From: an uncultured Methanosarcinales archaeon
Lineage (GTDB): Archaea > Nanobdellota > Nanobdellia > Woesearchaeales > GW2011-AR15
Assembly (NCBI GenBank): GCA_964441565.1
Contig: CAYTWW010000002.1
Coordinates: 88,032-152,031, forward strand
Length of the DNA: 64,000 nt
Direction of reading: 5' to 3'
Within the stretch, counting starts at the first letter, position 1. Every line of letters begins with the position of its first letter. The notes beneath the pieces were generated by a model. It searched no databases and was not told where the DNA came from. It saw nothing but the letters and a program-made list of their open reading frames with translations. Both the position numbers and the translations under genes were made by a program. Positions 1 through 64,000 of this stretch are shown here, one piece after another.

Positions 1-278
1 AACAGAGTCGGCCTCATGGAGTGCGTCATGTACTTCATGTTTATCTCCATCATGTCGCTCTGGACCTTCATGGCCTTCTCTGGATGGTTCTTGAGTTCCT
101 TTAGCTTCTTCTGGAGCTCGTTCTGCTCAGTGCGCAGGTCCTTCATCAGGCTCTGATTGGTCAGGAACTTGTATGCTAGCGTGATGACAAGCGAAAGTAT
201 GAATGAGATGAGAAGAATAGCAAGGAACGGATGCATGGTCAGTAGTGGACCCATGATTGTATCGAGTATGGCCATCTA
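1..278 (-). CDS. DUF106/EMC3-like membrane protein (archaeal YidC/Oxa1-like insertase family), N-terminal part only; gene continues past window start
   Basis: Minus-strand reading from ATG at 278-276 gives MAILDTIMGPLLTMHPFLAILLISFILSLVITLAYKFLTNQSLMKDLRTEQNELQKKLKELKNHPEKAMKVQSDMMEINMKYMTHSMRPTL..., a TM helix followed by a K/E-rich coiled segment as in DUF106 proteins. Its position downstream of secY is typical in archaea. The ORF is missing from the ORF track, presumably because it is truncated at the window edge. Confidence 0.5.
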
Positions 279-706
279 TGAAAAAAATCAGGGAACCTAT
301 TTAAATATGCCGATTAGACATAGCATTCCTGGTTGTAAAAATTCACGAACATGCAGCTGTACAAGGCAGACAGACACGCAAAGGAATCGCTTGATCTGCC
401 TTGGAAACATAAGACGTTATTTTAACTCAGGAGTATAGATGAGCGTCAAGCCTGATGGACACCACGATAAGGAAGCGCCAGAGGAGCTGCCTAGGCTCTA
501 GATATCTTTCAATCATGCATTGCCGAAAACTTGACTTCTAGTGCGCTTGTCCATTGACTCTCACCTATTAACCGATACCCTGGGTTTTTCATGTTCGCGC
601 ACTTGAGCAAATCTTTCTGCGAACATGAGGCTTCGAACATGGTGAGATTGTCCGGCTCTCATCTGCGAGCAGTATGTCGGATGCCCGGTAACTGCCCTTT
701 CCAAAC

Positions 707-1462
707 TCAAGCTCTGCAGACAAACAACACCGGCGGATGCTTCCTGACATCCTTCTCAGATATCTGCAGCTCTCCATTCGCTTCAAGCAGCTCAAAACCA
801 GCTCTCTTTATCTCCCTCTTGACTTCCTGTACAGATGGGATGTGGATGTACTGCCTTGTCCGGAAAGTCCTCCCTTTGTCAGACGATTCCCTGTCAAAGA
901 ACCTGTCTCCGAAATCGATCTCATCTACTTTCCATCCAAGACGCTTGAGGATATGGAACCTGATCCACTGCTTGTTCCAGAACCAAGCGAACTCTTGGGA
1001 TAAGACCCTTGGATGCGCTGTGAATATGAATATCCCACCTTTCTTCAGCACCCTCCTGGTCTCCTCCAGCGCCTTGAGCCTGTTATTCCTCCCAGGGATC
1101 TGGGTCCATCCCTGGTTCGAGAATAGCGCATAGTCGAATGACTCATCCCTGAACTTGAGGTCGCAGGCATCCATGACCGTGTAGTTGATCTTCAGCCTTT
1201 CATTCTTAGTGATGGTTTTCGCACTCCTGATCATCGCTGGAGTGATGTCTATCCCTGTCACCATGAAGCCCATCCTAGCAAGCGGGATAGTCGTCCTCCC
1301 TGTCCCGCAGCCGATGTCAAGCACCTTTGCTTTCTGCTTTTTGAAAAACTTTGTGATGAAGTGCTTCTCAGATAGCCATAATCCCTCCCTGGCCTTAGCC
1401 TTGTACAGGCTCTGTGCGTTCTTTGATGAGAATTCAGTGATTACTAAGTCTTTCAGGGACAT
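707..1462 (-). CDS. Class I SAM-dependent methyltransferase
   Basis: 251-aa ORF with motif [13 protein letters not shown] and a Rossmann-like layout. It is co-oriented immediately downstream of secY. Confidence 0.7.
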
Positions 1463-1576
1463 GGAGAATGGGAGACAGGAGGAAGATAAAATTTTTTTTT
1501 ACAAATCAATGAATCTGACATTAACTGCTTGTGAAATTAATGCTTTTCCACCTTTATGCAAAAGGTGGAGAAAAAA

Positions 1577-3076
1577 TTATTTCCCCATGAATTTTCTCAT
1601 GAGCGGATTCATGTCATACACATGCTCCTTGGCGATATCTTCGTAGAGCCTGTAGACGATCATGACTGTCAGGAGGATTCCTGTTCCTCTGGACAGAGCT
1701 CCGGAGAGATCTGCGAGAGCAGCAAGGAACCCTACAGTTATCGCGCCCATCACAGTCAGAGGGAGGATGTACCTGTTGAGCAGGGTCTCAAGTATCCTCT
1801 TGTCTTTCCTGAATCCAGGGATCTGGAGCCCTGATTTCATCATCTGGTCTGCCTGCGCGCTTGCATCCATACCTGATGTCTGGACCCAGAACAGCGAGAA
1901 TATCACTGATCCTGCTACCATGAGTACCACATATATCATGCTCTCGAAGAACACAGGCCAGCTAAAGCCTGTCCTGATCACGCTCTCAAGAAGGTTTGGT
2001 CCATTCAGCAGTGCGATGAAACCCACAGGATTAGCACCCTGGTAACCGCCTGGGAAGCAGAACGGGCTTCCTCCGAAGAGCCAGCATACAGGCTGCCCTG
2101 TGCCGACCCAGTTCTGCAGGAGTCTAACCCAGAGCTGTAGCGTCGCGAAGAGAGATGCGACCAGGATGACTGGGATGTTGCTTGTATAGATGAAATGCAG
2201 AGGCCACCTGATGCCATGCCCCCTCACCCTTCCGAATGATAGAGGGATCTCAACCCTCATCGACTGCGCATATACAGCAATCATGAACACGAATGCTGTC
2301 GCTGCTATCGCGAGTATTATCGAGAGAGCTGTCTGGAAATCCTGGTTAGGGAGCGCATAGAATATCAGTTCCCATAGTCTGCCTACCGGAGCCTGCTGGC
2401 TGACCCAGAACAGCTGCCCGTTGACATCGAATATGCTTATGAGCTGGATGACGATCTGCTTGCTTATGCCTGCTGCGATAAAGAGCGAGATGCCGGATCC
2501 GAATCCCCACTTGCTCACTATCTCATCCATGAAGAGGACAATCATTCCTCCGAGGAAGAGCTGGAATATGAGTCCGAACTGTATGAATGCTATCTGTCCG
2601 GCTGAAAGCGCTATCGATGAAGCAGTCGCCGTCGCTGAGAAGGATCCGCTGAGTGGATCGAAGAATCTTCCAGGCTGGAGACCTCCCATCATGACGTAGA
2701 TGATGGCCTCGAAGACTATGAATGCGATCGACATCAGCTTCTGGACGCCCTGGAATCTCTGTTTCCCCTCATGCGATGAGAGGTCGAACTTGATGATCTT
2801 GGAGCCGTTGAGAAGCTGGAGTATGATCGATCCTGTGACAATCGGACCGATCCCAAGCGACAGGAGGCTTCCGAACTCAGCTCCAAGTATGATTGAAAGG
2901 TACTGGAACTGCCTGAGCGCATTGTCTCCTATCCCGTACAGTGGGATCATGCCAAGAATGAAGAATAGGACTAGGACGACAAGCGTCCATTTTACTTTCT
3001 CCTTGAAAGGGAGTCTCTTCTGAGTAGGCGGCGCAACCTCGGGGAGGTTGAGTATGAGCTTATCAAAAAGAGACAT
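1577..3076 (-). CDS. secY: Preprotein translocase subunit SecY
   Basis: 499-aa multi-pass membrane protein with a typical archaeal SecY N-terminus (MSLFDKLILNLPEVAPPTQKRLPFKEKVKWTLVVLVLFFILGMIPLYGIG). It sits at the canonical end of the ribosomal-protein cluster. Confidence 0.95.
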   Translation of the reverse strand: MSLFDKLILNLPEVAPPTQKRLPFKEKVKWTLVVLVLFFILGMIPLYGIGDNALRQFQYLSIILGAEFGSLLSLGIGPIVTGSIILQLLNGSKIIKFDLSSHEGKQRFQGVQKLMSIAFIVFEAIIYVMMGGLQPGRFFDPLSGSFSATATASSIALSAGQIAFIQFGLIFQLFLGGMIVLFMDEIVSKWGFGSGISLFIAAGISKQIVIQLISIFDVNGQLFWVSQQAPVGRLWELIFYALPNQDFQTALSIILAIAATAFVFMIAVYAQSMRVEIPLSFGRVRGHGIRWPLHFIYTSNIPVILVASLFATLQLWVRLLQNWVGTGQPVCWLFGGSPFCFPGGYQGANPVGFIALLNGPNLLESVIRTGFSWPVFFESMIYVVLMVAGSVIFSLFWVQTSGMDASAQADQMMKSGLQIPGFRKDKRILETLLNRYILPLTVMGAITVGFLAALADLSGALSRGTGILLTVMIVYRLYEDIAKEHVYDMNPLMRKFMGK

Positions 3077-3078
3077 TT

Positions 3079-3528
3079 TTATTCGCTGGGCAGCACGACC
3101 TCGCCGCCAGCTTCCTTGACCTTCTCGATCACACCTGCTGATGCGCTGTCGACGGTTATCTTCAGTTTCTCTGTGACATTCCCCTTTGAGAGGAGCTTGT
3201 CATAACCCAGCTTTGTAAGATCGATCACATATAAATCTTTCTCTTTCGTGATCTCGCTTTCCCTCAGCATGCTATCGAGGTTCCTCTGGAGCGTGGCGAC
3301 TGTTATCGTGTTCACCTTGACTCCGTCAGCCTTCCTGGAGACGAAACCTACCTTTCCAAGATGCCTCTTTCCGCCAGTCATCTTCATGAGCTTGGCTTCG
3401 GATCTCTTTCCAGAGCCAGCCATTCCTCGGCCGCCTCTGCTTCCTGATCCTCTGTGCTTCTTGCCTGTGCCCTTGCCGTGGGTCTCGCTTCCCCTGAGCC
3501 TGGTCGCTTTCCTTTTTTTATGCTGCAT
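3079..3528 (-). CDS. rpl15: 50S ribosomal protein uL15 (L15)
   Basis: 149 aa, Gly/Arg/Lys-rich N-terminus (GSGSRGGRGMAGSGKR); located between L30 and secY. Confidence 0.9.
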   Translation of the reverse strand: MQHKKRKATRLRGSETHGKGTGKKHRGSGSRGGRGMAGSGKRSEAKLMKMTGGKRHLGKVGFVSRKADGVKVNTITVATLQRNLDSMLRESEITKEKDLYVIDLTKLGYDKLLSKGNVTEKLKITVDSASAGVIEKVKEAGGEVVLPSE

Positions 3529-3529
3529 T

Positions 3530-3928
3530 TTAGATCATCTTCCTGATGAGCTCATTGATCTTGGCGCCCCTGTATCCAAGCGCACCATGCTCGCCGAAGC
3601 CTTTCTTTGTGCCTTTCCTCTCGAATCCGCCTTTAGGAGGACTGAGCCTGAAAACCTTCTTGACTTTCTTTCCTGCGACTTCGATAGATCTCTCGTCCTC
3701 TGCCTCCTCGCCTCTCTTCTCTGCGAGCAGAGCAAGGGTCTCGTCGTCGATCTCTCCCCATGTGACCTGGTCCTTGACCTTGAGGACCATCCCTTTGTTG
3801 CTGGGTGTCCCTTCGATTACTGTGCACCAGTTCCTCCTGTGGAGATTCAGGAACTTGAGGCTCTCCTTGACAGAGAGATCCTGTCGTGCGAGGCCCCTCA
3901 TCCTAATAACAGCTAGTTTCGGTTCCAT
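3530..3928 (-). CDS. rpl30: 50S ribosomal protein uL30 (L30)
   Basis: 132 aa with N-terminal LAVIRMRGLARQ-type ferredoxin-like L30 motif; located between S5 and L15. Confidence 0.85.
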   Translation of the reverse strand: MEPKLAVIRMRGLARQDLSVKESLKFLNLHRRNWCTVIEGTPSNKGMVLKVKDQVTWGEIDDETLALLAEKRGEEAEDERSIEVAGKKVKKVFRLSPPKGGFERKGTKKGFGEHGALGYRGAKINELIRKMI

Positions 3929-3929
3929 T

Positions 3930-4715
3930 TTATTCAGCGCTCTGTTCCTGGAGCTTACCCTCTTGGATAGATAGTGCCTTGATGTGCTGAGGCTGGATCT
4001 TTGTCTTGATGAGCTGCCTCATCGCATCTTCGCATGCCTTCATGAGGTTCATGGTCGTCCTGGTCTGTCCATATGTCCTCGACCAGACATCCTTGACACC
4101 TGCGAGCTGAAGGACCTTAGCGCATTCCTTCTCGACGCAAAGCCCTACACCCTTAGGAGCAGGTATCAGCTTGATCCTTGTCGAACCGCATCTGCCTTCG
4201 ACAGTGTATGGAATGGAGTGAGGCTCTCCGCACATGCATTCCCATGAGCCGCAGCCTCTCCTGATCTTGAAGACATGCAGTTTGGCATTCCTGAAGGCCT
4301 TCTCCCTTGCAGGGACAGTCTCCTTGGATTTACCATAGCCAAGGCCGATGTACCCGTCCTTGTTGCCTACGATGCACAGGGTCGAGAAGTGAGGCTTGTT
4401 TCCTTCCTTCGTCTTCTTCTGTGTCTGCTTGAAGACCCTTCTCTTTCCTCCTCCGAACTTTCCCTTGGCCTGGCCGACAGCCAGCAGGTCATGCTCGATA
4501 TTTGGGACGAGAGCGTCTGTTATCTCGACCTCGAGGATCGTCTTTCCTGCATCGAGGATATCGTCGATGTCCTTTATCTCCCCTGACTTGACCTTCCTTC
4601 CGAGGTCTGTCCTTGGTTGCCAGGAATCGACAGCTGAGTTCTCTACTCTCGTATCCTCCTCGGGTTCCGTTATCTCTTCCGCGACTATAGTCTCCGGTTT
4701 TTCATCATCAGCCAT
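3930..4715 (-). CDS. rps5: 30S ribosomal protein uS5 (S5)
   Basis: 261 aa. The S5 dsRBD and C-terminal domain motifs are present (GGGKRRVFKQTQKKTKEGNKPHFSTLCIVGNKDGYIGLGYGKSKE ... IPAPKGVGL). It carries an acidic N-terminal extension. Confidence 0.9.
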   Translation of the reverse strand: MADDEKPETIVAEEITEPEEDTRVENSAVDSWQPRTDLGRKVKSGEIKDIDDILDAGKTILEVEITDALVPNIEHDLLAVGQAKGKFGGGKRRVFKQTQKKTKEGNKPHFSTLCIVGNKDGYIGLGYGKSKETVPAREKAFRNAKLHVFKIRRGCGSWECMCGEPHSIPYTVEGRCGSTRIKLIPAPKGVGLCVEKECAKVLQLAGVKDVWSRTYGQTRTTMNLMKACEDAMRQLIKTKIQPQHIKALSIQEGKLQEQSAE

Positions 4716-4716
4716 T

Positions 4717-5250
4717 TTATCCCTTCATTATCTTGTTTTTCACAGCATCGAACTCGTCAAGAGCCGTTGCTGGATGTGCGGTGAATTTGTCGCCGGCGTT
4801 CTTTGCATGCTCTGCGATATGCTTGCCCCTTATCCTGTCTTCGGATGGGAGGATCTCCTCTGAGTGCTCGATGACAAGTCCGCCATCGATGCATCCCTTC
4901 ACTACCGCGAACAGCCTTGATCCTGCGATAGGTGTCTGCAGGCCTAGGTCAAGGACCATCTCCTTGTCCTCGCTCTTCTTTGCGAGCAGAAGCCCGACAA
5001 GATACGCAGAAGGCATGTTGCCTGTGTTTGCCTTCCATCCATACTTCTTCAGCTCGCTTGACGAAGCGGTCTTCACGACCACATCTCCCACTGCGGCGTA
5101 CTTCACTACCTGAGCGACAATGTTCTTGTTCGATTTCCTGACGACGAGCCTTGGGACGCTCGTCTTGAGCAGGGTAAGGCGCTTCTTGTAATTGGTCTTG
5201 CCTTCCCTCTTTCTCCTGAATAGGACTGTCTTTATGATTTTCTTACTCAT
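4717..5250 (-). CDS. rpl18: 50S ribosomal protein uL18 (L18/L5e)
   Basis: 177 aa, RKREGKTNYKKRL N-terminus typical of archaeal L18. Confidence 0.9.
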   Translation of the reverse strand: MSKKIIKTVLFRRKREGKTNYKKRLTLLKTSVPRLVVRKSNKNIVAQVVKYAAVGDVVVKTASSSELKKYGWKANTGNMPSAYLVGLLLAKKSEDKEMVLDLGLQTPIAGSRLFAVVKGCIDGGLVIEHSEEILPSEDRIRGKHIAEHAKNAGDKFTAHPATALDEFDAVKNKIMKG

Positions 5251-5695
5251 TTTTGATTAGCCCCTGTTCTGTCAGATAAAGCTTGATATGCCTCTTGCTC
5301 CTGAAGAATCCTCCTTTGGATTTCAGGTAAAGCTCTCTGTAGAGCTCGTTTGTTATGACATTCTTATCCTTGAGGGTCTTGAGATAGCTTCTCTGGAGCC
5401 TGATCCTGTTCATCCAGGTTGTCTTCGTGTCCTCCCTGGCGCCAGCCCTTCCTTTCCTGGAACCCTGGCCTCTCCTGAGACCCTTCTTCTTCTGGTCGTG
5501 CGCCTTCCTGACCCTTCCCCTTGAGATCCCTCTCTTCGGGACGATCTGGATGACACCCTCCTGGATGAGGGACTTGATGTCATTTTTTGTGATTGCCTTC
5601 TTGATATCGTCGAGCCTCATGGTGTCGAATTTGACCCTTTTAGAGGACCCCTTGACGATGTCTGCTACAAGCCTTTTCTGAACGTCGAGATTCAT
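5243..5695 (-). CDS. rpl19e: 50S ribosomal protein eL19 (L19e)
   Basis: 150 aa, MNLDVQKRLVADI...KKAHDQKKKGLRRGQGSRKG typical of L19e. Confidence 0.9.
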   Translation of the reverse strand: MNLDVQKRLVADIVKGSSKRVKFDTMRLDDIKKAITKNDIKSLIQEGVIQIVPKRGISRGRVRKAHDQKKKGLRRGQGSRKGRAGAREDTKTTWMNRIRLQRSYLKTLKDKNVITNELYRELYLKSKGGFFRSKRHIKLYLTEQGLIKNE

Positions 5696-5705
5696 TTATA
5701 TCACG

Positions 5706-6278
5706 TCAAAATTTTTTGGTGAGCAGCCTGTCGATCTCCTGCTTCTCAAGCTTCTTCTTCTCCTCATCGGAGAGCTTGTCCTCGATCGACTCCTTCTCTT
5801 CTTTCTTTGTCTCTTTCTTCTTCTCCTCTACCTTCTGCTCCTTGACTTCCTTCTTCTTCTGGAGCTTCTGCTTCTTCTCAGCAGCATAGGCCTGAGGATC
5901 CTTGATGTTGAGGATTGTGAGCTTCATCTCGACTGCCTTGGTCATGATCTCAAGCTTCTTCTTTGTTCCGAGCTTGGCTGAGATTATGATACCCTGCTCT
6001 TTGGGCTTTACAGACCCTAGCTGGTCGAGCTTGGAGACGAGGACTATCTCAAGTCCGCTCCTGTCGAGTCCCTTGACCTCGCTTGGTGAGCCGTATCCTG
6101 GAGAGACCATCTTCTTGTGCCCGGACCCTTTCATCAGCTTTGAATGGTATCCATGAGGCTTCCTCCATCTGATGCTCCCCTGGAGTCTCTTGAGCTTGGT
6201 TGTGCCTTGCCTCACGAACTTGGGCTTCCTCGACTTGATGCTCTTCCTGAGTGAGAGTAGTTCCTTTTTCATTGTCAT
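5706..6278 (-). CDS. rpl32e: 50S ribosomal protein eL32 (L32e) with a Lys/Glu-rich C-terminal tail
   Basis: 190 aa. The L32e core is present (KPKFVRQGTTKLKRLQGSIRWRKPHGYHSKLMKGSGHKKMVSPGYGSP), followed by a roughly 70-aa KE-rich low-complexity tail. Confidence 0.85.
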   Translation of the reverse strand: MTMKKELLSLRKSIKSRKPKFVRQGTTKLKRLQGSIRWRKPHGYHSKLMKGSGHKKMVSPGYGSPSEVKGLDRSGLEIVLVSKLDQLGSVKPKEQGIIISAKLGTKKKLEIMTKAVEMKLTILNIKDPQAYAAEKKQKLQKKKEVKEQKVEEKKKETKKEEKESIEDKLSDEEKKKLEKQEIDRLLTKKF

Positions 6279-6808
6279 CTACCTTTTGAAGTCAGGAAGA
6301 TCCCATCCTGGAAGATCCTCCTGTCGAAGTTCTGTCTCTGGGTGCTCTTCTCGAGGTTGGCAGCTGTCTGTCCGACAAGCTCCTTGTCGTTCCCTGAGAC
6401 GACTATCTCTGCGCCTTCGATCTGCACCTTGACCTTAGGATCGACCTTCACAGTCCTTGGTACCTTCTCGCCGAGGAGGTTCTTGACCGATACGACGCCG
6501 TTGGCGAATGTGACATTCATCGGGAAGTGGCCTGAACAGACCTTCAGCTTGTATGTGTATCCCTCGGTGACTCCTGTCATCATGTTCCTCAGGAGGACCA
6601 CATAGGTGTTCACTACAGCCTTCTCCTTCTTTGTTGTCTCTTCTGCTGAAATCTCGACCCCGTCAGCGACCTTGACAGAGACAGAAGGGTTTGCGAATGC
6701 CTTTGTCAATGAGCCCTTAGGGCCTGTGACAGTGACATTGTCCCCAGACATCTCTACCTTGACCTTCTCAGGGATATCGAGCTTGACACTGATGTTTTTC
6801 TTTGTCAT
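6275..6808 (-). CDS. rpl6: 50S ribosomal protein uL6 (L6)
   Basis: 177 aa, two-domain L6 pattern, positioned between S8 and L32e. Confidence 0.9.
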   Translation of the reverse strand: MTKKNISVKLDIPEKVKVEMSGDNVTVTGPKGSLTKAFANPSVSVKVADGVEISAEETTKKEKAVVNTYVVLLRNMMTGVTEGYTYKLKVCSGHFPMNVTFANGVVSVKNLLGEKVPRTVKVDPKVKVQIEGAEIVVSGNDKELVGQTAANLEKSTQRQNFDRRIFQDGIFLTSKGR

Positions 6809-6809
6809 C

Positions 6810-7202
6810 TTAATACACGTATGCTACGAGTTTTCCGCCAAGGTTCTTCTTGACTGCCTCTACCTGAGTCATCATCCCCTGGCTTGTTGATACTATGAGC
6901 AGCCCGAACCCGAAGGCAGGCAGATACCTTTTCTCGAACTTCTCATATTCTGTGGCCTTGACATTGAACCTAGGCTTGATCACGCCGCACTTGTTGATGT
7001 TTCCGAGCAGGTTGATTGTGATCGTCCCGCCCCTGTTGTCGACGTTCTCCTTGAACGACCCGATATAGGTGTTGTCCTGGAGGATCTGCAGCACAGTCTT
7101 GATGACCTTTGAGTTGCAGCCTACGGTTATCTCCTTCTTGCCCTGCTTGTCCTCGTTGAGGACATGGGACATGACGTTTGCGAGTGTGTCGTTGAGTGTC
7201 AT
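6810..7202 (-). CDS. rps8: 30S ribosomal protein uS8 (S8)
   Basis: The internal Met (MTLNDTLANVMSHVLNEDKQGKKEITV...) gives a 130-aa S8. The 49-aa upstream extension in the ORF track overlaps the S14 gene, so it was trimmed. Confidence 0.85.
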   Translation of the reverse strand: MTLNDTLANVMSHVLNEDKQGKKEITVGCNSKVIKTVLQILQDNTYIGSFKENVDNRGGTITINLLGNINKCGVIKPRFNVKATEYEKFEKRYLPAFGFGLLIVSTSQGMMTQVEAVKKNLGGKLVAYVY

Positions 7203-7210
7203 TTTATCTC

Positions 7211-7447
7211 CTAGTTGAATTTCTTGAAGCCTAGCTTCGCAGCTATGTCCCTGAAGCAGCACCTGCACAGGTTGAGCCCATAGCTTGAGATGTTCCCGCC
7301 GACGCCGGTCCTTCCGCACCTGCTGCACTTGTGGTTTGCTCTTCCGCAAGATCTGGTCTTAGGGGTGTTGTATTTCTTGAACCTCTTGAGCTTCGACTGC
7401 TTAGCTTTCAGCTGAGTCAGTGCTTTCTTATGATCGCTAGTGGTCAT
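7211..7447 (-). CDS. rps14: 30S ribosomal protein uS14 (Zn-ribbon type)
   Basis: 78 aa with a C-x2-C ... C-x2-C zinc ribbon (CGRANHKCSRCGRTGVGGNISSYGLNLCRCCFRDIA). Confidence 0.8.
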   Translation of the reverse strand: MTTSDHKKALTQLKAKQSKLKRFKKYNTPKTRSCGRANHKCSRCGRTGVGGNISSYGLNLCRCCFRDIAAKLGFKKFN

Positions 7448-7956
7448 TCTTCATCCACCTTCACATTGAATTCTTTCTGGAAATATTCCACGCTGTCCTG
7501 CTGGGAGATCTTGTGTTCCTTCCCGACCTTCCTTGTCTGGAGCTTTCTCCTCTTTGTCCTGAATCCTGGCCTCTCGAGAGTGGCTGTGATCTGGAATCCG
7601 AGGATGCCTATCTCCGGATCGTAGGCGAGGCCTGGGATGTCGATATATTCAGTGACTCCGAAACTGACATTCCCTTCTGAATCGAAGCAACTCCTCTTGA
7701 GCTTGTTCTCCCTTGCCACAAGCACTCTCTTCAGGACAGACACTGCAGCATCTTTCCTGAGGGTGAGCTTGAGTCCTATAGGAAGTCCTGGCCTCAGGTT
7801 CCATCCTGGGATCCTCTTCTGTGTGACTGTCTTGACAGGCGCGATGCCTGTGAGTGCCTGGATGAGCTTCTGGCCTTTCTTCATCTGGTCCTGGTTAGTT
7901 CCAGTGCCCATGTTTATGGTCAGCTTCTCTATCCTGATATTCTTCATGACGTTCAT
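7444..7956 (-). CDS. rpl5: 50S ribosomal protein uL5 (L5)
   Basis: 170 aa, canonical position between S4e and S14. Confidence 0.9.
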   Translation of the reverse strand: MNVMKNIRIEKLTINMGTGTNQDQMKKGQKLIQALTGIAPVKTVTQKRIPGWNLRPGLPIGLKLTLRKDAAVSVLKRVLVARENKLKRSCFDSEGNVSFGVTEYIDIPGLAYDPEIGILGFQITATLERPGFRTKRRKLQTRKVGKEHKISQQDSVEYFQKEFNVKVDEE

Positions 7957-7957
7957 T

Positions 7958-8647
7958 TTAATCTACCAGCTTGATTTCAGGCTTGTCCTTGCCGATGACA
8001 AAGATATTTCTCTGGTCGCTTGTGAACTCGTTGCCTGATGCGTCCTTGACAGAGACCATCCTGCCGTCGATCTTCTCGATCTTGCCATGGTGGCCTGTGT
8101 ACTTTCCGCCGGATATGATGCAGTAGTGTCCTTCAGCAAGCTTCAGGTGCTCTGCGATCTCTTGGCTTGGGACCTTGATCCTGACGACATCCCCAACCTT
8201 GTATCCCTTGTCCTCAGCCATCATGATGTTCCTTCCATCATCTAGGTTGAGCTGGAATCCTTTCTTGATCTTGGTCTTGTTGATGATCCTGCAAAGCTTC
8301 CTGTCTGCCTCGTCCTTCCCGACCTTGACAAGTGTGAGCCTTCCTTTGGTCGAGATGAGCATCCTGTACGCTTCGTCAGCCACAGGCAGGCTCAGGACAT
8401 CCATGAAACCCACAGGATACCTGTGGTCCTTCCTTCTGATGCCGTCGACCATGACTTCCTTGTCCTTGAGGATGTTCTTGACTTCCCTTGTGGTCTTGCA
8501 GTAGTTCAGGACATCCTTGAATATGAGTGCTATCGGCATGCTCATGACCATCTTCTTTCCTGGGTTAGGCCTGACGATGAACTTGCTGCCCTTCCTGTCG
8601 ATTCTCCATGTGACAGGTGCTGTCTGCCTCTTCATGTGCGTCTTCAT
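7958..8647 (-). CDS. rps4e: 30S ribosomal protein eS4 (S4e)
   Basis: 229 aa, MKRQTAPVTWRIDRKGSKFIVRPNPG N-terminus typical of S4e, with a KOW-like C-terminus. Confidence 0.9.
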   Translation of the reverse strand: MKTHMKRQTAPVTWRIDRKGSKFIVRPNPGKKMVMSMPIALIFKDVLNYCKTTREVKNILKDKEVMVDGIRRKDHRYPVGFMDVLSLPVADEAYRMLISTKGRLTLVKVGKDEADRKLCRIINKTKIKKGFQLNLDDGRNIMMAEDKGYKVGDVVRIKVPSQEIAEHLKLAEGHYCIISGGKYTGHHGKIEKIDGRMVSVKDASGNEFTSDQRNIFVIGKDKPEIKLVD

Positions 8648-9030
8648 TGTGATTTCCTCTTGAGTGATTCTGAGCGCCTCTTGTCTTCAAGGGTGAGCTC
8701 TGTGATCATGACATTGGAAGGATTGATCCCGTAGAATACCTTGGACCCGTCTTTCTTCTGCATCTCCACACCATTGATGTAGAGCTTCTCTTTCTTCACA
8801 TCGATCCTCTCCACCTTTCCGGTCTTGCCGTTGAACTGGCCTCTGAGGACCTTTACCTTGTCTCCTACCCTTACCCTGACCGACCTTCTCTGGTATTTCT
8901 CCTTGAGGTCGTCAGCAAGGTGGCTTGATATGAATTTGCTCTTGATATGCTTAGGAGCGTTCAGCCTGAATTTTCTCTGCTTTCTTGGCTGGGTGCTCTT
9001 ATTCCAGGTTGCGCTGAATTCTGTTTTCAT
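8644..9030 (-). CDS. rpl24: 50S ribosomal protein uL24 (L24, KOW)
   Basis: 128 aa, KOW motif VRVGDKVKVLRGQFNGKTGKV. Confidence 0.9.
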   Translation of the reverse strand: MKTEFSATWNKSTQPRKQRKFRLNAPKHIKSKFISSHLADDLKEKYQRRSVRVRVGDKVKVLRGQFNGKTGKVERIDVKKEKLYINGVEMQKKDGSKVFYGINPSNVMITELTLEDKRRSESLKRKSQ

Positions 9031-9036
9031 CTTGGA

Positions 9037-9438
9037 TCACACGATTATGCTTGCAGTCTTTGAGATTCCAGACCATCTCTCGCAAGCCTCTTTGGCTACT
9101 GCGCCCTTGAAGATGGTTCCCTTCGGGTTTCCCTTGTCATCCTTGAGGACGACAGCTGCATTGTCTTCGAACTTTATCCTGGTGCCGTTAGGCCTCCTGT
9201 ATTCCTTTCTCTGTCTTACGATGACAGCCCACACGACCTGCTTCATCATGTCTGGCTTGCCTTTCTTGACAGCAGCCTTTATCAGGTCCCCGACTCCGGC
9301 CGAGGGCTTCCTGCTCCTCATGCCCTTGTATCCGAGGACCGAGATGACCTCCAGTACCTTTGCTCCTGAGTTGTCGCATGTGGGGATATTGGCTCCCACG
9401 GGGAGCGACCTTGTCACACGTGATTTTAATTCTTTCAT
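9037..9438 (-). CDS. rpl14: 50S ribosomal protein uL14 (L14)
   Basis: 133 aa, highly conserved L14 sequence ([28 protein letters not shown]...). Confidence 0.95.
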
Positions 9439-9746
9439 TTTTCCAGCACTTTCACTACTGCGAATTTCTTAGTCTTGGAAAGCGGCCTGCATTCCTTTAT
9501 GACTACGATGTCTCCTTCCTTGGCGCTGATGCATGTTGGGTTGTGGGCCTTGACATTGGATTTCCTCTTCTCGTACCTTTCGTACTTCGGGACCTTCTTC
9601 CTTGTCTCCCACTCGACACTTACGGTCTTCTGCATCTTTGAGCTGACGATGGTTCCCTGGAATTCCCTTCCTCTCAGCTTCAGGGATCCATGGATAGGAC
9701 AGTACCTGTCATCGCACTTGTTCTGTTCTTCTGATTTTTTTGCCAT
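9435..9746 (-). CDS. rps17: 30S ribosomal protein uS17 (S17)
   Basis: Start re-chosen at MAKKSEEQ (ATG at 9746-9744), 5 nt downstream of the Rpp29 stop. The OB-fold S17 core is present ([24 protein letters not shown]). The longer version in the ORF track would overlap Rpp29. Confidence 0.85.
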
Positions 9747-9751
9747 TTGGA

Positions 9752-9979
9752 TCACTTTTTTATCCGGTCTTCCGGACGCTTCGCGATTGTCTCGCCATTC
9801 ACCTTGCAATCATGTATGAATATCGTCGCGTTCTTCTTGATTATCGTCTTCACCCCTTTCGGGGTGTTGATCATGAGCGTGTTCTTGGTCTCGTCGATGA
9901 TAGTGCCTTCGAATTTCCGGCCGCTATAAATTATTAGCGCTGGAAGTCCGATGAACTCCCTTCTCTCGAGCTTTTCCAT
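9752..9979 (-). CDS. rnp1: RNase P protein component 1 (Rpp29/Pop4-like)
   Basis: 75-aa Sm-like protein ([45 protein letters not shown]), located between L29/SUI1 and S17 as in many archaea. Confidence 0.75.
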
Positions 9980-10288
9980 CTATTTCGAATGTATGCTTTC
10001 CGGCGCGAAGCCCAGCTCGATGAGGATCTCCCTCACACGATGGATGTGATTTCCCTGGAGCTCGATCTTCCCGCCCTTGCCGGTTCCACCGCAGGCGAGC
10101 TGCTCCTTGAGCTTCCTCAGCACCTCTTTGGTGTCGATCTGCTTCACATCTATCCCTTCGATCAGGGTGTTCTTCTTGCCGAATTTTTTCTTGATCAGAG
10201 ACAAAGTTATCTGCTGTGCCTCCTTAGCGATGCTCTCGCATACGCAAAGCTCTGTCGGTAGTCCGCAGGTTGTGCAAATTTCACTCAT
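9980..10288 (-). CDS. sui1: Translation initiation factor SUI1 (aSUI1/eIF1)
   Basis: 102 aa with an N-terminal C-x2-C-x3-C-x-C motif plus the SUI1 fold motif KFGKKNTLIEGID ... ACGGTG. Confidence 0.85.
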   Translation of the reverse strand: MSEICTTCGLPTELCVCESIAKEAQQITLSLIKKKFGKKNTLIEGIDVKQIDTKEVLRKLKEQLACGGTGKGGKIELQGNHIHRVREILIELGFAPESIHSK

Positions 10289-10469
10289 TTTTGTTTAGCT
10301 TTGTCAGGATCTTTGCGATATTCTTCCTGACCTTCTTGATCTGTCCCGGACTCTTCAGGGTCGTGCCTGTCGCTACCTGCGCATTTAGCTTGATGAGTTC
10401 TTTTTTCATCTCTGACATGGCAGTCTGGAGCTCTTCCGGACTTTTGGAGTTGATTTCCTTATTCTTCAT
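10281..10469 (-). CDS. rpl29: 50S ribosomal protein uL29 (L29)
   Basis: 62-aa helical protein, SPEELQTAMSEMKKELIKLNAQ. Confidence 0.85.
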   Translation of the reverse strand: MKNKEINSKSPEELQTAMSEMKKELIKLNAQVATGTTLKSPGQIKKVRKNIAKILTKLNKNE

Positions 10470-11199
10470 TTTTCTCTTCTTTCTTCTTTTTAGCTCTGGC
10501 CTTCTTAGGCTTCGCTTCCTTGACCTCGGCCTTCACCTCAGCCTTGACCTCTTCTGCGATGGCCTCGGCCTCAGTGCCCTTGACCTCTTCGACAGTAGCC
10601 TCGAAAGGCACCATCTTGACGTCGTCCGGGACCCTTGTGTCAGGTGGCATGATGCTTACCTTGATCCCGACGACACCTGTCTTGAGCTTTGCGATGGCGA
10701 ATGCCACGTCCACGCTCGTGAGAGCGAAGTCGCCGCATTTCTTGAGATATCCCTGGTAGAATCTCCAGGTCCTAGCCCTTGCGCTTGGGATCTTTCCTGA
10801 TATCAGGATCTCGATCCCTCTTGCGCCTGAGCTCATGACGTCTGTCATCGACTTGTGGCCGATGCCCTTGAACCTCATGGATCCGAATTTCTCGAGAGAG
10901 TTCGCGATCCTGTCTGCTACGACCTGTGAGACCAGGTTGACGTTAGGGACTTCGCTTATCTCGATCTGCGGATTCTCGAGCGAGAACCTCTTCTTGAGGT
11001 TCTTTGTGAGCTTCTTGATGTTCGATCCTCCTCCGCCGATGATAAGGCCTGGCCTTGAGGCATATATCACGATCTTCTCTCCGAGAGGGGTCCTCTGGAT
11101 CTTTGTGTGCGAAAGTCCGACTCCTCTGAGATTCTCAGCGATATACTCCTGGATCTGGAACTCCTTGATCTTCTGAGTGACGATTTCTCTCTCAATCAT
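10459..11199 (-). CDS. rps3: 30S ribosomal protein uS3 (S3) with an A/E/K-rich C-terminal tail
   Basis: 246 aa with a KH domain (GVGLSHTKIQRTPLGEKIVIYASRPGLIIGGGGSNIKKL) and a C-terminal EAEAIAEEVKAEVKAEVKEAKPKKARAKKKKEEKNEE tail. Confidence 0.9.
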   Translation of the reverse strand: MIEREIVTQKIKEFQIQEYIAENLRGVGLSHTKIQRTPLGEKIVIYASRPGLIIGGGGSNIKKLTKNLKKRFSLENPQIEISEVPNVNLVSQVVADRIANSLEKFGSMRFKGIGHKSMTDVMSSGARGIEILISGKIPSARARTWRFYQGYLKKCGDFALTSVDVAFAIAKLKTGVVGIKVSIMPPDTRVPDDVKMVPFEATVEEVKGTEAEAIAEEVKAEVKAEVKEAKPKKARAKKKKEEKNEE

Positions 11200-11638
11200 T
11201 TTTAACCTTCTCCTGCTCGGCGAGCACGACCTCTACATGTGTCCTCTTCATCTTCCTTCTCCTGAGCCTTCCGAAATGCCAGGGGCTGGAGGCCTTGTGC
11301 GCGACCATATAGACGATGTAAAGATCGCTTCCGAGCCCTTTGGCTCGTGCATTTGATTCTGCGCTCTCGATGAGCGACATGATCATCTTTGCTGCAGTGA
11401 CAGGGTACCTTCCGGCAGCGATGCCTGGCTTGTGGCCTGTATCCCTGTTGAACCTCTTCATAGGCACTGCCTTCTTCTTGATGATGACCTGTGCGAGGAA
11501 TCTCTTGGCAGCGGCTGTGCTCTTGCCCCTGCATGCGCTGCATATCTCGACAGACTGCTTCATGGAGATGCTGAGGTTCTTGCCCACAGCGAAAGCCATG
11601 TTCTCCTTGAGGCCCTGATAGCTGAGAGTGTATTCCAT
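11192..11638 (-). CDS. rpl22: 50S ribosomal protein uL22 (L22)
   Basis: 148 aa, canonical position. Confidence 0.9.
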   Translation of the reverse strand: MEYTLSYQGLKENMAFAVGKNLSISMKQSVEICSACRGKSTAAAKRFLAQVIIKKKAVPMKRFNRDTGHKPGIAAGRYPVTAAKMIMSLIESAESNARAKGLGSDLYIVYMVAHKASSPWHFGRLRRRKMKRTHVEVVLAEQEKVKND

Positions 11639-11640
11639 CT

Positions 11641-12024
11641 TTACCTCACCGAGATCGCTGCGCTCGATTTTGTCGCGCCGATTCCTGGAGCGCTGTGGTT
11701 GACCCTTCTCCTTGTGAGCGAGAACTCTCCAAGGTAGTGGCCGACCATCTCTGCTGTGATCAGGATCGAGACATACTCCTTCCCATTGAAGACCTTGATC
11801 GTCTTGTCTACCATCTCTGGCACGACGACCATGTCCCTGCAGTGGGTCCTGAGGTTCTTGTCATTCTTCCTGATCTTCTCCATGACCTTCTTGTGCTCTT
11901 CAGATGTGCCCCTCTTCAGGGACCTTCTCTGCCTCGAGTTCATCAGCTTGGATACCTCAGGGATAGACATCTGCTGGATCTCGTCCAGCGTCTTTCCCCT
12001 GTAAAAAAATTCTTTCTTAGCCAT
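11641..12024 (-). CDS. rps19: 30S ribosomal protein uS19 (S19)
   Basis: 127 aa, [30 protein letters not shown]-terminal S19 signature. Confidence 0.9.
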
Positions 12025-12029
12025 TTTGT

Positions 12030-12734
12030 CTACCTTTTCCTGCCTGTCCTTTTTGGATGCATCTTACCGACGTTCCTTCCAGGTGGCGCGTTCTTTGGAG
12101 CTATGGTTGGGAATCCCTTCTTGGATGACCTCGATGTTCCGAATGGATGGTCCACTGCGTTCATCGACTGTCCCTTTACTCTAGGCCACAGCTTGTTCCT
12201 TGCCTTCATATAATGGAATCTTGTACCTGCCTTCAGGAAAGGCTTGTCCTTCCTTCCAGCCCCTGCGATGAGCCCTATGCTTGCCCTGCAGCTTGGATTG
12301 AATGATTTCTGCTTCTTGGATGGAAGCTGGACAATGACCTGCCCATCCCTCTGCGCGACGACCTTGGCATACGCTCCTCCTGCTCGGACGAACTTGCCTC
12401 CATCGCCTGGCATAGACTCGATATTGAATACTTCGGTACCGACAGGGATGCTTGACAGCGGCATTACATTGCCTGTGGCGACGCCTGCCTCTGTGCCCAT
12501 CTTGATCATGTTGCCGACACGAAGGCCAGCTGCTGCGATCATGTAGCTCTCCTCTCCGTTGTCGAGCCTGACCTTGGCCAGCGGAGCTGAATGGCCTGGA
12601 CACTTGACGAAATCCTCGATCCTTCCTTCGCTCTCCCCGCGTGCGTACTTGACCTCTGCCTTGTACCTGAAGCTGGGAGCCGTGTATCGCGGGCCTCCCC
12701 TTCCTCGTGCCTGTGAAATTATATTCTTACCCAT
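12030..12734 (-). CDS. rpl2: 50S ribosomal protein uL2 (L2)
   Basis: 234 aa, highly conserved L2 sequence (GRNxxGxITxRHxGGGHK-type region: [38 protein letters not shown]). Confidence 0.95.
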
Positions 12735-12735
12735 C

Positions 12736-12993
12736 TTACATCAGCCCCAATTGGGTGGCGATATCTATGGCCGGCGTCTCGTCAGAGAAGGTGATGTATG
12801 CCTTCTTCCTGGCATCCGGTCCGATAGCGGTGTTGACTTTCTTTATCTTGACCTTGTACATATCTTCGACAGCCTGCTTGATCTCTTTCTTGTCAGCCTT
12901 GATGTCGACGATGAAGACAAGCGTGTTCTTGGATTCCATAAGCCTTATGGACTTTTCCGTCGCAAGCGGATATTTTATGATGTCTGTGACCAT
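12736..12993 (-). CDS. rpl23: 50S ribosomal protein uL23 (L23)
   Basis: 85 aa, located between L4 and L2. Confidence 0.9.
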   Translation of the reverse strand: MVTDIIKYPLATEKSIRLMESKNTLVFIVDIKADKKEIKQAVEDMYKVKIKKVNTAIGPDARKKAYITFSDETPAIDIATQLGLM

Positions 12994-12994
12994 T

Positions 12995-13855
12995 TTACAG
13001 TTCCTTCTTCACGCTTTTTCTCTTTGGCTTCTCGACAGCAGCCTCTGCTGTCTTCTCAAGGAATAGTCCCTCTGAGAATTTCTCGAGCGCCTTGTCTGTG
13101 AATATTGCCAGCCTTCCGCATACGCCGCCTGGCGCAAGGAGCTCTGCATTCACGTTCTTGGCAAGGCAGACCTGGACCCCAGGTATGTTCTTGGCAGCTC
13201 CCATGAGCTTGCATTTCTCTGAGACGATGATCACAGGCCCGATCTTGCTGACCTTCCTCCTTCCCCTCATCTTTGCCTTTCCAGCACCGACCTTCTTCTC
13301 AGATACTCTCTCGAGCTCCTTGTCGAGTCCTAGCTTGCTGAGCAGGTCCAGGACTTCCTTTGTCTTGCTCAGTCCTTCTGTTCCTGCATCGACGACAAGA
13401 GGGTACTCGGCGATGACATGGCCTCTCTTTGCCACAAGCTCCTTCTGGACGCTTGCCGAGAGAGCTGACCTTATCGCTTTCCTCTTCTCCTTGATATTGA
13501 TCTTCTGTGATACGACCTTGTCGATCTGTGGAGGATGTGCCCTCCTTCCGCCGACGGTGTTAGGTGCGACAGCTCCCACCCAGTTGAACCTTGTTCCCCT
13601 GTGGGACATGATCTTCCTTGGGACCCTGGAGATACCGTGGCCATAGGCTGCTTTCCAGTCTCTCCTTCTCCTGGAGAGCTTTCCTTTCTGCCTCCTACCT
13701 GCATCTGGCTTTGCTCCATAAACCTGGGCCTTGTGGCTCCTGATGGCAAGCACTGCCCTCTTGATGAGGTCTGGCCTTATCTCTTCATCGAACTGCTTGG
13801 GGAATGTGACATCCCCCTTTGCTGTTCCTGTGAGTGTCTTGACTGTAGCTTTCAT
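12995..13855 (-). CDS. rpl4: 50S ribosomal protein uL4 (L4/L1e)
   Basis: 286 aa, L4 core with a K-rich C-terminal extension. Confidence 0.9.
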   Translation of the reverse strand: MKATVKTLTGTAKGDVTFPKQFDEEIRPDLIKRAVLAIRSHKAQVYGAKPDAGRRQKGKLSRRRRDWKAAYGHGISRVPRKIMSHRGTRFNWVGAVAPNTVGGRRAHPPQIDKVVSQKINIKEKRKAIRSALSASVQKELVAKRGHVIAEYPLVVDAGTEGLSKTKEVLDLLSKLGLDKELERVSEKKVGAGKAKMRGRRKVSKIGPVIIVSEKCKLMGAAKNIPGVQVCLAKNVNAELLAPGGVCGRLAIFTDKALEKFSEGLFLEKTAEAAVEKPKRKSVKKEL

Positions 13856-13857
13856 TT

Positions 13858-14847
13858 TTATCTGCCCTGCTTGGATGACTTGCTGATATAGACTATGTTC
13901 GGCACTTCCTTTGTCTTCTTAGGGTTAGGCCTTATCGATGGCGTGAAGATGATGAGCCTCTTCTTTGGGCCTGGTACCGATCCCTCTAGGAGGACGTAGT
14001 CGTTCTTGACAGTCCCGTAGTGCGTGATGCCTCCCTCCTGGGAGACCTCGGTCGCATCAGCAGAGATCTTTGCGATCCGCTTGTTGTATTCTGTCCTCTG
14101 GTGGAAACCCATCTTTCCTGAATGCGCGACCCTCCACATGATGTGGGCCTGTGCGCACCATGGACCAAGTGAGCCTGGATTCCTTGTGGACTTCTCAGAC
14201 TTCTTCTGCCTGAGTGATATACCGAATTTCCTGACAGCTCCCTGGAAGCCTTTCCCCTTGGTGATCGCATGCACGTCGACCTGGTCGCCTTCCTTGTAGA
14301 CATCCGATATCCTGATATCCTTTCCGATATTCTGCTTGGCATATGCGAGCTTCTCCTCGACACTGCCCCCCATCCTCAGCTCGAACATCTCAGGCTTCTT
14401 CTTGATGCCTGTGAACTTTGGCTGGGTGTAGACCATGATCCTTACTTCTGTGAAATCCTTTGCGTCGATCGCCTCTAGCTCCTTCGCAGGATCAGTCTCT
14501 TTCTTGGAACCGATGATCTTCCTCTCCGCTTCCTTGTCAAGCTTTGCTCTTATCTCCTTGACGAGCCTCAGCGTAGGTCCCTTCTTGTAGAACCTGACTG
14601 ATGCGATTTTGATCGGAGGACATTCGACTATTGTTATCGGAACACATATCTCTTCCCCTTTTGTCGACGAGTTCTTGTAGTTGTCGACAACCATCATGTG
14701 GGACATCCCGACCTTGTAGCCGGAGAACCCTAGCATCTTGCAATCCTTGACTGCGGGAGCATTCCTCACTCTAGCATATGACCTCTTTGCTCTGACTCTG
14801 GGCCAAAATTGTAGTGATCCTTGCCTTGGGCTTCTTGTTGTTGCCAT
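13858..14847 (-). CDS. rpl3: 50S ribosomal protein uL3 (L3)
   Basis: 329 aa, first gene of the cluster, conserved L3 sequence (GFSGYKVGMSHMMVVDNYKNS...). Confidence 0.9.
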   Translation of the reverse strand: MATTRSPRQGSLQFWPRVRAKRSYARVRNAPAVKDCKMLGFSGYKVGMSHMMVVDNYKNSSTKGEEICVPITIVECPPIKIASVRFYKKGPTLRLVKEIRAKLDKEAERKIIGSKKETDPAKELEAIDAKDFTEVRIMVYTQPKFTGIKKKPEMFELRMGGSVEEKLAYAKQNIGKDIRISDVYKEGDQVDVHAITKGKGFQGAVRKFGISLRQKKSEKSTRNPGSLGPWCAQAHIMWRVAHSGKMGFHQRTEYNKRIAKISADATEVSQEGGITHYGTVKNDYVLLEGSVPGPKKRLIIFTPSIRPNPKKTKEVPNIVYISKSSKQGR

Positions 14848-14861
14848 TTTTAACTCTATCT

Positions 14862-14882
14862 TGTTTTATATTGCCTTGATAT
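14862..14882 (-). promoter_or_regulatory. Candidate archaeal TATA box/BRE for the ribosomal-protein operon (leaderless or short-leader transcript)
   Basis: The minus-strand sequence ...GGCAATATAAAACAAGATAGAGTTAAAAATG places an ATATAAAA element about 20-25 nt upstream of the rpl3 ATG. Confidence 0.3.
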
Positions 14883-15155
14883 GACCTATTGTTGAGGCAC
14901 ATGCGGCAGAAGACTTCAGCGCCGCGAACCTCTTTTCAGGTCAGCTAAACATAATCATATTATGTTTTTAGTGCGGTCTAGAAATTGCAGGTTCCTTATA
15001 AATCTTGCTAAGGCTTAGGTTATAATGAAATCCTTGGTATTTGAGATGAAGTTGATTAAAACAGTACACGATGCATAAAGCTGCGCATGTTTGGTACATG
15101 CACCAAGGGATTGATTGAATCACTGAGGTTAGGAGGCGTGCCTAAGGCCATGAAG

Positions 15156-15546
15156 AATCACCAAGGCACTTAGGACTTCGTCCTGGTGCCACTCGCGGTA
15201 CTCGTGGTGCTGAGGACTTGCGTCCTGGCATTACTCGATTTTCTCGTAACTTCCGATTTACCTGCTTTTACATACTCACGGAATCACCAAGGTACTAAGG
15301 ACTGCGTCCTCGTATCACTCGAAGTATCTCGTGATTCCGATATTCGGCGTGAGCAATCTCGCCGATCGGAATTATGGAACGTCAATATTTTTTCCAGGTC
15401 TCTTTTTGAGGCGTTTGACTCCATTCGGAGTAATTTCATACCTAGACATTTCAAACAAAGAGATTTTCAGAACGGAAAAAGGACGAAAAGACTATGCCTA
15501 ACTCTCCTCAGTGCACCAATCCCAATAAGGGAGCCTCTGGCACTTC
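15156..15546 (+). repeat. Copy 1 of a conserved multi-block intergenic repeat family (longest copy; contains three tandem hairpin units)
   Basis: The ordered blocks are: aatcaccaagg; hairpins ggcac-tt-aggacttcgtcct-g-gtgcc (about 15166-15190), aggacttgcgtcct (about 15213-15226) and aggactgcgtcct (about 15298-15310); the stem TTCCGAT..N22..ATCGGAA; ttttttccaggtctctttttg; agattttcag; and gggagcctctggcacttc (15529-15546). The same blocks recur in the same order near 21.0, 24.3 and 43.5 kb. Confidence 0.75.
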
Positions 15547-15601
15547 TCTTTCCATACTTGATCACCACAGGTTCTGAGGAAGGGTGATTCTGTTTCAGTT
15601 A

Positions 15602-15865
15602 CTACGTCGGATGCGTATGATAGTATTTCAGCACACCGACAGTGAACCTGCCTTCTTCAGGCTCCCGTATGAACACGCAGAGCACAAGATGACGCTCTGA
15701 ATCAGATCTCTTGGAATTCACTTGGGAGGTTATGTTGATGCATCTCGCATGCACAGTGGCCTTCCTTTCTGGGAAATGCTCAACTTCGACACCCGCCGAG
15801 CTGATGTTATAGCTGACAGTGTCCGCATCTTCCCCGAGGAATTCCATCAGCTCGTCTTTTATCAT
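15602..15865 (-). CDS. Hypothetical small protein
   Basis: 87-aa ORF with no recognisable motif; intergenic context; weak support. Confidence 0.3.
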   Translation of the reverse strand: MIKDELMEFLGEDADTVSYNISSAGVEVEHFPERKATVHARCINITSQVNSKRSDSERHLVLCVFIREPEEGRFTVGVLKYYHTHPT

Positions 15866-15963
15866 CCATGGAAAAACGTCAGGATTCTATATAAAATATC
15901 CCGCTATCTGATAAAAGGAATTGAGTGCCATGCCATCTGCCCCATTGCAGATAGATTCACATC

Positions 15964-17226
15964 CTAACCGATGCAGCTGCCATCCCTCCTCATACCCTTG
16001 GCGCATCTCCCATCCCACGCAAGCTTATCGATAGGAAGAAGACCCTCTTTTAGGATGATAACACCCTGCTTGTTCTTCAGGGAGAACCTTGGAGAGACAG
16101 AGAAGAGACCATCTGCCCCGATTTTCCCTGACAACCTTGTGTTCGTAGAATTGTCTGATATGAAATAGTAGCTCAGGTCAAGCTCTTCATCTCCCTGGTT
16201 ATGCAGGATAATCTGTTCGTTCCCCTCATCCTTGCCATCTGGATTATAGAGGACCTCTTGTATCTTGAGCTGCCCTTCCTCCACCCTCTCGTAGTCAGCC
16301 TCCCTCAGTATTTCGAACTCTTCGACAAACTTCCCCGCGATGGCCGCATCGTGGATGATGATGATGTTCTCATCATTCCTCTCATTGGCGTTCTTAGTGG
16401 GATTGAAGCTGCCTGTTATCACAGTCGCATTGTCTATGATGAACACCTTGTGGTGCATTGTCCCCGGGTTCCTGTCGAGTATCGAGAACTCTGATAATCC
16501 TGAGAACTGTGAATAGGAGGACTCCTGCCTCTTCTCGAAGACACCTCTTACATCGAGACCTTCATGCCACAGGTTGTAAAGTTGATTGGCGATATCCTCA
16601 TCTGTGAAAGAGAAAGTCATGAAGTATGCTGAGCTTTTGGCTGCCTTCAGCTCCTGGAGGACTTGGAGCTTGCAGTTGTCCTCAGGGCAGAAGTAGTTCT
16701 CGACTGGTATCCCTCCCAGTTGGACCCCTGTGTTCCTGACCTTCCCTCCCTTGCCGTGCTCTCCCCTCTTCAGCTCTTCGAACTCATCGAGATAATTCTC
16801 AGCTATGCTTCGGGATCGTATTATTATTATATTGTTGTTGTTCCTGAAGTTATCGTTCTCAGTAGGATTCATGCTGCCAGTCCATACTATCTCACTGTCG
16901 AAGACGCAGAATTTATTGTGCATGAGCGCAGGAGAATAGTGGCTTGTGAATCCCTCTATTGCCTCGGAATCCTCTATGACTACATCTGCTCCCTTCTCCC
17001 TCAGCATACTCTCGATCTCAGGAAGGTTGAGCTCATAGAATGCGCACTTGATCTCTCCTGCTGAATCGATCAGAGGCAGGAGCACTTCCATGCATCTCTC
17101 TCTTGGACAGAAATAAGCATCTATGGATCCAGCCTCAGATAGGACTGTCTCCTCCCCAGGTGACACGACAATGATGCCAATCAGCATGATAGCGACTATG
17201 ATAAGGATAAGGACAGGAAGCTTCAT
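15964..17226 (-). CDS. Secreted phospholipase-D-family nuclease (two HKD motifs) with C-terminal lamin-tail domain (LTD)
   Basis: Start re-chosen at MKLPVLILIIVAIMLIGIIVV (signal peptide or N-terminal anchor). Two HxK(x4)D motifs (HNKFCVFD and HHKVFIID) each sit with GSxNPT (GSMNPT, GSFNPT). The C-terminal EVLYNPDGKDEGNEQIILHNQGDEELDLSYYFISD resembles LTD domains of extracellular nucleases. Confidence 0.75.
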   Translation of the reverse strand: MKLPVLILIIVAIMLIGIIVVSPGEETVLSEAGSIDAYFCPRERCMEVLLPLIDSAGEIKCAFYELNLPEIESMLREKGADVVIEDSEAIEGFTSHYSPALMHNKFCVFDSEIVWTGSMNPTENDNFRNNNNIIIIRSRSIAENYLDEFEELKRGEHGKGGKVRNTGVQLGGIPVENYFCPEDNCKLQVLQELKAAKSSAYFMTFSFTDEDIANQLYNLWHEGLDVRGVFEKRQESSYSQFSGLSEFSILDRNPGTMHHKVFIIDNATVITGSFNPTKNANERNDENIIIIHDAAIAGKFVEEFEILREADYERVEEGQLKIQEVLYNPDGKDEGNEQIILHNQGDEELDLSYYFISDNSTNTRLSGKIGADGLFSVSPRFSLKNKQGVIILKEGLLPIDKLAWDGRCAKGMRRDGSCIG

Positions 17227-17231
17227 ACTCC

Positions 17232-18056
17232 TCAGACCCTGGATATCCTGAACACAGCTTCTTTCGAGACGCAATCGATGCTCCCATCTGATCTCCTTGC
17301 CACATGTTCATCCTTGTCAGGCCCGACCCTGATAGCGAAGACCAATACCTCCGGACACTGTCCTACCCGGGCAGGGTCATACTTCATCTTTAGGATTGCT
17401 GGTTCGCTGAATGTCATAGAAGGAGCGAATGTGTATGTGTCTGATACGCTGCCCGCACCTGAGATATCTATGGTGAAAAGCTCTTCTCCTGAGGACGGAG
17501 GGAGCTCAATGGTCAATATGCCATCGACCGACTCAAGCTGTGTCCACGCATCATCGTCCATCATGATGGATGAGCTGAAATCCGGATCTACACTTGTGTA
17601 TGGCCTGTCGCCTCTGATAGAGATGACCGACCCCGGAGGCTGGCAGATCATATAAGGATACCTGTCGATCCGGACATCAGGGATCTGGAATGACACCATA
17701 TCCATCCTGTCCTTCACCAAGAACACATTGTTATCAGTATCCAGCTCAGAGGAGATCAGCGGATAGTTCGAGATGATTCCTGAATCCAGGATCTCATTTT
17801 TTCTGCTGCTGTCTATCAGGCAAATCTCCCGGAACTCGTCTGGCAGATCATATTTCAGGTTCTTCTCCGACCCGAATTCGCTGCTGAGTGACTGGAAATC
17901 TGCCTTCATTGTGCTCTGGAGCCTGGTTAGCTGCATCTCCTTACCAGACCTTGCAGCCGCACCTACAGCATAGTAACCGACCATGATTATTGATGCCACC
18001 ACGATAAGCCCGAAGACCATCATCAGCATCTGAGAAGATATCTGTGCTCTTTTCAT
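17232..18056 (-). CDS. Membrane-anchored extracellular hypothetical protein (possible class III/prepilin-like signal)
   Basis: 274 aa. The N-terminus MKRAQISSQMLMMVFGLIVVASIIMVGYY has basic residues followed by A-Q and a hydrophobic stretch, which could be a prepilin-type signal. It is co-directional with, and 5 nt from, the PLD nuclease gene. Confidence 0.5.
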   Translation of the reverse strand: MKRAQISSQMLMMVFGLIVVASIIMVGYYAVGAAARSGKEMQLTRLQSTMKADFQSLSSEFGSEKNLKYDLPDEFREICLIDSSRKNEILDSGIISNYPLISSELDTDNNVFLVKDRMDMVSFQIPDVRIDRYPYMICQPPGSVISIRGDRPYTSVDPDFSSSIMMDDDAWTQLESVDGILTIELPPSSGEELFTIDISGAGSVSDTYTFAPSMTFSEPAILKMKYDPARVGQCPEVLVFAIRVGPDKDEHVARRSDGSIDCVSKEAVFRISRV

Positions 18057-18130
18057 GTGATACTGATGTCCTAGATCACTATAAAAATATTTTCAACTGC
18101 AGGACACAGGATCAACAAAGGAGTTAATCC

Positions 18131-18412
18131 ATGTTCTTAAAACTTGGTCACAATCTATATAAGGATTCTTCATTAGCAAACGATATGGTGATTCATAGTA
18201 TGCAGGAATTGGTGCACGAGACTTGCCCTTGCTGTTGCAGCTGTGACCTTGAGGAGGATAAGAAGGTCTGGAATCCATTCATAGCAGAGCAGTATGGATT
18301 CTGGGAGAGGAATTCTGCGATCATCAGGTTCCTGACCGGTTTCTTCGCCAAGAAGCAATGCAACATCAAGACGATGGTCTGCAGGAAATGCGGCTATCTC
18401 AAACCATTTTGA
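18131..18412 (+). CDS. Hypothetical Cys-rich small protein
   Basis: 93 aa with a CPCCCSCD cluster and CRKCGY. Weak support; it overlaps short antisense ORFs. Confidence 0.3.
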   Translation: MFLKLGHNLYKDSSLANDMVIHSMQELVHETCPCCCSCDLEEDKKVWNPFIAEQYGFWERNSAIIRFLTGFFAKKQCNIKTMVCRKCGYLKPF

Positions 18413-18949
18413 TTATCTGAACCATCCCGAGCTTTTCTTGAGGCTATGCTTGGTCTCAGGATGGTCTTTTTCTAATTTGTCCAGGAAATCCCCAAGCCTT
18501 GTCTTATATCTCTCGACATATTTCACACTGAGTATACTGCATAATCTCCGGCATTCCTCATCAGAGACAGATATAAGCAGCTTGACATGTTTCTTCCCTC
18601 CAGACCAGAAGTTACCAAGATCCTCTGGCTGCCCTTCAAGATAGCCTTTGATGAAATGCTCGCATTCCATATCAAGGTCCCAGGGCAGGACTATGCTCTG
18701 TGCGTCTGTGCTATATGTCGAATCTTCATAGACGACTTCAAGCGTATATGGCATGTCGCCCAGGATCTGCACGAGGAAGTGCTTTGATAAGGCAAAGAGA
18801 TGGCTGCCATCATCGACGATGCATATCTTTTCCCCTGGTCTTATACCTGCCTCCCTGAGATCCTTCCCTATCCTTTTCTCGATGACTACCAGGAAGCAGG
18901 GGTCGCATATCTCATGCTTCGATTCCCTCTTGCACCTCGCACAGATCAT
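18413..18949 (-). CDS. Hypothetical protein with N-terminal zinc ribbon (C-x2-C...C-x2-C) and a degenerate PP-loop-like segment
   Basis: 178 aa, MICARCKRESKHEICDPCF followed by GEKICIVDDGSHLFALSKHFL. It resembles the N-terminus of Ncs6/TtcA-type PP-loop proteins but is too short and lacks SGGxDS. Confidence 0.4.
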   Translation of the reverse strand: MICARCKRESKHEICDPCFLVVIEKRIGKDLREAGIRPGEKICIVDDGSHLFALSKHFLVQILGDMPYTLEVVYEDSTYSTDAQSIVLPWDLDMECEHFIKGYLEGQPEDLGNFWSGGKKHVKLLISVSDEECRRLCSILSVKYVERYKTRLGDFLDKLEKDHPETKHSLKKSSGWFR

Positions 18950-19101
18950 CCTCTCTCGGAAGTGGAGTATCGCTTATATTGGTATTCCATTTTTGTTACT
19001 ACTTTAGAATACTCTCAGTTTCGAAAAGTATTTATATAAGGTGTACTATTCAAAAGTAGAAACAAATCACGTGCTTATTGATAAGCATTCATGATCACCT
19101 C

Positions 19102-19125
19102 TTTTTCCCTGGAAGCACCCCGCAA
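19102..19125. other. Perfect 10-bp hairpin with GCAA tetraloop (gaagcacccc-gcaa-ggggtgcttc), flanked by T-runs
   Basis: Perfect inverted repeat read directly from the sequence. It lies between two minus-strand genes (Lon-like stop at 19225; next start at 18949) and is a candidate bidirectional terminator or structured RNA. Confidence 0.5.
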
Positions 19126-19148
19126 GGGGTGCTTCGAGGGTTTTAGTC

Positions 19149-19180
19149 ATTTCTTTGGCTACCTTTCTTTGTGACTGCAA
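19149..19180. other. Perfect 13-bp hairpin ctacctttctttg-tgactg-caaagaaaggtag; member of a 2-copy hairpin motif (second copy 28352-28380)
   Basis: Perfect inverted repeat. The extended motif tttctttggcYtacctttctttgYgA..caaagaaaggt is shared with 28340-28380. Both copies lie in 3' intergenic regions. Confidence 0.5.
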
Positions 19181-19224
19181 AGAAAGGTAGAGTGATATTG
19201 AGATAATAAGAAAAGCCAAATATT

Positions 19225-20907
19225 TCACTTCTTCCTCTTCTTCACAGAGAACTCTTTCCGAATCCAAAAGAAGCAGGCGATGAACCCCCACATGAATCCC
19301 AGTATGAAGAGGACAGGATAGCTGATATCGATCCTTGGCAGCTCGAATCTTTTCTGCCTGAAGTATATGTCCAGCTTCGACAGCTCAATCGCATACTCAG
19401 AATATAGGAGGGATGAGAACTTGTCATTCTCTATGAGCGACCGCGCGTAGTCGTAATAGCTGTATCCGACGATAGGGAAGACCTCCTCTTCCATCTGCCT
19501 GCCTATGATCTGCTCAGCCACATCCATCCTCTCCTCGATGAGCTGCCGAAGCTCTTCCTCCTCAAGGCCGAGAGTGTTCATGATTATGTCGACCTCAGCC
19601 TTCGCCTTGCTTGCCGTATACAGGCACATGCTGTACTGTCGGTCTGAAAGGTCTTTGTACGCATAGGACACCTGCCTCCTGATGTCGTTCAGGGATACAG
19701 GGAGATACTGCCTCACATACTCAAGCCTCTCCTCCACCTCAGATATCTTCCTCTGGCATGACTCCCGCAGAGAGCTTTCGTCGATATCGAACTTCCTCCC
19801 GGGCCTGCCGAAGAAGCTGGACCATGAGTAAGCTGAATGCAGCCTCTCCTCAGCATATGCCAGGTTGTATAGGCTAGTATTAGTCTCGTTTCCTATGCTC
19901 CTGTTGAGATATTCCTCTGCATCGAGGATCCTCTCTGAGACGACCATCATCGTCTGCAGGTCTGTCAGAGTCTCGATATCCTTCGACGATATTTTCTCTC
20001 TGAATGATCCTATCTCTCGCTCGATCCTGTCATGAGTACCTGTCATGTTCGTTATGTTTGCTTCCAGATGCGCTGCGTACTGCAGCTTGACATTGGCACC
20101 GAAGCAGTAGCTTGCTGCACTATAGAATCTCTCTTCCCTGATGGCTGATTCAGCTCTCGCATACAGGTCGGTCGAGTCATTGAGGAGCCATGACTCCTCC
20201 CTTCCCTCCATAAGATCCTCTGTCCTTGCGCATATGCTCTCTGAGATGTTTCTCATCATCTCGATATAATCTGCATTGACGATCAGGGAATAATCATGCC
20301 CAAGATCCTTGCCGATCGTCTCTTTCACAGCCTCCCTCAGGCTTGACACCTTGACAATCCTGATGCCTGTGCTGTTCTCAAGCTCGGCAAGATCAGTATC
20401 ATTGATGCTGCCCCACCTGGGGATGAGGACAGTCGTCATGTTGGAGGAATCAGCATATCTCACCTTCTCCGCGATCCCGCCTACTGGTCCGATCAGCCCA
20501 CCTGAATTTATCGTGCCTGTTATAGCCACATCCTTGTCAAGCGCAGCACCCTCAAGTACGCTCACAGTGAGGATAGATATCGCTGCCCCTGCGCTAGGTC
20601 CTCCGACGATCGCTGCATTTGCCCTGATAGTGTAGTAGAAATCATATCTGCTGCAATCCTTCTCCAGGAAATCGCAAGCTATCTCATTCGCGAACCTTGT
20701 CGACATAACAGTGTCGAGCTTGGTCAGAGGGAATGAATCTATGAATATCCTTCCTGATCCTGGGTGGACATCAAGAAATATGTCTGCTCCGCTGCCTATC
20801 TCGCCAGATCCTGACTCGGAAGTCGCGAGCAGCTTCATGCTGCCTGATGCTGCATATGCGAGCGGCAGCAGCAACAGGAGCAGCGGTACAAGAAGCAGTC
20901 TTTTCAT
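19225..20907 (-). CDS. Secreted, C-terminally membrane-anchored Lon-like serine peptidase (S16 proteolytic domain only, no AAA module)
   Basis: Start re-chosen at MKRLLLVPLLLLLLPLAYAASG (signal peptide); the ORF-track extension overlaps repeat copy 2. Lon proteolytic-domain motifs are present: GGPSAGAAISILTVSVLEG, ITGTINSGGLIGPVGGIAEKV (Ser-Lys dyad context) and TTVLIP. A C-terminal TM helix (VLFILGFMWGFIACFFWI) is followed by KKRKK. Confidence 0.7.
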   Translation of the reverse strand: MKRLLLVPLLLLLLPLAYAASGSMKLLATSESGSGEIGSGADIFLDVHPGSGRIFIDSFPLTKLDTVMSTRFANEIACDFLEKDCSRYDFYYTIRANAAIVGGPSAGAAISILTVSVLEGAALDKDVAITGTINSGGLIGPVGGIAEKVRYADSSNMTTVLIPRWGSINDTDLAELENSTGIRIVKVSSLREAVKETIGKDLGHDYSLIVNADYIEMMRNISESICARTEDLMEGREESWLLNDSTDLYARAESAIREERFYSAASYCFGANVKLQYAAHLEANITNMTGTHDRIEREIGSFREKISSKDIETLTDLQTMMVVSERILDAEEYLNRSIGNETNTSLYNLAYAEERLHSAYSWSSFFGRPGRKFDIDESSLRESCQRKISEVEERLEYVRQYLPVSLNDIRRQVSYAYKDLSDRQYSMCLYTASKAKAEVDIIMNTLGLEEEELRQLIEERMDVAEQIIGRQMEEEVFPIVGYSYYDYARSLIENDKFSSLLYSEYAIELSKLDIYFRQKRFELPRIDISYPVLFILGFMWGFIACFFWIRKEFSVKKRKK

Positions 20908-21000
20908 CCTGCCAAAAAAAGCCAGATTGCTATTAAACCTTTTGGTGATGAACCTGATGCTGCAGAACAGGAGTATCTGCCAAAGGCAAGCAATCAAGAC

Positions 21001-21199
21001 AATCGCCAAGGTACTTAGGACTTGCATCCTTGTAGCACCAAGGTTCCGATTGCGCGTTGGAAGTAGTGATCGGAATAAAAGATAAGTTCCAGTTTTTCCA
21101 GGTCTCCTTTTTTGTAGCAAGATTTTCAGTCATTGAAGAATTACTTTATTTATCTCCCATCACTGCACAAACTGGTGATACGGGAGCCTCAGATGCTTC
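21001..21199 (+). repeat. Copy 2 of the multi-block intergenic repeat family
   Basis: Blocks: aatcgccaagg; degenerate hairpin tacttaggacttgcatcct; gttccgat..N..gtgatcggaata; agtttttccaggtctccttttttg; attttcag; tctcccatcactgcacaaac; gggagcctcagatgcttc. Orientation matches the other copies. Confidence 0.7.
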
Positions 21200-21213
21200 T
21201 TCTTTCCTCCAGA

Positions 21214-21792
21214 CTACGTCCCGTAGCTGTCGACCTTCTCCTTCACTATGCTGTTCAGTGATCTTTCCCGAAACATCATAAGCTCATCCAGGAGCTGCGT
21301 CGCATGCTCAGGATCATTGTAGAATACCCTTACAGTCGATTTCTCAACCGCGGTATTACGCTTAGGATAGATGTATATCGTCAGCTCATATTCAAGCGGC
21401 ATCAGAGCGATCATGTCCTCGATGAACTGAGGCTCCATGCCTTTCTGCCTGTACTGTGTCACAAGCCTGGACTGGAACATTATCCTTTTGTATTTCTCTT
21501 CCTCTGATCTCCTGGCGATGGACTTCATCTGTCTGATGAGGGAATCGACCTTCTCTTCTGTCCCGACAACATCAGTCATACCTTCAGGAAGATCGCCTGG
21601 CTGCGTCTCTGCCTTTGGCTTCGCTATCATCCTTACACCGAATGCTGAAGGTGATGCAGCATACCTGATCTCTATCTCAGAATACTTGTCAAGCACACCC
21701 CTGTCGAACTTCACAAGCTCTCGCTTAGGTGCCTCGACCTTCTCTTTGCCTTCCTTCTTGCTGACCTTGCTAAGGATGTCTTTTACGTCCAC
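21214..21792 (-). CDS. Hypothetical protein
   Basis: 192-aa ORF with no recognised motif; good coding appearance. It ends directly after repeat copy 2. Confidence 0.5.
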   Translation of the reverse strand: MDVKDILSKVSKKEGKEKVEAPKRELVKFDRGVLDKYSEIEIRYAASPSAFGVRMIAKPKAETQPGDLPEGMTDVVGTEEKVDSLIRQMKSIARRSEEEKYKRIMFQSRLVTQYRQKGMEPQFIEDMIALMPLEYELTIYIYPKRNTAVEKSTVRVFYNDPEHATQLLDELMMFRERSLNSIVKEKVDSYGT

Positions 21793-21823
21793 ATCGGCGG
21801 GGAAAAAAATGCGAGATATAAAG

Positions 21824-24160
21824 CTATTTCTTTGGTTTCTTCGGAGCTTTGACAGATGCCGCTCTCTTCGCTGCTGCAGCGACCTTGCTGGAAGCTTTGC
21901 TCCCAGTCACCTCGGGGTTTTGTGCTGCAGGTTTATCTGCAGTTTTTTCGACAATCTTAGGTGCAGGCTTCGCACCAAGGTTCTGCGTGTATCTGCAAGC
22001 CGGGTATGTCGAACATCCCAGGAACTGGCCATAGACAGACTTCCTGAGGACAAGGTTGCCTTTCTTGCATTGAGGGCATTCCTTGACCTCACCATTCTCG
22101 ATCTTGTCAGCTTCTTTCTTCTGCGCAGTGTCTGTCAGCTTCTTCGAAGGGCATCCAGGATTGAAGCAGACTGTCTGCTTCTTCCTCCCGACGATCTGGA
22201 TGAGGGGAAGATTGCATTCCTTGCAAATCTGGTCTGTCGGGACGATCTTTCCCTTCTGCGGCACAGGATATATTGTCCTGCAGTCTGGATATTGATCGCA
22301 TGCCAGGAATCTCTGCCTGGTCTTCTTTGAACTCTTCAGGACAAGCCTTCCCTTCTTGCAAGTCGGACATTGACCGACATCTGTAGTCATGCTCTCCCTA
22401 TAGCTGACCCGCAGCTCCTCGCCGATCTTGCCCTCCTTCTGCTTGAAATCAGCAAGTATCTCTGTCAGCTCCTTCTTCGCCCTTTCGATGACTTTCGCAC
22501 CAGTCTCCTTCTTCTCCCTGATGCTGTCCATCTCCTCCTCGAAATGGCGTGTCAGTTCTTCTTCGACGATCCTGGGAGAATATTTCTCAAGCACCTCGAT
22601 CGTCTTTATGCCAAGCTCGCTCGCTTCTAGAGCCTTCCCATCCAGATATCCCCTGTCAGCAAGGCTGTCGATTATTTGCGCCCTTGTGGATTTTGTTCCC
22701 AGGTTCCTCTTCTCAAGTTCCTTGATCAGGGATGCCTGCGTGTATCTTTTCGGCGGTTCTGTCTGTTTCGACAGCTTCTTGATCTCCTGCACCTTGACCA
22801 TGCCGCCTTCCTTTAGCGGAGGGAGCTCTTCCTCCTTCTGTTTCGAATAAGGCTCATACAGGACATGCCATCCCTTATCTACCGTGGTCGTGCCTTTGGC
22901 GACAAATATCTCTGTGTTGACATCGATCTTGGCAGTCATCGTCTGCCTCACAGCCCATTCCCCGAAAGTCGCGAAGAACCTCTTCACGATAAGGTCATAG
23001 ATCTTCTTCTTGGGCCCTTCGATTCGGTCAGATTTCTGGCCAGTCGGATATATTGCCGGATGGGCTGGATCATCCTTTGTTCCCTCGTTTGCCTTCAGCG
23101 GCTTTCCCTTCAGTAGCGCATACAGCTTAGCATATTCTGGATTCTCTGAGAGTGCCTGCATTATCTTCGGGAAACCGATCTTCGCAGGAAGCTTCTGCGA
23201 ACTCGTCCTCGGATAGGATATGACTCCTGCCAGGTACAGTTCCTGAGCGACTGATAGAGCCATCGAAGGCGATATGCCAAAGACCCGATAGGCCTCTGTC
23301 TGGAGAGTGGTGAGATCAAATGGGAACGGAGGAGGCTGCTTGAACTCTTTCCTTTCGACCGACTTCACGATGCCATCATGCCCGCTCGTTTTTTTGAGCG
23401 AAGAGTCGCATTGCTTCTCATCCCAGAACTTGTCCATCTCATGCATCGCCACGATCTGGTCCTTGTCATAGGAACCATGCAGTTCAAGCTGCCAGTATTT
23501 CTGCGGCACGAACTTCCTTATCTCTAGCTCCCTGTCCACGATTATCTTGAGGGCTGGACCCTGCACCCTTCCGGATGACAATGTCTTGTATACCTTTGCC
23601 TTCCTAAGCGACAACGTCAATGCCCTGGAGAGATTTATTCCATACAGCCAGTCAAGCACATGCCGTGTCTCCCCTGCGTTTGCCTGCCCCCAGTCTATGG
23701 TTGGATTCTTATCTGAATACGATTCCACGAGGTCTGGCTTTGTGAGCGTGGAGAATTTCATCCTCTCTGCATCCTTCTGCTTGCAGATGAACCTGACGCA
23801 GTTGTATCCTATCAGTTCTCCCTCGATATCGTAATCGCATGCCACTGTATATGCGTCAGCATCCTTGCACAGCTCCTTTATCGCATTCAGGTATTTCTTG
23901 GAATATGCAGCATTCTTGTCCACATCGCTTGTCGGTCTCCATTCGATGTCAAAGCTCGGATAGATGAAGCTCTTCTTCTTCTCAGTCACTGTATACAGAT
24001 GTCCCACAGCGCACGCCACCACAATGTCCCTGCCCTTATGCTTGAGCGTATAATATGGCACTCCTGAAAGATTGAGTTTCTTCGGAGAAGAATCAGCGAG
24101 AGCATACGCTATCTTCTGCGCAGCGCTCGGTTTCTCGGTGATTATGAGCTCATAACCCAT
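21824..24160 (-). CDS. topA: DNA topoisomerase IA (TopA/Topo III-like) with four C-terminal C4 zinc ribbons and a lysine-rich tail
   Basis: Start re-chosen at MGYELIITEKPSAAQKIAYAL (Toprim domain). The conserved type IA core is present, with the active-site-region Tyr in SYPRTSS, and C4 ribbons (CPTCKKG..C..C, CKEC...C..C, CPQCKKG...C..C). Confidence 0.9.
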   Translation of the reverse strand: MGYELIITEKPSAAQKIAYALADSSPKKLNLSGVPYYTLKHKGRDIVVACAVGHLYTVTEKKKSFIYPSFDIEWRPTSDVDKNAAYSKKYLNAIKELCKDADAYTVACDYDIEGELIGYNCVRFICKQKDAERMKFSTLTKPDLVESYSDKNPTIDWGQANAGETRHVLDWLYGINLSRALTLSLRKAKVYKTLSSGRVQGPALKIIVDRELEIRKFVPQKYWQLELHGSYDKDQIVAMHEMDKFWDEKQCDSSLKKTSGHDGIVKSVERKEFKQPPPFPFDLTTLQTEAYRVFGISPSMALSVAQELYLAGVISYPRTSSQKLPAKIGFPKIMQALSENPEYAKLYALLKGKPLKANEGTKDDPAHPAIYPTGQKSDRIEGPKKKIYDLIVKRFFATFGEWAVRQTMTAKIDVNTEIFVAKGTTTVDKGWHVLYEPYSKQKEEELPPLKEGGMVKVQEIKKLSKQTEPPKRYTQASLIKELEKRNLGTKSTRAQIIDSLADRGYLDGKALEASELGIKTIEVLEKYSPRIVEEELTRHFEEEMDSIREKKETGAKVIERAKKELTEILADFKQKEGKIGEELRVSYRESMTTDVGQCPTCKKGRLVLKSSKKTRQRFLACDQYPDCRTIYPVPQKGKIVPTDQICKECNLPLIQIVGRKKQTVCFNPGCPSKKLTDTAQKKEADKIENGEVKECPQCKKGNLVLRKSVYGQFLGCSTYPACRYTQNLGAKPAPKIVEKTADKPAAQNPEVTGSKASSKVAAAAKRAASVKAPKKPKK

Positions 24161-24287
24161 GGGTAAGCAAGCAAGAATCAAGGCTGCCTATAAATAATTT
24201 CAGGTTTGGTATCTGAAAAGAAAAATCTGCTATCCTGCCGAAATGAAGTGTTGATATTGATGAGAAGGTACTCAGGACTTCCTAAGT

Positions 24288-24480
24288 AATCGCCAAGGCT
24301 TCCGATCTTAGGCGTAAGCAATCTCGCCGATCGGAAGAAAAAAAGTTTCATTTTTCCAGGTCTCTTTTTTGGGAGCTTGGAACTTGTTTAAAAAAAGATT
24401 TTCAGTACGAAATAAGACTAAAAATTCTTTTTTTCTCCCATCATTGCACAAACAACTGATATGGGAGCCTCTGGCGCTTC
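24288..24480 (+). repeat. Copy 3 (most compact) of the multi-block intergenic repeat family
   Basis: Blocks: aatcgccaagg; cttccgat..N..cgccgatcggaag; agtttcatttttccaggtctcttttttg; aaagattttcag; ttctcccatcattgcacaaac; gggagcctctggcgcttc (24463-24480). It lies between topA and the next minus-strand gene. Confidence 0.75.
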
Positions 24481-24515
24481 CTTTCATCTGTCTAATCTGA
24501 TTTGCCTGTAGGTAT

Positions 24516-25052
24516 TCACATAACTCTCGCAAGGAACGGAGCGATATTCAGGAACAGCACAAGGTTCACAAGGATATTGCTTATGCTGTACATCAGGTTC
24601 TTGCTGATATCATAATTGAACACGAAATGGTAGAATACGAAAACGAACATGTTCTTGGCGAAAGTGGCAAGCACCCCAAGCCAGAAGAGCGGCAGTGGCA
24701 CATAAGGCACAAGGAAGGCAGCGATCACATTCCCTATCACCATTGGCACCAGGAACGGTGAATAGTATCCATAGAACGCGCTAGACAAGACTGTCCCGAA
24801 TATCGCGATAAGCATCCCTGCCTTCAGCCCGTAATTGATCGTGCACAGCACGATGCCAAGAGTTAGGATCTCTATTTCGATAGGCAGCTGAAAATCCCTC
24901 TTGTAGGCAGAGAGGACGATGTTTCCCACGATGAAGAATGTGACGAATATAGTGGCCTTTATCTCGTTATAGAACAGGAACACAAGAGGCAGCGAGAACA
25001 GCCCTGCGATTATGTACAGGATGATCCTTTTTCTCCTCTTGTTCTTTTCCAT
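24516..25052 (-). CDS. Multi-pass membrane protein, hypothetical
   Basis: 178 aa, 5-6 predicted TM helices, N-terminal KRRKR. Confidence 0.55.
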   Translation of the reverse strand: MEKNKRRKRIILYIIAGLFSLPLVFLFYNEIKATIFVTFFIVGNIVLSAYKRDFQLPIEIEILTLGIVLCTINYGLKAGMLIAIFGTVLSSAFYGYYSPFLVPMVIGNVIAAFLVPYVPLPLFWLGVLATFAKNMFVFVFYHFVFNYDISKNLMYSISNILVNLVLFLNIAPFLARVM

Positions 25053-25086
25053 AAAGAATATAGCCTGCCTGTCCTTTTTCCAAGGG

Positions 25087-25953
25087 ATGCGTGATATAGT
25101 AATTAAGCTTTCTGAAAGGATAAGGAGAGAGTGCTGTTCGCTCGTCCTTCCTGGAGAGAATTACAGGGAGCTGAGTCCATCAGGAGATGATGATCTGACA
25201 TTCATAGACGGAGGGAATGCCGAAGTATTCGCCTCCCCTTCAGTGTCTGTTCACCTCATCCGGCTGCATGCAGTCACCGCTGGCAGCGAGAAGAAGCACT
25301 TCCACAAGGAATTCTTCTGTATCGCGACGATGGAAGGGAGGAAGGCGAGAGTAGAGGCTTTGGACCAGGAGTTCCCCTCCCTCGACATCGAGGTCGACAA
25401 GGATAGCACATGCGGTTCAGCATGCGATGCCTTCAGGAGGTTATCTGAGCTGAGGTTCGCTCTTGGATTCAAGACACCTGTCGTGCTCGATGGCAGCTTC
25501 GAGACACGCACAGATGAGGATAAAGCCCTTGTCCAAGACCTTCTGACGAAGAGATCATGCGCCATATCCAAGACATGTTCCCTCCTGTCTGATGAAGGTT
25601 ACTCGCTTGCTGCTGCAAGCATGAGATGCTCCCCATTCCCGCTATTCTCATACCAGCTCCCAGCGAAAGGATTCTGCTCATACCTTGTCAAGCTGCACAA
25701 GTCATCTAAGCATGCATTCCGTCTGGACTGCTCAGACACATTCAGGGATGCGCCTTCCAGCTTGGTGAGATTCTGCTCAGACCCTATCTTCCCAGGTTAT
25801 CCCTATCCGCTAATCGAAGCAGACAAGCTTGCCCGAATCTCGAAGAAGGAAGCAGGCTCCATCCGCCTCAGATTGACGCTTGCACTCGACAAGGATGGAG
25901 AACTGCTGCAGAATTCCAGTACTGCGCATGACATACTTGACAACGTGCAGTAG
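25087..25953 (+). CDS. Hypothetical protein (faint resemblance to NurA/RNase-H-like nucleases, unverified)
   Basis: Start re-chosen at MRDIVIKL; the ORF-track extension overlaps the divergent membrane-protein gene. LTFIDGGNAEVF is an early acidic motif reminiscent of the NurA IDGS motif, but there is no further support. Confidence 0.45.
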   Translation: MRDIVIKLSERIRRECCSLVLPGENYRELSPSGDDDLTFIDGGNAEVFASPSVSVHLIRLHAVTAGSEKKHFHKEFFCIATMEGRKARVEALDQEFPSLDIEVDKDSTCGSACDAFRRLSELRFALGFKTPVVLDGSFETRTDEDKALVQDLLTKRSCAISKTCSLLSDEGYSLAAASMRCSPFPLFSYQLPAKGFCSYLVKLHKSSKHAFRLDCSDTFRDAPSSLVRFCSDPIFPGYPYPLIEADKLARISKKEAGSIRLRLTLALDKDGELLQNSSTAHDILDNVQ

Positions 25954-25987
25954 CAGTATAGTGGGAATTCATAAGAAGGCGTTTCTG

Positions 25988-26350
25988 TCATCTTTGATAC
26001 TGGAAAGGAGGCACGTATCCTCCGAAGTCGACTCTTCCCATGAACTTCTCGTCAAAATGATAGTCCAGGACAGTCACAGGTCCCTTCACACGGCTATGCT
26101 GGTCAGCAGGCTTCAACAATCTTGCAGATGCGTTCTTCTGCCCGATCTGATGGCAGAAGTATTCCAGCCACTCATCAGATAGTTCTGCTTGGTAGAATGC
26201 ATCACTGATCCGCTCCTTTTCAGATCTGCATAGTGTATCCAGATCTTCGCAAAAAGGAAGACTGCCCTGCGCAAGTTCTTCTGCTGCCTTGTTGTATAGC
26301 TCACCGTACATATCATATAATTCTCGGACTCTTCTGTTTGGGAATTCCAT
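25988..26350 (-). CDS. Hypothetical protein
   Basis: 120-aa ORF with no motif. Confidence 0.4.
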   Translation of the reverse strand: MEFPNRRVRELYDMYGELYNKAAEELAQGSLPFCEDLDTLCRSEKERISDAFYQAELSDEWLEYFCHQIGQKNASARLLKPADQHSRVKGPVTVLDYHFDEKFMGRVDFGGYVPPFQYQR

Positions 26351-26432
26351 CTTCTCACCTCGTTTAGGTCTTTAGATCCTTAATACCATCAACGAGTGAG
26401 TACTATATCCAATTTTTACCGCACATGTGCGG

Positions 26433-26906
26433 CTAAGAATTCAATATCGTCTTTGCCTCTGCCTTTCTCAGGTGCTCGACAAAAGTGCTTTTTGACAGGC
26501 CAAAGTATTTGGCAAGCTTTGTCACAGAGATTCTCCTGGGCCATTCATAATATCCGAGGTCCTTTGCCAGGTTGAGTACGCTCAACTGGATGCTTGTGAG
26601 CTTATTCTCTATCTGTCTCTTCTTTATAGATCTCAGCTCCACTTTGCCGAGGAATTGTAGATCTCTGTACAGCCTTGTGAGTTCCTCCCTCCTGTCAGCC
26701 CCTACATCCCAGATCTCCTTCCCATCCTTGAATTCCACAGAGTCAAGGACAAAGCAATCATTCTTCAGAACATAATAAGTCACAGACTCATACTTCCCTT
26801 CATTGTAGGTATGGAGTCTAAGATAAAGGAAATCCTTGCCTTCATCCATTGTCTCGATCTTTCTGCATATCTTGAAAGTTTTTAGGGTCTTGATGACATT
26901 TTCCAT
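26433..26906 (-). CDS. HTH (HTH_10/Bat-type) DNA-binding transcriptional regulator
   Basis: Start re-chosen at MENVIKTL (ATG 26906-26904). C-terminal helix-turn-helix LGYYEWPRRISVTKLAKYFGLSKSTFVEHLRKAEAKTI. The longer ORF-track version overlaps the divergent kinase gene. Confidence 0.6.
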   Translation of the reverse strand: MENVIKTLKTFKICRKIETMDEGKDFLYLRLHTYNEGKYESVTYYVLKNDCFVLDSVEFKDGKEIWDVGADRREELTRLYRDLQFLGKVELRSIKKRQIENKLTSIQLSVLNLAKDLGYYEWPRRISVTKLAKYFGLSKSTFVEHLRKAEAKTILNS

Positions 26907-27144
26907 GCCTTCCCCTCTTGCAGAAAGTATTCCGATCGTGTGGTCATCAAAGAACTGGCAGTTGCTTAGCCTGAATATGCACCTTGGAAAACAGGAGGAC
27001 AGTTCTGTTGCCCAGCAACCATTATGTGCGATATGGAACTTTGCAGAGTACACAATGATCACAACAGATCCCAAGTATAAATCTTTTGTGAACAAAAACT
27101 TAATAAGCCATGCAAGATTAGGTCTATTGAAAGAGGTCTTGCCA

Positions 27145-28146
27145 ATGTATGACGTAATCACAGTGGGATCGGCGACAGTCGATGTGTTCGCTGATTCAGA
27201 ATCAGAGCTTATCAAGATAAGGACTGCCAAGGAGACAGAGGAATGGATAGCGTATCCATCTGGCGCCAAGATACTGATCAAGAATATCGAGTTCTATACT
27301 GGAGGAGGAGGCACCAATACTGCGGTCTGCCTCTCAAGGCTCGGCCATAAGGTTGCCTATGTCGGAAAGCTGGGTGATGACTCGAACTCTGATATGGTGC
27401 TTGATGAGCTCAAGGTCGAACGTGTCGATTTCCTTGGTGTGCGCACAAAGGGCATGTGCGGATATTCAGTCATCCTCACGAATCTTGACAGGGATCGGAG
27501 CATCCTCGCTTACAAGGGAGTCAATAACGAACTGAGATACGATGAATTGAACATGAGGAAGCTCAAGACAAAGTGGTTCTATTTCTCTGCCATGATGAAG
27601 GACTCATTCGAGACCCTTGAGAAGCTCGCTGCATATGCTGAGAAGAACAAGATAAGGATAGCCTTCAACCCTAGCAACTACCTTGCAGAAAAGGGCACTA
27701 CCTTCCTCTCGAAGATACTTTCAAGGACAGAGATGGTCATCCTCAATAAGGAAGAAGCTGAGCTCCTCGTGGGAAAAGGGCCGGTGATCGAGCTTATCAG
27801 GAGGATAATGGGATGCGGACCGAAGCTTGTCGTGGTGACTGATGGCAAGAAAGGCGCCCATACTTGGCACAAAGGGACATACTACCACATCGTGCCTGCG
27901 AATGTGCAGGTCCTTGATACCACAGGAGCAGGCGACAGCTTCGCAGCCTCCATACTCTCAGGCATGATAAAGAAGAACGATATCGAGTTCTCCCTGAAGC
28001 TTGCCCAGGCGAACGCAGAATCCAATGTCATGTTCCCGGGAGCGAAGAACAAGGTCCTGACATACAAAGAAGCCCTTGCTGCGCTGAAGAAGAACCACTG
28101 GAACATCAAGAAGGAAAAAATCAACCTTGTGGTTTCAATCTGCTAA
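27145..28146 (+). CDS. PfkB-family carbohydrate/nucleoside kinase (ribokinase-like)
   Basis: Start at MYDVITVGSATVD. Glycine-rich substrate motif near TGGGGTNTAV and the conserved ATP motif DTTGAGDSFAAS are present; 333 aa. Confidence 0.85.
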   Translation: MYDVITVGSATVDVFADSESELIKIRTAKETEEWIAYPSGAKILIKNIEFYTGGGGTNTAVCLSRLGHKVAYVGKLGDDSNSDMVLDELKVERVDFLGVRTKGMCGYSVILTNLDRDRSILAYKGVNNELRYDELNMRKLKTKWFYFSAMMKDSFETLEKLAAYAEKNKIRIAFNPSNYLAEKGTTFLSKILSRTEMVILNKEEAELLVGKGPVIELIRRIMGCGPKLVVVTDGKKGAHTWHKGTYYHIVPANVQVLDTTGAGDSFAASILSGMIKKNDIEFSLKLAQANAESNVMFPGAKNKVLTYKEALAALKKNHWNIKKEKINLVVSIC

Positions 28147-28351
28147 ACCAAATATTTTTAATACATTTTTAAGATTGTTCGTCTTGATGCAGGGATACAG
28201 CAGGATCGGGATCTACAACAAGAACCTCAAGGCTAAGAATCCTGAGAAGCAGGCCCAGGCATCGACGGATTACGTCAATCTCATCCTTTTCGTGCTTCTG
28301 ATCGTCGTGCTTGTGCTGTTCGTTGTCACGTGAACTCGTTTCTTTGGCCTT

Positions 28352-28380
28352 ACCTTTCTTTGCGAGTTTCAAAGAAAGGT
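28352..28380. other. Second copy of the conserved hairpin motif (acctttctttg-cgagttt-caaagaaaggt)
   Basis: Perfect 11-bp inverted repeat preceded by tttctttggcct, matching 19141-19180. It lies between convergent genes (the small + ORF and the HerA stop at 28402). Confidence 0.5.
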
Positions 28381-28401
28381 TCCAAATCAGTTGTGTGGTG
28401 T

Positions 28402-30384
28402 CTAATACACTGCCACATACTTGACAATGCTGCACTCCCTGACATCCTTGACTGTGCAGAACCTCTGGATCTTCTCCTTGACAGAATCCAGGGACACTTT
28501 CGGCTCCATCTGTTCTGCAGGTGCCTCAGCGAATGATATCCTGTCATAGCATGCGACCTTCGAAAGATGGGAGAATATGTGTTTTTCAGACAGGCGCATG
28601 CCTGATCCATCTACATCTATAAGCCCTTGCGCCACCAGGCTTGCCACGACTTCCCCTATCCCGAGCCCAAGCTGCTTTGCCATGTCCTCTTCAGTGAATG
28701 TGCCAAGCTTGAAAGCCTGATGCAGCACTTTTATCTGGTCCTTCGATAGCCCTGCGAGCTCTGGCAGCCTTTTCGTCCGCATGGTCTCGATGTCTGTCAC
28801 GATCTCCCCGTTCTCCATCTCGCAGAGCAGGTTGAATTCCATGCCCTTCTCAGAGCATAGGAACATATAGGCAGGTATAAGCACTGTCTCCACCTTGGAC
28901 ACCTTCTTCTCGCTCATCAGCTCGATGTCCTTGGGTGACATCTTCGGTTTCACCAGAGGGATCATCTTCTTCTCCTCGAACTCTGTCAGTTTGTCGAAGA
29001 ACTTTCCTTCATTCTGCTCAAGCATCTCTACAGCATGTCCTCCATGCTGCGTCAGCCTTGGCCTGATGTTCACGAATAGCGGCATGTCTGCTATGCCTGT
29101 GATCAGAGCTGAACCGATAGGCAGGTTCTTAATCTCGCTCTCAGACTCGGCTGTGATACCCTCGACAGAGCTTGCGATCGCCTTCAGGTCACTGGGGTTC
29201 GTGACCTTCAGGATTATTTGTGTCGTGCACTGCGAGACGACAGACTTGTCTATCCTAGCAGGCCTCTGCGTTATCAGGCAAAGCCCGAGCCCGAACTTCC
29301 TCCCCTCTGATGCGACAGTACGCAGGATCTTCGAGCATCTCGCTTCTCCAAACGACCTCTCAGGGCAGAAGTTATGCGCTTCCTCGATCACACAGAAGAA
29401 CGGTGGCACCTTGTCTTTCTTCCTCAGCTCAAACAGGTCTTTCAGAAGCTTGTACAGGAGTATCTCAGTCACATCAGGATTCATGCCCTTGAGATTGATG
29501 ACAGTGCATTTCCCCGGCTGGACAAGCTCGTTGTAAGGAGAATAGCTATCTGTGAAGATATCAAGGTTCTTCAGGTACTCAAGGTTGTTGATGAGCGTCC
29601 ATTTGGCGGTATTCTCTTCCTTGTCGAGCGCGAACAGGACATTTGTGAAGTTGATCTTGTCAAGATGCTTGATCGCGCTGTATAGGATCCCCAGCTGCGT
29701 GTTGGACAGCTTTCCAGGTATGAGCTGGATTATCTCCGCAGGTGTCAGCTCGCTGTTGAGTTTTAGCGGACGAAGACTTGGATTCAGAGATGGATCTCCG
29801 AATTCCTGGACATTACTGAATGCCTTCGGCACAAGCCCGAACTTCGTCAGATTCTCCTTCTCCTCGGTGTTTGCATGCTTGAGCGAGGAGTACTCGCCAT
29901 GCGGATCGATTATCACGATAGGGACATTCTTCCCTATTATCTCCTCGACAAGGACCCCTGTCGTGTATGATTTGCCTGAACCTGATTTCGCCAGCACTAT
30001 CACATGCTTTGTCAGAAGCTTCGTGAGGTCCAGGTAGATGTCGATATCCTTTCCTTCGAGCTTTCCCACATATGCCCCCTTCTCAGTCTGCGGAAGGGCT
30101 ATGACTGACCTGACGAAATCATCCTCAGCACGAAGGACCTCAGAATTCTGGTCGAAAGGTATCCTTATGGACTTTATCCTGCCTTTGTCATCCTTATAAC
30201 CGATGACTGTGCATCTAGCGACATCCTTGTCAGTCCTCTCGATCTCCATTACCTGGCATAGCACCCAGTCATACACCTTGTGCATGACCTGGACGAACTC
30301 GAACTTCCTCGTCTCCTTCTCGACAATGAACTGGAAGTCGGTCGTGGTTATCTTGCCGAAGATATGTCCAAGGATCATCTGCAC
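28402..30384 (-). CDS. HerA/FtsK-superfamily (DUF87) P-loop ATPase with N-terminal HAS-barrel-like region
   Basis: 660 aa. Walker A is VLAKSGSGKSYTTGVLVEE and Walker B/DEAH-like is FFCVIEEAHNF. TQRP motif is LITQRPARIDKSV. The C-terminal region is helical and HTH-like. Confidence 0.8.
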   Translation of the reverse strand: MQMILGHIFGKITTTDFQFIVEKETRKFEFVQVMHKVYDWVLCQVMEIERTDKDVARCTVIGYKDDKGRIKSIRIPFDQNSEVLRAEDDFVRSVIALPQTEKGAYVGKLEGKDIDIYLDLTKLLTKHVIVLAKSGSGKSYTTGVLVEEIIGKNVPIVIIDPHGEYSSLKHANTEEKENLTKFGLVPKAFSNVQEFGDPSLNPSLRPLKLNSELTPAEIIQLIPGKLSNTQLGILYSAIKHLDKINFTNVLFALDKEENTAKWTLINNLEYLKNLDIFTDSYSPYNELVQPGKCTVINLKGMNPDVTEILLYKLLKDLFELRKKDKVPPFFCVIEEAHNFCPERSFGEARCSKILRTVASEGRKFGLGLCLITQRPARIDKSVVSQCTTQIILKVTNPSDLKAIASSVEGITAESESEIKNLPIGSALITGIADMPLFVNIRPRLTQHGGHAVEMLEQNEGKFFDKLTEFEEKKMIPLVKPKMSPKDIELMSEKKVSKVETVLIPAYMFLCSEKGMEFNLLCEMENGEIVTDIETMRTKRLPELAGLSKDQIKVLHQAFKLGTFTEEDMAKQLGLGIGEVVASLVAQGLIDVDGSGMRLSEKHIFSHLSKVACYDRISFAEAPAEQMEPKVSLDSVKEKIQRFCTVKDVRECSIVKYVAVY

Positions 30385-30411
30385 AGAAAAAAGCCCGGCG
30401 CTTTAAATTAT

Positions 30412-32244
30412 TTATGTGCCGTATGCGTAATGATGATAGACCTGATTTGGGGACAGTAGCCTCCTTATCAGGTATGCTCTCGCTCTGCCTTCTTCCTGTG
30501 CGACGGCGAGATCCTCAGGCGCCAAGTCTCCATTCGTCCTCCTCCTTGTGATGCCCATGTATCCCTTATCTATAAGGAATTCCACCATTGCGAGCTGCCA
30601 GTTCCTGTAGGCTTCATGTGATTGCTGTTGCGCATCCTCCTGCAATGCGTCCTCAAGCGTCGTCTTCGCTTGGAACTCCGCGGCATACACCCTGTCGCCC
30701 CAGCTGCTCGGTGCAGTCTCGATCCTGAGATGGAGTGCATTGTAGTCACGATCCTGATCAGAGATGTAATCTTCAAACGCATCCTCATCCACCCAATTGA
30801 CGAAGATGCCTGCATGCGGCTCAGGCTTCTTTATCAGGACAACTTCTTCATCTGGCACCATGTGGCCGATCTTTTCCCTGTATTTGGAGATAATGAACGG
30901 TTCGATCGTCGTATATGCGATACCTTCACGCTCATAGATCGGGGCTGACCGTATGAGCCTGCGATCCTGCTTGCTGACTAGATCTATCAACGCATTCTTC
31001 TGCTCTTCTGTAAGGAGCACAAGCACACTCCCTATATGCTTTGTGATATTTGAGACAAGGTCCCCGTACCTGACTGCGTAAGGCCGTATGTCAGAAAGAG
31101 GACGTCCGACTAGATGTTCAGCCAGGGAATACAGGGTACTGTATGCCTGTTCTTCTCCGCCTGCCAATGCTTCCCTATCAAAGTCCCTGATATCGGCAGG
31201 CACCTGCGCCCCAGAAAATATCACTCTTATCCTATGGAGGTCGCTCAGGTCCCTCGGACTCGGCCTCCTTCTGAAATCAATGCCCTTTGACTCCATGAAA
31301 TCCTGAAGCTCGCCTGACTCGTACGCCTGCTGGAGGACTGGGGTGTGCTGCTGGAGGATGAACTTGTCAGGGAATGACTCGCCTTTGATGCCGTATGAGA
31401 TGAAGATATGCTTGGAGGGGATATGTTGCTCAGCAGCCTCTGATATCGACTGGATGATAGTGTCCTTGATCCTGGGATTCTTGAAGATCGATTTCTTGGG
31501 AAGGTCATCCAGATGCTCCCTCACAAGATCTGAGAGATTGACCGTCAGGAGGATTGTCTGATCAAGAGCATCATATAAGCTTAGGTAGTCCGATCCTACA
31601 CCTACAGCACTGCTGATCTGGTCATAGAGGTCTTTTTCATCCTCGAACCATTGTGAAAGCTCAGCATAGGCCTTCTTGATTATGCTCTGTTCCAGAAGAG
31701 GCTTATCTACCTTTGGCCTGAACAGCATCACTCTGCCCACATAATGGACGTCGGTCTCCCCACCGCATCTCCTGCAGCTGATCCTGCCTCTGTCCAGGTT
31801 CTCATCATGATGTGAGTAGAGGAATTGCGATCTCGAATAATGCTGCCTTGCTTCCTGTATCACGGCTCCTATGTCCCCTGCATCAGGTTCCGTAGGTATC
31901 AGCGCCCTGGCGACCATGGTGGGATAAGCATGATTATGGCATGTCTCATTCACAAGGAGATAGTGGCTCACTTCAGGATCGCTGACAAGGTTGGCGGCCC
32001 AGCCTGATATCCTGGAGACCACGGTCTGGACGAAAGTGAAACCATGGTCCTTCTCAGTATCAAACTTCTCCAGGAAGCCTGATGCCATCTTCAGGACGTC
32101 TGCCCAGCTATCCTGCAGATACTGGATGGATCGTGTCCGCTCTTCCCGGAACAGTCCCTTCTCCAGCTGTGCAAGGTCCGTGCTGATTATATGCTCCAGA
32201 GACCTCATCATGCTAGTGATTTGTGAAAGCTTAATTAAAAACAT
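30412..32244 (-). CDS. Large hypothetical protein (610 aa) forming a tight pair with the HerA-like ATPase
   Basis: 27-bp gap to the downstream ATPase gene on the same strand. Contains a C-x2-C element (SCRRCGGETDVHYVG) and no recognised catalytic motif. Confidence 0.6.
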   Translation of the reverse strand: MFLIKLSQITSMMRSLEHIISTDLAQLEKGLFREERTRSIQYLQDSWADVLKMASGFLEKFDTEKDHGFTFVQTVVSRISGWAANLVSDPEVSHYLLVNETCHNHAYPTMVARALIPTEPDAGDIGAVIQEARQHYSRSQFLYSHHDENLDRGRISCRRCGGETDVHYVGRVMLFRPKVDKPLLEQSIIKKAYAELSQWFEDEKDLYDQISSAVGVGSDYLSLYDALDQTILLTVNLSDLVREHLDDLPKKSIFKNPRIKDTIIQSISEAAEQHIPSKHIFISYGIKGESFPDKFILQQHTPVLQQAYESGELQDFMESKGIDFRRRPSPRDLSDLHRIRVIFSGAQVPADIRDFDREALAGGEEQAYSTLYSLAEHLVGRPLSDIRPYAVRYGDLVSNITKHIGSVLVLLTEEQKNALIDLVSKQDRRLIRSAPIYEREGIAYTTIEPFIISKYREKIGHMVPDEEVVLIKKPEPHAGIFVNWVDEDAFEDYISDQDRDYNALHLRIETAPSSWGDRVYAAEFQAKTTLEDALQEDAQQQSHEAYRNWQLAMVEFLIDKGYMGITRRRTNGDLAPEDLAVAQEEGRARAYLIRRLLSPNQVYHHYAYGT

Positions 32245-32290
32245 TGCCGTAACCTAAAAGAAAAACAGCAGTTTTTTCAAGTATGAAGGA

Positions 32291-32758
32291 TTGCATGCAG
32301 GGATGGACAGGCTTATCGCCCTAAATTCGAAAGAGATCAAGGAGATCTCAAAGGAGATCGAGGACAACTATGGGGCAGGCTTCGATTTCTCAAGATATGG
32401 TGTCTACAAGAGCGGCAAGGATAAGGTCTACATTATAAATAGGGAAGCTACTGCTCTCGACTTCGATGAGCTCCGAGTCAATACCCTTGGTCTGTATTTC
32501 TGCGACATGTCAGGAGAGGAGATAAGGCTATCGATGGAAGGGTCTTTCCTTGTATCGAAGACAGCTAAGAAAGGCATCCTCGACATCGGAGACGATGATG
32601 CTGTCCTATGGTTGTCTGGAAAGGATCTTGAGTTGAAGGCTGAGAGAGGTTTCCTGATCATCCGGAACAGGGGAGATATCCTGGGTTCAGGCAAATCCAC
32701 AGGCAGGCTAATACTCAATTACCTCCCTAAGACAAGGCGGTTAAAAGCGGAATCCTGA
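32291..32758 (+). CDS. Nip7-like/PUA-domain small protein (tentative)
   Basis: 155 aa. N-terminal NYGAGFDFSRYGVYKSGKDKVYIINREA and C-terminal GFLIIRNRGDILGSGKSTGRLI are PUA-like. It sits in the 0.48-kb gap between the HD gene and the 610-aa gene, on the opposite strand. Confidence 0.45.
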   Translation: MHAGMDRLIALNSKEIKEISKEIEDNYGAGFDFSRYGVYKSGKDKVYIINREATALDFDELRVNTLGLYFCDMSGEEIRLSMEGSFLVSKTAKKGILDIGDDDAVLWLSGKDLELKAERGFLIIRNRGDILGSGKSTGRLILNYLPKTRRLKAES

Positions 32759-34259
32759 TCCCTGGTGCTGAGTATGGAAGTCGGATGAGCGCCCTTGAAT
32801 CAGGCACATATCCGCCTCGCATGTTCTTCGATTGCGAAGCCTTGGCAAGAGCATTGAATGACAGCATCTCAGCATAGAACTGTTCGACCGAATCCAGGGA
32901 TACAAGGCCTCTGTATCCTGTGTCTGCCACTGGGTTTGAAGGGTCGACCTGGGAAGAAAGCCGTCCGATGGTATCCTTGAAATGGTATTCCTTGTTCATT
33001 CTCTTCTCAAACCAGCTGACAGCTATGCCTGGCGACCTGTCCCTCTTCTGGAACATCCCCTTCCTATCATACGACAAGGCCCCCTCATATACCTTTGAGA
33101 GTTGTTTCCATAGCATATCCGAGGATATCTTCCTTGGCTTCTCTCCCCTCAGCTGAGAGTATTTCATTATCTTCTCCGCAAGCCCCTGGAGTTCATCATC
33201 ATCGCTTATCCTGTCTACAACCCGTTCGGTATCGTTTATGATCGCCTGGGCTAGTGCCATCCTCATCCCGAACAGCATTGGTGCCCTTGGGCCTTCAGCA
33301 ATCATCTCCACTGTCTCGTTCTGCAGTGCCCAGTTCCTATAATGCGTCTCCCTCTTCCCCTCTGTCCTGTCTACGAGAACATATTTGAGGGTATCGATGT
33401 CTTCAGGCTTTGTATCACGCGTGAAATCGAATGTGTATTCCCTTTCAGTATTATGGATCCTGTCAGCGAACTTGACAGATACTACAACATCCCTCACCAC
33501 AGTATCCTTGACTGAGAGCATCCTCTGGATGTACTCGACATATGACTCGAAAGGGCTTCGGGTTATCGCCTTAAGCCCATCTGAAAGCTGTCTCTCAAGG
33601 ATATCATCTCCCAGATCAAGATACCCTACGACGATATTGATGATCCGATCCCTCTCTGAGATATACTCCTGCTCCATTTGCCCAAGCTGTCTTTGCGCCT
33701 TGTCGATGAGCGCCAGATACATAGAAGGAAGCCTGCCCATACCCTCCCTTGTCTCTTTTCGCAACTGGTTTATCTGGCTCCTGTATTTCTCCTTGAACTC
33801 TGGAAGATCCTCTATCGTGTCATGCAGGAGAGACAGGTAGGACATGAATGGGCTCCCGAAGTCTCCCGCCAGCCTGTCTGCGATCAGTGAGACACCGATC
33901 ACATGAGAAAGCCTTGATTTCTCAGGGGAGAACTTCCTCCTCTTGTCTTTCCTGTTTTCGAAATCATAATAGATATGCTTGTCAAGATTGAGAATCCTTA
34001 TCAGCACGTCACTATCAAGTGCATCATCATGCCTGAGAGAATAATCGCTCGCCAGCCTCCTTGCGATAGGAGCCAGCCTTTTCCTCAATGGTGCTCTGCT
34101 GATGAAATCATCAAGCTCAAACATGCCATATGTGCTGGCCTTCAAAACATAAGGATCGAGCAGGTCTCCGATAGCTATGCCTTCATGGGACAGCATGACT
34201 GCTCTCTCTGTGATACCGTCGATGGATTCCTGCGTCAGAAGCTCCTCAAGGTCAGGCAT
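32727..34259 (-). CDS. HD-domain protein with RelA/SpoT-type (p)ppGpp-hydrolase-like signature, plus N- and C-terminal extensions
   Basis: 510 aa. SHVIGVSLIADRLAGDFGSPFMSYLSLLHDTIEDL carries the H...HD motif, and about 130 aa later VKFADRIHNTERE echoes the RSH hydrolase block (cf. KLADRLHNMR). Confidence 0.6.
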   Translation of the reverse strand: MPDLEELLTQESIDGITERAVMLSHEGIAIGDLLDPYVLKASTYGMFELDDFISRAPLRKRLAPIARRLASDYSLRHDDALDSDVLIRILNLDKHIYYDFENRKDKRRKFSPEKSRLSHVIGVSLIADRLAGDFGSPFMSYLSLLHDTIEDLPEFKEKYRSQINQLRKETREGMGRLPSMYLALIDKAQRQLGQMEQEYISERDRIINIVVGYLDLGDDILERQLSDGLKAITRSPFESYVEYIQRMLSVKDTVVRDVVVSVKFADRIHNTEREYTFDFTRDTKPEDIDTLKYVLVDRTEGKRETHYRNWALQNETVEMIAEGPRAPMLFGMRMALAQAIINDTERVVDRISDDDELQGLAEKIMKYSQLRGEKPRKISSDMLWKQLSKVYEGALSYDRKGMFQKRDRSPGIAVSWFEKRMNKEYHFKDTIGRLSSQVDPSNPVADTGYRGLVSLDSVEQFYAEMLSFNALAKASQSKNMRGGYVPDSRALIRLPYSAPGIRIPLLTALS

Positions 34260-34343
34260 CCACTAGCAATACCGATGATTGATTTAAAAACCTGAGTGCA
34301 TTATGCAAAATCTGGAAGGGAGATATTCCATCATAGGGGATTT

Positions 34344-34802
34344 TTATCCGGTCTCACCACGGTTCCATATCCTATCTCCCACATGATGGATGTTCCTTAT
34401 CACCTTTCCTGTTGCCATCGCATCCATCTTCACAGAATCGAACATGGCGATACCGACTGCAAGAGGTCTCCTGTTGTTGATGTCTACGACAGAGACTACA
34501 TCGCCTTCACCAAATGTAGGGATCTCCTTTATCCCTGGCCGCATGATGTCTGCCCCTGATGCAACGAATCTCACAGCACCCATATCGACCACGATCTGCT
34601 TGAGGAAATTATCAGTTAGGAGCATCCTCAGGACAGGAACCGGATGATTTTCATATAGGAAGAACCTGAGTTCCTCGTTCACCAGTATAAGGTCCTCATC
34701 AAGTTCCACCTTGTCTTTCTTGTCCACAAGCTCTCTTCCATACCTTTCGACTACTGTCGAGAATAGTTCCCTTATCTCCTTGTTCTTCAGATGCCTTTTC
34801 AT
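34344..34802 (-). CDS. PUA-domain protein (archaeal small PUA family)
   Basis: Start re-chosen at MKRHLKNKEIRELF. C-terminal PUA motif VRFVASGADIMRPGIKEIPTFGEGDVVSVVDINNRRPLAVGIAMFDS. Confidence 0.6.
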   Translation of the reverse strand: MKRHLKNKEIRELFSTVVERYGRELVDKKDKVELDEDLILVNEELRFFLYENHPVPVLRMLLTDNFLKQIVVDMGAVRFVASGADIMRPGIKEIPTFGEGDVVSVVDINNRRPLAVGIAMFDSVKMDAMATGKVIRNIHHVGDRIWNRGETG

Positions 34803-35185
34803 CTTATCTCGATTGTCGCAGACGCTGCAGGATCCTTCAGATGCTCGACGATCCTCCTGTCTATGTCGCATGCTGCCTTCGTCGCCCTTGTCCCAAGAGT
34901 CCTGCTGCTCAGGAATGAGCTCCTCCGCAGGACTATCTCATGCTCATCATCAAAAGCATGGTTGACCTCTGCGGTGAAACTGTCTGAGATACCTTTTGCA
35001 AAGATGGTGACAGTGATGTGATCCTTATCTCTGATATGGTCAGACAGCTCTTTAAGGCCATAATCAGCCCTGATTCCTAGTATGCAGTCACCATTAAGGC
35101 TTAGAGCATCATCCTTGGTGAACTCGATTGTGTTCCTGTGCTCTGACCTTGTATTCTTGTGTCCGTGCACAGTGAACCTGATCAC
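34799..35185 (-). CDS. DUF371-like archaeal protein
   Basis: 128 aa. FTVHGHKNTRSEHRNTIEFTKDD matches the conserved N-terminal block I remember for DUF371. It is adjacent to the PUA gene, as is common for that family. Confidence 0.45.
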   Translation of the reverse strand: MIRFTVHGHKNTRSEHRNTIEFTKDDALSLNGDCILGIRADYGLKELSDHIRDKDHITVTIFAKGISDSFTAEVNHAFDDEHEIVLRRSSFLSSRTLGTRATKAACDIDRRIVEHLKDPAASATIEIR

Positions 35186-35409
35186 TTCTTATCTTCCCGC
35201 TTGACTATGTCTTCGATAGGCTTCTTCTCAGATGCTTCCTGTGCCATCTTCTGGAGGTCGATGCCCATGTCAGATAGAGACTTGACATGCATCTGCATCA
35301 GCTGCTCAACGATGTTGACCAGCTTCAAGAGCTCTTGCCTCTCTTTTGCCAGGGTTGACAAAGAACCTTTATGGAAACCTATCTGCTCTTCCTTGGAAAC
35401 ATTCTCCAT
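35182..35409 (-). CDS. Small helical hypothetical protein
   Basis: 75-aa coiled-coil-like ORF, overlapping gene ends (ATGA-type) with the next gene. Confidence 0.35.
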   Translation of the reverse strand: MENVSKEEQIGFHKGSLSTLAKERQELLKLVNIVEQLMQMHVKSLSDMGIDLQKMAQEASEKKPIEDIVKREDKK

Positions 35410-35540
35410 ATTATCACCTACTCTCCATCTAGGTTTCCAGATATATAATGCTTTCTAATTCCATGAAATATCCTGCATGGAAAATATTTATCCGGTTTTC
35501 TCGATAAGCCTTATAACTTAGTTGATACTAATCTGCCCCC

Positions 35541-36176
35541 ATGGACCTGCTAGCGCTATCAATCAATATCAGGCAACTCTTCCTTGGAAGCGAGAGGAAT
35601 TTCTTTGGGCTTCCTGTTGACCAGAAACATAGGGGAAAGATAATATCCATCAATTCATACTACAGGAGATTCTCCCTGAAGCATGCTGGGGCACTCCCGA
35701 CAAAGACCCACGCCCAGTTCATTGTCTGGAAGACCAATCACAGGCTAAGGCTCGGCTTCCCTGTAGGCTGGTATATGTACGGACCCTTCTGTCCTATACC
35801 CTTCGGTTTCTCTTTCAGGGACAACCTGAATGATGAAGAGAAGAATGTCGTCGAGAAGGCTGCCATCGACCTGATGAGGTTTGGGACGCTGAAGCTTGAG
35901 AGGATCGCTTCTGTCTATCAGCCAATCCATGAGGCGCGGCTGGACATAGTGCATGGTAAGCGCAGAGATGCATTCGTCAATCTGAGAAGGCATGCTCCGC
36001 CAGAGACCAGGGATCTGATACGCCCTTGCGAAGGCGAGCAGTTCGCTTCATTATGGCGCTACATCTCGCTCGTGCGGCTCCGGGACTCCCTGAGGTTCTA
36101 CTATGGAAAGCGTATAGATCTTTACCTATGGAGACAGATCCTGAGAGCCAGGAGGATGGTTCAGCAGGCTGAATAG
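35541..36176 (+). CDS. Hypothetical protein
   Basis: 211 aa with no motif; 16-nt convergent overlap with the 671-aa gene. Confidence 0.4.
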   Translation: MDLLALSINIRQLFLGSERNFFGLPVDQKHRGKIISINSYYRRFSLKHAGALPTKTHAQFIVWKTNHRLRLGFPVGWYMYGPFCPIPFGFSFRDNLNDEEKNVVEKAAIDLMRFGTLKLERIASVYQPIHEARLDIVHGKRRDAFVNLRRHAPPETRDLIRPCEGEQFASLWRYISLVRLRDSLRFYYGKRIDLYLWRQILRARRMVQQAE

Positions 36177-38176
36177 TTCGTTCGGAGGAAATCGATTATT
36201 GAGCTTGAGCCCCTTCTTGTGAAATGAAGATATTTGATACCTCTCTTGTCGCATTCTGATTTCACTGGACCATAGCAGTCATGGTCGATATTTGGTGTGA
36301 TGAATATGATCAGATCCATTTGCCCTGCCTGCTGAGCATCTCTTCTGGGATTCTGCCGATGATAGACAGTTGTCGGGACAGGTATCGTCTTTTCGATGAT
36401 GTGAGCAGTCTCTGAAGAATAGTCGCCTCCATAGATATGGATATTTGAGAACCTTTCTAGATGCAGGCTATCAGTCAGGGTCTGAGCAGAAGCAAGGTCT
36501 GGATTCCTTGCTTGTGATTCAGGCAGTAGGCGAGCGCAAAGGCCAGCGTATATGTTTCCTTGAAGTTCAAGCCTACCCAGTCTCTGCCCGGATTCAAGAA
36601 GGCTTTGGTATGCTGCCCAGAGGCACACATCTGATAGGAGTATCTTGATCATTGAGCTTTGATTTTCTTGTAGATCATTCGACATGAGCAGGGCCTGTTG
36701 AAGCCCTTTATCGGCGATAGTCCAGAACCTGCCCTGCATTCCATCTGGAAGGCAGGAGAATCCCTGACTCACTGATCGAGCATCCTCGATTCCTAGAGAA
36801 GAGATATATGCATCGAATCTGCTCTGTCTCTGCTGTGATGCCACAGCTCTGGCTTTGCTGATCCTTCTCTCGAGTGTCTCCAGGTTTCCTGCTTTGAACC
36901 CAGGCTCAATATCTCCATCTATCTTATTCAATGCACTGCGGATCGTCTTGAGCCTGGTCTGGTTCGGTTGCTGAAGGGCAGTATCCAACAGCAAGGCAGC
37001 CTTGTTGACATACCCTGACCTGACCATGGTGAAATAATCCTTGAGCACCAATTCTGCCATGCTGTACCTTTCGGTCACATCAATGATCCTATCATGGCTG
37101 TCGGCTGAGAAAAGGATCTCGATGTTCTCAAGGAGGACTCCGGCTCCTTTCCATTGGTAAGGTTTTTCAAGTCCTAGGAGGAATTCTTCGAAGGTGCCAT
37201 TGCCAAAAGGCATCCTGAACCATGGCATCCCCCCGATCACAGCTCTTGATCCTGCCCCTGTGGTCTTTGCAAGCTTAAGGATGCCGGGATTTCTTGCCAG
37301 CTCATCAAGCAGGCAATCTCTGTTCTCAGGAGCTTCAGCCTTCAGGAGCCTGAGAGCTGTGCCTGGCTCATCTATCATAGCCAGCTTCTCAGCGACATAT
37401 CCTATGGGAGGTGATTCGCGTCTCCTGTCGAGGAGCTTGTATATCTCGATCCAGCTCTGCCTTGTGAGTACCTTGTATGATTCCTCCAAGTCCTGCATCA
37501 TCAGGACGATCGGGTCTAGCCTCTGTGCCTCGGAGAACAGACCGATTGTGACCTCTGTATCTGTCTTGTAGACTTCTCTTATGAGGATATTCCTCTCTCG
37601 CGTCGCCTCAATCAGATCTTCCAGATACAGGTTGGTGGCTACTGGCCCTGCTGCTTCGAATATCGAAGTAGCGATCCCCACCAGCTCTTCAAGATTTGAG
37701 ACCTTCTTATGGTAGTCTCCCATGGATTCATCGCAATACAGCTTGATCCTTGTCAGAGGATAGACATAAGGGACTTCATAGAAGTTGTGCTTCTGGGGTA
37801 TCTTGACATCCCCAGCCAACATCACTGCTTCCAATACCTTCTCGTCGCTTGGATTGATGCGTGCCACCTTCTGAGCAGTGCCAAGGCAGCTGAGGCCATA
37901 GTTCCAGTCCGCATAGTCTGCAAGTGTTGAAAGGAATTTGCGTGCTCTCTTGAGGAAATCCTGGGAAGCTCCTGTGATCAATGGCTCAAGATCCAGCTGA
38001 AGGCTGACAGCAGGAGATACCTGAGGCAGGGCTTTATCGAAAAGCCTTCTCGCATCCTCGAGAGCGATGTTATAGAGCCACGCCATTGCTGCTGAGACTA
38101 CAGCTCTCTTGTCCTCGTACTCCTCTCTATCCTTTTCAAGCTCCCTTTCAAGGCGTTCCTTTTTCTTTCTACTCAC
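36161..38176 (-). CDS. Large hypothetical protein (671 aa)
   Basis: Long ORF with good coding appearance and an N-terminal KE-rich coiled segment. No catalytic motif recognised. Its start lies 42 bp from the tRNA 3'-end duplicate. Confidence 0.55.
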   Translation of the reverse strand: MSRKKKERLERELEKDREEYEDKRAVVSAAMAWLYNIALEDARRLFDKALPQVSPAVSLQLDLEPLITGASQDFLKRARKFLSTLADYADWNYGLSCLGTAQKVARINPSDEKVLEAVMLAGDVKIPQKHNFYEVPYVYPLTRIKLYCDESMGDYHKKVSNLEELVGIATSIFEAAGPVATNLYLEDLIEATRERNILIREVYKTDTEVTIGLFSEAQRLDPIVLMMQDLEESYKVLTRQSWIEIYKLLDRRRESPPIGYVAEKLAMIDEPGTALRLLKAEAPENRDCLLDELARNPGILKLAKTTGAGSRAVIGGMPWFRMPFGNGTFEEFLLGLEKPYQWKGAGVLLENIEILFSADSHDRIIDVTERYSMAELVLKDYFTMVRSGYVNKAALLLDTALQQPNQTRLKTIRSALNKIDGDIEPGFKAGNLETLERRISKARAVASQQRQSRFDAYISSLGIEDARSVSQGFSCLPDGMQGRFWTIADKGLQQALLMSNDLQENQSSMIKILLSDVCLWAAYQSLLESGQRLGRLELQGNIYAGLCARLLPESQARNPDLASAQTLTDSLHLERFSNIHIYGGDYSSETAHIIEKTIPVPTTVYHRQNPRRDAQQAGQMDLIIFITPNIDHDCYGPVKSECDKRGIKYLHFTRRGSSSIIDFLRTNYSAC

Positions 38177-38217
38177 AAATCAAGGCGGACCAGGTAGCAA
38201 TATTTAAGGATTTTCAT

Positions 38218-38241
38218 GAAAAGAGTGAAGGGATAGGGATT
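38218..38241. repeat. Direct repeat: duplicate of the tRNA-Leu 3' end (gaaaagagtgaAgggatagggatt versus gaaaagagtgaGgggatagggatt at 38311-38334), att-site-like remnant
   Basis: 23 of 24 nt are identical to the 3' acceptor/T-arm end of the tRNA (minus strand) 93 bp away. A third partial T-arm-like fragment (gtgttcaaatcctgac) lies between them. Confidence 0.6.
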
Positions 38242-38318
38242 CCCAGGAACCGTAAGTTCATGGGCACACGAATGAAATGAGTGTGTGTTCAAATCCTGAC
38301 CCGAACGAATGAAAAGAG

Positions 38319-38458
38319 TGAGGGGATAGGGATTTGAACCCTAGTAGGCACTAAGCCAACAGATGACTTACATTGATCGTTCATCGCACTGCGATTTCGC
38401 AGCTCTCACCACTCAAATGCCTTGAGTCTGTCCCGTTTGGCCGCTCCGGCATCCCCTC
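38319..38458 (-). tRNA. tRNA-Leu (anticodon CAA) with a 56-nt intron at the canonical 37/38 position; CCA not encoded
   Basis: The minus-strand sequence has an acceptor stem GAGGGGA/TCCCCTC with discriminator A, then U8, a D-arm (CCGG..GG..), anticodon stem ACAGA/TCTGT and loop CUCAAG|A, a 15-nt variable arm (TGGCTTAGTGCCTAC), and a T-arm TAGGG-TTCAAAT-CCCTA. The intron, GCATTTGAGT..., pairs with the anticodon (ACTCAA/TTGAGT). The mature length is 84 nt. Confidence 0.7.
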
Positions 38459-38492
38459 GTGAGGTAGAAGAACTCCGGTTGATTTATAAAGA

Positions 38493-38864
38493 TTATGAGA
38501 GCCTGCCGATCTCCTGCTCTACATCCCTGAGCTGCTGCTCAAGCTTCTCTAACTCGGTCATCTCCTTTATCGTCCCCCTCACCTTCATCTTGGTCTTGGG
38601 AGCATCGACGACCTTTGCCCTGAGATGTGTCTTTGGCAGAGTCGACCTCAGCTTTGTGAATAACAGGTCAAGCTCTCTGACAACAGTCTTGAGCTGCTGA
38701 GTTCGCTTCATCTTCTCAGCCCTTGTCTGCTCAAGCTTGGCATACAGTTGGAGGATCTGGATCATCTCTCTCGAGCATTCAAGTGTGTTCCTCCTGACAT
38801 CCAGCGGATTCTGCACACCTACGAAGAATCCTTCCCTGCTATCTTCGGTCTTTGGCATCTTCAC
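38493..38864 (-). CDS. Coiled-coil hypothetical protein
   Basis: 123 aa, helical, ELEKLEQQLRDVEQEIGRLS C-terminus. Confidence 0.4.
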   Translation of the reverse strand: MKMPKTEDSREGFFVGVQNPLDVRRNTLECSREMIQILQLYAKLEQTRAEKMKRTQQLKTVVRELDLLFTKLRSTLPKTHLRAKVVDAPKTKMKVRGTIKEMTELEKLEQQLRDVEQEIGRLS

Positions 38865-39088
38865 AGTTTGGGTTCGAAGAGAGTCTGGTCGATGAAAGTC
38901 AGCTTCCTCTCGACATCCTCAAGTCCATTGCGCCACAGTTCAAGCTCAGAATCCTCCTGGTTCTTCAGATCATTGATCTTGCCCAGGATTGTCTTAGCTT
39001 CCTTGACCTTCTCCTGTATGAGCTCCATGATGTCGAGTATGTCCTTATACTCATCGATCTTGACGAATACGTTCATGCCTTGTTGCAT
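38861..39088 (-). CDS. Small helical protein, paralog of the C-terminal domain of the next gene
   Basis: 75 aa. It shares VFVKIDEYKDILD... and the C-terminal DVERKLTFIDQTLFE with 39093-39914 (LFVRTDLYRQALNNFIDIKDM ... EIQRKLIFIDKTLFEG). Confidence 0.45.
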   Translation of the reverse strand: MQQGMNVFVKIDEYKDILDIMELIQEKVKEAKTILGKINDLKNQEDSELELWRNGLEDVERKLTFIDQTLFEPKL

Positions 39089-39092
39089 ATGA

Positions 39093-39914
39093 TCACCCTT
39101 CGAATAGAGTCTTGTCTATGAAGATCAGCTTCCTCTGGATCTCCTCGATAGCTTTCTTGAACTCAGAGAATTCTACATCTGCGTTCTTCTTCAGGTTCTC
39201 GAGCCGGAATACTGTCTCTTCAGATTCTGTGAGCATGTCTTTTATGTCTATGAAGTTGTTGAGCGCCTGCCTGTAGAGGTCTGTCCTCACAAAGAGTGGC
39301 TTCTGGAGCTTCCTGTGCCTGTCATGCGAATACGGCTGCTCGATATCGCTGATCTTAGGGTGCCTGTAGAGATATTTCTCCTCAAGCTTCTCAAGCTCCA
39401 GCGGTGATATCTCGCTTCTCAGGTTTGGCGGAGGAGCAGGAACCTCGATCTCCGGTCTTGGCTGGCTCTTTGGTGTTCCCTGGACCCCCATCGTGAAAGC
39501 AGGCAGCTCATTCTTCTGCTCTGAGAAAGTTGGCAGCTGTTGCTTAGGAGGAGGTGTCAGAGGCTCCATAGTGAATCTTGGTTTAATATCGCTTTGGACA
39601 GGCCGCGCAGGAATTTCTGCTCCAGGAAGCTCAGGCCTTTGTGGAGGGGAAGGAGGGATCTTCGGGACGCTCATCGGTTGAGTCACTGCCTGCACTGGCT
39701 GCAAACCAGGTGTGGTCGGCACAGCCTGTTGCATAGGTGCCAAAGGCTGCATAGGCGGCATCGGTTGCATCGGCGGAACCGGAAGTGGCGGATCCATCGG
39801 CTTGAACTCAGGAAAATCTATAGGAGGGGGAGCTGGCAGACCTTCGGAAGGCTTAGGAGGTGAATCTGAGAAATCCAGAGTTTTTTTCTTTTGCTTGAAT
39901 TCAAACAGACCCAT
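39093..39914 (-). CDS. Proline-rich low-complexity protein with conserved C-terminal helical domain (paralog of 38861-39088)
   Basis: Start re-chosen at MGLFEFKQKKK. About 170 aa of P/Q/M-rich repeats (PMQPMPPMQPLAPMQ) precede a C-terminal domain shared with the upstream 75-aa protein. Confidence 0.5.
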   Translation of the reverse strand: MGLFEFKQKKKTLDFSDSPPKPSEGLPAPPPIDFPEFKPMDPPLPVPPMQPMPPMQPLAPMQQAVPTTPGLQPVQAVTQPMSVPKIPPSPPQRPELPGAEIPARPVQSDIKPRFTMEPLTPPPKQQLPTFSEQKNELPAFTMGVQGTPKSQPRPEIEVPAPPPNLRSEISPLELEKLEEKYLYRHPKISDIEQPYSHDRHRKLQKPLFVRTDLYRQALNNFIDIKDMLTESEETVFRLENLKKNADVEFSEFKKAIEEIQRKLIFIDKTLFEG

Positions 39915-40086
39915 ATTATTGAAGCATATATTCCAGGGCCATTTTAAACTTTTTGCGTAACTCTTCAGAAGTAAATAATCCACTTTTCCTCTCCAAGAAT
40001 AAGGCAACAAGGCAGGATGGATTTCAATACTTGCGGATGAATAAAAAATAATATATAATAAGGCCTAATAGAGCAAAAATTTATCC

Positions 40087-42150
40087 ATGAAATACGATAT
40101 ATTATCCATATTTTTGATTTTTATGGTAACATTTCCACCACATGATGCAGAAGGCCTGACCATAACAGAAGTGATGCCGACTGGCCAGGAGTGGATCGAG
40201 ATCTGGACTGAAGAAGCGATAGATATCTATGGCTCGATTGTCAGAGATGCCAGCTCAGAAGACGAAATCAGCTGCTGTGATCCAGGATGCGATATGAACA
40301 TCAGCCCAGGCACATACTTCGTCATCACAACAGAGGGCATGCCTGGACATAATGTATTCTGTGTCGATGATAAAAAGATTGGCAATGGCATCGGTAACGA
40401 TGGCGACACCATCTCTTTCAATGTCGGCAACTCCTCTTCAGAAGTTAGCTTCAGCACCTCCCGGGAGAACCTTTCATTCTCTTTCGATACTGGATCCCCT
40501 AAGTATTCCAGACCGACACCAGGACATGCAAATGATATGCTACCGGACATCTTGGCTGAGCTCCTGCTGCCAGATACTATGTATATTGATCAGGCATATG
40601 GCTCTTTCAGGCTGACGGACCTATATGCAGGTCTTGGGAAGGAATTCAATGTGAGCATCTCTGTCTTCAATGGATCAGAGGTCGTCACCTATGTTTTTGA
40701 AGGGACTGTCGACAAGAGATTTGCAGGCGGAGAGATTTCCATTAGTACCGCAGGTAATTTCACAGCATGTCTTGAGCACGATATGACCAGCATCTGCAAG
40801 CAGATCGAGGTGATCGATATCAGCCAGGTCCCTTGCGATATGTCGATCTCAATCTCCGTCGATAAGGATATCTTAAAGCTAGGAGATGGCCTCAAGTACT
40901 CTCTTGATCTCAATGGTACTTTTCCCGCTGAGATTGAATACTGGATCGAGGATCTGGCAGGAACCACTGTCAAGCCGCCGTATGACACAAAGCTAGCAGG
41001 GAAGAAGACGTATACGCCTGAAGATGCTGGCGCATATATCATCAAGGCGAAGCTTCATGCATCCTGCGATGATTCTGAGGAAGGAAACATCGCTGAGAAG
41101 CTTTTCGCAGTCAAACAGGAGAGGATCGATGATAATATCGAGATACTCGATCTCTTCTTGGGAGGAAAGAAAGAGATCGTCTGCGGCAGCATGTTCGAGG
41201 TGAAGATCCATGCTTCAAGAGCAGACCACCAGAGCGGCGAGATAAAGGTATGGGTCGAAAAGGACGGTGTCAGGCAGAGCTATGTCTCTTACGGGAATCT
41301 TTACAGGAAGAACCAGGAGTCGGATCTGAGGATCCCCATCCTTATTAGGGATAATTGCAGGCAAGGCGAAGCCATGCTTGTCGCGTCTGCCTTCGGCTCA
41401 GTCGACAAAGATACGATCGCATTGACAGCTCCTGGAAGCTCTTCATTGCGCTTGACATCTGAACAGGAGGAAGGATATGTCAAGGTCCTTGTCGAATGTG
41501 AGCATGAAGGCACTCTCGCATATTCTTTGTACAAAGGCACTAGGAAGGTCATGGAGAACGAGACTTCTCATGATGGCACAAGCACAATCGCCTTTGATCT
41601 TGATGAAGGCACCTACACATTCAAGGCTGAGATCGGCAGTGCCAGGGGAGAGTATAAGTTCTCAGTCTCAGAGCAGAAGCCATTGATCAAGAGCTTCTAC
41701 ACGCTATCGAAGAAGAAGAGCGGAACGATAAATCTCTTCTCACGGATCCAGGGAGAAGGCCAGGTGGAACTTGAGAGCAGGAAAGAGACTGTCGTCATGC
41801 CAGCTGCAGGAGAGATGTCTTTCCCTGTAGAGCTGGAGAGGGGCAGGAACATCTTTGTCCTTAAGCTAATGGAGAAGAATAAGACAGTCGATACAAAAGC
41901 CATTGTCATCATGGGAGAGCAGGAGGATGAGCACCTGATTGAACTGCAAGCGACTAGTGTAAGTAACGAAAATTCCTCATTGGTTTCCCAGGGCAGAAGA
42001 AATGTAGATCTTATGACCGGGAATGTGGCAGAGGAAGTCTATATCTCATCATCAGAGCGCTCCCGATCATACGCTGTGATTTTCGCATGCCTTGCTGTCG
42101 TCGGAGCTGTGATAGCATCCTTCCTCCTGAGGCCACCAAAAGCATTATAA
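40087..42150 (+). CDS. Cell-surface protein with N-terminal signal peptide and lamin-tail domain (LTD), C-terminal TM anchor
   Basis: 687 aa. Signal MKYDILSIFLIFMVTF. LTD-like LTITEVMPTGQEWIEIWTEEAIDIYGSIV...YFVITTEG. C-terminal TM YAVIFACLAVVGAVIASFLL. Confidence 0.7.
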   Translation: MKYDILSIFLIFMVTFPPHDAEGLTITEVMPTGQEWIEIWTEEAIDIYGSIVRDASSEDEISCCDPGCDMNISPGTYFVITTEGMPGHNVFCVDDKKIGNGIGNDGDTISFNVGNSSSEVSFSTSRENLSFSFDTGSPKYSRPTPGHANDMLPDILAELLLPDTMYIDQAYGSFRLTDLYAGLGKEFNVSISVFNGSEVVTYVFEGTVDKRFAGGEISISTAGNFTACLEHDMTSICKQIEVIDISQVPCDMSISISVDKDILKLGDGLKYSLDLNGTFPAEIEYWIEDLAGTTVKPPYDTKLAGKKTYTPEDAGAYIIKAKLHASCDDSEEGNIAEKLFAVKQERIDDNIEILDLFLGGKKEIVCGSMFEVKIHASRADHQSGEIKVWVEKDGVRQSYVSYGNLYRKNQESDLRIPILIRDNCRQGEAMLVASAFGSVDKDTIALTAPGSSSLRLTSEQEEGYVKVLVECEHEGTLAYSLYKGTRKVMENETSHDGTSTIAFDLDEGTYTFKAEIGSARGEYKFSVSEQKPLIKSFYTLSKKKSGTINLFSRIQGEGQVELESRKETVVMPAAGEMSFPVELERGRNIFVLKLMEKNKTVDTKAIVIMGEQEDEHLIELQATSVSNENSSLVSQGRRNVDLMTGNVAEEVYISSSERSRSYAVIFACLAVVGAVIASFLLRPPKAL

Positions 42151-42173
42151 AGCGCCGGGTTTTCAGGAGGCTT

Positions 42174-42767
42174 ATGAACGAGAGGGAGATAAAGTCGAGG
42201 GTCGCCGAAGGGTGGATCCATTTCAGGGCAATCATCGAAGTCGCAGGGATCCCAAAAGAGCATGTCAAGGAGACCCTTGCCGGACATATGAAGAAGATCG
42301 AGGAGAACAAGTCGCTCGCCCTCATCTCGAAGAAGATCAATCCTCCAAAGAAGGAAGAAGAATACTTTGTGGCATTCGCCGAGGCAGAGGCCTTGGTCAA
42401 GAACACAAAGGAACTGATCAGCTTCTGCTTCTACTTCATGCCATCGCATATCGAGATACTCGATCCAGAGCAGATGATGTATGACATGCAGGACATGGCA
42501 GACTTCCTAAACGACCTTCAGGCAAGGCTCCACGCAGTGAATATCGGCATACAGGATTATCAGCAGAAGAATGCAAACCTGGTCAAGAACACGACCACGA
42601 TAATCAGCAACTTCATTATGTGGACCTTGCATGAGCCTAGGACACTGGCTGAGATGTCCAAGATAACCGGCATCAAGGGGGAGGAGCTGGAGAAGCTTCT
42701 CGCTGCACTGGAGAAGGAGAAGAAGGTTCACAAGAAAGGGGAAAAGTATTCGCTGAAAAATGGCTGA
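42174..42767 (+). CDS. Hypothetical protein upstream of scpB (possible divergent partner; not a recognisable ScpA)
   Basis: Start at MNEREIKSR. C-terminal winged-helix-like LAEMSKITGIKGEELEKLLAALEKEKKV. The N-terminus does not match the ScpA/kleisin consensus. 8-nt overlap with scpB. Confidence 0.35.
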   Translation: MNEREIKSRVAEGWIHFRAIIEVAGIPKEHVKETLAGHMKKIEENKSLALISKKINPPKKEEEYFVAFAEAEALVKNTKELISFCFYFMPSHIEILDPEQMMYDMQDMADFLNDLQARLHAVNIGIQDYQQKNANLVKNTTTIISNFIMWTLHEPRTLAEMSKITGIKGEELEKLLAALEKEKKVHKKGEKYSLKNG

Positions 42768-43473
42768 TTACAAGAACCAGATCGAGGCGCTGCTATTTTC
42801 GTCAGGCCGGTTCATGGAAGCTGAGACGCTCGTAAACCTTATCGGAGCTTCAGGCAAAGGTGTCATCGTCAGCAACATAAATAAGCTCAAGGAAGAATAC
42901 GAGGCTCGGGATTCTCCACTTATGATAGTCGAGGAGAACGATTCCTGGAAGATAAATGTCAGGGAAAGGTATCTCCCGCTTGTGAGGCGCATAGTCGCAG
43001 AGCTTGAGCTGCCAAAGACAGTCCTTGAGACACTTGCGGTCATCGCATGGAAGGCGCCTGTCCTCCAGAGCGATGTCATCGACATTCGGCATAACAAAGC
43101 ATATGAGCACATCGACCAGCTTGAGCAGCTCGGATTCGTCATCAAGGAGAAGATGGGGAGGAGCTATCAGCTCAAGCTCTCAAGCAAGTTCTTCGACTAC
43201 TTCGAAGTGGATGGGAACAAGGGCATCAGGGAGATCTTCAAGGACATGAAGAAACCGCAAGAAGAGCAGCCGCCAGCAGGAGAGATTTCTGTACCCATAG
43301 CGCCCATCTCATCAGTTGCACCAGTTCAACAGGAATCTGCATTGGAGACAGTCCAAAAAGAACCTGTCCCCCCTGCCGAGGAGAAAGTTGCTGAGCCTGC
43401 CGACAGTGTCGAGCCGAAGGATCCGCTTGATGAAAAGCAGGAGGAGAATTTCCAGCCTGGCCTTGACGACTGA
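42760..43473 (+). CDS. scpB: Segregation and condensation protein B (ScpB) with acidic/Pro-rich C-terminal tail
   Basis: IEALLFSSGRFMEAETLVNLIG and LPKTVLETLAVIAWKAPVLQSDVIDIRH match the two ScpB winged-helix signatures. Confidence 0.75.
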   Translation: MADYKNQIEALLFSSGRFMEAETLVNLIGASGKGVIVSNINKLKEEYEARDSPLMIVEENDSWKINVRERYLPLVRRIVAELELPKTVLETLAVIAWKAPVLQSDVIDIRHNKAYEHIDQLEQLGFVIKEKMGRSYQLKLSSKFFDYFEVDGNKGIREIFKDMKKPQEEQPPAGEISVPIAPISSVAPVQQESALETVQKEPVPPAEEKVAEPADSVEPKDPLDEKQEENFQPGLDD

Positions 43474-43511
43474 GTTGTCAAAAAAGCACTCTGAATATCA
43501 GTCGACATTCT

Positions 43512-43880
43512 GGTCGCTTCCAATCACCAAGGCACTGAGGACTTCGTCCTGGTGCCGCTCGAATTCTCTCGTGGTGATCAGGACTAGCATCACTCGAGGT
43601 GTCTCGTGATTTCCGATATCACGCAATGGAAGCGGTGATCGGAATTAACAAACGTCTTTAGTTTTTCCAGGTCTCTTTTTTTGAGAACTTGTAGATGTTT
43701 CAAAAAAAAGAGATTTTCAGTTACGAAAAAACTTCAAAAATTCTTTTTACTCCCCTCACTGCACATGACCGTAGAAGGGAGCCTCTGGCGCTTCTGTTAT
43801 TGGCTCAATAGGATCACAAGGCACTTAGGACTTACGTCACTATAACCTCTGGTCCCAGGCAAGAGCCTCCGGCACTTCTC
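43512..43880 (+). repeat. Copy 4 of the multi-block intergenic repeat family (with an appended partial second unit)
   Basis: Blocks: aatcaccaagg; hairpin ggcactgaggacttcgtcctggtgcc; tttccgat..N..gtgatcggaatt; agtttttccaggtctctttttttg; aagagattttcag; ctcccctcactgcacatgacc; gggagcctctggcgcttc (43777-43794). A partial second unit follows: atcacaaggcacttaggacttacgtcac ... agagcctccggcacttctc (43862-43880). Confidence 0.75.
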
Positions 43881-43972
43881 TGTGAATGCGTTTCGAATTG
43901 CACAAATCACCTCTGAGTAAGACTCGCCTATTCACAAAACTTATAAACCCTTTCTCTTATAGTAGTCTTCTG

Positions 43973-44830
43973 ATGGACAGTTTTCATGAGTACATGAAGC
44001 AACAGCTCAAGCGTTACATCAAAGAAGAGCAGAAGAAAGGAGTTCCTATAGAGCATATCGTCCAGATCCTCCTGAATGCAGGCCATGAGAACAATGTCCT
44101 CGATGAAGTCGTGCGTGAGATGCAGGCCGAGCAGGCAGGTGCTGTCGCTGAGCAGCCTGCAGATGCTGCTGAGAAAGATATAGTCGCCAATCTCAAGGCT
44201 TCTATCCTGGGATTCATGGGCCAGGCTACTGCGAAGGAGGCAAAGGAAGCCAAAGCAGAGATTAAGAAGGGGGGATCAGAGGCGATTGTCGAAGAGGCTA
44301 TACAGGAGTATGAAGTCGAGCAGGAGACCTATATTGCCGAAGGCACCACATTCTTTCTCTATATTGCTGCCCTTGTCGTCCTCACGCTTTTCACTGCAGG
44401 CCAAACAGGCGATGATTTCGTCTATGTCGCGATGGGGCTTGCTCCTGCGTTCCTGAACACATTCATATCATTCGCGTTGATCAGGTTCGCTGATTATGTA
44501 CCTGTCTTCATGCTTCTCCCCGCTGTTGTCGGCGGTGCGTTCTATGCATTGGGAGCTACAGGCAGGATACCAATCATGGCAAGGATGGAGGTTGAAGCGC
44601 TTGCAATAATCAATGTCGTCCTTGCGCTTTTCTTCAATCTCGCGCTCATCGTGGTCCATTCGATCAAACCGAAGCCGATCACTCAGTTCGAGCACAAGGA
44701 ACCAGTCGCTGCTGTGCCGCATCACCATCCCAGTCATATCCCTGCCCAACCTGTTATGCAAGAACCGCCGCATATCAGGAGGTTTGAATCGCATATCGAT
44801 GACCTCAGGAAGGAATTCAATCTAAGATGA
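43973..44830 (+). CDS. Membrane protein, hypothetical
   Basis: Start re-chosen at MDSFHEYMKQQLKRY. Acidic/Ala-rich central region, then 3-4 TM helices and a His/Pro-rich tail. Confidence 0.5.
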   Translation: MDSFHEYMKQQLKRYIKEEQKKGVPIEHIVQILLNAGHENNVLDEVVREMQAEQAGAVAEQPADAAEKDIVANLKASILGFMGQATAKEAKEAKAEIKKGGSEAIVEEAIQEYEVEQETYIAEGTTFFLYIAALVVLTLFTAGQTGDDFVYVAMGLAPAFLNTFISFALIRFADYVPVFMLLPAVVGGAFYALGATGRIPIMARMEVEALAIINVVLALFFNLALIVVHSIKPKPITQFEHKEPVAAVPHHHPSHIPAQPVMQEPPHIRRFESHIDDLRKEFNLR

Positions 44831-44958
44831 TGACTCTTCAATGCCCAAGGTGTGGCAACAAGATGAAGTATCAGCCTGCGGGCCCGAGCATCATAGGAAA
44901 ATCGAAGAGATGCGTATACTGCGGAAGGAGCTTCAAGGTCATTGCGAACAGAGCATAG
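44827..44958 (+). CDS. Small zinc-ribbon protein (43 aa), missing from the ORF track
   Basis: ATGA start/stop overlap with the upstream gene. MMTLQCPRCGNKMKYQPAGPSIIGKSKRCVYCGRSFKVIANRA carries C-x2-C ... C-x2-C. Confidence 0.5.
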   Translation: MMTLQCPRCGNKMKYQPAGPSIIGKSKRCVYCGRSFKVIANRA

Positions 44959-44989
44959 TTTTATTTCTGGGTAGGTTTTCCCCTGACAG

Positions 44990-45439
44990 ATGAAGTATGC
45001 CCACAATATCGAGCTGCGTGTCTTCTGCAAGGGAGGAGACGATGAGCTGCAGCTGACAAACGTAATGCATGAGCTCGTGGACCTCGACTTCGAGAAGGAG
45101 AAGATAGAGCTGAAGAAGCAGAAGGCAGAGCTATTCGATGAGCGAAGCCTGACGATAATGATAGTCTTCCTGGATAAGCAGAGGCACACGACCAAGTTCC
45201 TTGACGACCTCTTCAAGCGGCTTTCCTCTGAGCAGAAAGATATCATCAAGAGGCAGCTCGAATCGAGGCTTGACGAGAAGCTGCATTTCTTCATCAGGCT
45301 GGACAAGCCAAAGCTCCTCGAAGGAGACTACTGGCTGACAGACTCCGGGGATTGCTTCCATATGAACATCGCGATCGCCGCATACCCGCACACAAGGTTC
45401 GCAGCCCGTGATATCATAATGAAGATGCTTGATGCCTGA
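44990..45439 (+). CDS. Conserved archaeal small protein (COG1325/DUF54-like, tentative)
   Basis: 149 aa. The N-terminal HNIELRVFCKGGDDE block resembles the 'predicted exosome subunit' family from memory; low certainty. Confidence 0.4.
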   Translation: MKYAHNIELRVFCKGGDDELQLTNVMHELVDLDFEKEKIELKKQKAELFDERSLTIMIVFLDKQRHTTKFLDDLFKRLSSEQKDIIKRQLESRLDEKLHFFIRLDKPKLLEGDYWLTDSGDCFHMNIAIAAYPHTRFAARDIIMKMLDA

Positions 45440-45479
45440 CCAGAAATATTTATATAGTCTCCAGAGCTAGGTCAGATGC

Positions 45480-45746
45480 ATGGGAATAGATTCTGATCTT
45501 GAACAGACCTACAGGAAGCTTGAGGTCGAGCTATCCAGGATGAGGCTCAACCTCACCAAGAAGACGGACAGGAAGCAGCTGCTAAAAGACATGAAGCTCT
45601 TGGTCGCAGACATGAAGCAGCTCAACAAGGATATCGAGCATCCGCCTGCCAAGCCTGTGGCAAGGCCAGTGAAGAAGCCGAAGTCGACAGTCAGGAAGGT
45701 AGGCTACAAGAGGCTACTAGAATCTATCGATAGGAGCGTGAGATGA
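45480..45746 (+). CDS. Hypothetical small basic protein
   Basis: 88 aa, helical, K/R-rich C-terminus; 1-nt spacing to the next gene. Confidence 0.35.
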   Translation: MGIDSDLEQTYRKLEVELSRMRLNLTKKTDRKQLLKDMKLLVADMKQLNKDIEHPPAKPVARPVKKPKSTVRKVGYKRLLESIDRSVR

Positions 45747-46262
45747 ATGGCTGAGAAATTCGAGAAGATAATAACACTCATCAACGTCGAGCTTGATGAG
45801 GAGCATAAGCACGCAATGAGGAAGATCAGGAACCTCGAGGTCAAGAAGGAGCAGCAGAAGATCCAGGGCCAGCAGCGCCTTCTAGCTCTCAAGGAGAGAA
45901 ACAGGAAGCTGGAGGAAGCGCTCCCCAAGCTCAATGCAGAGATCCTTGAGCTCCAGAAGCAGAATACATCCCTGCTGTCTCACTACAAGGCCAACGAGAA
46001 GAAACAGGCTGTACTCAAGAAAGACATCGAGGAGAAGCAGAAGCTCCTCAGGCAGCTCCTCGCGTCCCATGAGAAGCTCGTCGATGAGATGAAAGAGCGA
46101 AACAGGAGGGAAGGCCAGCTCATGCAGAGGACAGAGAAGATCATCTTCTTCAAGAAGCAGCTGACAAACCTCATGAAGAAGACAAAGGCCGAGATCTCCC
46201 GTCTTGAATTCGAGCTTGACGCCCTTGCGAAGGAAGAGAAGAAGGTAGATGGGAAGGCTTGA
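45747..46262 (+). CDS. Coiled-coil hypothetical protein
   Basis: 171 aa, continuous heptad-like K/E/L-rich sequence. Confidence 0.4.
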   Translation: MAEKFEKIITLINVELDEEHKHAMRKIRNLEVKKEQQKIQGQQRLLALKERNRKLEEALPKLNAEILELQKQNTSLLSHYKANEKKQAVLKKDIEEKQKLLRQLLASHEKLVDEMKERNRREGQLMQRTEKIIFFKKQLTNLMKKTKAEISRLEFELDALAKEEKKVDGKA

Positions 46263-47196
46263 GAGGATACTTTCCCGCTTCTCTCCGTTCGATAAGAGCC
46301 CGGAATACAAGGCTGCCCTGATATCTGGATATGCAAGAGCTGATGACCGCATCCTATCACTCTATGAAGCAGTCCTTGATGCGCTCCTGGATTTCCTTGA
46401 CCAACCGGAGCTGGGTCTTTCAGTCGAGAACCTCGGCATCTTATGCTTCCTTGATATCGAGCGTACACTTTTCCTCCAGACAGCCTTAGGAAGATCTATA
46501 GTCCTTCCATCACGAACATGCATCCACCTTGGTGCAGGCACAGGCATCCTCGGCCTTACTGCGCTCGCATTCGGCATAGACAAGGTGATCCTTGTCGAGA
46601 ATGACAAGCAATGCGTCAGCTTCATCTCATTCTTCCTGGAAAAGACCGGCTATAAGAAGAGGGGGAAGACGTACAAGAAAGATGGAAAGACCGTCATTCT
46701 TATGGCCGAAGATGCACGTACCATAGATGTCCCTGATGTTGATCTTGTTATCTGTGAGCTCCTTGAGACGCATCTGATCTCAGAGGACCAGGTCTCAGCT
46801 CTTAAAAACATCAGTAAGCACGCTAAGGATGCAGTCTTCTTCCCATCAAAAGATGAGCTTTACCTCTCCCTGGCATCGAAGGATGAGAAGGATGTGACAA
46901 CTAGCCTTAAGATAGGTGAAGTCGATTTCTCAAGGATAGCTGATGAAGGCATATCATTCTCAGGAGAACTCATCGCCAGTAGGTCAGCGAAAGCGCATTA
47001 CCTCAAGCTCTGGGATGTCCTCACATTCCCTGACGGGACTGTCTGCGACAGGGAATTCTTCATGATGCTCCAGAGGAAGCTGATCCACCTGAAAGGATGG
47101 GAGCCGCAGCTAAGGAAGGGAGACAGATACAGGGCTTATGCCAGGTTCAGGTTCGGCCAGGATGATTATTCAGGTTACGGGATCGAGAGCATATGA
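46249..47196 (+). CDS. SAM-dependent methyltransferase (PRMT-like small-domain class I MTase)
   Basis: 315 aa, motif I HLGAGTGILGLTALAFGIDKVILVEND with an acidic motif downstream. Confidence 0.6.
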   Translation: MGRLERILSRFSPFDKSPEYKAALISGYARADDRILSLYEAVLDALLDFLDQPELGLSVENLGILCFLDIERTLFLQTALGRSIVLPSRTCIHLGAGTGILGLTALAFGIDKVILVENDKQCVSFISFFLEKTGYKKRGKTYKKDGKTVILMAEDARTIDVPDVDLVICELLETHLISEDQVSALKNISKHAKDAVFFPSKDELYLSLASKDEKDVTTSLKIGEVDFSRIADEGISFSGELIASRSAKAHYLKLWDVLTFPDGTVCDREFFMMLQRKLIHLKGWEPQLRKGDRYRAYARFRFGQDDYSGYGIESI

Positions 47197-47447
47197 CACG
47201 GGAGCAGGAGATAGAGAAGATCAAGCAGCGCAACAGGCGTGTCGAGCTTGAGAAAGCCTGGGAGACCAGCTTGACCAGGAAGGTCTCCATATCGATACTG
47301 ACTTATGTATTCTTTGTCGTGTTCTTCCACGTATTCGGATTTTCCTACCCTTTGAGGGACGCAGCTGTCCCGACACTCGCTTTCCTCCTGTCCACTGCCT
47401 CGCTTTCTGCAGTGAAGAGGATCTGGCTCTCCAGACGCAAAGATTGA
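47193..47447 (+). CDS. Small membrane protein (2TM-like), hypothetical
   Basis: 84 aa with two hydrophobic helices after a basic N-terminus; ATGA overlap with the upstream gene. Confidence 0.4.
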   Translation: MTREQEIEKIKQRNRRVELEKAWETSLTRKVSISILTYVFFVVFFHVFGFSYPLRDAAVPTLAFLLSTASLSAVKRIWLSRRKD

Positions 47448-47479
47448 TATATAGTAACTGAGTGATATGCCTTATGTCA

Positions 47480-47495
47480 GGTGATTGCCGCTGGC
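47480..47495 (+). promoter_or_regulatory. 16-nt direct-repeat box ggtgattgccgctggc (copy 1 of 2) in the AT-rich region upstream of trpB
   Basis: An exact 16-mer is repeated at 47670-47685. Each copy contains the small palindrome TTGCC-N3-GGCAA. They lie in the 344-bp AT-rich intergenic region 5' of trpB. Confidence 0.4.
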
Positions 47496-47669
47496 AATGT
47501 CATTCTTAAGATAGTCGGAAGCATAATGTTTGGGTATTGGAGTCCTCCAGTTGTCAGATTAAACTAAGATATTGCAAAATAGATATATTTAGTTCCCTTT
47601 ACAAAAATAAAGCATATATTCAACTGGAAAAGCTTAAATATAATCGAAATATACCTTTTTTTCATGAAC

Positions 47670-47685
47670 GGTGATTGCCGCTGGC
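47670..47685 (+). promoter_or_regulatory. 16-nt direct-repeat box ggtgattgccgctggc (copy 2 of 2), about 110 nt upstream of the trpB start
   Basis: See copy 1; this is a candidate operator for a Trp-responsive regulator. Confidence 0.4.
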
Positions 47686-47791
47686 CAGGTATACTTCATC
47701 AATATACTGGACAGAGTGAAGAACCGTTATTCTGAATGTTGGCCTGGTAGTTTACAGGCTGTAGGATCATGTTACAACAATACTAGATGAG

Positions 47792-48952
47792 GTGTTTACT
47801 ATGAAAGGATATTTCGGAGAATATGGAGGCCAGCATGTGCCTGGTGAGATGAAGCAGAGACTTGATGAGCTTGAAAAGGCATTCGAGCAGGCGATCAAGG
47901 ATCCAGCCTTTGGGAGGGAACTGAGGGAACTCTTGAAAGATTATGTAGGAAGGCCTTCGCCGCTCTACCATGCCCACAAGCTTTCGACACGTTTCGGCGC
48001 GAAGATCTACCTAAAGCGAGAGGACCTCAATCACACAGGAGCACACAAGATAAACAACGCAATAGGCCAGGCACTCCTCGCAAAGCGGATGGGAAAGAGG
48101 AGGATGATTGCAGAGACAGGCGCAGGACAGCATGGCGTCGCGACAGCCACAGTGGCAGCACTCATGGGGATGGACTGCGAGATATTCATGGGAGAAGTGG
48201 ATGCTGAGAAGCAGCGGATGAACCTTCTCAGGATGCAGCTCCTCGGCGCGAAAGTCACTGTTGTGAAAGAAGGTCAGCGGACCCTCAAGGAAGCAGTAGA
48301 TGCAGCCCTGGACTCCTACGTCAGGGAGAAGGACACGTTCTATCTCCTCGGAAGCGCTGTCGGACCTCATCCATATCCGACTATAGTCAGGCATTTCCAG
48401 AGGGTGATAGGAGAAGAGGCCAAAGCCCAGATCATGGAGCAGGAAGGCCGCATACCTGATTTTCTTGTGGCATGTGTTGGCGGAGGATCAAATGCCATCG
48501 GCCTCTTCCATGCATTCTCAGGCTCCAGCGCTAAGATGATAGGAATAGAGCCTGCCGGAAGAGGGCTTGGAACAGGGAAGCATGCAGCAACCCTGACTCT
48601 TGGAAAGCCAGGCATCATCCATGGCTTCTATTCCTACCTGCTGACAGACAAGGACGGAAAGCCTGCAGATGTCTACAGCATCGCATCAGGTCTTGATTAT
48701 CCTGGTGTCGGACCTGAGCACAGCCATCTGAAGGACATAGGAGCAGCTGAATATGTGACTATCACAGACTCAGAGGCTATCGATGCATTCCATATCTGCT
48801 CAGAGGAGGAAGGCATAATCCCTGCGCTTGAGAGCAGCCATGCCCTCGCCCATGCCTTCAAGCTGGCAGAAAGGAACAGGGACAGCATCATAATAGTCAA
48901 CCTATCTGGAAGGGGGGACAAGGATGTCGATTTTGTCTGCAGCATGTCATAG
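47792..48952 (+). CDS. trpB: Tryptophan synthase beta chain (TrpB); no trpA adjacent
   Basis: 386 aa. PLP-lysine region [35 protein letters not shown] and GGGSNAIG are canonical TrpB motifs. Confidence 0.95.
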
Positions 48953-49002
48953 AAATCCTCTGAAGGCGCATTTGTGATACTTTTTTATTTTCTTGAGAAT
49001 AC

Positions 49003-49782
49003 TTGATTGAAATGAAGCTCGAAGATGCGGCAAGGGCTGTACGGCAGATCTATCTGGATAGAGGGATCAATCTCAGCATGTACCTGGAGAAAGAGCTGCC
49101 TATGGATATCGATATCAAGGAAATCTTCCCAAGAGAGACTTTGCATCTCTTCGATCAGTACAGAGATTCTCCCGAAGGAGGACTTTCATTTTCAGAAGGA
49201 TTCGACTTCGAGAAGAGCAACAGGCAGCGAAGGCAGATACTCTATCTCCAGGAGAAGGCTGCTGAGCTTATCAGAGAAGCCGCTCCAGAGAAGATACTCT
49301 CGCTTGGGATCGGCGATGGTGTGACAGCTGCGAAGTACGCAGGCCATGCCACGTTTGTCACAGGCATAGATATGCATGCAGAGTTCCTGGCCAAGGCACG
49401 TTCATCGATACCTGGGCTTGTGCGAGTCCAGGCTGATCTTGAATCTCCCCTCCCTCTCCCGGATGCATCATTCGACGCAGCAGAATGCATCATGGTCAGC
49501 CATCATATCAGGCGATTCAGGGAGTTGATATCAGAAGCTGCACGGATGCTGAGACCAGGAGGGATATTCATCCTTGGAGACATCTGCGACATGACTCTCG
49601 CAAGTGGGAATATGACATTCCCTGAGGCGCACATGCATCCGCCTTTTCATGGCATCGAATTCTATCGAAGCCACTCAAGGATGATGGAAGAGCTGTCTGT
49701 CTTTTTCGATCAATATTTCTATGAGAGAGTATGCCCAAGCCTGGTACTTATTGGAGGGAAGAGACATGGACAACATCGATGA
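49003..49782 (+). CDS. Class I SAM-dependent methyltransferase
   Basis: 259 aa, motif I ILSLGIGDGVTAAKYA and post-I acidic residue pattern, LRPGGIFILGDI. Confidence 0.7.
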   Translation: MIEMKLEDAARAVRQIYLDRGINLSMYLEKELPMDIDIKEIFPRETLHLFDQYRDSPEGGLSFSEGFDFEKSNRQRRQILYLQEKAAELIREAAPEKILSLGIGDGVTAAKYAGHATFVTGIDMHAEFLAKARSSIPGLVRVQADLESPLPLPDASFDAAECIMVSHHIRRFRELISEAARMLRPGGIFILGDICDMTLASGNMTFPEAHMHPPFHGIEFYRSHSRMMEELSVFFDQYFYERVCPSLVLIGGKRHGQHR

Positions 49783-50479
49783 CAGGATATTCTCGCTTTT
49801 CCGCAGACGTAGGAAGCGCTCCGAGCACAGGATAGATATGCTGCAGCTGAACACCCGCAAGACCGGCACCCCAATATTCTACATCATGGGCTATGGATCA
49901 GCGCCGTCCCTTTTCATGCCTGCTGCATCCAGGCTCAAGCATCCTGTCTTCGGTCTCACATATCCTGACAGCATCCTCTCAGGCGATGCAGATCAGACCC
50001 TGAAGACATTCGAGCTCATTGACAGGGCATTCAGCGCATCTGGTGACGGTGAAGCCTATACATTCGGCACATCCCTCGGGAGCTTCATCTCAGTATTCCT
50101 CGCATCAAGGCACAAGAGGATAACCAGGATGATACTCAGCGTGGGAGGAGCAAGCGTCGCTGAGACTGTATGGAACAACCCCAACATGTCACTGATAAGG
50201 CTTAAGCTTGAGAGGAAGTATTCCCTCTCTGATCTCAAGGAGAAGTGGGCTGATATCGAACCAGGCAATCTTGCCACAGAAGTCAGGGACAGGAAGATCC
50301 TTATCTATGAATCGAAGACTGACATATTGGTCAGGCATGAGAACCAGAAAGCGCTGACCCAGGCGCTGTCTGCAGGCAACCAAGTCAAGGTCAGGACAAG
50401 CAGGATGTTTGGCCACTACATCACTGCGATCAGGAGCGCGTATGATTTCAAGGAGATCCAGGATTTCTATGATAGCTGA
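49766..50479 (+). CDS. Alpha/beta-hydrolase-fold protein (tentative)
   Basis: Start re-chosen at MDNIDDRIF. A GxSxG-like nucleophile elbow (FGTSLGSF) and a C-terminal His are present; 237 aa. Confidence 0.5.
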   Translation: MDNIDDRIFSLFRRRRKRSEHRIDMLQLNTRKTGTPIFYIMGYGSAPSLFMPAASRLKHPVFGLTYPDSILSGDADQTLKTFELIDRAFSASGDGEAYTFGTSLGSFISVFLASRHKRITRMILSVGGASVAETVWNNPNMSLIRLKLERKYSLSDLKEKWADIEPGNLATEVRDRKILIYESKTDILVRHENQKALTQALSAGNQVKVRTSRMFGHYITAIRSAYDFKEIQDFYDS

Positions 50480-51122
50480 AAATATCTACGACCTTAAGAG
50501 GGAGCTTGGCGATGTCACCCTTGTCGCAGTCACAAAGACAAGACCGGCAGAAGATATCATCGCAGCCTTGGATGCTGGTGCTGGATTCATCGGTGAGAAT
50601 CGCGTCCAGGAGGCAGTCGGAAAATTTCCAGGCATAGCTAAGAAGATTGAAGAGAAGGATGCAGAGTTCCACCTGATAGGTCATCTCCAGACTAACAAGG
50701 TGAAGCAGGCTGTCCATATATTCGACGTCATCCAGTCCGTCGATTCACTTAGGCTGGCAGAGGAGATCGATAGGAGAGCCTCTGAGACTGGCAAGATCCA
50801 GCGCATACTGCTCCAGGTCAACATCGGCCAGGAATCACAGAAATCAGGAGCTGATCCGGAAGCTGCGATAGATTTATTAAAGCATCTGACCAAGCTCAAT
50901 TCCATCAAGGTCGAAGGGATGATGTGCATCGCTCCTTATTCAGTTGACCCAGAAGACTCAAGACCATATTTCAGGAAGATGCAATCCCTCTTCATCGAGG
51001 CAAACAGGATCCTTGGCATGAAGACTCTCTCGATGGGCATGACAGGCGACTATCGTGTCGCCATGGAGGAAGGCTCCACGATGGTGAGGATCGGCACAGG
51101 AATATTCGGTGGACGAACATGA
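50469..51122 (+). CDS. yggS: YggS-family PLP-binding protein (PLP homeostasis; alanine-racemase-N-like fold)
   Basis: Start at MIAENIYDL. Contains LVAVTKTRPAEDIIAALDAGAGFIGENRVQE, HLIGHLQTNKVK and MGMTGDY. Confidence 0.85.
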   Translation: MIAENIYDLKRELGDVTLVAVTKTRPAEDIIAALDAGAGFIGENRVQEAVGKFPGIAKKIEEKDAEFHLIGHLQTNKVKQAVHIFDVIQSVDSLRLAEEIDRRASETGKIQRILLQVNIGQESQKSGADPEAAIDLLKHLTKLNSIKVEGMMCIAPYSVDPEDSRPYFRKMQSLFIEANRILGMKTLSMGMTGDYRVAMEEGSTMVRIGTGIFGGRT

Positions 51123-52864
51123 GGATCATAATATCAAAAGAGCTCAGGCAAAGGTATCCTGGATTCAATGCGCATGCAGTAGTGTGCAGAGATGTGAAGG
51201 CACGAGAACTTGACAGCGAAAGGAAAGCTGTCGAGCTATCGATCAGGAAAAGCACGAACACGTCCGATATCCATCTTATACGAGATTATAACGAGTTCTT
51301 CAGCCAGTATGGAAAGAAGGTCCCTCTTGAATTCCAGATGGACTCGATCATCAAGGGGAAGAATATCTCAGCAGAGAATCCTCTTGCTGAGCTTTTGTTC
51401 ATGCTGGAGATGAAGCATGCAACGATGATCTCAGGCCATGAGCTGAGCCTGGCAGATCAGGAGCTAAGGTTCGAGATCGGGAAAGGGACTGAAGAATATG
51501 TGAAGCTCGGTGGCAAGCCGCAGAAGATCAAAGAGGGAGATATCCTACTCAAGAGCTCAGGCAGGATCCTCGCATCCCTGCTCTATGGCCCTGATGATAG
51601 CTCAAAGATGAACAAGTCTACAAAGGACATCGTATTTGTCATCTGGTTCTATAAGCCAGCACCTGGCGGCCTTGTCGAAGCGATTGCCTCTGACATTGAG
51701 AGCAATCTCCACGGTTCCACAGACCATTCTGTCGCGTCAGAGGATGAGAAGGAATACACAGTCACACCTTGGGAGGTCAAGGGTGACATCGATTATGGCA
51801 AGCTGATAAAAGATTTTGGCGTGAAGCCAATCGACCAGAAGATCAGGGAGAGGATCAGGAAGATCACTGAAGATGAGCACATGTTCATCAGGAGGAATAT
51901 CTTCTTCGCGCATATGTACATGAACGAGCTGCTCGATGAGTATGAGAAAGGCAATAAGTTCTATCTCTACACAGGACGTGCGCCATCAGGACCGGTCCAT
52001 CTTGGCCACCTTATCCCCTGGGTCTTCACGAAGTGGCTCCAGGATGCTTTTGATGTGCATCTTCTGTTCCAGATACCGGACGAAGAGAAGTTCCTATTCA
52101 AGAAGAACCTTACATTGAAGGAGACGAAGGACTGGGCATACGAGAATATCCTGGATATAATCGCAGTAGGCTTTGATCCTATGAAGACGAAGATATTCCT
52201 TGACACAGAATATGCAGGGCATATGTATGGGCTTGCCTGCCAGGCAGCGAAGAAGATGACATTCTCGACTATCAGGAGCACATTCGGGTTCAATGATTCG
52301 AACAACATCGGGACAATATTCTATACTGCCATGCAGTCAGTCCCTGCATTCCTCCCAACTGAGATGGAAGGGAAGAAGACCCGTGTGTTGATTCCATGCG
52401 CGATAGATCAGGATGTGCATTTCAGGCTCACAAGGGATGTGGCGGAGAGTCTTGGCTATCCAAAGCCTGCGACGATACTATGCAGGTTCCTCCCAGCCCT
52501 TTCAGAAGGAGGGAAGCTATCAAGCTCAGGAGAAGCAGACACGACGATCTGGGCTACAGACACACCTGCCCAGGTCAAAAAGAAAGTCCTCAGATATGCA
52601 TTCTCTGGCGGACGCGACACTGTCGAAGAGCACAGGAAGCTGGGAGGGAACCCTGATATCGACGTCGCATATCAATGGCTGACATTCTTTGAGGAGGATG
52701 ACAGGAAGCTCAAGCAGGTGCATGATGACTACAGATCAGGCAAGCTGCTCTCAGGAGAACTGAAGCTCATGCTGGTGGAGCAGCTCAACAGATTCCTGGC
52801 AGAGCATCAGAAGCGCAGGCATGAGGCGAAGAAGCATATCGAGAAGTTCATGCTGAGGGATTAG
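51119..52864 (+). CDS. trpS: Tryptophanyl-tRNA synthetase (archaeal/eukaryotic type) with an N-terminal B3/4-domain fusion of about 200 aa
   Basis: The C-terminal roughly 380 aa is a class I aaRS with HIGH-like PSGPVHLGHL and KMSKS-like KLSSSGE. The N-terminal part, MRIIISKELRQRYPGFNAHAVVCRDVKAREL...IRDYNEFFSQYG...GDILLKSSGRILASL, matches the stand-alone B3/4 (PheT B3/B4-like tRNA-binding/editing-fold) family pattern. Confidence 0.85.
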   Translation: MRIIISKELRQRYPGFNAHAVVCRDVKARELDSERKAVELSIRKSTNTSDIHLIRDYNEFFSQYGKKVPLEFQMDSIIKGKNISAENPLAELLFMLEMKHATMISGHELSLADQELRFEIGKGTEEYVKLGGKPQKIKEGDILLKSSGRILASLLYGPDDSSKMNKSTKDIVFVIWFYKPAPGGLVEAIASDIESNLHGSTDHSVASEDEKEYTVTPWEVKGDIDYGKLIKDFGVKPIDQKIRERIRKITEDEHMFIRRNIFFAHMYMNELLDEYEKGNKFYLYTGRAPSGPVHLGHLIPWVFTKWLQDAFDVHLLFQIPDEEKFLFKKNLTLKETKDWAYENILDIIAVGFDPMKTKIFLDTEYAGHMYGLACQAAKKMTFSTIRSTFGFNDSNNIGTIFYTAMQSVPAFLPTEMEGKKTRVLIPCAIDQDVHFRLTRDVAESLGYPKPATILCRFLPALSEGGKLSSSGEADTTIWATDTPAQVKKKVLRYAFSGGRDTVEEHRKLGGNPDIDVAYQWLTFFEEDDRKLKQVHDDYRSGKLLSGELKLMLVEQLNRFLAEHQKRRHEAKKHIEKFMLRD

Positions 52865-52867
52865 GCT

Positions 52868-53233
52868 TCATCGGGTCAGCGCCTGATATATGCCATAGAT
52901 GACTGCGCCACTTATCCCTGCTCCTAGTCCCATTTTGATCAGTTCTTTTTTTATGCTATATACAATATGATCCGGGACATCCTGGATATTCATATGCTCA
53001 AGAGATCTCCGTATTTGAGCGCAGGAACCGGGTTTTCTCCCTTCCATACGTCTTGCAAGATAGATCATATTCTCCAGTCCTTGATTCATGGAAGGCTTAG
53101 GCTGACTGTTCATGACAAGCTCGAGTTGCAGAGGAAGATAATGATGTGACAGATAATCTGTAAGTTGGTCAAGCAACATGCAAGGATGATATGATTTTCC
53201 TTTATTTAACCCTTCCGATGTATCTCTTGACAA
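52868..53233 (-). CDS. Hypothetical protein
   Basis: 121-aa ORF; 32-nt overlap with the upstream membrane-protein gene; weak. Confidence 0.35.
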   Translation of the reverse strand: MSRDTSEGLNKGKSYHPCMLLDQLTDYLSHHYLPLQLELVMNSQPKPSMNQGLENMIYLARRMEGRKPGSCAQIRRSLEHMNIQDVPDHIVYSIKKELIKMGLGAGISGAVIYGIYQALTR

Positions 53234-54182
53234 ACATCAGAGAATAGACCTGGAAGAACACTCTGACAGGAAGCGCGAATAGCGCTGTGAGGAAGACGAA
53301 GGCGAAGACCATGATGACGAACAGGAGGCCACCGACCACGATGAGGGGAGCAAGCATTATCTCTGCCGCCTGATAGAACATATAGCCTATGCCGAAGATG
53401 ATGATGCCCACAAGCAGGAATACGAGAAGCAGCATTATGGCGATCAAAAGCTCTGCAATCACTCCGCCTAAGCCCAGTAGCAGGCGCATCAGCCAGTACA
53501 TAGCCAACTCTCCGAACTTCCCTTTAGCCTTCCCTTTGAACTTCTTCCATGCCTCTGTTAATGGGACATGATCAATATACATCACAGGGACAAGGAATTC
53601 ATCTACTACAAACAAGACTAAACCTGTCGTGATAGCGAAAAGAAGGAAACCGAACCCCATAGGCAGGAGAAACCACAAGTTGAAGTCTGCAAGCTCTCCT
53701 GCGAAGAATGATAGCAGGAGCGGAAGCAGTATCAACGCGAATGCTGTCATAGATATGAATCCGAATATCGTCCTGAAAAGAAATAGGCTCATACCCAGCC
53801 CCCTGTACCTGTCGAAGCTTTTCCTTATCCTTATCTCTCCCTTCTCGACACCCTCTACAAATGAGAACAGGAGGACTGAACTCAGGAATGATAGCAGAAG
53901 CCCGACCAGCAGGAGGATGGCGATGAGGATCCCGAATATCGCACCATGCTGATTGATTGCTGATAGTGCCTCGTTGTTGAATTGGATGATCGACTGCCTG
54001 AGATCCAGTGTTCCATGATCTCCTCCGGATCCTCCTGAATTACTGCCTGAATAATTGCCGCTGCTGCCTGACTTGGAGAATGAAAGGATCGCCATCCTGA
54101 TCCAATATCCCTTCTTGAATGGGAACAATAGCTTCTTCATCCTCTGGAATGCAGGACTGATGATCTCAGGAGCGAGTGTCAT
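53202..54182 (-). CDS. Multi-pass membrane protein, hypothetical (Gly/Ser-rich N-terminal loop)
   Basis: 326 aa, about 7 TM helices, SGSSGNYSGSNSGGSGG low-complexity segment. Confidence 0.5.
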   Translation of the reverse strand: MTLAPEIISPAFQRMKKLLFPFKKGYWIRMAILSFSKSGSSGNYSGSNSGGSGGDHGTLDLRQSIIQFNNEALSAINQHGAIFGILIAILLLVGLLLSFLSSVLLFSFVEGVEKGEIRIRKSFDRYRGLGMSLFLFRTIFGFISMTAFALILLPLLLSFFAGELADFNLWFLLPMGFGFLLFAITTGLVLFVVDEFLVPVMYIDHVPLTEAWKKFKGKAKGKFGELAMYWLMRLLLGLGGVIAELLIAIMLLLVFLLVGIIIFGIGYMFYQAAEIMLAPLIVVGGLLFVIMVFAFVFLTALFALPVRVFFQVYSLMFVKRYIGRVK

Positions 54183-54208
54183 ATCCTCTTCTTGGACAGC
54201 ATTCTTAT

Positions 54209-54904
54209 TTAAATCTTCTTGAAATATTCAAGCTCTGCCCTTGATAGAGGCCTTGTCTTGCCTGGCTTCAGGTCTCCCAGGGATATAGGCCCGACAGAGA
54301 CCCTGATAAGCCTCTTTACCTTGTAACCGATGTTCTCGAACATCCTTTTGACGATATGTTTCCTTCCCTCATGCAGCGAGATCTCTACGATATTCTCCGA
54401 GAGCCTCTTCATCTTGTCTGCCTTCGCAGGACCATCCTCGAGCGTCACTCCTTTCTTGAGCCTATCCGCATCCTCTGCTGTTATCGGCTTGTTGAGATGC
54501 GCCACATATTTCTTCTCAGTCTCATACCTTGGATGAGCGACCCTATTGGCGAAGTCGCCATCATTTGTCAGGATGATGAGCCCCTCCGCATCAAAATCCA
54601 GACGGCCTGCATAGAACAATCTCTCCTTTGACTCCAGGAATTCATATATGGTCTTCTTCCCGCCCCTGTCCTCTGCGCTTGTCACGACGAATCGGGGCTT
54701 GTTCATCGCCAGGTATATCTTCTGCTCTGCCCTGACAGGCTTGCCATTCACTGTGATCTCATCCTTCGCTGCATCGGCCTTGTCCCCGAGCTTAATCTGC
54801 TGGCCATTGACCTTGACGACGCCAGCTGAGATCAGTTCCTCCGCCTTCCTCTTTGAGCAGAGGCCTGACGCTGCGATTATCTTCTGTACCCTTTCCACAG
54901 CCAC
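54209..54904 (-). CDS. RsuA/RluB-family pseudouridine synthase with N-terminal S4 domain
   Basis: 231 aa. S4-like RVQKIIAASGLCSKRKAEELISAGVVKVNG and the catalytic GRLDFDAEGLIILTNDG motif. Confidence 0.8.
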   Translation of the reverse strand: MAVERVQKIIAASGLCSKRKAEELISAGVVKVNGQQIKLGDKADAAKDEITVNGKPVRAEQKIYLAMNKPRFVVTSAEDRGGKKTIYEFLESKERLFYAGRLDFDAEGLIILTNDGDFANRVAHPRYETEKKYVAHLNKPITAEDADRLKKGVTLEDGPAKADKMKRLSENIVEISLHEGRKHIVKRMFENIGYKVKRLIRVSVGPISLGDLKPGKTRPLSRAELEYFKKI

Positions 54905-54933
54905 TTGGTTGGGACAAAGATTTATATAGTTTT

Positions 54934-55191
54934 ATGTCATCAGTCGGAGGCATGGCTAAGCCGAAAGTGATCATCCCTCCGCTCTCAGGAGGCTATATGG
55001 CGTCGACGATGCTCGGTTTCTTCATCTCTGTCATATATGTGTGGAAGATCAGCCCGCCATGGGGCCTTGCATTCTCGATAGCGTTCGCAGCGATGTTCAT
55101 CTCTGCTGTCAAGTCGATGACAATGGCAGAGCCAGACATGTTTGTCGAGACAGAGATGAGATCAAAGAAATCTAAGAAGAAGGGAATTTGA
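54934..55191 (+). CDS. Small membrane protein, hypothetical
   Basis: About 85 aa with two hydrophobic segments; start uncertain (alternative 54952). Confidence 0.3.
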   Translation: MSSVGGMAKPKVIIPPLSGGYMASTMLGFFISVIYVWKISPPWGLAFSIAFAAMFISAVKSMTMAEPDMFVETEMRSKKSKKKGI

Positions 55192-55477
55192 TATCGAATT
55201 TCTCCTTTGCCTTGTTCTCCTTGAAATAGACTGAATGCGACGCCCTCTTCTCGAATAGCGCGATTGCCACATTCATCATGTCGTTCTGGAACGGTTTTAG
55301 GTTCTTCTCCCGCATGATGGCCTTCGAGTCTTCGATGCATTGCTTGAGAACTTCGATATTCTCTCGTCTGGCTATCGCTTCCTGTTCTTTCTCTTCAGCA
55401 TCGTTCAGCGCGATCTCTTCCCACTTAGGATAGCCCCCTTTCGGGCTCTCTCTCGGAAATGATTTGTAGAACACCAT
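55172..55477 (-). CDS. Hypothetical small protein
   Basis: 101 aa, helical/charged; weak. Confidence 0.35.
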   Translation of the reverse strand: MVFYKSFPRESPKGGYPKWEEIALNDAEEKEQEAIARRENIEVLKQCIEDSKAIMREKNLKPFQNDMMNVAIALFEKRASHSVYFKENKAKEKFDIKFPSS

Positions 55478-55551
55478 AGCATCTGGGAATATGGTCCTAT
55501 AGAAAAAATTTCCTAGAAGTCTTTTTATATAATCATAGGTTACGCCTCACT

Positions 55552-58023
55552 GTGAGCCAGCTAAGTCACATCATGGTCTCTTCTCTCGAGAAGAACTCAA
55601 GGAAGAACCTCGTCTCCCTCAAAGGCGATTTTGTCTACAGGAGATATTCCTATGGCTCCATCCTGGAACTCTCAAAGAAGTTCTCGAAGTTCCTCGAACA
55701 GAATGGGATCAGGAAAGGGGACAGAATCTGCATATGTTCATACAACTGCCCGCAGTATTTCTTTGTGATGCTGGGTGCGATGTTCTCGGGTGTGATCATT
55801 GTGCCTGTCGATTTCGCTACATCTGACCAGTTGACCGGTACCTTCATGAAGCTCACTAGGTGCAGGATGCTGATCACAAGCATCAAGAAATCCATCAGCA
55901 CATCAGTGCCTACGTTCTATGTCGAGGAGCTTGAAGAGATGCTATCGCCTCTCACAAAGAAAGAGCCTGTCCATGTCGGAGATGACCACCTGGTAGAGAT
56001 CCTCTTCACATCAGGGACCACCGGAGATCCGAAAGGAGTGATGCTCACACATGATAACATCTGCTCGAACATGATGTCCGCGCTCTCTGTCTTCAAGGTA
56101 TATAGGACCGAGAAGCTGCTCTCCCTCATTCCGCTCTCCCATATGCTCGAACAATGCACAGGCTTCTTCGGCGTGATATTCGCCGGAGCTGAGACGACAC
56201 AACTGAGGTCGAGGAGGCCAAGCGAGATCCTCAAGGTCATACGCTATGAGAGGACCACGATGATAGTGGCTGTCCCGGCATTCTACAATCTCTTCAAGCG
56301 GAAGATCGAGGAGAAGGCAGAGAAATCAGGCAAACTGCAAGACCTGAGAACCCTTCTTACACTGGCTCAGAAGCTTCCAATGCCTGCCAGGAGGCTCCTA
56401 TTCAGGAAGCTGCACAGCACATTCGGAGGAAAGCTCAGGTGCGTAGTGAGCGGCGGAGCATCCCTCCCTCCTGAGACTGAGCTCTTCTGGGACAGGATAG
56501 GGATCCCAGTCATAAACGGCTACGGCTTGACCGAGACAAGCCCGATACTATCGATAAACACCCTTGGGCAGAGGAGATTCGGAAGCGTTGGCAAGCCTAT
56601 ACCAGGTGTACGTCTGCGCGTCTCTGAGGAAGGCGAGATCCTTGCCAGAGGACCAAACATCACGCAAGGCTATTACCTGAATCCAAAGGCGACCTCCTCG
56701 CTCCTGCAGAAAGGATGGCTGCACACAGGCGACTGCGGTGAGATAGACAAGCAAGGTTATGTCTACATCAAAGGGAGGATAAAGAACATGATCCTGAAGG
56801 CCAACGGGCTCAATGTCTACCCTGAGGATATAGAGTTGCTGCTCGACAGCCACCCCTTGGTGAAGGAATCATGCGTGCTGGGCATCGAGAAGGGGACAGA
56901 TGTGATCATAACAGCCATCTTGATCACAAGAGGTATGTCTTCGAACAGCGACCTGAAGGAGATGATAGACAGCATAAACAAGAAGCTTGAGCAGCATCAG
57001 CAGATACAGGATTTCTGCGTCTGGCCAAGACCTGATTTCCCAAAGACTCATACCATGAAGATAAAGAGGCTCCTTGTGGCATCCCAGCTGCAGAGATGCG
57101 AGGCTGGCATCGAAAGCTCTGATGAGCTGTCCTCGATCCTTTCAGAACTATCTCATAAGGATCATATCAAGGACGAGCACCTCCTTTATTCTGACCTGGG
57201 ATTCGACTCTCTGAAGACTATCGAGCTATCCACATTGATTGAGGAGAAGCTCGCTGTCGATATCGATGAGGCGATGATAGATGCAAAGACGACTGTGCGG
57301 TCGCTGAAGGAGATCATCAGCAGATCCGAGCCGAGTAGCGAGCTCCCTGTCTCACGTCTCATGTTCTCCCCGGTCTTCAAGCCATTCAAGCTGATACTGC
57401 CTGAGATAGCTTATCTTGTCACTTCACGGTTCTTCTCAAGCTTCAGGATTGAGGGCAGGGAGAATCTCTCAGATGTGAAAGGTCCTGTCATAATCATAAC
57501 CAACCATACAAGCCATCTTGATATCCCTACGATCACAAAGCACCTGCCGTTCCATCTCAGGACAAAGATGGCGACTGCTGCAGCAGCTGACTATTTCTTT
57601 GTCCAGGATGGAAAGCTTATATCAAGAGCTGTGGCCTTCATGTTCAACCATCTCCTCGGCGCCTTCCCTATGTCAAGGGACAAGAAAGCCCTGCGCCGGA
57701 CATCTCTGAGAAAAAGCCTGGAATTCATAGGCGAGATAGCTGACAAGGGATGGTCGCTTGCCATAGCTCCTGAAGGGACCAGGAGCAGGACAGGCAAGAT
57801 GGGGCACTTCAAGAACGGGATCGGGATCATCGTGAAAGAGACAGGCTATCCTGTCATCCCCGTGAAGGTCAAGGGCCTGTTTGACATCATGCCGCCAAAG
57901 ACCCATTTTCCGAGGAAAAGAGGCCCGGTCGAGATAGTCATAGGGAAACCTGTCAGGTTCTCAAGCACAGACAGTCCTGTGATGATAACAAGAGAACTCG
58001 AAAGCATAGTGAGGAAGCTATGA
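55552..58023 (+). CDS. Tri-domain fusion: fatty-acyl-AMP/CoA ligase (AMP-binding) - acyl carrier protein - 1-acyl-sn-glycerol-3-phosphate acyltransferase (PlsC/LPLAT)
   Basis: 823 aa. AMP-binding core FTSGTTGDPKGVMLTH, then GYGLTETS. The ACP-like segment LLYSDLGFDSLKTIELSTLIEEKL carries the DSL phosphopantetheine site. The C-terminal acyltransferase has NHTSHLDIP (HxxxxD) and APEGTRS. Confidence 0.85.
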   Translation: MSQLSHIMVSSLEKNSRKNLVSLKGDFVYRRYSYGSILELSKKFSKFLEQNGIRKGDRICICSYNCPQYFFVMLGAMFSGVIIVPVDFATSDQLTGTFMKLTRCRMLITSIKKSISTSVPTFYVEELEEMLSPLTKKEPVHVGDDHLVEILFTSGTTGDPKGVMLTHDNICSNMMSALSVFKVYRTEKLLSLIPLSHMLEQCTGFFGVIFAGAETTQLRSRRPSEILKVIRYERTTMIVAVPAFYNLFKRKIEEKAEKSGKLQDLRTLLTLAQKLPMPARRLLFRKLHSTFGGKLRCVVSGGASLPPETELFWDRIGIPVINGYGLTETSPILSINTLGQRRFGSVGKPIPGVRLRVSEEGEILARGPNITQGYYLNPKATSSLLQKGWLHTGDCGEIDKQGYVYIKGRIKNMILKANGLNVYPEDIELLLDSHPLVKESCVLGIEKGTDVIITAILITRGMSSNSDLKEMIDSINKKLEQHQQIQDFCVWPRPDFPKTHTMKIKRLLVASQLQRCEAGIESSDELSSILSELSHKDHIKDEHLLYSDLGFDSLKTIELSTLIEEKLAVDIDEAMIDAKTTVRSLKEIISRSEPSSELPVSRLMFSPVFKPFKLILPEIAYLVTSRFFSSFRIEGRENLSDVKGPVIIITNHTSHLDIPTITKHLPFHLRTKMATAAAADYFFVQDGKLISRAVAFMFNHLLGAFPMSRDKKALRRTSLRKSLEFIGEIADKGWSLAIAPEGTRSRTGKMGHFKNGIGIIVKETGYPVIPVKVKGLFDIMPPKTHFPRKRGPVEIVIGKPVRFSSTDSPVMITRELESIVRKL

Positions 58024-58331
58024 GGGCCGGTATCGACATAGTCCACATCCCAAGGATCAAGGCAATGCTTGATGATCCAGAGCTTCTCGGGAGGACATTC
58101 ACGCATTCTGAGCTCAGGGACAAGCGGCCTGAGCATCTTGCTGGCATCTTCGCAGCCAAGGAAGCCTTTCTCAAGGCTTCTCAGGTCAAGGTATCCAGAT
58201 GGGATGAGATCGAGATAGGATCAAAAGGCAAGCCAAGGATCATCCATAGCTTCGCAGATAGATGCAAAAGTATCGACCTCAGCATATCCCATGACGGAGA
58301 CTATGCTGTGGCTATAGTCATCATTCCTTAG
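58020..58331 (+). CDS. acpS: Holo-[acyl-carrier-protein] synthase (AcpS-type 4'-phosphopantetheinyl transferase)
   Basis: 103 aa. MRAGIDIVHIPRI ... FAAKEAFLKA ... ISHDGDYAVAIVI is typical of AcpS. ATGA overlap with the upstream ACP-containing fusion. Confidence 0.8.
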   Translation: MRAGIDIVHIPRIKAMLDDPELLGRTFTHSELRDKRPEHLAGIFAAKEAFLKASQVKVSRWDEIEIGSKGKPRIIHSFADRCKSIDLSISHDGDYAVAIVIIP

Positions 58332-58339
58332 CCAAAGTG

Positions 58340-59017
58340 TCAGAATAATCCCTTTATCCCCCATAGCAACCAGTTCCTCCAGAAGTAGAAGAAAGACAGG
58401 GGACTGCCCTCGATCCTTGCCACCACATACTGCGCATACAATCGGGGGCTGATCATGTGCTTCTCATTCGATGGGATCTTGTAGTTCTTATGGAAATCCG
58501 TCATCAGCCTGTACGGATGGAAGATGATGACTCTCCCCTCGACCTCTTTCATTATGCTCTTGAGATAGCCCTCGACCGCATGTTTGGATGCGCAGTAGAG
58601 TGAGTAATGCTTGGCAGGGAAGAGTCCTGCCATCGAGCTTATGACTGCAAGAGTTGCATGTGGATTGTTCTTGTAGAGTTCCTTAGAGGTCAGGAATACA
58701 GATCTGGTATTGATATCAAAGATCCTGTCCCATTCTTCTGCAGAATATTCAAGGAAAGGTTTCCTGTCATTGTATCCAGCGCTGTGCAGCAGCAGGTCGA
58801 TTGTGCCAAGTTCCCTCCGTGATTCCCTGAGCAGCGCCTTCACCTGCTTCTCATCAGTGATATCTGCAGAAAAGGATTTTGACCCCAGTTCCTTCCCAAG
58901 CATTGCGAGGGCTGGCTTGTCCCTCCCCGAGAGAAATATCTTGTGCCCTTTTCGCTTCAGCAGCCTCGCGACCTCTGCTCCCAGTCCACCTGTCGCTCCG
59001 ATTATAAGCGCATTCAT
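58340..59017 (-). CDS. Short-chain dehydrogenase/reductase (SDR; FabG-like ketoreductase)
   Basis: Start re-chosen at MNALIIGATGGLGAEVARLL (TGxxxGxG Rossmann motif). Catalytic YxxxK region (YCASKHAV) and the NNAG-equivalent region (HSAG) are present. Confidence 0.8.
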   Translation of the reverse strand: MNALIIGATGGLGAEVARLLKRKGHKIFLSGRDKPALAMLGKELGSKSFSADITDEKQVKALLRESRRELGTIDLLLHSAGYNDRKPFLEYSAEEWDRIFDINTRSVFLTSKELYKNNPHATLAVISSMAGLFPAKHYSLYCASKHAVEGYLKSIMKEVEGRVIIFHPYRLMTDFHKNYKIPSNEKHMISPRLYAQYVVARIEGSPLSFFYFWRNWLLWGIKGLF

Positions 59018-59018
59018 C

Positions 59019-59057
59019 TCACATATCCAGGGGCATTCGGGCTCCCGCCGCCATGCC
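59019..59057. repeat. 38/39-bp direct repeat, copy A (tcacatatccaggggcattcgggctcccgccgccatgcc), left border of the AT-rich insertion
   Basis: Matches 59679-59716 with 3 mismatches and 1 indel. Copy A sits 1 nt upstream of the SDR ATG. Copy B encodes the last 12 codons plus stop of the DUF87 ATPase. Confidence 0.7.
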
Positions 59058-59678
59058 CACAAACTCCCGATCAATTTAGTAGGATTATCCTTCGGAACTT
59101 TCCTTGGGAACAACTTTTAAGCACCTTGTATCACCAGTATTTACTATTTCATTATGCTTGACATACATGTTTCTGTGAAATTGTCTTTCTCGATAATGTC
59201 TTTTTCAGGAGAAAAACAGTAGTAGTTGTGCTTAAAAAATCCATTATCAAGGTTAAATTCAATTTTATCCTGGTCAACAGTGTTACAAAAATCCAGATTA
59301 TTTGTTTCTTTTGCCTGCAGAAATTGTCTGTTAAAGACACCCCCGCAGCTGTCATAGACAAACGGATTGTCAAAGATAAAACTAAACAGGACCAAAATAT
59401 CAATTAATATGGTGATAGCGAACAACGCATCTAAAATATAAAGACTCATATTTCTTCTTTTCCTAGCCTGATAATAAAAGAAAGAAAGCAGACATGTGCA
59501 TAATAGCCAGATAATGGATAGCGATGCAAAATAGAGGATTTGGTTTTCGGTAATAATTTTGTAGATTAGATCGATAAATAATCTAGTGGGAACATAACTT
59601 ATCGGAATAAAAAATACAAAAAGCATGAATTTTTTTACAAAAACATGATTCTCCATGGTTTTTTCTCGCACAGGCATA
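59058..59678. mobile_element. About 0.62-kb AT-rich insertion (roughly 32% GC versus about 49% for the surroundings) bounded by the 38-bp direct repeats; carries one membrane-protein gene
   Basis: There is a sharp compositional drop between the repeats. Removing the segment and one repeat copy would place the ATPase stop 1-2 nt from the SDR start, the tight packing seen elsewhere in this window. Confidence 0.5.
59144..59677 (-). CDS. Membrane protein encoded within the AT-rich insertion, hypothetical
   Basis: 177 aa, three predicted TM helices, then an Asn/Asp/Phe-rich soluble domain. Its AT-rich codon usage is atypical for this window. Confidence 0.5.
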   Translation of the reverse strand: MPVREKTMENHVFVKKFMLFVFFIPISYVPTRLFIDLIYKIITENQILYFASLSIIWLLCTCLLSFFYYQARKRRNMSLYILDALFAITILIDILVLFSFIFDNPFVYDSCGGVFNRQFLQAKETNNLDFCNTVDQDKIEFNLDNGFFKHNYYCFSPEKDIIEKDNFTETCMSSIMK

Positions 59679-59716
59679 TCACATATTCAGGGCATTGGGG
59701 CTCCCGCCACCATGCC
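59679..59716. repeat. 38-bp direct repeat, copy B (tcacatattcagggcattggggctcccgccaccatgcc), right border of the AT-rich insertion
   Basis: See copy A; overlaps the ATPase 3' end (…WHGGGSPNALNM-stop). Confidence 0.7.
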
Positions 59717-61016
59717 AGCTGACCCTTGGCCTAATCCTTATCTCGTGGATCGATTCGTTCATATCATCAAAGACAATCGCTGTGCCTTTCAGCCTTGGAA
59801 GGTCTTCCATCGCTTCCATGATACCGTCCCTGTTGTAGCTCTGCGCAAGCAGCATCAGCGCCTGCACATCGATATCCGCGGTGACCCTGTGGGAAAGAAC
59901 AGTATCTGACTGTGTCATCACATCTGTATGTATCTTGCCTGGCTGCTGGGTCGCGAGTATAAGCGATATGCCTGGCTGCCTTCCCTCTCTCATTATGATC
60001 TTGAGCGGCTCAGTGGCCGCATTCTTGTCCTTCTCGTCCCTCGGAAGGAACTCATGCGCCTCGTCGATTATCAACCACACAAGAGGCATCTTCTTTGCCT
60101 TCTCAGGATTCTTGATAGCATGGTTATCGCCGCTCATCCATCCCTTCTCTTTGTTGATGTGCTGGAATTCCTCATCCTTTCTGGAGAGCATCCTTGATAT
60201 GAATAGATGCTTGGCCACAAGCCCAAGCACCATCGCTTTCACATCCCATCCTGAAGGAAGCGTAGCATAGCAGCTGACATCGAGTATCGAGATCTGTCCA
60301 GGAGCAGCGAGGAAATCTAGCTCGGTAGTCTCCTCTGAGAAGACACCCCAGCTGTCTGCGAGCCTGAACATGGCGACTGCTTCCATCCTCTCTTCCAAGG
60401 GGAACTCATCATTCTTCTTCAGAGCCTCCTCGATATCCTTGATGTCATAGTCTTTCTTCGTGTCCTTCAGCATCTGGATAGTGTCGTTTATCATGACACC
60501 TATTCCTGAGAACTTCTTCTGCTTGAATGCCTCAAGCCAGTCATCTGCATCAAGGTCTGATGGCTTGATCGAGAACGGAAAGTCAGTGGGGATGCCTTTC
60601 TTCTTGTATTCCTCATAGAACTTGCATGGCGTGAATATCCTTACATTCACCCCTTGCGGCTTGAGCCCAAGCTCTGCCAAGCCTTTCTCCTCGTCGACAT
60701 TAGGCATCTTCATTGTCCAGTAGACACCCATCGTGTCGATCAGGATTATCGAAACATTTTCCTTGATCTCATCCTTCATCAGCGAGAACCCTTCTGCCAC
60801 GACACCCATCGTATATGATTTTCCGCTTCCCCGCTTGCCGAATATAGAAAGGACGTGGCTTCCTGAGACATCCAGGTAGACAGGATTGCAGAGCTTTGTT
60901 GAGTATGCATCCACCTCCTGGTATTTGTTCCCTACATAGATGCATCCGAGAGTCCCGTACCTCTTCGCATCTCCGGCGCTCCTCCCGATTATCAGGGGAG
61001 TCTCTGTGTCTATCAT
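59679..61016 (-). CDS. HerA/DUF87-family P-loop ATPase (second copy in window, 445 aa)
   Basis: Walker A IFGKRGSGKSYTMGVVAEG. Walker B/DEAH-like LVWLIIDEAHEFLP. ATQQPGKI corresponds to the TQRP-type motif. Confidence 0.75.
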   Translation of the reverse strand: MIDTETPLIIGRSAGDAKRYGTLGCIYVGNKYQEVDAYSTKLCNPVYLDVSGSHVLSIFGKRGSGKSYTMGVVAEGFSLMKDEIKENVSIILIDTMGVYWTMKMPNVDEEKGLAELGLKPQGVNVRIFTPCKFYEEYKKKGIPTDFPFSIKPSDLDADDWLEAFKQKKFSGIGVMINDTIQMLKDTKKDYDIKDIEEALKKNDEFPLEERMEAVAMFRLADSWGVFSEETTELDFLAAPGQISILDVSCYATLPSGWDVKAMVLGLVAKHLFISRMLSRKDEEFQHINKEKGWMSGDNHAIKNPEKAKKMPLVWLIIDEAHEFLPRDEKDKNAATEPLKIIMREGRQPGISLILATQQPGKIHTDVMTQSDTVLSHRVTADIDVQALMLLAQSYNRDGIMEAMEDLPRLKGTAIVFDDMNESIHEIRIRPRVSWHGGGSPNALNM

Positions 61017-61097
61017 GCTGAGAAATGTTAAAAATCCTGAGTTAATAAAGGTTTTCAGAAGATAAGTTTATCATATACATTTTTTTTACCTTCGTCC

Positions 61098-61523
61098 ATG
61101 CGAATCATAAAAGCAGATCACGACATCAGCGCATTTGAGAAGAGGCTGTGGAAGGAGTTCTGGGAGGAAAACAAGAGGACCCAGGACTACAGGAAGATGA
61201 AGTTCCTCATAAAAGAAGAAGATGCAGACATCGGCTACATCCACTTGATCATATCCGGAGGGACGATGAAGGTGGAAGATATAATCGTCGATAAGAAGTC
61301 CAGAGGGAACAAGATAGGCCACAGGATAATGGAGTTCATCTATGATCTGGCGAAGGCTCAGATGTGTCATAAGATACGGCTTGAGACTTCAAAGGAATTC
61401 ATGCCTGTCGCATTCGAGTTATACAGGAAGCATGGCTTCATGATCGAAGGCAACCTCAAGGATGACATGCATGGAAAGGATTGGGTTGTGATGAGCAGAC
61501 AGTTGGTAAGAAAGATAGAATAA
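61098..61523 (+). CDS. GNAT-family N-acetyltransferase
   Basis: 141 aa. Acetyl-CoA-binding motif region VDKKSRGNKIGHRIMEFI (Q/RxxGxG/A-like) and C-terminal YRKHGF. Confidence 0.75.
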   Translation: MRIIKADHDISAFEKRLWKEFWEENKRTQDYRKMKFLIKEEDADIGYIHLIISGGTMKVEDIIVDKKSRGNKIGHRIMEFIYDLAKAQMCHKIRLETSKEFMPVAFELYRKHGFMIEGNLKDDMHGKDWVVMSRQLVRKIE

Positions 61524-61541
61524 AGGAAAAAACTAGAAGGG

Positions 61542-64000
61542 CTAATCTTTTCTCCTACGTCTTCTGTAGAACAGGAAGATCAGGCCACCCAATACCAGGA
61601 TCGCTACGATTGCCATCCAGACATTGCTGTTCTCATCCTGCGCTTCAGTCTCGATCTGATCCTCAGGCTGCAGTGCAGCATTGCCTGTGACTGCCTCGGA
61701 TATCTCAGCCTGGCATGGCTGCTCCTGATTTGGCCTTGACGATGTGGTGCCGCATGCGTTGGAATCAGTGCAATCCCTTGTCTGCATCCCATCTGAGCAT
61801 CCAGACCATTGGCCGCAGTTCCATTCCTCGACACAGGAGCAGTTCTGGATCTCAGCAGGTCTTCCATATGTACTTCCGCAGTTCACATCAGTGCAGCTCC
61901 TGGTCTGTGACCCGCCTACGCAGCTGCTCCACTCAGTGCACGTCCAGTTCGAATAGCAGTTGTCTCTTCTCAGATCCCAGCTTCTGCCAGAAGAAGAACT
62001 GATAGTCTCAGGAATAGTCCCTCTTACTGCAGAATGTGTCAGGTTCTCTATCCTTATCGTTGCTCCCTCATCTACGCAGACAATCCCGTTGCTTGTCAGG
62101 CTGCCTCCAAGACATGATGTCATATCAGTCTCGCTTGCTCCATCGCAACCATCGCTCATCTGGTTTATAGATGCAATTTCGCTGTCCTTGACACATAGTC
62201 CGATGAAACCATTGTCAGATATATAGATCGTCTTCTTCTTGCCTGCCTGCAACTGGCCAGAGAGATTGACTATCATGGAATTCTCACCTTTGATTACCTT
62301 GATCCTGCTGAGATCAAGCACATCATCTGTGAAATCATGCGAGAAGTTCAACATGAGATCCGACGAATCATAGAGCCTGATCTCGTATTCTCCAGAATAG
62401 TAGATTCCTGATGCATTCCCTTCTCCCACCCCGATAGCCAGATCGCTGACACCTGGAGCAGGAACATCATCCTCGTCAAACCACAGCCTGTCTGTATTGT
62501 CAGGCAAGACGTCATTATCGCTGTCAGCCATTATCTCGAAGAATTTGCTGCTGCTCTGCTTGGTCTCATTCGACACATTATCATAGCATTCGACAGACCA
62601 CTCATAGCTTCCGCTTGACAGTGTCTGTTCAAATGAAAGTACAATACCCTCCTCAGGTGAATCTACGGTCTGGTTGAGCACTGAGTCTATGTAAAGCGAG
62701 CAGTTCGGGGCAGTCCCATTATAGTAGATGTATGTGAAGTTGATATCTGTGCTGAATGTCTGGTTGCTGTTCTCTGGACTATATAGCTTGATCGTGAATT
62801 CAGGCCTGTCACCGTACACCTCGAAATCATCTACATCAGTCTCATTCACATTTCCTGCATCATCGAACAGGTAGAACCTGTATGACCAGTTGCCTGTCAC
62901 TCCATTCTTTGCCACTATTATCGGCTCAGTGATGTCAGTGATGACTTGCCTGGTATCATTCACCCAGCTGCCGCTCATGTTAGTCGAAAAGATATAGCTC
63001 TCTGTGAAGTTGTAGGATGCAAGATTATCAGAGACCTTGATCCTGAAGTATATCTCCTCTTCGCTGTAGACAGGACCATAGTGCTGCTGCTCAGAGTAGC
63101 CAGGCGCATCATTGTCGACAATGATATAGAGCCTGTCTGAATCCCTGGTGTTGTTGCTTGGTGTTGCACGATCTGTGATGTACACCGGAAGCTGGTAGTT
63201 GCCTGTCTCACTCTGCGTGACTGTGATATTGGTGCTCCAGGAACCCCACTGGCCTGAGGCGTTGCTTCCTGATACATGCTCCATCGTAGCATTCGTTTCG
63301 CTGCCTGCATATGTGGTATCCACCATCACAATGCCTATCCCTGCATCCTCGTCAAGTGCAGCTATCGAAGCTGTGACAACCTGTCCACTCCGTACTGAGG
63401 ACTGTCCAGAAGGGTATGCTAGGATCAGGTCTTTTGATGAAGGTATGTTCCTGTCGATCATCAGGTGCACTGCTACAGACGCCTGGTTGTTCTTGGTGTC
63501 TTTAGCTGTCACATTGATAACATATCCATCAGAGTCGTCATACTCGGCTGTATCCCATAGGCACGCATACGGAGCAGTCGTATCCACACATAGTGTAGAG
63601 TAGGATTCTGTTGAATTCTTGATCCTGAAAGTGACACTTGATATCCCGCTCAGGTCAGAGGCAGACACAGATATCGTCGCATTCCCATTGGAATATGTGT
63701 TGTTGCCCGGGCTTGCTATCAGGACATTTGGTGGTGTAATATCGATATTGGTCGTCCTTGAGATATCGCTCGCATTGAATTGATGCAGCTTGTTGGAGAT
63801 GCCGACATATGCATAGCCGTTCGCCACAGCAGGCGAGTTCTGGAGCATTATATTGGACCTGTACATCGCGATCAATTGAGATATGTCAGAGGCATCAAGC
63901 TGATAGAATCTCCAATCATGGCTTGTGACATACACGAATCCGTCTGCTACAGCAGGTGAAGATGTTATGCCGCTGCCTGTCCGATATTCAGCGATCTTCT
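61542..64000 (-). CDS. Large N-glycosylation-sequon-rich surface protein with beta-propeller-like (PQQ/BamB-like) repeats, Cys-rich W-x-C-x-EWS-x-C repeats and a C-terminal TM anchor; N-terminus lies beyond window end
   Basis: The reading frame stays open upstream of the ORF-track Met to position 64000 (…ADGFVYVTSHDWRFY…). There are many N-x-S/T sequons. Repeats NWTCTEWSSC, EWNCGQWSGC and TRSCTD/TRDCTD are present. C-terminal VWMAIVAILVLGGLIFLFY is followed by RRRRRKD. Confidence 0.7.
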   Translation of the reverse strand, partial: KIAEYRTGSGITSSPAVADGFVYVTSHDWRFYQLDASDISQLIAMYRSNIMLQNSPAVANGYAYVGISNKLHQFNASDISRTTNIDITPPNVLIASPGNNTYSNGNATISVSASDLSGISSVTFRIKNSTESYSTLCVDTTAPYACLWDTAEYDDSDGYVINVTAKDTKNNQASVAVHLMIDRNIPSSKDLILAYPSGQSSVRSGQVVTASIAALDEDAGIGIVMVDTTYAGSETNATMEHVSGSNASGQWGSWSTNITVTQSETGNYQLPVYITDRATPSNNTRDSDRLYIIVDNDAPGYSEQQHYGPVYSEEEIYFRIKVSDNLASYNFTESYIFSTNMSGSWVNDTRQVITDITEPIIVAKNGVTGNWSYRFYLFDDAGNVNETDVDDFEVYGDRPEFTIKLYSPENSNQTFSTDINFTYIYYNGTAPNCSLYIDSVLNQTVDSPEEGIVLSFEQTLSSGSYEWSVECYDNVSNETKQSSSKFFEIMADSDNDVLPDNTDRLWFDEDDVPAPGVSDLAIGVGEGNASGIYYSGEYEIRLYDSSDLMLNFSHDFTDDVLDLSRIKVIKGENSMIVNLSGQLQAGKKKTIYISDNGFIGLCVKDSEIASINQMSDGCDGASETDMTSCLGGSLTSNGIVCVDEGATIRIENLTHSAVRGTIPETISSSSGRSWDLRRDNCYSNWTCTEWSSCVGGSQTRSCTDVNCGSTYGRPAEIQNCSCVEEWNCGQWSGCSDGMQTRDCTDSNACGTTSSRPNQEQPCQAEISEAVTGNAALQPEDQIETEAQDENSNVWMAIVAILVLGGLIFLFYRRRRRKD

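Follow-up and report, generated by a model that had tools for sequence, protein, structure and literature searches.

The window analysed here, 64,000 nucleotides from the genome of an uncultured archaeon of the Woesearchaeota type (DPANN), contains four intergenic segments on the forward strand that share the same ordered sequence blocks. The locus raises the question of what kind of element these segments represent, how they reached their positions and what they might do there. The reading we prefer, to which we give an even chance of being right, is that they form a lineage-specific, non-coding, modular and hairpin-rich family of interspersed repeats, with an architecture closest to the BOX and BIME mosaics of bacteria and with hairpins and oligo-T runs serving as transcript-end signals or insulators. 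The family is a new one of an already known kind of interspersed repeat, and its novelty is modest. The examined set comprises the four copies in 80 kb of genome, numbered c1 to c4 by position, and one alternative junction from another sample.

The copies are homologous, discrete and structured. A leave-one-out nhmmer profile built from any three copies recovers the fourth with an E-value between 2e-20 and 9e-35 (c1 complete unit, 4e-26; c2, 2e-20; c3, 9e-35; c4, 1e-32), and finds no other match in the 80 kb. Block counts lie far above the shuffled expectation: TTTTTCCAGGTCTC has four exact matches and one unrelated match with two mismatches, with 0.7 expected at up to two mismatches; GGGAGCCTCTGGCGCTTC has four matches at up to three mismatches against 0.08 expected; and AATCRCCAAGG matches exactly five times on the forward strand, two of the five within c1. 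Pairwise identity among the copies is 66-73%, and the invariant alignment columns fall into runs of 14, 10 and 9 that are much more clustered than in shuffled columns (P ~3e-4). The resulting invariant blocks of 9-14 nt are separated by variable spacers, and the A/T-rich spacers are of low complexity. The 150-nt flanks of the copies show no similarity (lowest of 12 uncorrected pairwise P = 0.02), and the copies are therefore discrete elements and not segmental duplications. They are non-coding, all reading frames being broken by indels between copies. The family is old enough to have diverged by about 30%, with its blocks and stem pairing kept. The sequence-only reading had reported at least four copies with common ordered blocks, all four located ones on the forward strand, and every block lies where it had been placed; chance low-complexity matching or the duplication of longer regions, which that reading had named as its possible refutation, has practically no probability in view of the leave-one-out E-values, the block counts, the non-homologous flanks and the flanking genes that differ between copies.

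A unit runs in order through the 5' block AATCRCCAAGG; zero to three copies of H1, a 27-nt hairpin module, with ACTCG..CTCGTG linkers between; H2, a 12-13-bp hairpin of the form TTCCGAT...ATCGGAA; the invariant block A, T5-6-CCAGGTCTC-T5-7; a variable A/T palindromic spacer; block B, AGATTTTCAG; an A/T-rich stretch; a CTCCC...GGGAG hairpin with the conserved TCAnTGCAC; and the 3' block GGGAGCCTCTGGCRCTTC (Table 1). Copy length at the four loci in the 80 kb is 193-391 bp. Loci differ in how many modules they hold and in how these are arranged: H1 occurs zero to three times per locus, always in direct orientation and with degenerate copies in addition, and the 5' block and blocks A-D are constant. 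The central spacer is nearly deleted in c2 (5 nt) and holds an 11-bp A/T palindrome in c4. The copies are also mosaics in their sequence, as the 5' block and block C group c2 with c3 and c1 with c4, in conflict with the inner stem of H2, which groups c1 with c3 and c2 with c4.

Closer delimitation alters several details of the original description. Two of the copies had been taken for single elements; c1 is a truncated unit followed by a complete one, and c4 is a complete unit with a mini-unit, an internally deleted derivative, adjoining it. The fourth copy is present on the forward strand, with its unit starting at 43522 rather than 43512 and preceded by the putative remnant CTGGTCGCTTCC, one indel away from CTGGCGCTTCC of block D. 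The range of zero to three H1 hairpins holds, with the qualification that c3 has no intact H1 and only a degenerate one upstream. The spacing within the TTCCGAT...ATCGGAA stem, given as about 22 nt, measures 18-23 nt, and the A/T-rich, TATA-like stretch said to precede the 3' blocks is absent from c2.

Table 1. Coordinates of the repeat copies and their parts in the window.
Copy	Feature	Positions	Strand	Remarks
c1	Whole copy	15156-15546	+	
c1	Truncated left unit	15156-15281	+	5' block AATCACCAAGG, two H1, only the 5' arm of H2 (TTCCGATTTAC)
c1	H1 modules of left unit	15165-15191, 15206-15233	+	ACTCG..CTCGT linkers
c1	Complete unit	15282-15546	+	After the 5' block, H1 15291-15317 and H2 15335-15371
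c1	Block A of complete unit	15388-15408	+	T6-CCAGGTCTC-T5, then 57-nt spacer
c1	Right blocks of complete unit		+	B AGATTTTCAG 15461-15470; C 15502-15516; D GGGAGCCTCTGGCACTTC 15529-15546
c2	Whole copy	21001-21199	+	
c2	Left part	starts 21001	+	5' block; single H1 21010-21037; H2 21044-21075
c2	H2 inner stem		+	TCAC/GTGA type with G.U pairs
c2	Right part	to 21199	+	A 21093-21114; B 21120-21129; C 21154-21168; diverged D 21182-21199
c3	Degenerate H1 remnant	24262-24287	+	AAGGTACTCAGGACTTCCT, directly upstream of c3
c3	Whole copy, minimal complete unit without intact H1	24288-24480	+	5' block; H2 24300-24336
c3	Right part		+	A 24351-24371; B 24396-24405; C 24435-24449; D 24463-24480
c4	Putative remnant like the 3' terminal block	43510-43521	+	CTGGTCGCTTCC, abuts the 5' block of c4; by direct reading
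c4	Whole copy	43522-43880	+	
c4	Complete unit	43522-43794	+	5' block; intact H1 43531-43557; degenerate H1 43573-43599; H2 43611-43644
c4	Right part		+	A 43662-43683; B 43711-43720; C 43750-43764; D 43777-43794
c4	Mini-unit	43811-43880	+	GATCACAAGG, degenerate H1, block-D-like GAGCCTCCGGCACTTC

Folding z-scores of whole copies range from -4.1 to -5.2. The CTCCC...GGGAG and TTCCGAT...ATCGGAA stems, proposed at the outset as signs of structure, are real, and the family is highly structured. Two pairs of the H1 lower stem display compensatory changes (eight H1 instances, three of them degenerate; 76% of cells paired), H2 keeps 11-16 pairs with two different inner stems, and the family contains the dyads TTCCGAT/ATCGGAA and GGCAC/GTGCC. 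In minimum-energy folds, H1 forms local hairpins in c4 and in the complete unit of c1; when the full c1 is folded, its second H1 is local and the first pairs elsewhere. Intact H1 modules and H2 are clearly more stable on the forward strand, through G.U pairs (-16.9 against -9.3 kcal/mol on the reverse strand for H1 c1-2, and -14.4 against -5.9 kcal/mol for H2 of c2), and the C/D half is slightly more stable on the reverse strand in three of the four copies. The left (H1) and right (C/D) hairpins are unlike.

The ends of c3 pair at 18 of 21 positions (local alignment of the left end with the reverse-complemented right end), and no convincing terminal inverted repeat exists in c1, c2 or c4, which yield runs of 4-8 nt or gapped, low-scoring alignments. 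No direct repeat is common to both flanks at any of the four loci, so that the target-site duplications sought at the ends are lacking. The sequences immediately 5' of the left end (gaag, agac, aagt and ttcc) show no conserved tetranucleotide, and the 80 kb encode no transposase of any kind. Like a MITE with terminal inverted repeats, the element is small, non-coding, structured and dispersed and has an A/T-rich centre; unlike such a MITE, it has convincing terminal inverted repeats in one copy of four and no target-site duplication. The earlier suggestion of a MITE-like element thus stands as far as dispersal, lack of coding capacity and the short orthologous spacers of relatives are concerned, and fails at the termini; the repeat resembles the modular BOX/BIME type more than the MITE type.

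Each copy sits in a spacer between co-directional genes, and by reading of the sequence its position is 3' of the upstream stop codon and before a downstream promoter-like TATA stretch. Three copies are antisense to their flanking genes and c4 is sense, as first described. The flanking genes are unrelated (L3, PLD, Lon, topA, ScpB), and the family is indeed tied neither to one gene nor to one orientation. The neighbours are housekeeping genes (the ribosomal operon, Lon, topA, ScpB) with no functional theme. The second copy lies between a 192-aa gene (stop at 21214) and a Lon-like gene (start assigned at 20907); the ScpB stop codon at 43473 is upstream of c4, and scpB in turn follows an SMC-sized gene without a Pfam match. 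All copies are found within 29 kb in one absolute orientation, with none in the other 51 kb examined.

The two nearest relatives offer a comparison for these spacers. In relative L120 (topA identity 67%), a 196-aa gene is followed after 29 nt by Lon, and in relative L122 (topA identity 71%), a 178-aa gene is followed after 78 nt by topA; the corresponding spacers here measure 306 nt (containing c2) and 355 nt (containing c3), the lengths resting partly on start codons read by eye. Spacers that hold a copy are 4-10 times the length of their counterparts in relatives, and the shortness of the latter could reflect loss of sequence there rather than gain here. The copies are old and fixed in at least seven samples, and for that reason no presence/absence polymorphism is seen. 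The population occurs in samples 3300023203, 3300020812/13, 3300021561, 3300021843 and 3300029799, and its bin includes JGI 3300023207 contig Ga0255811_10893858 (186 kb). The one alternative arrangement comes from sample 3300020812, in which contig L119 breaks at 15278, inside c1, and another contig, L144, carries another version of the left unit, which has one H1 fewer, about 10% substitutions and a flank unrelated to that of c1; the right unit to which it is joined matches that of the window except for one SNP in block C.

Apart from this left junction, public collections yielded no further copies. Scanning genome contigs with TTTTTCCAGGTCTCNTTTT returned 107 loci, all of them single-block chance matches with no second block nearby, and the pattern ATCGGAA-N(10-25)-TTTTTCCAGGTCTC returned nine loci in metagenome contigs, none of them the element, from a collection evidently without the source samples. 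Two scans of viral contigs gave chance matches only, and BLASTN against phage and plasmid records gave none. Protein probes were aimed at spurious reading frames called on other copies. A 1912-aa concatenate of six-frame translations of all copies retrieved nothing, and it also missed the known 59-aa ORF, as candidates were swamped; with a four-row projected peptide profile, the c3 ORF was the sole match. A HMMER search of the 133-aa ORF of c1 against 1.84 billion representatives gave one real match (P0122, leading to L144) and one spurious tandem-repeat protein, and look-ups of 90% clusters gave singletons. Since these scans found no copy in other genome, metagenome or viral contigs, the case for mobility is carried by the spacer lengths in comparison with the 67-71% identical relatives.

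The family would have spread, and would still be rearranging, by a mechanism that leaves neither terminal inverted repeats nor target duplications; a Y1/HUH transposase recognising single-stranded hairpins (RAYT/IS200 type) and recombination between copies are the candidates. Once placed, a copy would confront the transcripts of both sides with hairpins and then oligo-T runs. In archaea, termination depends on oligo-T tracts and is not known to require a hairpin. Block A supplies two T runs on the forward strand in all four copies, and the A-run arm supplies T7-8 on the reverse strand in c3 and c4. On the strand of the upstream gene, the first stretch of five or more T past its stop falls within the element in c1, c3 and c4. 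The genes that flank c2 meet no stretch of this length on their strand within that copy, and the role of terminator is therefore not valid for every copy. To judge from the sequence, a probable role of the hairpins and of the oligo-T runs on both strands is to signal transcript ends or to insulate. Facing both sides, they might end transcripts in either direction, stabilise 3' ends or insulate adjacent transcription units, and such a bidirectional role would explain the tolerance of both orientations.

Among described repeats, the closest architecture is that of the BOX elements of Streptococcus pneumoniae and S. suis, which are modular (boxA - boxB(n) - boxC), highly folded and without identifiable target-site duplication, attract spurious ORF calls and can form 3' extensions of operons (PMC3049150). 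The repeat likewise has an internal module, absent or multi-copy (H1, 0-3) and independently folding, enclosed by fixed 5' and 3' modules; it shares extensive predicted structure, an intergenic position usually downstream of coding sequences, the lack of target-site duplication, spurious ORFs such as the 59-aa call on c3 and the potential to extend operons at the 3' end. It differs in its archaeal host, in a longer unit with more fixed blocks, in copies that are far more diverged (66-73%) and in holding oligo-T runs on both strands; the resemblance is architectural only, no sequence relationship being expected across domains. Proteobacterial REP/BIME repeats are intergenic mosaics placed after stop codons, with proposed roles in termination and mRNA 3'-end stabilisation (PMC2817692, PMC3116915). 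Common to them and to the present family are short imperfect palindromes (27 nt for H1; criterion 20-40 nt) mixed with other motifs and the lack of terminal inverted repeats and target duplications (PMC2817692, PMC3116915). Unlike REP/BIME repeats, the family has H1 hairpins in direct orientation rather than in the alternating or inverted pairs of BIMEs and REPINs, long non-palindromic conserved blocks, no GTAG or CGTC tag at the stem foot (tags per PMC3733652; by reading of the alignment) and no RAYT within 80 kb. SPRITE/Correia-type repeats combine a stem with a U-rich tract in a terminator-like manner, and their insertion alters the transcript ends of neighbours (PMC3049150). The present family is similarly a dispersed repeat with a terminator-like stem and T tract, and differs in that its effect on transcript ends is deduced from sequence only.

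The copies might alternatively be a family of small structured non-coding RNA genes, a reading that we regard as unlikely. It could take the form of a single RNA whose two end blocks pair to close it, or of two convergent RNAs, the left one on the forward strand (H1 modules, H2 and a U-run) and the right one on the reverse strand (the reverse complement of the D and C hairpins, followed by a U-run). The strongly negative folding z-scores, the compensatory changes in H1 and the two H2 variants are as RNA genes would have them, and so are the strand bias of stability, with H1/H2 on the forward strand and the C/D half slightly on the reverse in three of four copies, and the invariance of TCAnTGCAC, AGATTTTCAG and CCAGGTCTC, which pairing does not explain. 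Relative L120, moreover, has its own two-copy GC-rich structured element with a multi-branch fold and four compensatory pairs, to which the repeat shows no homology by nhmmer. However, a palindromic DNA will fold well in either strand irrespective of function (c3, -69.5 on the forward strand against -72.3 on the reverse), the closing stem shows no covariation and is interrupted in both c2 and the mini-unit (by reading of the alignment), and truncated or internally deleted units (the left unit of c1, the mini-unit of c4) are typical of repeats and not of genes. The sequence-only reading had recognised no described element, and the Rfam check agrees: the window has no match at the gathering threshold and only noise at E up to 10 (best C/D-box, 14.6-21.7 bits against thresholds of 38-45), and ARAGORN reports no tRNA-like structure in the elements. 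That reading's proposal of RNA genes with their own promoter found no support: a conserved promoter-like motif is missing both at any fixed distance from either end and upstream of the left end, c2 lacks the internal A/T stretch, and the internal oligo-T runs on both strands are expected to stop archaeal RNA polymerase before it has traversed the element.

Blocks conserved among copies of about 70% overall identity are equally consistent with a functional RNA, with a protein-binding site and with descent from a master copy. It is unlikely that the blocks owe their conservation to function as either a multi-copy structured RNA of Woesearchaeales, of a class not yet described and with lineage-specific counterparts (for example the two-copy element of L120), or a DPANN counterpart of the REP-RAYT system with strand-specific, single-strand insertion.

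A more specific version of the mobility step in our preferred reading makes the copies REP- or PATE-type elements, whose single-stranded hairpins are recognised by a Y1 (HUH) transposase, RAYT or IS200/IS605, encoded elsewhere in the genome. Insertion would then be strand-specific, which would account for four copies that all occupy one strand irrespective of gene direction; this version also agrees with the missing terminal inverted repeats and target duplications, with the 27-nt imperfect palindromes and their compensatory changes, and with units that adjoin in c1 and c4 as REPs do in BIMEs. Among 256 Nanobdellota proteomes, in addition, the RAYT-type K07491 is reportedly the one transposase KO to give strict hits (bioRxiv 10.64898/2026.05.13.725050). 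We nevertheless consider it quite improbable, given that no Y1 transposase occurs in the 80 kb, that the H1 modules are direct where those of BIMEs alternate, and that both the hairpin-foot tags and a conserved tetranucleotide 5' of the left end are lacking. The one-strand arrangement has a chance of 1 in 8 with four copies, and is not required of a gene-neutral selfish element. The family also lacks two marks of PATEs derived from IS200/IS605, a conserved tetra- or pentanucleotide at the left flank and similar subterminal hairpins at the left and right.

A cis-acting DNA cassette bound by a chromosomal protein, either a transcription regulator or a chromosome-organisation factor, would turn the invariant blocks and dyads into candidate binding sites and the copies into marks of a local regulon or domain. 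Invariant blocks of 9-14 nt with variable spacers, the two dyads, the confinement of the copies to 29 kb in one orientation and the proximity of c4 to scpB, itself next to the SMC-sized gene, are in keeping with such a cassette. We hold it to be very unlikely, because the neighbouring genes have no functional theme, the copies follow stop codons and precede the promoter-like TATA stretches without covering them (by reading), operator sites would not be expected to vary in module number or to include truncated units, and no candidate binding protein was found.

Several further candidates were discarded. A C/D-box sRNA on the reverse strand (AUGAUGG ... CUGA) would have the wrong spacing, no C'/D' boxes and boxes that are degenerate in c1 and c4; an H/ACA RNA would have neither pocket nor ACA box. 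The differences between copies are not adenine-specific and no reverse transcriptase is present, as against a DGR template and variable repeat. Length, dyad pattern or distribution is unfit for origin-recognition boxes, a dif site or attC, and an integron attC array is further excluded by elements of 193-391 nt in place of 60-150-nt sites, by the lack of RYYYAAC/GTTRRRY end cores (by reading) and by the housekeeping operons, rather than single-gene cassettes, that separate the elements. As an internal archaeal promoter, the TATA-like stretches are not conserved and meet a T-run almost immediately on either strand.

DPANN archaea have small, tightly packed genomes, and non-coding inserts of 200-400 bp that multiply the spacer 4-10 times stand out for that reason. 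If our preferred reading holds, elements that supply transcript ends or insulation would change operon structure: the topA, 196-aa and Lon genes are 29 nt apart in a relative, and here they are separated by elements and promoter-like stretches. Repeats of this kind would also give rise to errors of assembly and annotation, examples being the contig break in c1, the spurious 59-aa ORF called at the same locus on the reverse strand of c3 in seven samples, the 138-aa ORF likewise called on the repeat, and the Lon call extended into c2. In a census made with MITE-Tracker, a Woesearchaea genome with 105 MITEs per Mb ranked among the most MITE-dense archaeal genomes (PMC11602168). The present repeat would probably be missed by finders based on terminal inverted repeats and target-site duplications, and the repeat content of such genomes might therefore be under-counted.

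The repeats c1 to c4 are diverged, structured and modular elements which occupy the spacers at gene ends in both orientations. The sequence-only reading had described shared, ordered blocks on the + strand, and these are borne out by reading all four regions. A complete unit runs from a 5' block through the H1 hairpin modules and the H2 hairpin to the conserved blocks A to D (table). The right end of the spacer between blocks A and B (A-run-GAGA) is an inverted repeat of TCTC-T-run in c1, c3 and c4. In c1 a truncated left unit, which stops after the 5' arm of H2, is followed by a full unit; in c4 the full unit comes first, and the mini-unit behind it combines the 5' block with a degenerate H1 and block D. 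A 12-nt block-D-like remnant precedes c4, and a degenerate H1 lies immediately upstream of c3.

Parts of the repeat unit, repeat copies and neighbouring features. Positions are those of the window unless another contig is named; gene starts are our own reading of the sequence.
Feature	Position	Strand	Sequence or remark
5' block			AATCRCCAAGG; first part of complete unit
H1 modules			0-3 per unit; GGYAC-NN-AGGAC-loop-GTCCT-N-GTRYC; linkers ACTCG-N(4-6)-CTCGTG
H2 hairpin			TTCCGAT-N(18-23)-ATCGGAA
Block A			T5-6-CCAGGTCTC-Y-T4-7-G
Spacer between blocks A and B			5-57 nt
Block B			AGATTTTCAG
A/T-rich stretch after block B			about 25-31 nt; able to base-pair with block B
Block C			CTCYCNTCANTGCAC; hairpin CTCCC...GGGAG
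Block D			GGGAGCCTCTGGCRCTTC; also self-folding
c1	15156-15546	+
c2	21001-21199	+
c3	24288-24480	+
c4	43522-43880	+
topA start	24160		MGYELIITEKP...
Lon-like gene start	20907		signal-peptide-like MKRLLLVPLL...
Start of gene after c4	43976
topA as called	21824-24181	-
Lon-like gene as called	19225-21120	-	631 aa
ORF called on c3	24308-24487	-	59 aa
NurA-like gene	25012-25953
HerA-like (DUF87) ATPase paralogues	28402-30384; 59679-61016; L126 16770-18092	-
Divergent spacer	40011-40086		76 nt
tRNA-Leu(CAA) gene	38318-38458	-	56-nt intron
tRNA gene end with trailer	38309-38334	+	ATGAAAAGAGTGAGGGGATAGGGATT
Second copy of ATGAAAAGAGTGAGGGGATAGGGATT	38216-38241		96% identity, 93 nt away
L139 alignment breaks	26689-26793; 33056-33087
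Repeat of the relative L120	L120 2652-2766; 6745-6859		72% identical over 115 nt

Given the start codons assigned by reading, every copy lies between two co-directional genes, beginning 15-56 nt past the upstream stop codon and ending about 90-300 nt short of the downstream start. The copies c1 to c3 are antisense and c4 is sense to the neighbouring genes, as had been noted from the sequence. By our own reading of promoters, the element-free part of each spacer holds a TATA-like stretch. The element probably acts on the transcript ends of neighbouring genes. Oligo-T is the termination site of archaeal RNA polymerase. On the + strand, H2 is followed in each of the four copies by two T runs that belong to block A; on the - strand, the C/D hairpins of c3 and c4 are followed by T7-8, which comes from the palindromic partner of block A. 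Past the stop of the upstream gene, on that gene's own strand, five or more T in a row are first met inside the element in c1, c3 and c4, at a distance of 91-188 nt; for several other genes of the window the distance is 0-35 nt. The exception is c2, which has lost the right arm and shows no T5 run on the strand concerned. Owing to G.U pairs, the + strand gives the more stable folds for H2 and for intact H1 modules, and the - strand slightly more stable ones for the C/D half; this pattern fits two convergent halves, though the evidence is thin.

Pairwise identity of the copies is only 66-73% over shared columns. The invariant columns are nevertheless clustered in runs of 14, 10 and 9, the top three summing to 33 against 19 expected from shuffled columns (P about 3e-4). 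Folding z-scores of whole copies range from -4.1 to -5.2. The structured stems proposed from the sequence hold up: CTCCC...GGGAG forms a hairpin, and H2 keeps 11-16 pairs in the copies. At two positions of the lower H1 stem, both pairing bases differ between modules, one pair going from C-G to U-A and the other from A-U to G-C. A family of small RNA genes, one of the candidates raised by the sequence-only reading, would fit the conservation of blocks at 70% identity and the G.U pairs on the + strand; yet the copies share no conserved promoter, the T runs are internal to the element, the closing stem is broken in c2 and truncated units are present, which makes such genes an unlikely explanation. 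A protein-binding DNA cassette, whose whole positive support consists of the invariant blocks and the clustering of the copies within 29 kb, is very improbable.

The similarity of the copies by chance or through segmental duplication is refuted. TTTTTCCAGGTCTC has four exact matches, with 0.7 expected at up to two mismatches; GGGAGCCTCTGGCGCTTC has four matches at up to three mismatches against 0.08 expected; and the 5' block has five exact matches on the + strand. A core profile HMM matches only the places of c1 to c4 in the window, 16 kb of extra flank and three loci of relatives, and each copy left out of the profile is regained at E = 2e-20 to 9e-35. The 150-nt flanks on either side of the copies show no significant mutual similarity, and the neighbouring genes differ from copy to copy. 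With dissimilar flanks, different neighbours, and block counts and profile matches above chance, c1 to c4 are discrete elements, and neither segmental duplication nor coincidence in low-complexity sequence accounts for them.

Different parts of the element group the copies differently. The 5' block, the junction to H2 and block C unite c2 with c3 against c1 with c4, whereas the inner stem of H2 unites c1 with c3 (GGCG/CGCC) against c2 with c4 (TCAC/GTGA-like). These conflicting groupings suggest that copies have exchanged sequence or that modules have been shuffled. A fifth version was found by using a 133-aa ORF, which spans c1 by happenstance, as a HMMER query; it matched a 138-aa ORF on L144, a 3.9-kb contig of sample 3300020812. 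Rightwards of window position 15282, L144 is identical to the window but for one SNP in block C. On the left, at L144 1-170, it carries a different unit (5' block, a single H1, linker, TTCCGATTTAC), which lacks one H1 module of the window version and differs from it at about 10% of positions by substitution; the flank ahead of this unit, some 95 nt long, has no match in the 80 kb examined. The contig of the same sample from the L3 side, L119, ends at window position 15278, inside c1. L144 comes either from a further copy elsewhere in the genome, much of which would be identical to c1, or from a co-existing strain that has recombined at the element; both readings indicate more copies and ongoing rearrangement.

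The minus strand of the window carries the archaeal ribosomal-protein operon from L3 through SecY. Among named matches to the topoisomerase I adjoining c3, the best are from Candidatus Woesearchaeota, and outside this population no sequence comes closer than 71% identity. JGI metagenome contigs of 186 kb and 144 kb match the window, and the same population was recognised in at least seven samples, where identity is 99.8% or higher and the elements are in position. Apart from the L144 variant, the sole population SNP inside an element is at window position 21070, T to A in three samples; it falls in the 3' arm of the c2 H2 hairpin and would cost that stem one A-T pair.

The local gene order is conserved in two relatives, and the profile search finds the element in neither. 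In L120 (67% topA identity) the order is topA, a 196-aa gene, Lon, with 29-nt spacing, and in L122 (71%) 78 nt lie between the 178-aa gene and topA; the window counterparts measure 306 nt, holding c2, and 355 nt, holding c3. The difference is evidence for gain here, or for loss in the relatives; the spacers are too distant to align, so it does not amount to an empty site resolved to the nucleotide.

No Rfam match reaches the gathering threshold in the window, and three copies give only noise at E up to 10; ARAGORN finds no tRNA-like sequence in the elements. Searches of 185,579 species genomes, JGI metagenome contigs and IMG/VR return chance matches only, phage and plasmid records return none, and the block sequences occur in no relevant paper of the searchable literature. 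Terminal inverted repeats are present in c3 only and target-site duplications are absent from the copy ends; the element is not a TIR-type MITE, and the MITE-like candidate is only partly supported. We infer a mosaic element similar to BOX and BIME. BOX elements follow an A-B(n)-C logic, have a self-folding internal module and give rise to spurious ORF calls, and their target-site duplication could not be identified (PMC3049150); the c1 to c4 family is alike in all these respects. No transposase was found among the ORFs scanned or in precomputed Pfam calls over the 80 kb. A hairpin-recognising Y1 transposase is an attractive candidate mobility mechanism because a RAYT-type KO is the sole transposase KO with strict matches in 256 Nanobdellota proteomes (bioRxiv 10.64898/2026.05.13.725050), although its defining features are not borne out here. 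Interspersed palindromic and MITE-like repeats are already known in archaea: REP-like palindromes are reported across the domain (PMC12306157), and a Woesearchaea genome is listed among the archaeal genomes of highest MITE densities (PMC11602168). Within the literature searched, the present family is undescribed, and it would be missed by finders based on TIRs or TSDs.

L120 (GCA_016935095.1, JAFGRO010000076.1) has its own two-copy intergenic repeat, a GC-rich island in an AT-rich relative, with a closing stem, three hairpins and four compensatory pairs; it has no Rfam match and no sequence similarity to the c1 to c4 family. Structured intergenic repeats, each specific to its lineage, may be a common feature of Woesearchaeales.

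Annotation artefacts over c2 and c3 and near topA seem to stem from the repeats. The ORF on c3 is called in seven samples. The called Lon-like gene extends into c2 and is likely about 560 aa long, judging by a 566-aa homologue in L120 and the signal-peptide-like start. The topA call begins seven codons upstream of the likely ATG.

Gene orientation flips from minus to plus at the divergent spacer (window about 38000-40100), and the cumulative GC skew is lowest at about 40 kb; the ORFs scanned include no recognisable Orc1/Cdc6. Three HerA-like ATPase paralogues lie within the 80 kb, one of them 2.4 kb from the NurA-like gene. The tRNA-Leu(CAA) gene was found by ARAGORN only with introns allowed, and was missed by default ARAGORN and by the Rfam gathering search. 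Its last 26 nt with the trailer are repeated nearby, and the second copy looks like an att-type duplicate of the tRNA 3' end left by an integrating element. The contig L139 of sample 3300021561 is identical to the window save for two short alignment breaks, which are structural variants; its HTH_10 and PfkB gene calls differ, and two calls of 427 and 109 aa replace a 510-aa gene.

Follow-up and report, generated by a model that had tools for sequence, protein, structure and literature searches.

Organisation of the locus

The question raised by this locus is whether a HerA/DUF87 ATPase and the two proteins encoded upstream of it act together as one module. The window, i.e., the whole 64,000-nucleotide stretch of DNA that was analysed, comes from a DPANN (Woesearchaeota-like) archaeon. 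A first-pass annotation had proposed a tight pairing of HerA with a 610-aa effector in a defence-like module, close to a 510-aa protein with a RelA/SpoT-type HD hydrolase signature. The open reading frames, the 27-bp spacing and the motifs that it quoted are all present as described, as is the opposite-strand PUA-like gene that it placed between the two upstream genes. The main features are:

28402-30384, minus strand: HerA/DUF87 ATPase ORF, 658-660 aa
30385-30411, minus strand: spacer ATAATTTAAAGCGCCGGGCTTTTTTCT, 27 nt, from the stop of the 610-aa ORF to the HerA start, read directly from the sequence
30412-32244, minus strand: 610-aa protein ORF, divergent within an archaeal family that has an RSH (RelA/SpoT homologue) synthetase domain
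32291-32758, plus strand: PUA-like (Nip7/RsmF-PUA-like) ORF, its gene taken as 32303-32758, Pfam Methyltranf_PUA 4.9e-9, a conserved syntenic marker
32727-34259, minus strand: 510-aa protein ORF, probable RSH-type HD region plus C-terminal half
34344-34802, minus strand: PUA-domain protein (eIF2D-type PUA), Pfam PUA 6.7e-17, a syntenic marker
34799-35185, minus strand: DUF371 protein (MTH639-like), Pfam DUF371 3.2e-31, a syntenic marker

The PUA-like gene overlaps the 510-aa gene, with which it is convergent, and is divergent from the 610-aa gene. The DUF371 protein matches PDB entries 7y7n and 3cbn, both uncharacterised proteins. As set out below, we think it reasonably probable that the region encodes an RSH system split into a synthetase and a hydrolase and linked to translation, in which HerA has no functional part.

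The 610-aa protein belongs to a family with an RSH synthetase domain

Searched on its own, the 610-aa protein had no match in Pfam, NCBIfam or PADLOC, and it matched neither Pfam RelA_SpoT nor a Rel alignment. The earlier description of it as lacking any recognisable domain apart from a C-x2-C element thus holds for single-sequence searches, and the element is present (C157-x2-C160 in the N-terminal domain), but a profile of its homologues reveals a RelA/SpoT synthetase domain. An exhaustive phmmer search of 1.84e9 representatives yielded 16 distant homologues with 26-32% identity, and a profile built from these homologues only matched the 610-aa protein over residues 16-563 (E 2.2e-72). By sequence, this is a small, fast-evolving archaeal family, homologous over its full length. 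Pfam RelA_SpoT matched 15 of its 17 members (best 7.7e-11) and, at 6.7e-18, an incomplete one on locus L117. The profile of the family alignment (A1) matched RelP (6fgk, 1.5e-9), RelSeq (1vj7, 3.4e-7) and RelA (1.4e-6) in the PDB. The family also matched bacterial bifunctional long Rel in a search of 5.8e9 proteins (E 4e-5), and a bacterial Rel alignment by hhalign (94.6%, E 6.7e-8). The RSH assignment of the window protein itself is transitive, via its family; so read, it is a very divergent archaeal relative of the bacterial RelA/SpoT alarmone synthetases. Its predicted domains and motifs are:

31420-32244, minus strand: N-terminal alpha/beta domain, aa 1-275
30556-31419, minus strand: SYNTH-like domain, aa 276-563
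30826-31083, minus strand: lineage-specific insertion into the synthetase domain, ~86 aa (aa 388-473)
Syn1: K287/S290/K294
Syn2: D335..R340
Syn3: Y501..H505
Syn4: E523-x-Q525
Syn5: H543..Y546-R547

Residues K287, K294, D335, E523 and H543, at the Syn1, Syn2, Syn4 and Syn5 positions, are invariant throughout A1, including the window protein. In the AF2 model (pLDDT 78.9, pTM 0.79), the order of strands and helices agrees with the order of the Syn motifs. The window protein is the most divergent member of the family in A1: the first Arg of Syn1 is replaced by Gly, the Gly preceding the Syn3 Tyr is replaced by Asp, and the ~86-aa insertion, modelled with pLDDT below 50, corresponds to a gap in all other members. 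Together, the substitutions and the insertion could mean that activity has been altered or lost. The N-terminal domain was modelled with high confidence (pLDDT mostly 85-97) and had no PDB sequence match and no Foldseek match. It carries a conserved HSDLxYSHHxE motif, with S144 and E148 invariant in A1, and the His motif and C157-x2-C160 may together form a metal site.

The synthetase family occupies a conserved slot among translation genes

All eight informative family contexts had the gene order DUF371(±KsgA, PUA)→RSH-like→←PUA-like, after which aIF5B, Trm1 and aEF-1beta usually come. The DUF371 gene lies upstream of the RSH-like gene and was found in L004-L013, L175 and L176, while the PUA-domain (eIF2D-type) gene has the same position in L010-L012 and L176. 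In L013 the PUA-like gene is 0.4 kb from the RSH-like gene; in the seven other contexts the two adjoin. A detectable HD gene beside the synthetase is absent from most family loci. That at least eight divergent lineages keep the family at a single conserved place on the chromosome, among translation genes, points to vertical inheritance and away from mobility. HerA was found in none of the eight informative loci: the conserved synteny of the family is with translation genes and is unrelated to HerA, an outcome that the first-pass annotation had itself listed as counting against its proposal.

HerA adjoins the 610-aa gene only in this lineage

The identification of the ATPase was borne out by matches to Pfam DUF87 (E 3.4e-32) and to S. 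solfataricus HerA (4d2i, 7.6e-32). Known anti-phage systems include pairings of a HerA-family ATPase with an effector. As in Sir2-HerA and its like, a HerA hexamer might scaffold or activate an RSH-type toxin effector, making HerA and the 610-aa protein, perhaps with the 510-aa HD protein, one defence-like module. RSH synthetases can indeed be abortive-infection toxins (toxSAS/CapRel; 10.1101/575399), PADLOC HerA models match the window HerA at up to 8e-41, and the two genes lie close together on the same strand, an arrangement shared by three independent metagenome contigs from one population.

However, comparison across genomes makes this explanation highly improbable. Of 183 HerA relatives, 80 orthologue loci (38-68% identical) were retained, from DPANN, euryarchaeal (Thermoplasmata, ANME-1, Halobacteria), Nitrosotalea and Bathyarchaeia MAGs, and in none did a gene resembling the 610-aa or the 510-aa one lie within 10 kb. 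The closest orthologues (64-68% identity) have differing neighbours, unrelated to those in the window, and Sua5/YrdC and/or AspRS flank HerA in 11-13 non-DPANN loci (ANME-1, Halobacteria, Nitrosotalea and Bathyarchaeia). Judged by sequence, the window's HerA is orthologous to one HerA paralogue that is conserved across archaea. It scored 103 and 79 bits against the NCBIfam anti-phage HerA equivalogs, whose cut-offs are 800 and 850, and neither the 610-aa nor the 510-aa protein was matched by PADLOC.

Nor is the spacing distinctive. The gap is 27 bp if the start is taken as GTG and 33 bp if it is ATG, as in public gene calls, and the median same-strand gap in the gene table of this compact genome is also about 27-33 bp, so the pairing is not unusually tight. 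In the spacer there are a T6 run and an A/T-rich TATA-like element, which would let the 610 transcript terminate and HerA be transcribed from a start of its own. Island signs, by composition or tRNA, were absent at the locus. On the opposite strand, at a distance of 2.4 kb, there is a weak NurA-like ORF.

The 510-aa protein is probably an RSH-type HD hydrolase

No homologues of the 510-aa protein were found, a word-index search returning only the protein itself, and nothing in Pfam, NCBIfam or PADLOC matched it above threshold. It nevertheless contains the motifs SHVIGV (H119), LLHDTIED (146-151) and KFADRIHN (263-270), and the metal/catalytic signature of RSH hydrolases (H119, H146-D147, E150-D151, D266 and N270) falls within the following region:

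33444-33947, minus strand: HD region, aa 105-272; R107/R108, H119, H146-D147, E150-D151, D266, H269-N270

When compared by hhalign with a Mesh1/Rel HD alignment, aa 105-153 matched Mesh1 21-68 with P 1.4e-4 and aa 261-272 matched positions 117-128 with P 0.009, the two matches being collinear and separated by a ~50-aa insertion between the motif blocks. All 13 control proteins gave P >= 0.12, and none of 300 shuffles reached the score of the 510-aa protein. A separate match to the bacterial Rel HD region had P 0.0075. Collinear with the Mesh1/Rel matches were Pfam HD (E 0.056 for the full protein, 0.0099 for the aa 104-320 fragment) and HD_4 (E 0.057 and 0.006), all below cut-off. The C-terminal half, of ~240 aa, had no family match above threshold. 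The 510-aa gene lies with PUA/DUF371 on one side and the PUA-like gene on the other, the place that the RSH-like gene occupies in other genomes.

The RelA/SpoT-type hydrolase signature noted at first pass is therefore upheld by motifs and profile, and this reading is reinforced because the neighbouring 610-aa protein is of the corresponding type, an RSH synthetase. The 510-aa protein is probably an RSH-type, small-alarmone-hydrolase-like HD protein, its RSH rather than generic-HD specificity resting on short motifs.

A less likely explanation, though one with some weight, is that the two are unrelated neighbours, the 610-aa protein being a degenerate or re-purposed RSH fold (a pseudo-enzyme, or a transferase with another substrate) and the 510-aa protein a generic HD phosphohydrolase. 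The divergence of the 610-aa protein, with its insertion and its substitutions beside Syn1 and Syn3, would fit; so would the equally poor scores of the 510-aa protein against HD and HD_4, its lack of homologues, and its best PDB sequence matches, which are Cas3 HD domains (E 0.4). Gene order around the locus is also fluid across Woesearchaeota. However, the 610-aa protein keeps every family-invariant residue, while the 510-aa protein matches Mesh1/Rel well above controls and has, beyond a generic H..HD, the ED dyad and D-x3-N helix typical of RSH hydrolases. It would also be unlikely for both halves of the RSH toolkit to lie within 2 kb by chance.

A possible split alarmone system

On the split-pair reading, the 610-aa protein would be an RSH synthetase in which a novel N-terminal alpha/beta domain, with its possible His/Cys metal site, precedes a SYNTH domain in which the residues for catalysis and for binding ATP and Mg are kept. 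If it works as characterised RSH synthetases do, it would transfer the beta-gamma pyrophosphate of ATP to an acceptor 3'-OH. The acceptor might be either a purine nucleotide, in which case the product would be an alarmone of the (p)ppGpp or (p)ppApp type, or, as for toxSAS enzymes, the 3' end of tRNA. The 510-aa protein, probably a metal-dependent RSH-type HD pyrophosphohydrolase, would strip the 3'-pyrophosphate and so reset the signal. The likely output is translation control, because the 610 family sits in a conserved cluster of translation and ribosome-biogenesis genes. HerA would be a conserved housekeeping-type archaeal paralogue that lies downstream of the 610-aa gene in this lineage only.

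In keeping with this reading, RelA/SpoT homologues have been annotated in 41.7% of Woesearchaeota MAGs (PMC8407392); since such annotations in DPANN were already reported, the general kind is known, and it is the variant described here that is new. On the other side, none of the archaea tested has ever yielded (p)ppGpp (PMC8646023), which speaks against the reading.

The same two proteins could instead be a toxSAS toxin and its small-alarmone-hydrolase (SAH) antitoxin (type IV, FaRel/ATfaRel-like), i.e., a selfish or defence element and not a physiological regulator. RSH synthetase-like and RSH-type HD genes do lie within 0.5 kb of each other, toxSASs are neutralised by SAH antitoxins (10.1101/575399), and the 610 family evolves fast, with 26-32% identity between members. 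We nonetheless consider this unlikely. The two proteins are 2-3 times larger than toxSAS/SAH proteins, the family keeps its slot among translation genes across lineages, mostly with no HD gene at its side, and the genes are not bicistronic. The opposite-strand gene that separates them also counts against functional pairing in the split-pair reading, as does the lack of a detectable HD gene beside the synthetase at most family loci.

Comparison with known systems

As in HerA-NurA and HerA-effector systems (e.g., Sir2-HerA), a bona fide HerA/DUF87 gene lies directly downstream of a larger protein gene on the same strand. However, that neighbour is not NurA and is no known effector, none of the 80 orthologue loci shows the adjacency, and the HerA group is of the housekeeping type.

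The 610 family resembles the small alarmone synthetases RelQ/RelP and the long RSHs' SYNTH domain (Rel, RelA, SpoT; PF04607). Its profile matches the Syn3-Syn5 core of the RelP, RelQ, RelSeq and RelA structures and also gives a weak, collinear match at Syn1, and the Lys/Ser/Lys, Asp, Tyr..His, Glu-x-Gln and His..Tyr-Arg/Lys residues are kept. Similarity outside the motifs is very low, however, and the window protein alone escapes Pfam. Whereas known members have either an HD domain or nothing at the N-terminus, the 610-aa protein has a novel 275-aa alpha/beta domain; it lacks TGS and ACT domains, an 86-aa insertion interrupts its SYNTH domain, its host is archaeal (DPANN), and its synteny with DUF371, PUA and aIF5B genes is conserved.

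With toxSAS enzymes (FaRel, FaRel2, PhRel2 and CapRel), the 610-aa protein shares an RSH synthetase domain outside the long-RSH architecture and a possible SAH-type counter-enzyme nearby, and its translation-gene surroundings make the 3' end of tRNA a conceivable acceptor. Unlike toxSASs, the pair is neither bicistronic nor small and has no PADLOC match, and the 610 family is not sporadic or mobile but occupies a conserved core-genome slot.

Finally, the 510-aa protein differs from small alarmone hydrolases in its sub-threshold Pfam scores, the ~50 aa between its motif blocks, its ~100 extra N-terminal and ~240 extra C-terminal residues, and its lack of detectable homologues. It nevertheless shares R..H(x26)HD..ED...D-x3-N with Mesh1, PbcSpo, ATfaRel and RSH HD domains (PF13328, HD_4), and its LLHDTIED and KFADRIHN motifs are nearly identical to the LLHDTVED and KLADKLYN of Mesh1.

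Results

Organization of the locus

The four open reading frames (ORFs) lie where the first-pass annotation of this stretch had placed them, and its basic observation was confirmed:

28402-30384, minus strand: HerA
30412-32244, minus strand: 610-aa ORF
32291-32758, plus strand: PUA-like ORF on the opposite strand (Pfam, RsmF-type PUA-like domain)
32727-34259, minus strand: 510-aa ORF

A PUA-domain gene and a DUF371 gene (Pfam) lie upstream of the 510-aa gene. The 610-aa gene and HerA had been described as a tight pair. The gap between them is 27 bp, or 33 bp with the ATG start used in the public gene calls, which is about the median same-strand gap in the gene table of the contig; the spacing is therefore weak evidence for coupling, and the pair does not stand out as tight. 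The spacer (ATAATTTAAAGCGCCGGGCTTTTTTCT) carries a T6 run and, about 28 nt before the ATG of HerA, a TATA-like A/T box, so that separate transcription of HerA would be possible. On the other side of the 610-aa gene, 46-58 bp (32245-32302) separate its start codon from the divergent start codon of the PUA-like gene, leaving scant space for two promoters.

The composition is flat across the window, which contains no tRNA genes and no Rfam matches; these results rule out a genomic island. Contigs encoding the same proteins come from JGI metagenomes (186 kb at most) and from NCBI (one contig, 220 kb), and the order 510-aa gene, PUA-like gene, 610-aa gene, HerA was found only in contigs of the population to which the window belongs. 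In one variant of that population (L002, Ga0226655_10002812, 5586-7149) gene calling divides the 510-aa gene into ORFs of 427 and 109 aa, and an HTH_10 gene is likewise split, through either assembly frameshifts or true gene decay. Elsewhere in the window, a 671-aa protein (36161-38176, minus strand), which is kept on related contigs, has as its sole family match a weak C-terminal DUF2325 (E = 7.5e-5, below the cut-off), and the short, densely packed same-strand ORFs at 4000-14850 (minus strand), with strong AT and GC skew, resemble a ribosomal-protein operon.

The 610-aa protein belongs to a family with an RSH synthetase domain

Taken alone, the 610-aa protein gave no match in Pfam, NCBIfam or PADLOC, and a word-index search for homologues returned nothing. 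An exhaustive phmmer search of 1.84 billion cluster representatives yielded 16 distant homologues of 417-595 aa, with 26-32% identity. A profile built from these homologues, with the window protein left out, matched the 610-aa protein with an E value of 2.2e-72 in a single stretch (residues 16-563), showing it to be a full-length member of the family (the 610 family; the alignment of all 17 sequences is referred to as A1).

Fifteen of the 17 aligned sequences matched PF04607 (RelA_SpoT), the best with E = 7.7e-11, and a partial family member at locus L117 reached 6.7e-18. When the A1 profile was run against the PDB, it matched RelP/YwaC (6fgk, 1.5e-9), RelSeq (1vj7, 3.4e-7) and ribosome-bound E. 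coli RelA (1.4e-6). In a search of 5.8 billion sequences (5.8e9), the family profile matched bacterial bifunctional Rel with E = 4e-5, and hhalign aligned the family with an alignment of bacterial Rel proteins (probability 94.6%, E = 6.7e-8). The window protein tested singly matched neither Pfam RelA_SpoT nor the Rel alignment. On these profile comparisons, the 610 family carries the synthetase (SYNTH) domain of RelA/SpoT homologues (RSHs), to which the window protein is assigned through its family, without a match of its own. The first-pass annotation had noted that the neighbor of HerA was not recognizable as NurA; this was correct, and because the protein is RSH-like, NurA is ruled out as its identity.

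The columns that are invariant across A1 are S144, E148, K287, K294, D335, D492, E523 and H543, five of which (K287, K294, D335, E523 and H543) fall at RSH motif positions. With these positions taken as the RSH literature describes them, the set comprising Syn1 (K..S..K), Syn2 (D..G.R), Syn3 (Y...H), Syn4 (E.Q) and Syn5 (H..YK) was judged to be present:

Table. SYNTH motifs in the 610-aa protein
Syn1: K287-x2-S290-x3-K294
Syn2: D335...R340
Syn3: Y501...H505
Syn4: E523-F-Q525
Syn5: H543-x2-Y546-R547

The window protein, which is the most divergent member of the family, departs from the motifs in that Gly replaces the initial Arg of Syn1, and Asp the Gly preceding the Tyr of Syn3. It also has an 86-aa insertion (aa 388-473), modelled at low confidence. 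AF2 supplied with the family alignment produced a confident model (mean pLDDT 78.9, pTM 0.79); the prediction from the single sequence (pLDDT 37.5) was unusable. In the C-terminal half of the model the order of strands and helices tracks that of the motifs, and a Foldseek search of the PDB with the whole model gave no significant matches. A separate alpha/beta domain, modelled with confidence, comprises the N-terminal 275 residues and bears the invariant S144 and E148, within a YSHHxE motif, and the CxxC element (C157, C160) that had already been noticed. This domain had no sequence matches in the PDB.

The 510-aa protein contains a probable RSH-type HD domain

The 510-aa protein alone had no family match above threshold in Pfam or NCBIfam and none in PADLOC, and a word-index search recovered only the protein itself. 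Below threshold, the generic HD family of Pfam aligned with residues 116-169 (E = 0.056 with the full protein and 0.0099 with a fragment; 14.2-16.6 bits, cut-off 22). Collinear with this, HD_4 (PF13328), the RSH-type HD family, aligned with residues 204-271; the whole protein scored 13.6 bits (E = 0.057) and a sub-sequence 16.8 bits (E = 0.006), below the gathering cut-off of 27.2.

For comparison, we used an alignment of human and Drosophila Mesh1 with the HD domain of T. thermophilus Rel, the sequences being checked against PDB entries 3nr1, 3nqw and 7ohg. Using hhalign, residues 105-153 aligned with Mesh1 21-68 (P = 1.4e-4, 35% identity) over a stretch spanning R..H-x-IGV and LLHDTIED (LLHDTVED in Mesh1), and residues 261-272 (SVKFADRIHNTE) with Mesh1 117-128 (LVKLADKLYNLR; P = 0.009), these stretches being short, at 48 and 12 columns. 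All 13 control proteins or clusters from similar loci gave P values of at least 0.12 against Mesh1/Rel HD, and the maximum score among 300 shuffles of the 510-aa sequence was 23.0, compared with 36.8 observed. An independent alignment of bacterial Rel proteins paired residues 98-162 with Rel 50-111 (P = 0.0075). The H...HD and ADRIHN elements picked out in the first-pass annotation are present, and the four metal ligands are H119, H146, D147 and D266 (H35, H61-D62 and D122 in Mesh1), accompanied by two RSH-specific elements, the ED dyad E150-D151 (E65-D66) and the D-x3-N helix with N270 (N126). The two motif blocks are set apart by about 50 inserted residues.

These alignments indicate that an HD domain is very likely to be present, and that it is probably of the RSH type, although it scores below every curated cut-off. 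The earlier hint of an RSH relationship is to that extent upheld, by the motifs and by the Mesh1/Rel profile match. One alternative is that the 610-aa and 510-aa proteins are unrelated neighbors, the first with a degenerate RSH fold and the second with a generic HD domain. The sub-threshold generic HD match and the substitutions in Syn1 and Syn3 would fit this, but set against the conserved SYNTH residues and the Mesh1-like ligands we regard it as unlikely. A separate idea, that the 510-aa protein is a divergent 610-family paralogue, was ruled out (hhalign probability 0.2%).

The 610 family occupies a conserved position among translation genes

Genomic context was taken for nine members of the 610 family, of which eight were informative, the remaining contig being too short. 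In all eight (8/8), the RSH-like gene was downstream of DUF371, convergent on the PUA-like gene, or both, a single flank being visible on the short contigs; KsgA and a PUA gene sometimes lay between DUF371 and the RSH-like gene. The cluster of RSH-like and PUA-like genes was usually followed by aIF5B, Trm1 and aEF-1beta, and a Drg GTPase, L37ae, prefoldin, L21e or Rpb4 was often nearby. In the window, the 510-aa gene fills the site between the PUA-like gene and PUA/DUF371 (the slot), and the 610-aa gene lies just beyond the PUA-like gene, followed by HerA.

This arrangement bears on another explanation, i.e., that the 610-aa and 510-aa genes form a toxSAS/SAH toxin-antitoxin pair. A synthetase-like gene near a candidate hydrolase gene invites that reading, but an opposite-strand gene separates the two, the proteins are of the wrong size, and the 610 family keeps one conserved core-genome slot among translation genes. 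We consider such a pair decidedly improbable.

The DUF371-PUA-PUA-like cluster also occurs with an empty slot in the metagenomic relatives L107, L130, L150 and L160, and in others the slot is filled by unrelated unknown genes. Over the loci L095-L174 the slot is hypervariable, being empty or holding from one to three genes without a Pfam match, some of which have HD..ED-like motifs (L104, 4338-5798; L097, 11563-12375). Slot-gene clusters B and C weakly resembled A1 (hhalign P = 2e-4 and 4e-4), one cluster was weakly similar to the 510-aa protein (P = 1.3e-3, not significant after 55 comparisons), and none matched Mesh1/Rel HD. The variable slot genes may represent a fast-evolving but conserved HD+SYNTH cassette, the signals being not significant. 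At L013 (4507-5643), the gene immediately preceding the RSH-like gene encodes DUF371 in fusion with a HAD-family hydrolase domain. This fusion may hint at the function of DUF371 (MTH639-like; 3cbn and 7y7n, both uncharacterised), for which our literature search found only unrelated DUF371x papers.

HerA is not linked to the RSH-like genes

The identification of HerA was secure (Pfam DUF87, E = 3.4e-32; S. solfataricus HerA, PDB 4d2i, 7.6e-32). It scored 136 bits against the NCBIfam HerA equivalog (cut-off 970), and 103 and 79 bits against the HerA_antiphage equivalogs (cut-offs 800 and 850). From 183 relatives we kept 80 loci, with up to 10 kb on each side, and compared all ORFs with the family profile and the window proteins. 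A 610-like or 510-like ORF was present within 10 kb in none of them (0/80).

The closest orthologues (64-68% identity) come from MAGs labelled Woesearchaeota and one labelled "uncultured Methanosarcinales", and about 50 more (44-55%) from Woesearchaeota or Nanoarchaeota MAGs, which places the organism of the window in DPANN, as a Woesearchaeota-like archaeon. The genes flanking HerA in the two closest relatives are unrelated ones, an epimerase and an Asn-synthase-like gene in one, and in the other a phosphodiesterase together with the PfkB kinase that also occurs in the window. At about 42% identity, relatives are also found outside DPANN, in ANME-1, Halobacteria, Nitrosotalea and Bathyarchaeia MAGs, and Sua5/YrdC and/or AspRS flank HerA in 11-13 of those non-DPANN loci. 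As judged by sequence and gene context, the window HerA is a conserved paralogue of the housekeeping type. Many Woesearchaeota/Nanoarchaeota orthologues (L015-L057), including the closest, share with it a C-terminal extension of about 200 aa (residues ~460-660; window 28402-29000), which in the window protein holds a helix-turn-helix-looking stretch (...FTEEDMAKQLGLGIGEVVASLVAQGLIDVDG...); the distant non-DPANN orthologues (L064-L094) match only residues 1 to ~455.

As HerA was also absent from all eight informative 610-family loci (0/8), it is not, on present evidence, the partner of the 610-aa protein. That the two genes adjoin reflects an accident of gene order, specific to the lineage, in a compact genome; the pair is not a new HerA-effector defence system. 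PADLOC also gave no match to the 610-aa or 510-aa protein. The defence-like module proposed in the first-pass annotation is not sustained, and of its overall interpretation the RSH hint survives. A HerA-scaffolded RSH effector used for defence in a single lineage could still account for the adjacency in the window, but comparative support is nil and we rate its likelihood as very low.

An ORF of 288-313 aa on the opposite strand, 2.4 kb from HerA (25012-25953, plus strand; 25087-25953 by gene callers), weakly resembles NurA (Pfam, E = 8.8e-4, 19.3 bits, cut-off 21; NCBIfam NurA_Sulf, E = 0.039). It had no PDB sequence match and no homologue near the 80 other HerA orthologues. This ORF could encode a highly divergent NurA acting with the window HerA.

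Discussion

The bacterial stringent response has RSH enzymes at its core. The 610 family is a DPANN RSH family too divergent for Pfam to detect in single sequences, with a new N-terminal domain and retained catalytic residues. In at least eight divergent lineages its slot is the same, among genes for translation and ribosome biogenesis. That DPANN carry RSH-like genes is not new in itself: RelA/SpoT annotations were reported, though not analysed, for 41.7% of Woesearchaeota in a survey of DPANN MAGs (PMC8407392), and an earlier search had found only a handful of archaeal RSHs, ascribed to horizontal gene transfer (Atkinson et al., 2011; PMC3153485). (p)ppGpp has so far been undetected in any archaeon tested (PMC8646023). 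The architecture with its novel N-terminal domain, the extreme divergence, the fixed synteny with translation genes and the adjoining RSH-type HD candidate appear to be undescribed so far.

Homology with characterised RSH enzymes suggests that the 610-aa protein would bind ATP·Mg via Syn1 and Syn2, and that E523 would serve to pass pyrophosphate to an acceptor's 3'-OH, the acceptor being held by the Tyr/His of Syn3. This acceptor might be GDP or GTP, ADP or ATP, or the CCA end of tRNA, which toxSAS enzymes use. Hydrolysis of the resulting 3'-pyrophosphate would then fall to the 510-aa HD protein, and sensing or docking is a candidate role for the N-terminal His/Cys domain. Because the family is fixed among RNA-binding PUA proteins, KsgA, aIF5B and ribosomal genes, we infer that translation would be the process sensed or controlled. 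We tentatively suggest, as a possibility held with some reserve, that the 610 family and the 510-aa protein form a vertically inherited, archaea-native RSH system, controlling DPANN translation via an alarmone or via reversible pyrophosphorylation of tRNA or of a ribosome-associated substrate, with sensing by the N-terminal His/Cys domain. If true, this would be the first native stringent-response-like system in Archaea. The locus provides concrete, expressible proteins for testing archaeal alarmone synthesis or tRNA 3'-pyrophosphorylation, and a false lead, i.e., the HerA-effector defence system, has been removed.

The locus can be set against three known systems. The HerA-NurA pair calls for a HerA ATPase (DUF87, Walker motifs), which is present, but the adjacent NurA is missing and the neighbor is RSH-like. 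HerA anti-phage systems have a conserved HerA-effector pair; here none recurs in either set of loci, and PADLOC matches neither the 610-aa nor the 510-aa protein. Finally, toxSAS modules are bicistronic operons with a sporadic or mobile spread, whereas the 610-aa and 510-aa genes have neither feature.

Follow-up and report, generated by a model that had tools for sequence, protein, structure and literature searches.

The locus described here raises the question of why the 3′ end of a tRNA-Leu gene is found twice in close succession, and what kind of process could have placed the second copy beside the gene. It lies in a 64-kb stretch of DNA (the window) from a Woesearchaeota-type (DPANN) archaeon. 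The initial annotation had taken the pair for the attL/attR signature of a mobile element.

With introns allowed, ARAGORN called a tRNA-Leu(CAA) gene on the minus strand at c[38318,38458], and our own reading of this call gives the following features:

38319-38458, minus strand: tRNA-Leu(CAA) gene
38458-38421, 38420-38365 and 38364-38319, minus strand: 5′ exon, intron and 3′ exon of this gene
38481-38489, minus strand: TTTATAAAT box, about 25 nt upstream of the tRNA start (read from the sequence)

The program draws a full cloverleaf with a 7-bp acceptor stem and places the 56-nt intron after position 37 (37/38). The variable arm is long (type II, TGGCTTAGTGCCTAC), and the discriminator A73 is followed by CTC, so that CCA is not encoded. 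The intron-mode call thus agrees with the initial annotation on the identity of the tRNA, the intron position, the variable arm and the missing CCA, and the intron-anticodon pairing proposed there is also feasible, as an alternative pairing of UUGAG in the intron with CUCAA in the anticodon loop. The gene is predicted to be functional and intron-containing, and the TTTATAAAT box is likely its archaeal TATA element. No tRNA was reported at the locus by default ARAGORN or by Rfam at gathering thresholds; because this results from the intron, it reflects a limitation of the tools and is no evidence against the gene. Default, intron-blind tRNA finders overlook this tRNA-Leu(CAA) gene.

A check of the splicing motif, which had been suggested together with the gene prediction, showed by hand reading a near-canonical structure at 37/38, with an outer helix ACAGA/TCTGT, a central helix CUCA/UAAG containing a single C34·A mismatch, 3-nt bulges AG|G and UC|A, and an inner helix CAUU/AAUG. 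The gene therefore has the arrangement required of a bulge-helix-bulge (BHB) intron, namely two 3-nt bulges with a 4-bp helix between them at 37/38. Among the seven related MAG loci compared (L017, L018, L019, L020, L021, L023 and L026), all except L017 carry orthologous intron-containing tRNA genes in the same gene neighbourhood, with up to three introns, and the central helix is perfect (CUCA/UGAG) in L018, L020, L023 and L026.

The 3′ end of this gene is part of a direct repeat of 26 nt:

38309-38334, minus strand: repeat copy 1, AATCCCTATCCCCTCA (tRNA positions 58-73) followed by the trailer CTCTTTTCAT
38216-38241, minus strand: repeat copy 2, AATCCCTATCCCTTCACTCTTTTCAT, identical to copy 1 at 25 of 26 positions

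The repeat covers the last 16 bases of the tRNA and 10 nt of trailer, with a start-to-start spacing of 93; 77 nt lie between the tRNA end and copy 2, and 67 nt between the two copies. The duplicate reported initially (24 nt, 23/24 identical, 69 bp beyond the gene) is therefore real, with its length and distance corrected. As in attL/attR pairs, the direct repeats match the 3′ part of the tRNA and one copy completes the gene. Two matches to the repeat were found within the window against 0.00 expected (100 shuffles), and local alignment of the copies gave z = 18. The sole difference between them would convert G3-C70 to G3·U70 if copy 2 served as the acceptor strand. The locus is no assembly artefact: five metagenome contigs from JGI and a MAG contig from NCBI carry its sequence with no base changed. 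A coincidental match to the coding sequence of ORF 38086-38280, named at the outset as a possible objection, was not upheld: the JGI records do not annotate this ORF as a gene, and it overlaps, on the opposite strand, the start of a 671-aa gene.

Two other Woesearchaeota MAGs have this type of repeat. In L020, the closest relative, it measures 17-25 nt and lies 95 nt downstream, and in L017 it measures 30 nt and lies 143 nt downstream; overall, 67-128 nt separate the copies. In both, the left boundary again falls at A58/A59, in the T loop. L017 is in a different gene neighbourhood and has, by our reading, the anticodon UAG. The presence of the repeat at different tRNA-Leu genes with a shared boundary suggests that this 3′ sequence is targeted. 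Four related loci (L019, L021, L023 and L026) have the orthologous tRNA and the upstream synteny and no second copy, so that ‘empty’ sites, as expected of attL/attR, do exist. L018 has a candidate second copy matching at 13 of 16 positions, which is not significant on its own (54/300 shuffles) and may be a weak hint at an old module. In L020, copy 2 is identical to copy 1 over the tRNA part (16/16) and follows this genome's own two compensatory acceptor-stem changes, at 6:67 and 7:66. Its spacer is homologous to that of the window, including an inverted T loop and a hairpin that shows compensatory changes between the two. A copy 2 that tracks its own acceptor stem next to a conserved spacer is unlike a passive old scar, which would be expected to decay.

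The spacer contains the following elements:

38287-38296, minus strand: GGATTTGAAC, inverted complement of tRNA G53-C62 (T loop and flanks), kept in L020, where it is 14 nt long
38265-38285, minus strand: hairpin beta, CACAC-TCATTTCATTC-GTGTG, its loop overlapping a third copy of the trailer motif (D2, 38268-38283)
38242-38264, minus strand: hairpin gamma, CCCAuGAAC-UUAC-GGUUCcUGGG, immediately preceding copy 2

On the plus strand, the first of these elements reads GTTCAAATCC; its 10 nt match the inverted complement of G53-C62 in the tRNA without a single mismatch. The T-arm-like fragment noticed earlier between the copies is thus genuine, and an inverted copy of this tRNA's T loop is the better interpretation of it. 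Its interpretation as the 3′ end of another tRNA was rejected, since no T stem is possible and, beyond the T loop, the window has CCTGACCCGAAC and L020 CCCTACCAATCA. Also rejected were a second tRNA, a split-tRNA 3′ half and a permuted tRNA, for none of which the spacer or the opposite strand offers a cloverleaf or T arm. In predicted pairing, GGATTTGAAC and four further pairs can sequester copy 1. The D2 repeat (16 nt, CACTCwTTTCATTCGT) occurs at 38268-38283 and 38305-38320. The L020 counterpart of hairpin beta is TGCGT-TCACTTCGTTC-ACGCA, with four of the five stem pairs changed on both sides. Hairpin gamma holds the 5′ half of the T loop in inverted (TGAAC) and direct (GGTTC) form, its final bases UGGG may pair with U54-A57, and it has counterparts by shape in L020 and, marginally by sequence, in L017. 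The L017 spacer lacks the inverted T-loop piece. GTTCA/TGAAC, the 5′ half of the T loop in both orientations, is enriched in the spacers of the window (P = 0.008) and L020 (P = 0.0008), which fits repeated breakage and joining at A57|A58. The 67-nt spacer holds no ORF, its ends as read from the sequence are not inverted repeats of each other, and at E values of up to 10 the matches of 38100-38600 to known RNA families were no more than noise.

The genes on the 3′ side of the tRNA bear on a second claim, that the repeat marks one border of an accessory region or integrated island at 15-38 kb. The features concerned are:

38200-38207, minus strand: TTAAATAT box preceded by GAAAAT, abutting copy 2 and about 25-30 nt before a GTG start (read from the sequence)
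36161-38176, minus strand: 671-aa gene, within the variable segment
35541-36176, plus strand: 211-aa gene, within the variable segment
35541-38176: variable segment 3′ of the tRNA, where relatives carry different genes
35182-35409: 75-aa gene, at which conserved synteny resumes

Gene content shifts exactly at the tRNA 3′ end and differs in every relative, with synteny returning in L021 after 1.6 kb; upstream of the tRNA, genes for ScpB, an MJ0538 family protein and proteins of 75 aa and about 120 aa are syntenic in relatives. The TTAAATAT box is likely the promoter of the 671-aa gene. A variable flank, as the comparison with relatives was meant to reveal, is indeed present, and it is limited to 35.46-38.3 kb (about 2.9 kb) adjoining the tRNA. 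The larger block did not emerge as an island. In favour of one, Pfam matches are missing for several genes at 28-38 kb and the 671-aa protein has remote homologues only. Against it, the 15-38 kb region is mostly core and syntenic, encoding topoisomerase I, HerA, a weak NurA match, PfkB, PUA and DUF371 proteins; L021 keeps the order of the 75-aa, DUF371, PUA and methyltransferase-PUA homologues (about 32.3-35.5 kb); GC content shows no shift; the window holds no third copy of the repeat; and the ribosomal protein operon follows just beyond (1.6-14.8 kb). Synteny thus contradicts an island edge with its other border elsewhere, which we regard as very improbable, and of the proposed 23-kb island only about 2.9 kb of variable flank remains.

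A search for the element itself gave little. Among the larger ORFs at 15-38 kb, none was recognized as an integrase or mobile-element gene. Pfam, NCBIfam and PHROGs scans detected no recombinase in the neighbouring proteins, and no serine recombinase was found next to the repeat or within the scanned portion of the window. A tyrosine recombinase encoded beside copy 2 in L020 was considered as the missing integrase and rejected, as it looks like the host XerA (224 bits against a cut-off of 220, NCBIfam). It has thousands of homologues with 50-59% identity, two of them in a housekeeping context without a nearby tRNA, and the context XerA-PIN-NUDIX-RpoE-Spt4-S24e is conserved; tblastn detected no homologue of it in the window. 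The sequence for seeking further copies of the repeat is AATCCCTATCCCYTCACTCTTTTCAT. The distal att partner anticipated in the initial annotation did not appear: the window contains only the two known copies, with no third one detected by a 26-mer search allowing up to 3 mismatches or by blastn (word size 7) with the spacer and the 3′ half of the tRNA, and IMG/VR gave no attP-like match to the core or the spacer block. A metagenome scan, in a collection without the source organism, returned 11 single chance-like matches, none in a Leu-like tRNA context. Blastn of the module against phage genomes gave only generic T-arm matches in bacterial phages. One viral contig, L034, has a single intergenic 20-nt match (TTCAAATCCCTATTCCCTCA) and genes for a terminase, an intein and an RNA ligase, with no integrase; it was not counted as attP, since by our rough estimate about one such match is expected by chance. 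Of the attL/attR interpretation, the start of the repeat in the T loop and the empty sites hold; an integrase gene or element DNA was not found at the repeats, nor an attP in viral contigs or a third copy in the window.

Partial tRNA genes left by integration are familiar in archaea from the SSV-type ‘gene capture’ in Sulfolobus. They are pervasive in this domain (PMC9897764), and duplicated tRNA 3′ ends that start in the T loop are a known mark of elements integrating there (PMC1762012, PMC3146451, PMC9897764). Class II tyrosine integrases, such as that of mycobacteriophage Ms6, cross over in the T loop; they share with our locus a 3′ repeat that starts in the T loop and can enter the trailer, and the 26-base attP core of Ms6 over the tRNA 3′ end is like the window's 26 nt in length (PMC1762012). 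The islands of Dehalococcoides at the tmRNA gene ssrA, moved by a serine integrase, offer a conserved motif upstream of each repeat and gene-less cis-mobilizable units as a further comparison (PMC3146451). The partial tRNAs of Thermococcaceae, for example PYG1 of Pyrococcus yayanosii with 44-bp repeats, share the single-base difference between copies, but those pairs are separated by 9-23 kb of element DNA and usually start at the anticodon or in the variable region, with a length of about 40-50 nt (PMC9897764), whereas the pair in the window is 93 bp apart and its clear identity begins at A58. A strain-variable flank is common to T-loop-targeting elements and the window. In contrast to such elements, the spacer here has no integrase or cargo, no free element or attP was found, the spacer contains an inverted T loop and conserved hairpins, and, in two diverged genomes, the displaced copy has remained identical to the live gene.

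Casposons also insert at tRNA 3′ ends, including tRNA-Leu in Methanosarcina, and produce target direct repeats; these duplications are always about 14-15 bp long and enclose an element that has terminal inverted repeats and encodes Cas1. In the window and its relatives, the repeats measure 17-30 nt, Cas1 is missing and the spacer is not framed by terminal inverted repeats. A casposon or transposon footprint was rejected, as the repeat lengths vary (26, 17-25 and 30 nt) and the two ends of the spacer are not inverted copies of each other.

These observations are most likely explained by a small scar of recombination at a tRNA hot spot and not by the border of a large island. In particular, we tentatively favour, with rather less than even confidence, an att-type duplication produced by site-specific recombination in the T loop that left almost no element DNA. 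A crossover near A57|A58 at tRNA-Leu(CAA) would have replaced the tRNA 3′ end with an identical incoming copy (copy 1 and its trailer) and shifted the former 3′ end, now copy 2, by 93 bp in the downstream direction, much as T-loop-targeting integrases form attL and attR. The incoming DNA would be nearly all gone or would never have been large, leaving a spacer that is a patchwork of T-arm and trailer pieces in both orientations. Copy 2 would then be a functionless pseudo-3′ end just upstream of the next gene's promoter, and copy 1 would supply the mature tRNA once the 37/38 intron had been spliced out in the usual way. The agent would be a recombinase, and the lasting identity of the copies would reflect gene conversion or a recent origin. 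Several observations count against the att-type duplication. The 67-128 nt between copies are too short for an element, no integrase, serine recombinase or mobile-element gene was found next to the repeat or in the portion of the window that was scanned, the L020 recombinase resembles a host protein, and IMG/VR has yielded no attP beyond the chance-level match of L034. A T-loop overlap region would have to span all 7 nt of the loop, and the identity block covers only part of them. An old passive scar should have decayed, but copy 2 still matches copy 1 at 25 of 26 positions in the window and, within the tRNA part, at 16 of 16 in L020, where it follows the acceptor-stem changes; compensatory changes also distinguish the spacer hairpins of these genomes. 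Precise excision is scarless, so the scar of past integration and excision that was originally proposed is insufficient by itself to explain this structure.

A local duplication without any mobile element is rather unlikely in our view, although much of the spacer would suit it. Here replication or repair would stall at the highly transcribed, hairpin-forming T arm, serial template switches (direct, inverted, direct) would place pieces of the tRNA 3′ region in the flank, and short-patch gene conversion would keep the two neighbouring copies alike. The order of copy 1, inverted G53-C62 and copy 2 has this layout, the breakpoint falls at the apex of the T-arm palindrome, the spacer consists of T-arm pieces in both orientations together with the third trailer-motif copy (D2), and no recombinase or element genes were found. 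However, the same boundary would have to recur in at least two to three lineages, including at the other tRNA-Leu gene of L017, whose spacer lacks the inverted piece; the change of gene content exactly at this tRNA in all relatives and the compensatory hairpin changes would be left unexplained. A function at the RNA level is a model that we consider unlikely as well, by a little more. Read-through of the weak T4 tract that follows copy 1 would let the inverted fragment sequester copy 1 while the acceptor 5′ strand and T-stem pair with copy 2, and the 93 nt would act as a T-loop intron (59/60) or as a structured 3′ extension controlling maturation. The read-through RNAs of the window and L020 are predicted to adopt the same four-way fold (z = -3.2 and -3.65), RNAalifold keeps P1, P2 and the hairpin with four of five pairs compensatory, and copy 2 follows each genome's acceptor stem, the difference in the window being a tolerated G·U. 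Nevertheless, copy 1 completes the tRNA alone and a second copy is unneeded, the module is absent from four related genomes, the covariation comes from two sequences only, and no Rfam family matches.

Non-canonical BHB introns and split or permuted tRNA genes are known from Thermoproteales, Nanoarchaeum and ARMAN-type archaea, and the lineage studied here shares with them multi-intron tRNA-Leu genes. The sole register with a T-stem outer helix is 59/60, where a 5-bp outer helix and a 4-bp central helix with U54-A57 form in the window (UUCA/UGGG, 4/4 with two G·U) and in L017 (UUCA/UGAA, all Watson-Crick), and removal of the insertion would restore a normal T loop. Unlike in BHB introns, the motif in the window is incomplete: no genome has an inner helix, only one of the four central pairs forms in L020, which thus lacks the motif, and the central helix and the 10-15-bp P2 compete for the same T-loop bases and are mutually exclusive. 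An exhaustive splicing-motif scan was unreliable on nested-intron genes and was left out of our conclusions. To our knowledge, no tRNA intron has been described that opens with a complete, usable copy of its 3′ exon, as the putative T-loop intron would do here. The relatives' genes with up to three introns make a broad-specificity splicing endonuclease plausible in this lineage; the endonuclease types of archaea are summarized in PMC5829648. A further and distinctly improbable model would combine both processes, making the 93-nt unit a young T-loop intron or alternative 3′ exon born of an att-type duplication. Pre-tRNA-Leu would read through its first 3′ end, the anti-T-loop segment would mask copy 1, the 5′ part of the tRNA would pair with copy 2, and a relaxed BHB at 59/60 would be cut by a broad-specificity endonuclease.

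Should the repeat be a simple scar, the locus would still show that intron-blind tRNA finders miss this gene and that tRNA-Leu(CAA) is a hot spot of rearrangement in this little-studied DPANN lineage. The conserved and structured spacer, the inverted T loop and a copy 2 that co-evolved with the acceptor stem in two diverged genomes suggest that the module is kept for a purpose or regenerated by a site-specific process. The C70/U70 difference makes the usage of the two copies traceable by tRNA sequencing. The origin of disrupted tRNA genes, such as those with T-loop introns and split tRNAs, and the role of mobile elements in it are a long-standing question; if the young-intron model were true, this locus would be a snapshot of mobile-element traffic generating non-canonical introns and, eventually, split tRNA genes.

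Run over the whole window, neither the standard tRNA scan nor Rfam (gathering thresholds) returned any match, and both missed the tRNA-Leu(CAA) gene. With introns allowed, ARAGORN called it at c[38318,38458], put a 56-nt intron behind position 37, as the initial annotation had proposed, and drew a normal cloverleaf with a long variable arm. The acceptor stem is GAGGGGA/TCCCCTC, the D stem has 3 bp, the anticodon stem is ACAGA/TCTGT and the T arm is TAGGG-TTCAAAT-CCCTA. The bases after the discriminator A are CTC rather than an encoded CCA. In low-threshold mode ARAGORN also reported a tRNA-Pro (11549-11999, 369-nt intron) and a tRNA-Gly (36463-37922, 1368-nt intron), both within coding sequence and apparently spurious.

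38458..38319, minus strand: tRNA-Leu(CAA), ARAGORN with introns allowed
about 25 nt upstream of tRNA-Leu: TTTATAAAT box, read from the sequence
38309-38334, minus strand: copy 1, the tRNA-Leu 3' end and trailer
38216-38241, minus strand: copy 2, the downstream duplicate
38287-38296: perfect 10-nt inverted complement of tRNA G53-C62, repeat finder

The pattern AATCCCTATCCCYTCACTCTTTTCAT matched exactly twice, at copies 1 and 2 (0 expected in shuffles), and the repeat finder returned the same 26-nt pair with 96% identity and a spacing of 93. The duplicated tRNA 3' end noticed initially is therefore real and slightly longer, comprising tRNA positions 58-73 and ten trailer bases; the sole difference in copy 2 is C70 to U. 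A third copy of the end-of-gene/trailer motif CACTCwTTTCATTCGT was found in the spacer by the repeat finder. Five independent contigs from JGI metagenomes, and one from an NCBI MAG, carry the locus without a base changed, so it is neither an assembly artefact nor polymorphic in these samples.

Species-representative genomes were scanned with the tRNA 3' 22-mer, giving three MAG loci, and further relatives were obtained through neighbouring proteins. Highly significant downstream copies of the 3' end, each exceeding all 300 shuffles, are present at three of eight related tRNA-Leu loci and start at A58/A59 in the T loop in all three:

window: 26 nt, 77 nt downstream
L020, the closest relative: 17-25 nt, 95 nt downstream
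L017, a related MAG: 30 nt, 143 nt downstream

Four of the eight loci have no such copy, and the match in L018 is non-significant (13/16). The gene neighbourhood of L017 differs from that of the window, and its tRNA has a UAG anticodon (hand reading) with the same 3' exon. The Logan contig L032 (1.5 kb, with syntenic 75-aa and 116-aa genes) stops exactly inside the tRNA-Leu T arm, at 1469 with last bases CTACTAGGGTTC; a repeat or a polymorphism at the same spot may have broken the assembly there.

By hand reading, the splice sites form an almost canonical bulge-helix-bulge, with central helix CUCA/UAAG (single C34.A mismatch), bulges AG|G and UC|A, and inner helix CAUU/AAUG. The mismatch is common to the window (38365-38370 with C34 at 38424) and L021 (8205-8345), and the helix is perfect (CUCA/UGAG) in L018, L020, L023 and L026. 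The intron-anticodon pairing described initially is possible as an alternative, between intron UUGAG and the anticodon loop. In related Woesearchaeota MAGs the orthologous genes each contain between one and three introns, in the D loop, at ~30/31 and at 37/38 by alignment to the window gene, the last being the sole intron in the window and L021:

L018 ~6065-6236, minus strand: intron-bearing orthologous tRNA-Leu(CAA)
L020 8718-8939 and L023 3453-3634: likewise
L026 8395-8589 and L032 1293-1469: likewise

The D-loop insertions are bordered by short exon direct repeats (GGCCAAA or GGCCAAAC), which echo the T-loop repeat of the window gene. The 37/38 intron (window 38365-38420; also L018, L019, L020, L023 and L026) has a conserved 5' motif UUGAGUGAUGAGG (GUGGUGAG in the window), an internal CGAUGA and, in most relatives, a 3' UGAGCC. 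These motifs resemble box C/C' or K-turn elements such as those of the archaeal tRNA-Trp intron, a methylation guide. Rfam gave zero matches in the window.

The initial annotation placed the duplication beside an accessory region at 15-38 kb. The ribosomal protein operon from L3 to SecY takes up 1.6-14.8 kb of the window, which also has genes for topoisomerase I, HerA, a weak NurA match, PfkB, PUA, DUF371 and ScpB, and a flat GC content of ~49%. Upstream of the tRNA, the order ScpB, MJ0538-family, ~700-aa, ~300-aa, 75-aa and ~120-aa genes, tRNA-Leu is kept fully or partly in L018-L021, L023 and L026. In L021 synteny resumes downstream (75/83-aa gene, DUF371, PUA, methyltransferase-PUA gene), so the truly variable segment is only ~35.46-38.3 kb, with the repeat module, a 671-aa gene and a 211-aa gene. 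The view of 15-38 kb as an accessory block is not supported, and an edge of a large island is contradicted by this synteny and is highly improbable. For the 123-aa protein encoded directly upstream of the tRNA, the homologues are from Woesearchaeota MAGs (58-71% identity). Conservation of the 75-aa protein (38861-39088) is very high, with 83-92% identity in relatives, and the protein is paralogous to the C-terminal part of the adjoining proline-rich 305-aa protein (39093-40010); these two and the ~120-aa protein are encoded in a conserved three-gene cluster of uncharacterised role just upstream of the tRNA. The 671-aa protein (36161-38176) matched only itself at close level, with 28 remote homologues of ~700 aa (24-27% identity) sharing a C-terminal DUF2325-like domain. 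It showed none of the mobile-element hallmarks looked for and represents a fast-evolving family without assigned function.

T-loop-targeting integrative elements leave a repeat from the T loop, patchy across lineages, at a gene-order break (PMC1762012, PMC3146451, PMC9897764), and the window repeat likewise begins in the T loop, is patchily present and lies exactly at such a break. These features uphold part of the integration claim. No integrase or other mobile-element gene occurs among the larger ORFs scanned at 15-42 kb, and a search for further 26-mer copies returned only the known two in the window. Viral contigs matched neither the repeat core nor the conserved spacer block. A looser tRNA-end pattern gave a single viral match, at about chance level by rough estimate, in L034 (IMGVR_UViG_3300029288_001146, 5326-5345, TTCAAATCCCTATTCCCTCA, intergenic, equivalent to a Leu-like tRNA from its T loop to its discriminator); it may be chance or attP. 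This 12-kb contig encodes a terminase with intein, an RNA ligase and a helicase fragment, with no full tRNA or integrase. A metagenome scan gave chance matches only, a weak negative since the source organism is not in that collection.

In L020, copy 2 is followed 20 nt further on by the end of a gene for a 284-aa tyrosine recombinase:

L020 9074-9928: XerA-type recombinase gene, adjoining the tRNA-Leu module

Its score is just over the NCBIfam cut-off for archaeal XerA, its homologues number thousands in Woesearchaeota and Nanoarchaeota (50-59% identity), and two on long contigs (L027, L030) have no tRNA in their vicinity and share the conserved setting XerA-PIN-NUDIX-RpoE-Spt4-S24e. It is not counted as evidence for an element and is read as the host chromosome-resolution enzyme; given the different contexts, either the gene moved or the L020 flank was rearranged.

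The spacers of the window and L020 have in common a 32-nt block (24/32 identical; 1/500 shuffles as good; GGTCAGGATTTGAACACACACTCATTTCATTC and GGTAGGGATTTGAACATGCGTTCACTTCGTTC, respectively) holding the inverted T-loop piece and a hairpin. Four pairs of its 5-bp stem are changed on both sides (CACAC/GTGTG in the window vs TGCGT/ACGCA in L020), and 9/11 loop positions are conserved. A second hairpin immediately before copy 2 keeps its shape, not its sequence. The tRNAs differ by two compensatory acceptor pairs (6:67, 7:66), and L020 copy 2 has L020's own version (16/16 over the tRNA part). Other intergenic DNA has diverged beyond recognition, so the within-genome identity of copies needs recent origin per lineage, gene conversion or selection. 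A simple scar would not explain the shared block, the compensated hairpin or a copy 2 tracking its own acceptor stem.

We consider a functional RNA extension or T-loop intron unlikely. Read-through RNAs of the window and L020 are predicted to adopt the same four-way fold (z = -3.2 and -3.65), in which base pairs join the T-stem 5' strand to the CCUA of copy 2 and the inverted piece sequesters the copy 1 T loop and acceptor strand, followed by two hairpins. When bulge-helix-bulge geometry was checked at every splice register within the repeat, only 59/60 used the T stem as outer helix; its central helix is 4/4 in the window (UUCA/UGGG, two G.U pairs) and 4/4 Watson-Crick in L017 (UUCA/UGAA), but 1/4 in L020, and none of the three has an inner helix. 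Moreover, the 4-bp helix competes with a much stronger sequestering helix, the gene is already complete with copy 1, and the module matched no Rfam family, leaving the predicted intron or alternative exon possible but weak. At the DNA level, the T-loop 5' half in either orientation (GTTCA/TGAAC) occurs twice in the window spacer (P = 0.008) and three times in that of L020 (P = 0.0008). Together with the triplicated trailer motif, this patchwork points to DNA broken and rejoined repeatedly at A57|A58; a site-specific recombinase could have done this, and so could template switching at the T-arm palindrome. The L017 spacer is a long hairpin centred on UUUAC with no such pieces, sharing GTGCCCA..TTAC..TGGG with the window only marginally (34/500 shuffles). 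Template-switch duplication with no mobile element has in its favour the palindrome as a plausible site and a spacer made of T-arm pieces and a third trailer copy; we judge it rather improbable. Our tentative preference is for an att-type duplication, in which the crossover of a site-specific recombination event at a tRNA hot spot would have fallen in the T loop, almost no element DNA would remain, and copy 2 would be left as an inert pseudo-3' end adjoining the next promoter.

The initial observation is thus confirmed and slightly extended. Partial tRNA genes are well known as integration footprints in general, and the particular form seen here, of which we found no description, combines a spacing of 93 bp, an inverted T-loop piece and conserved hairpins with a displaced tRNA end evolving in concert with the live gene.
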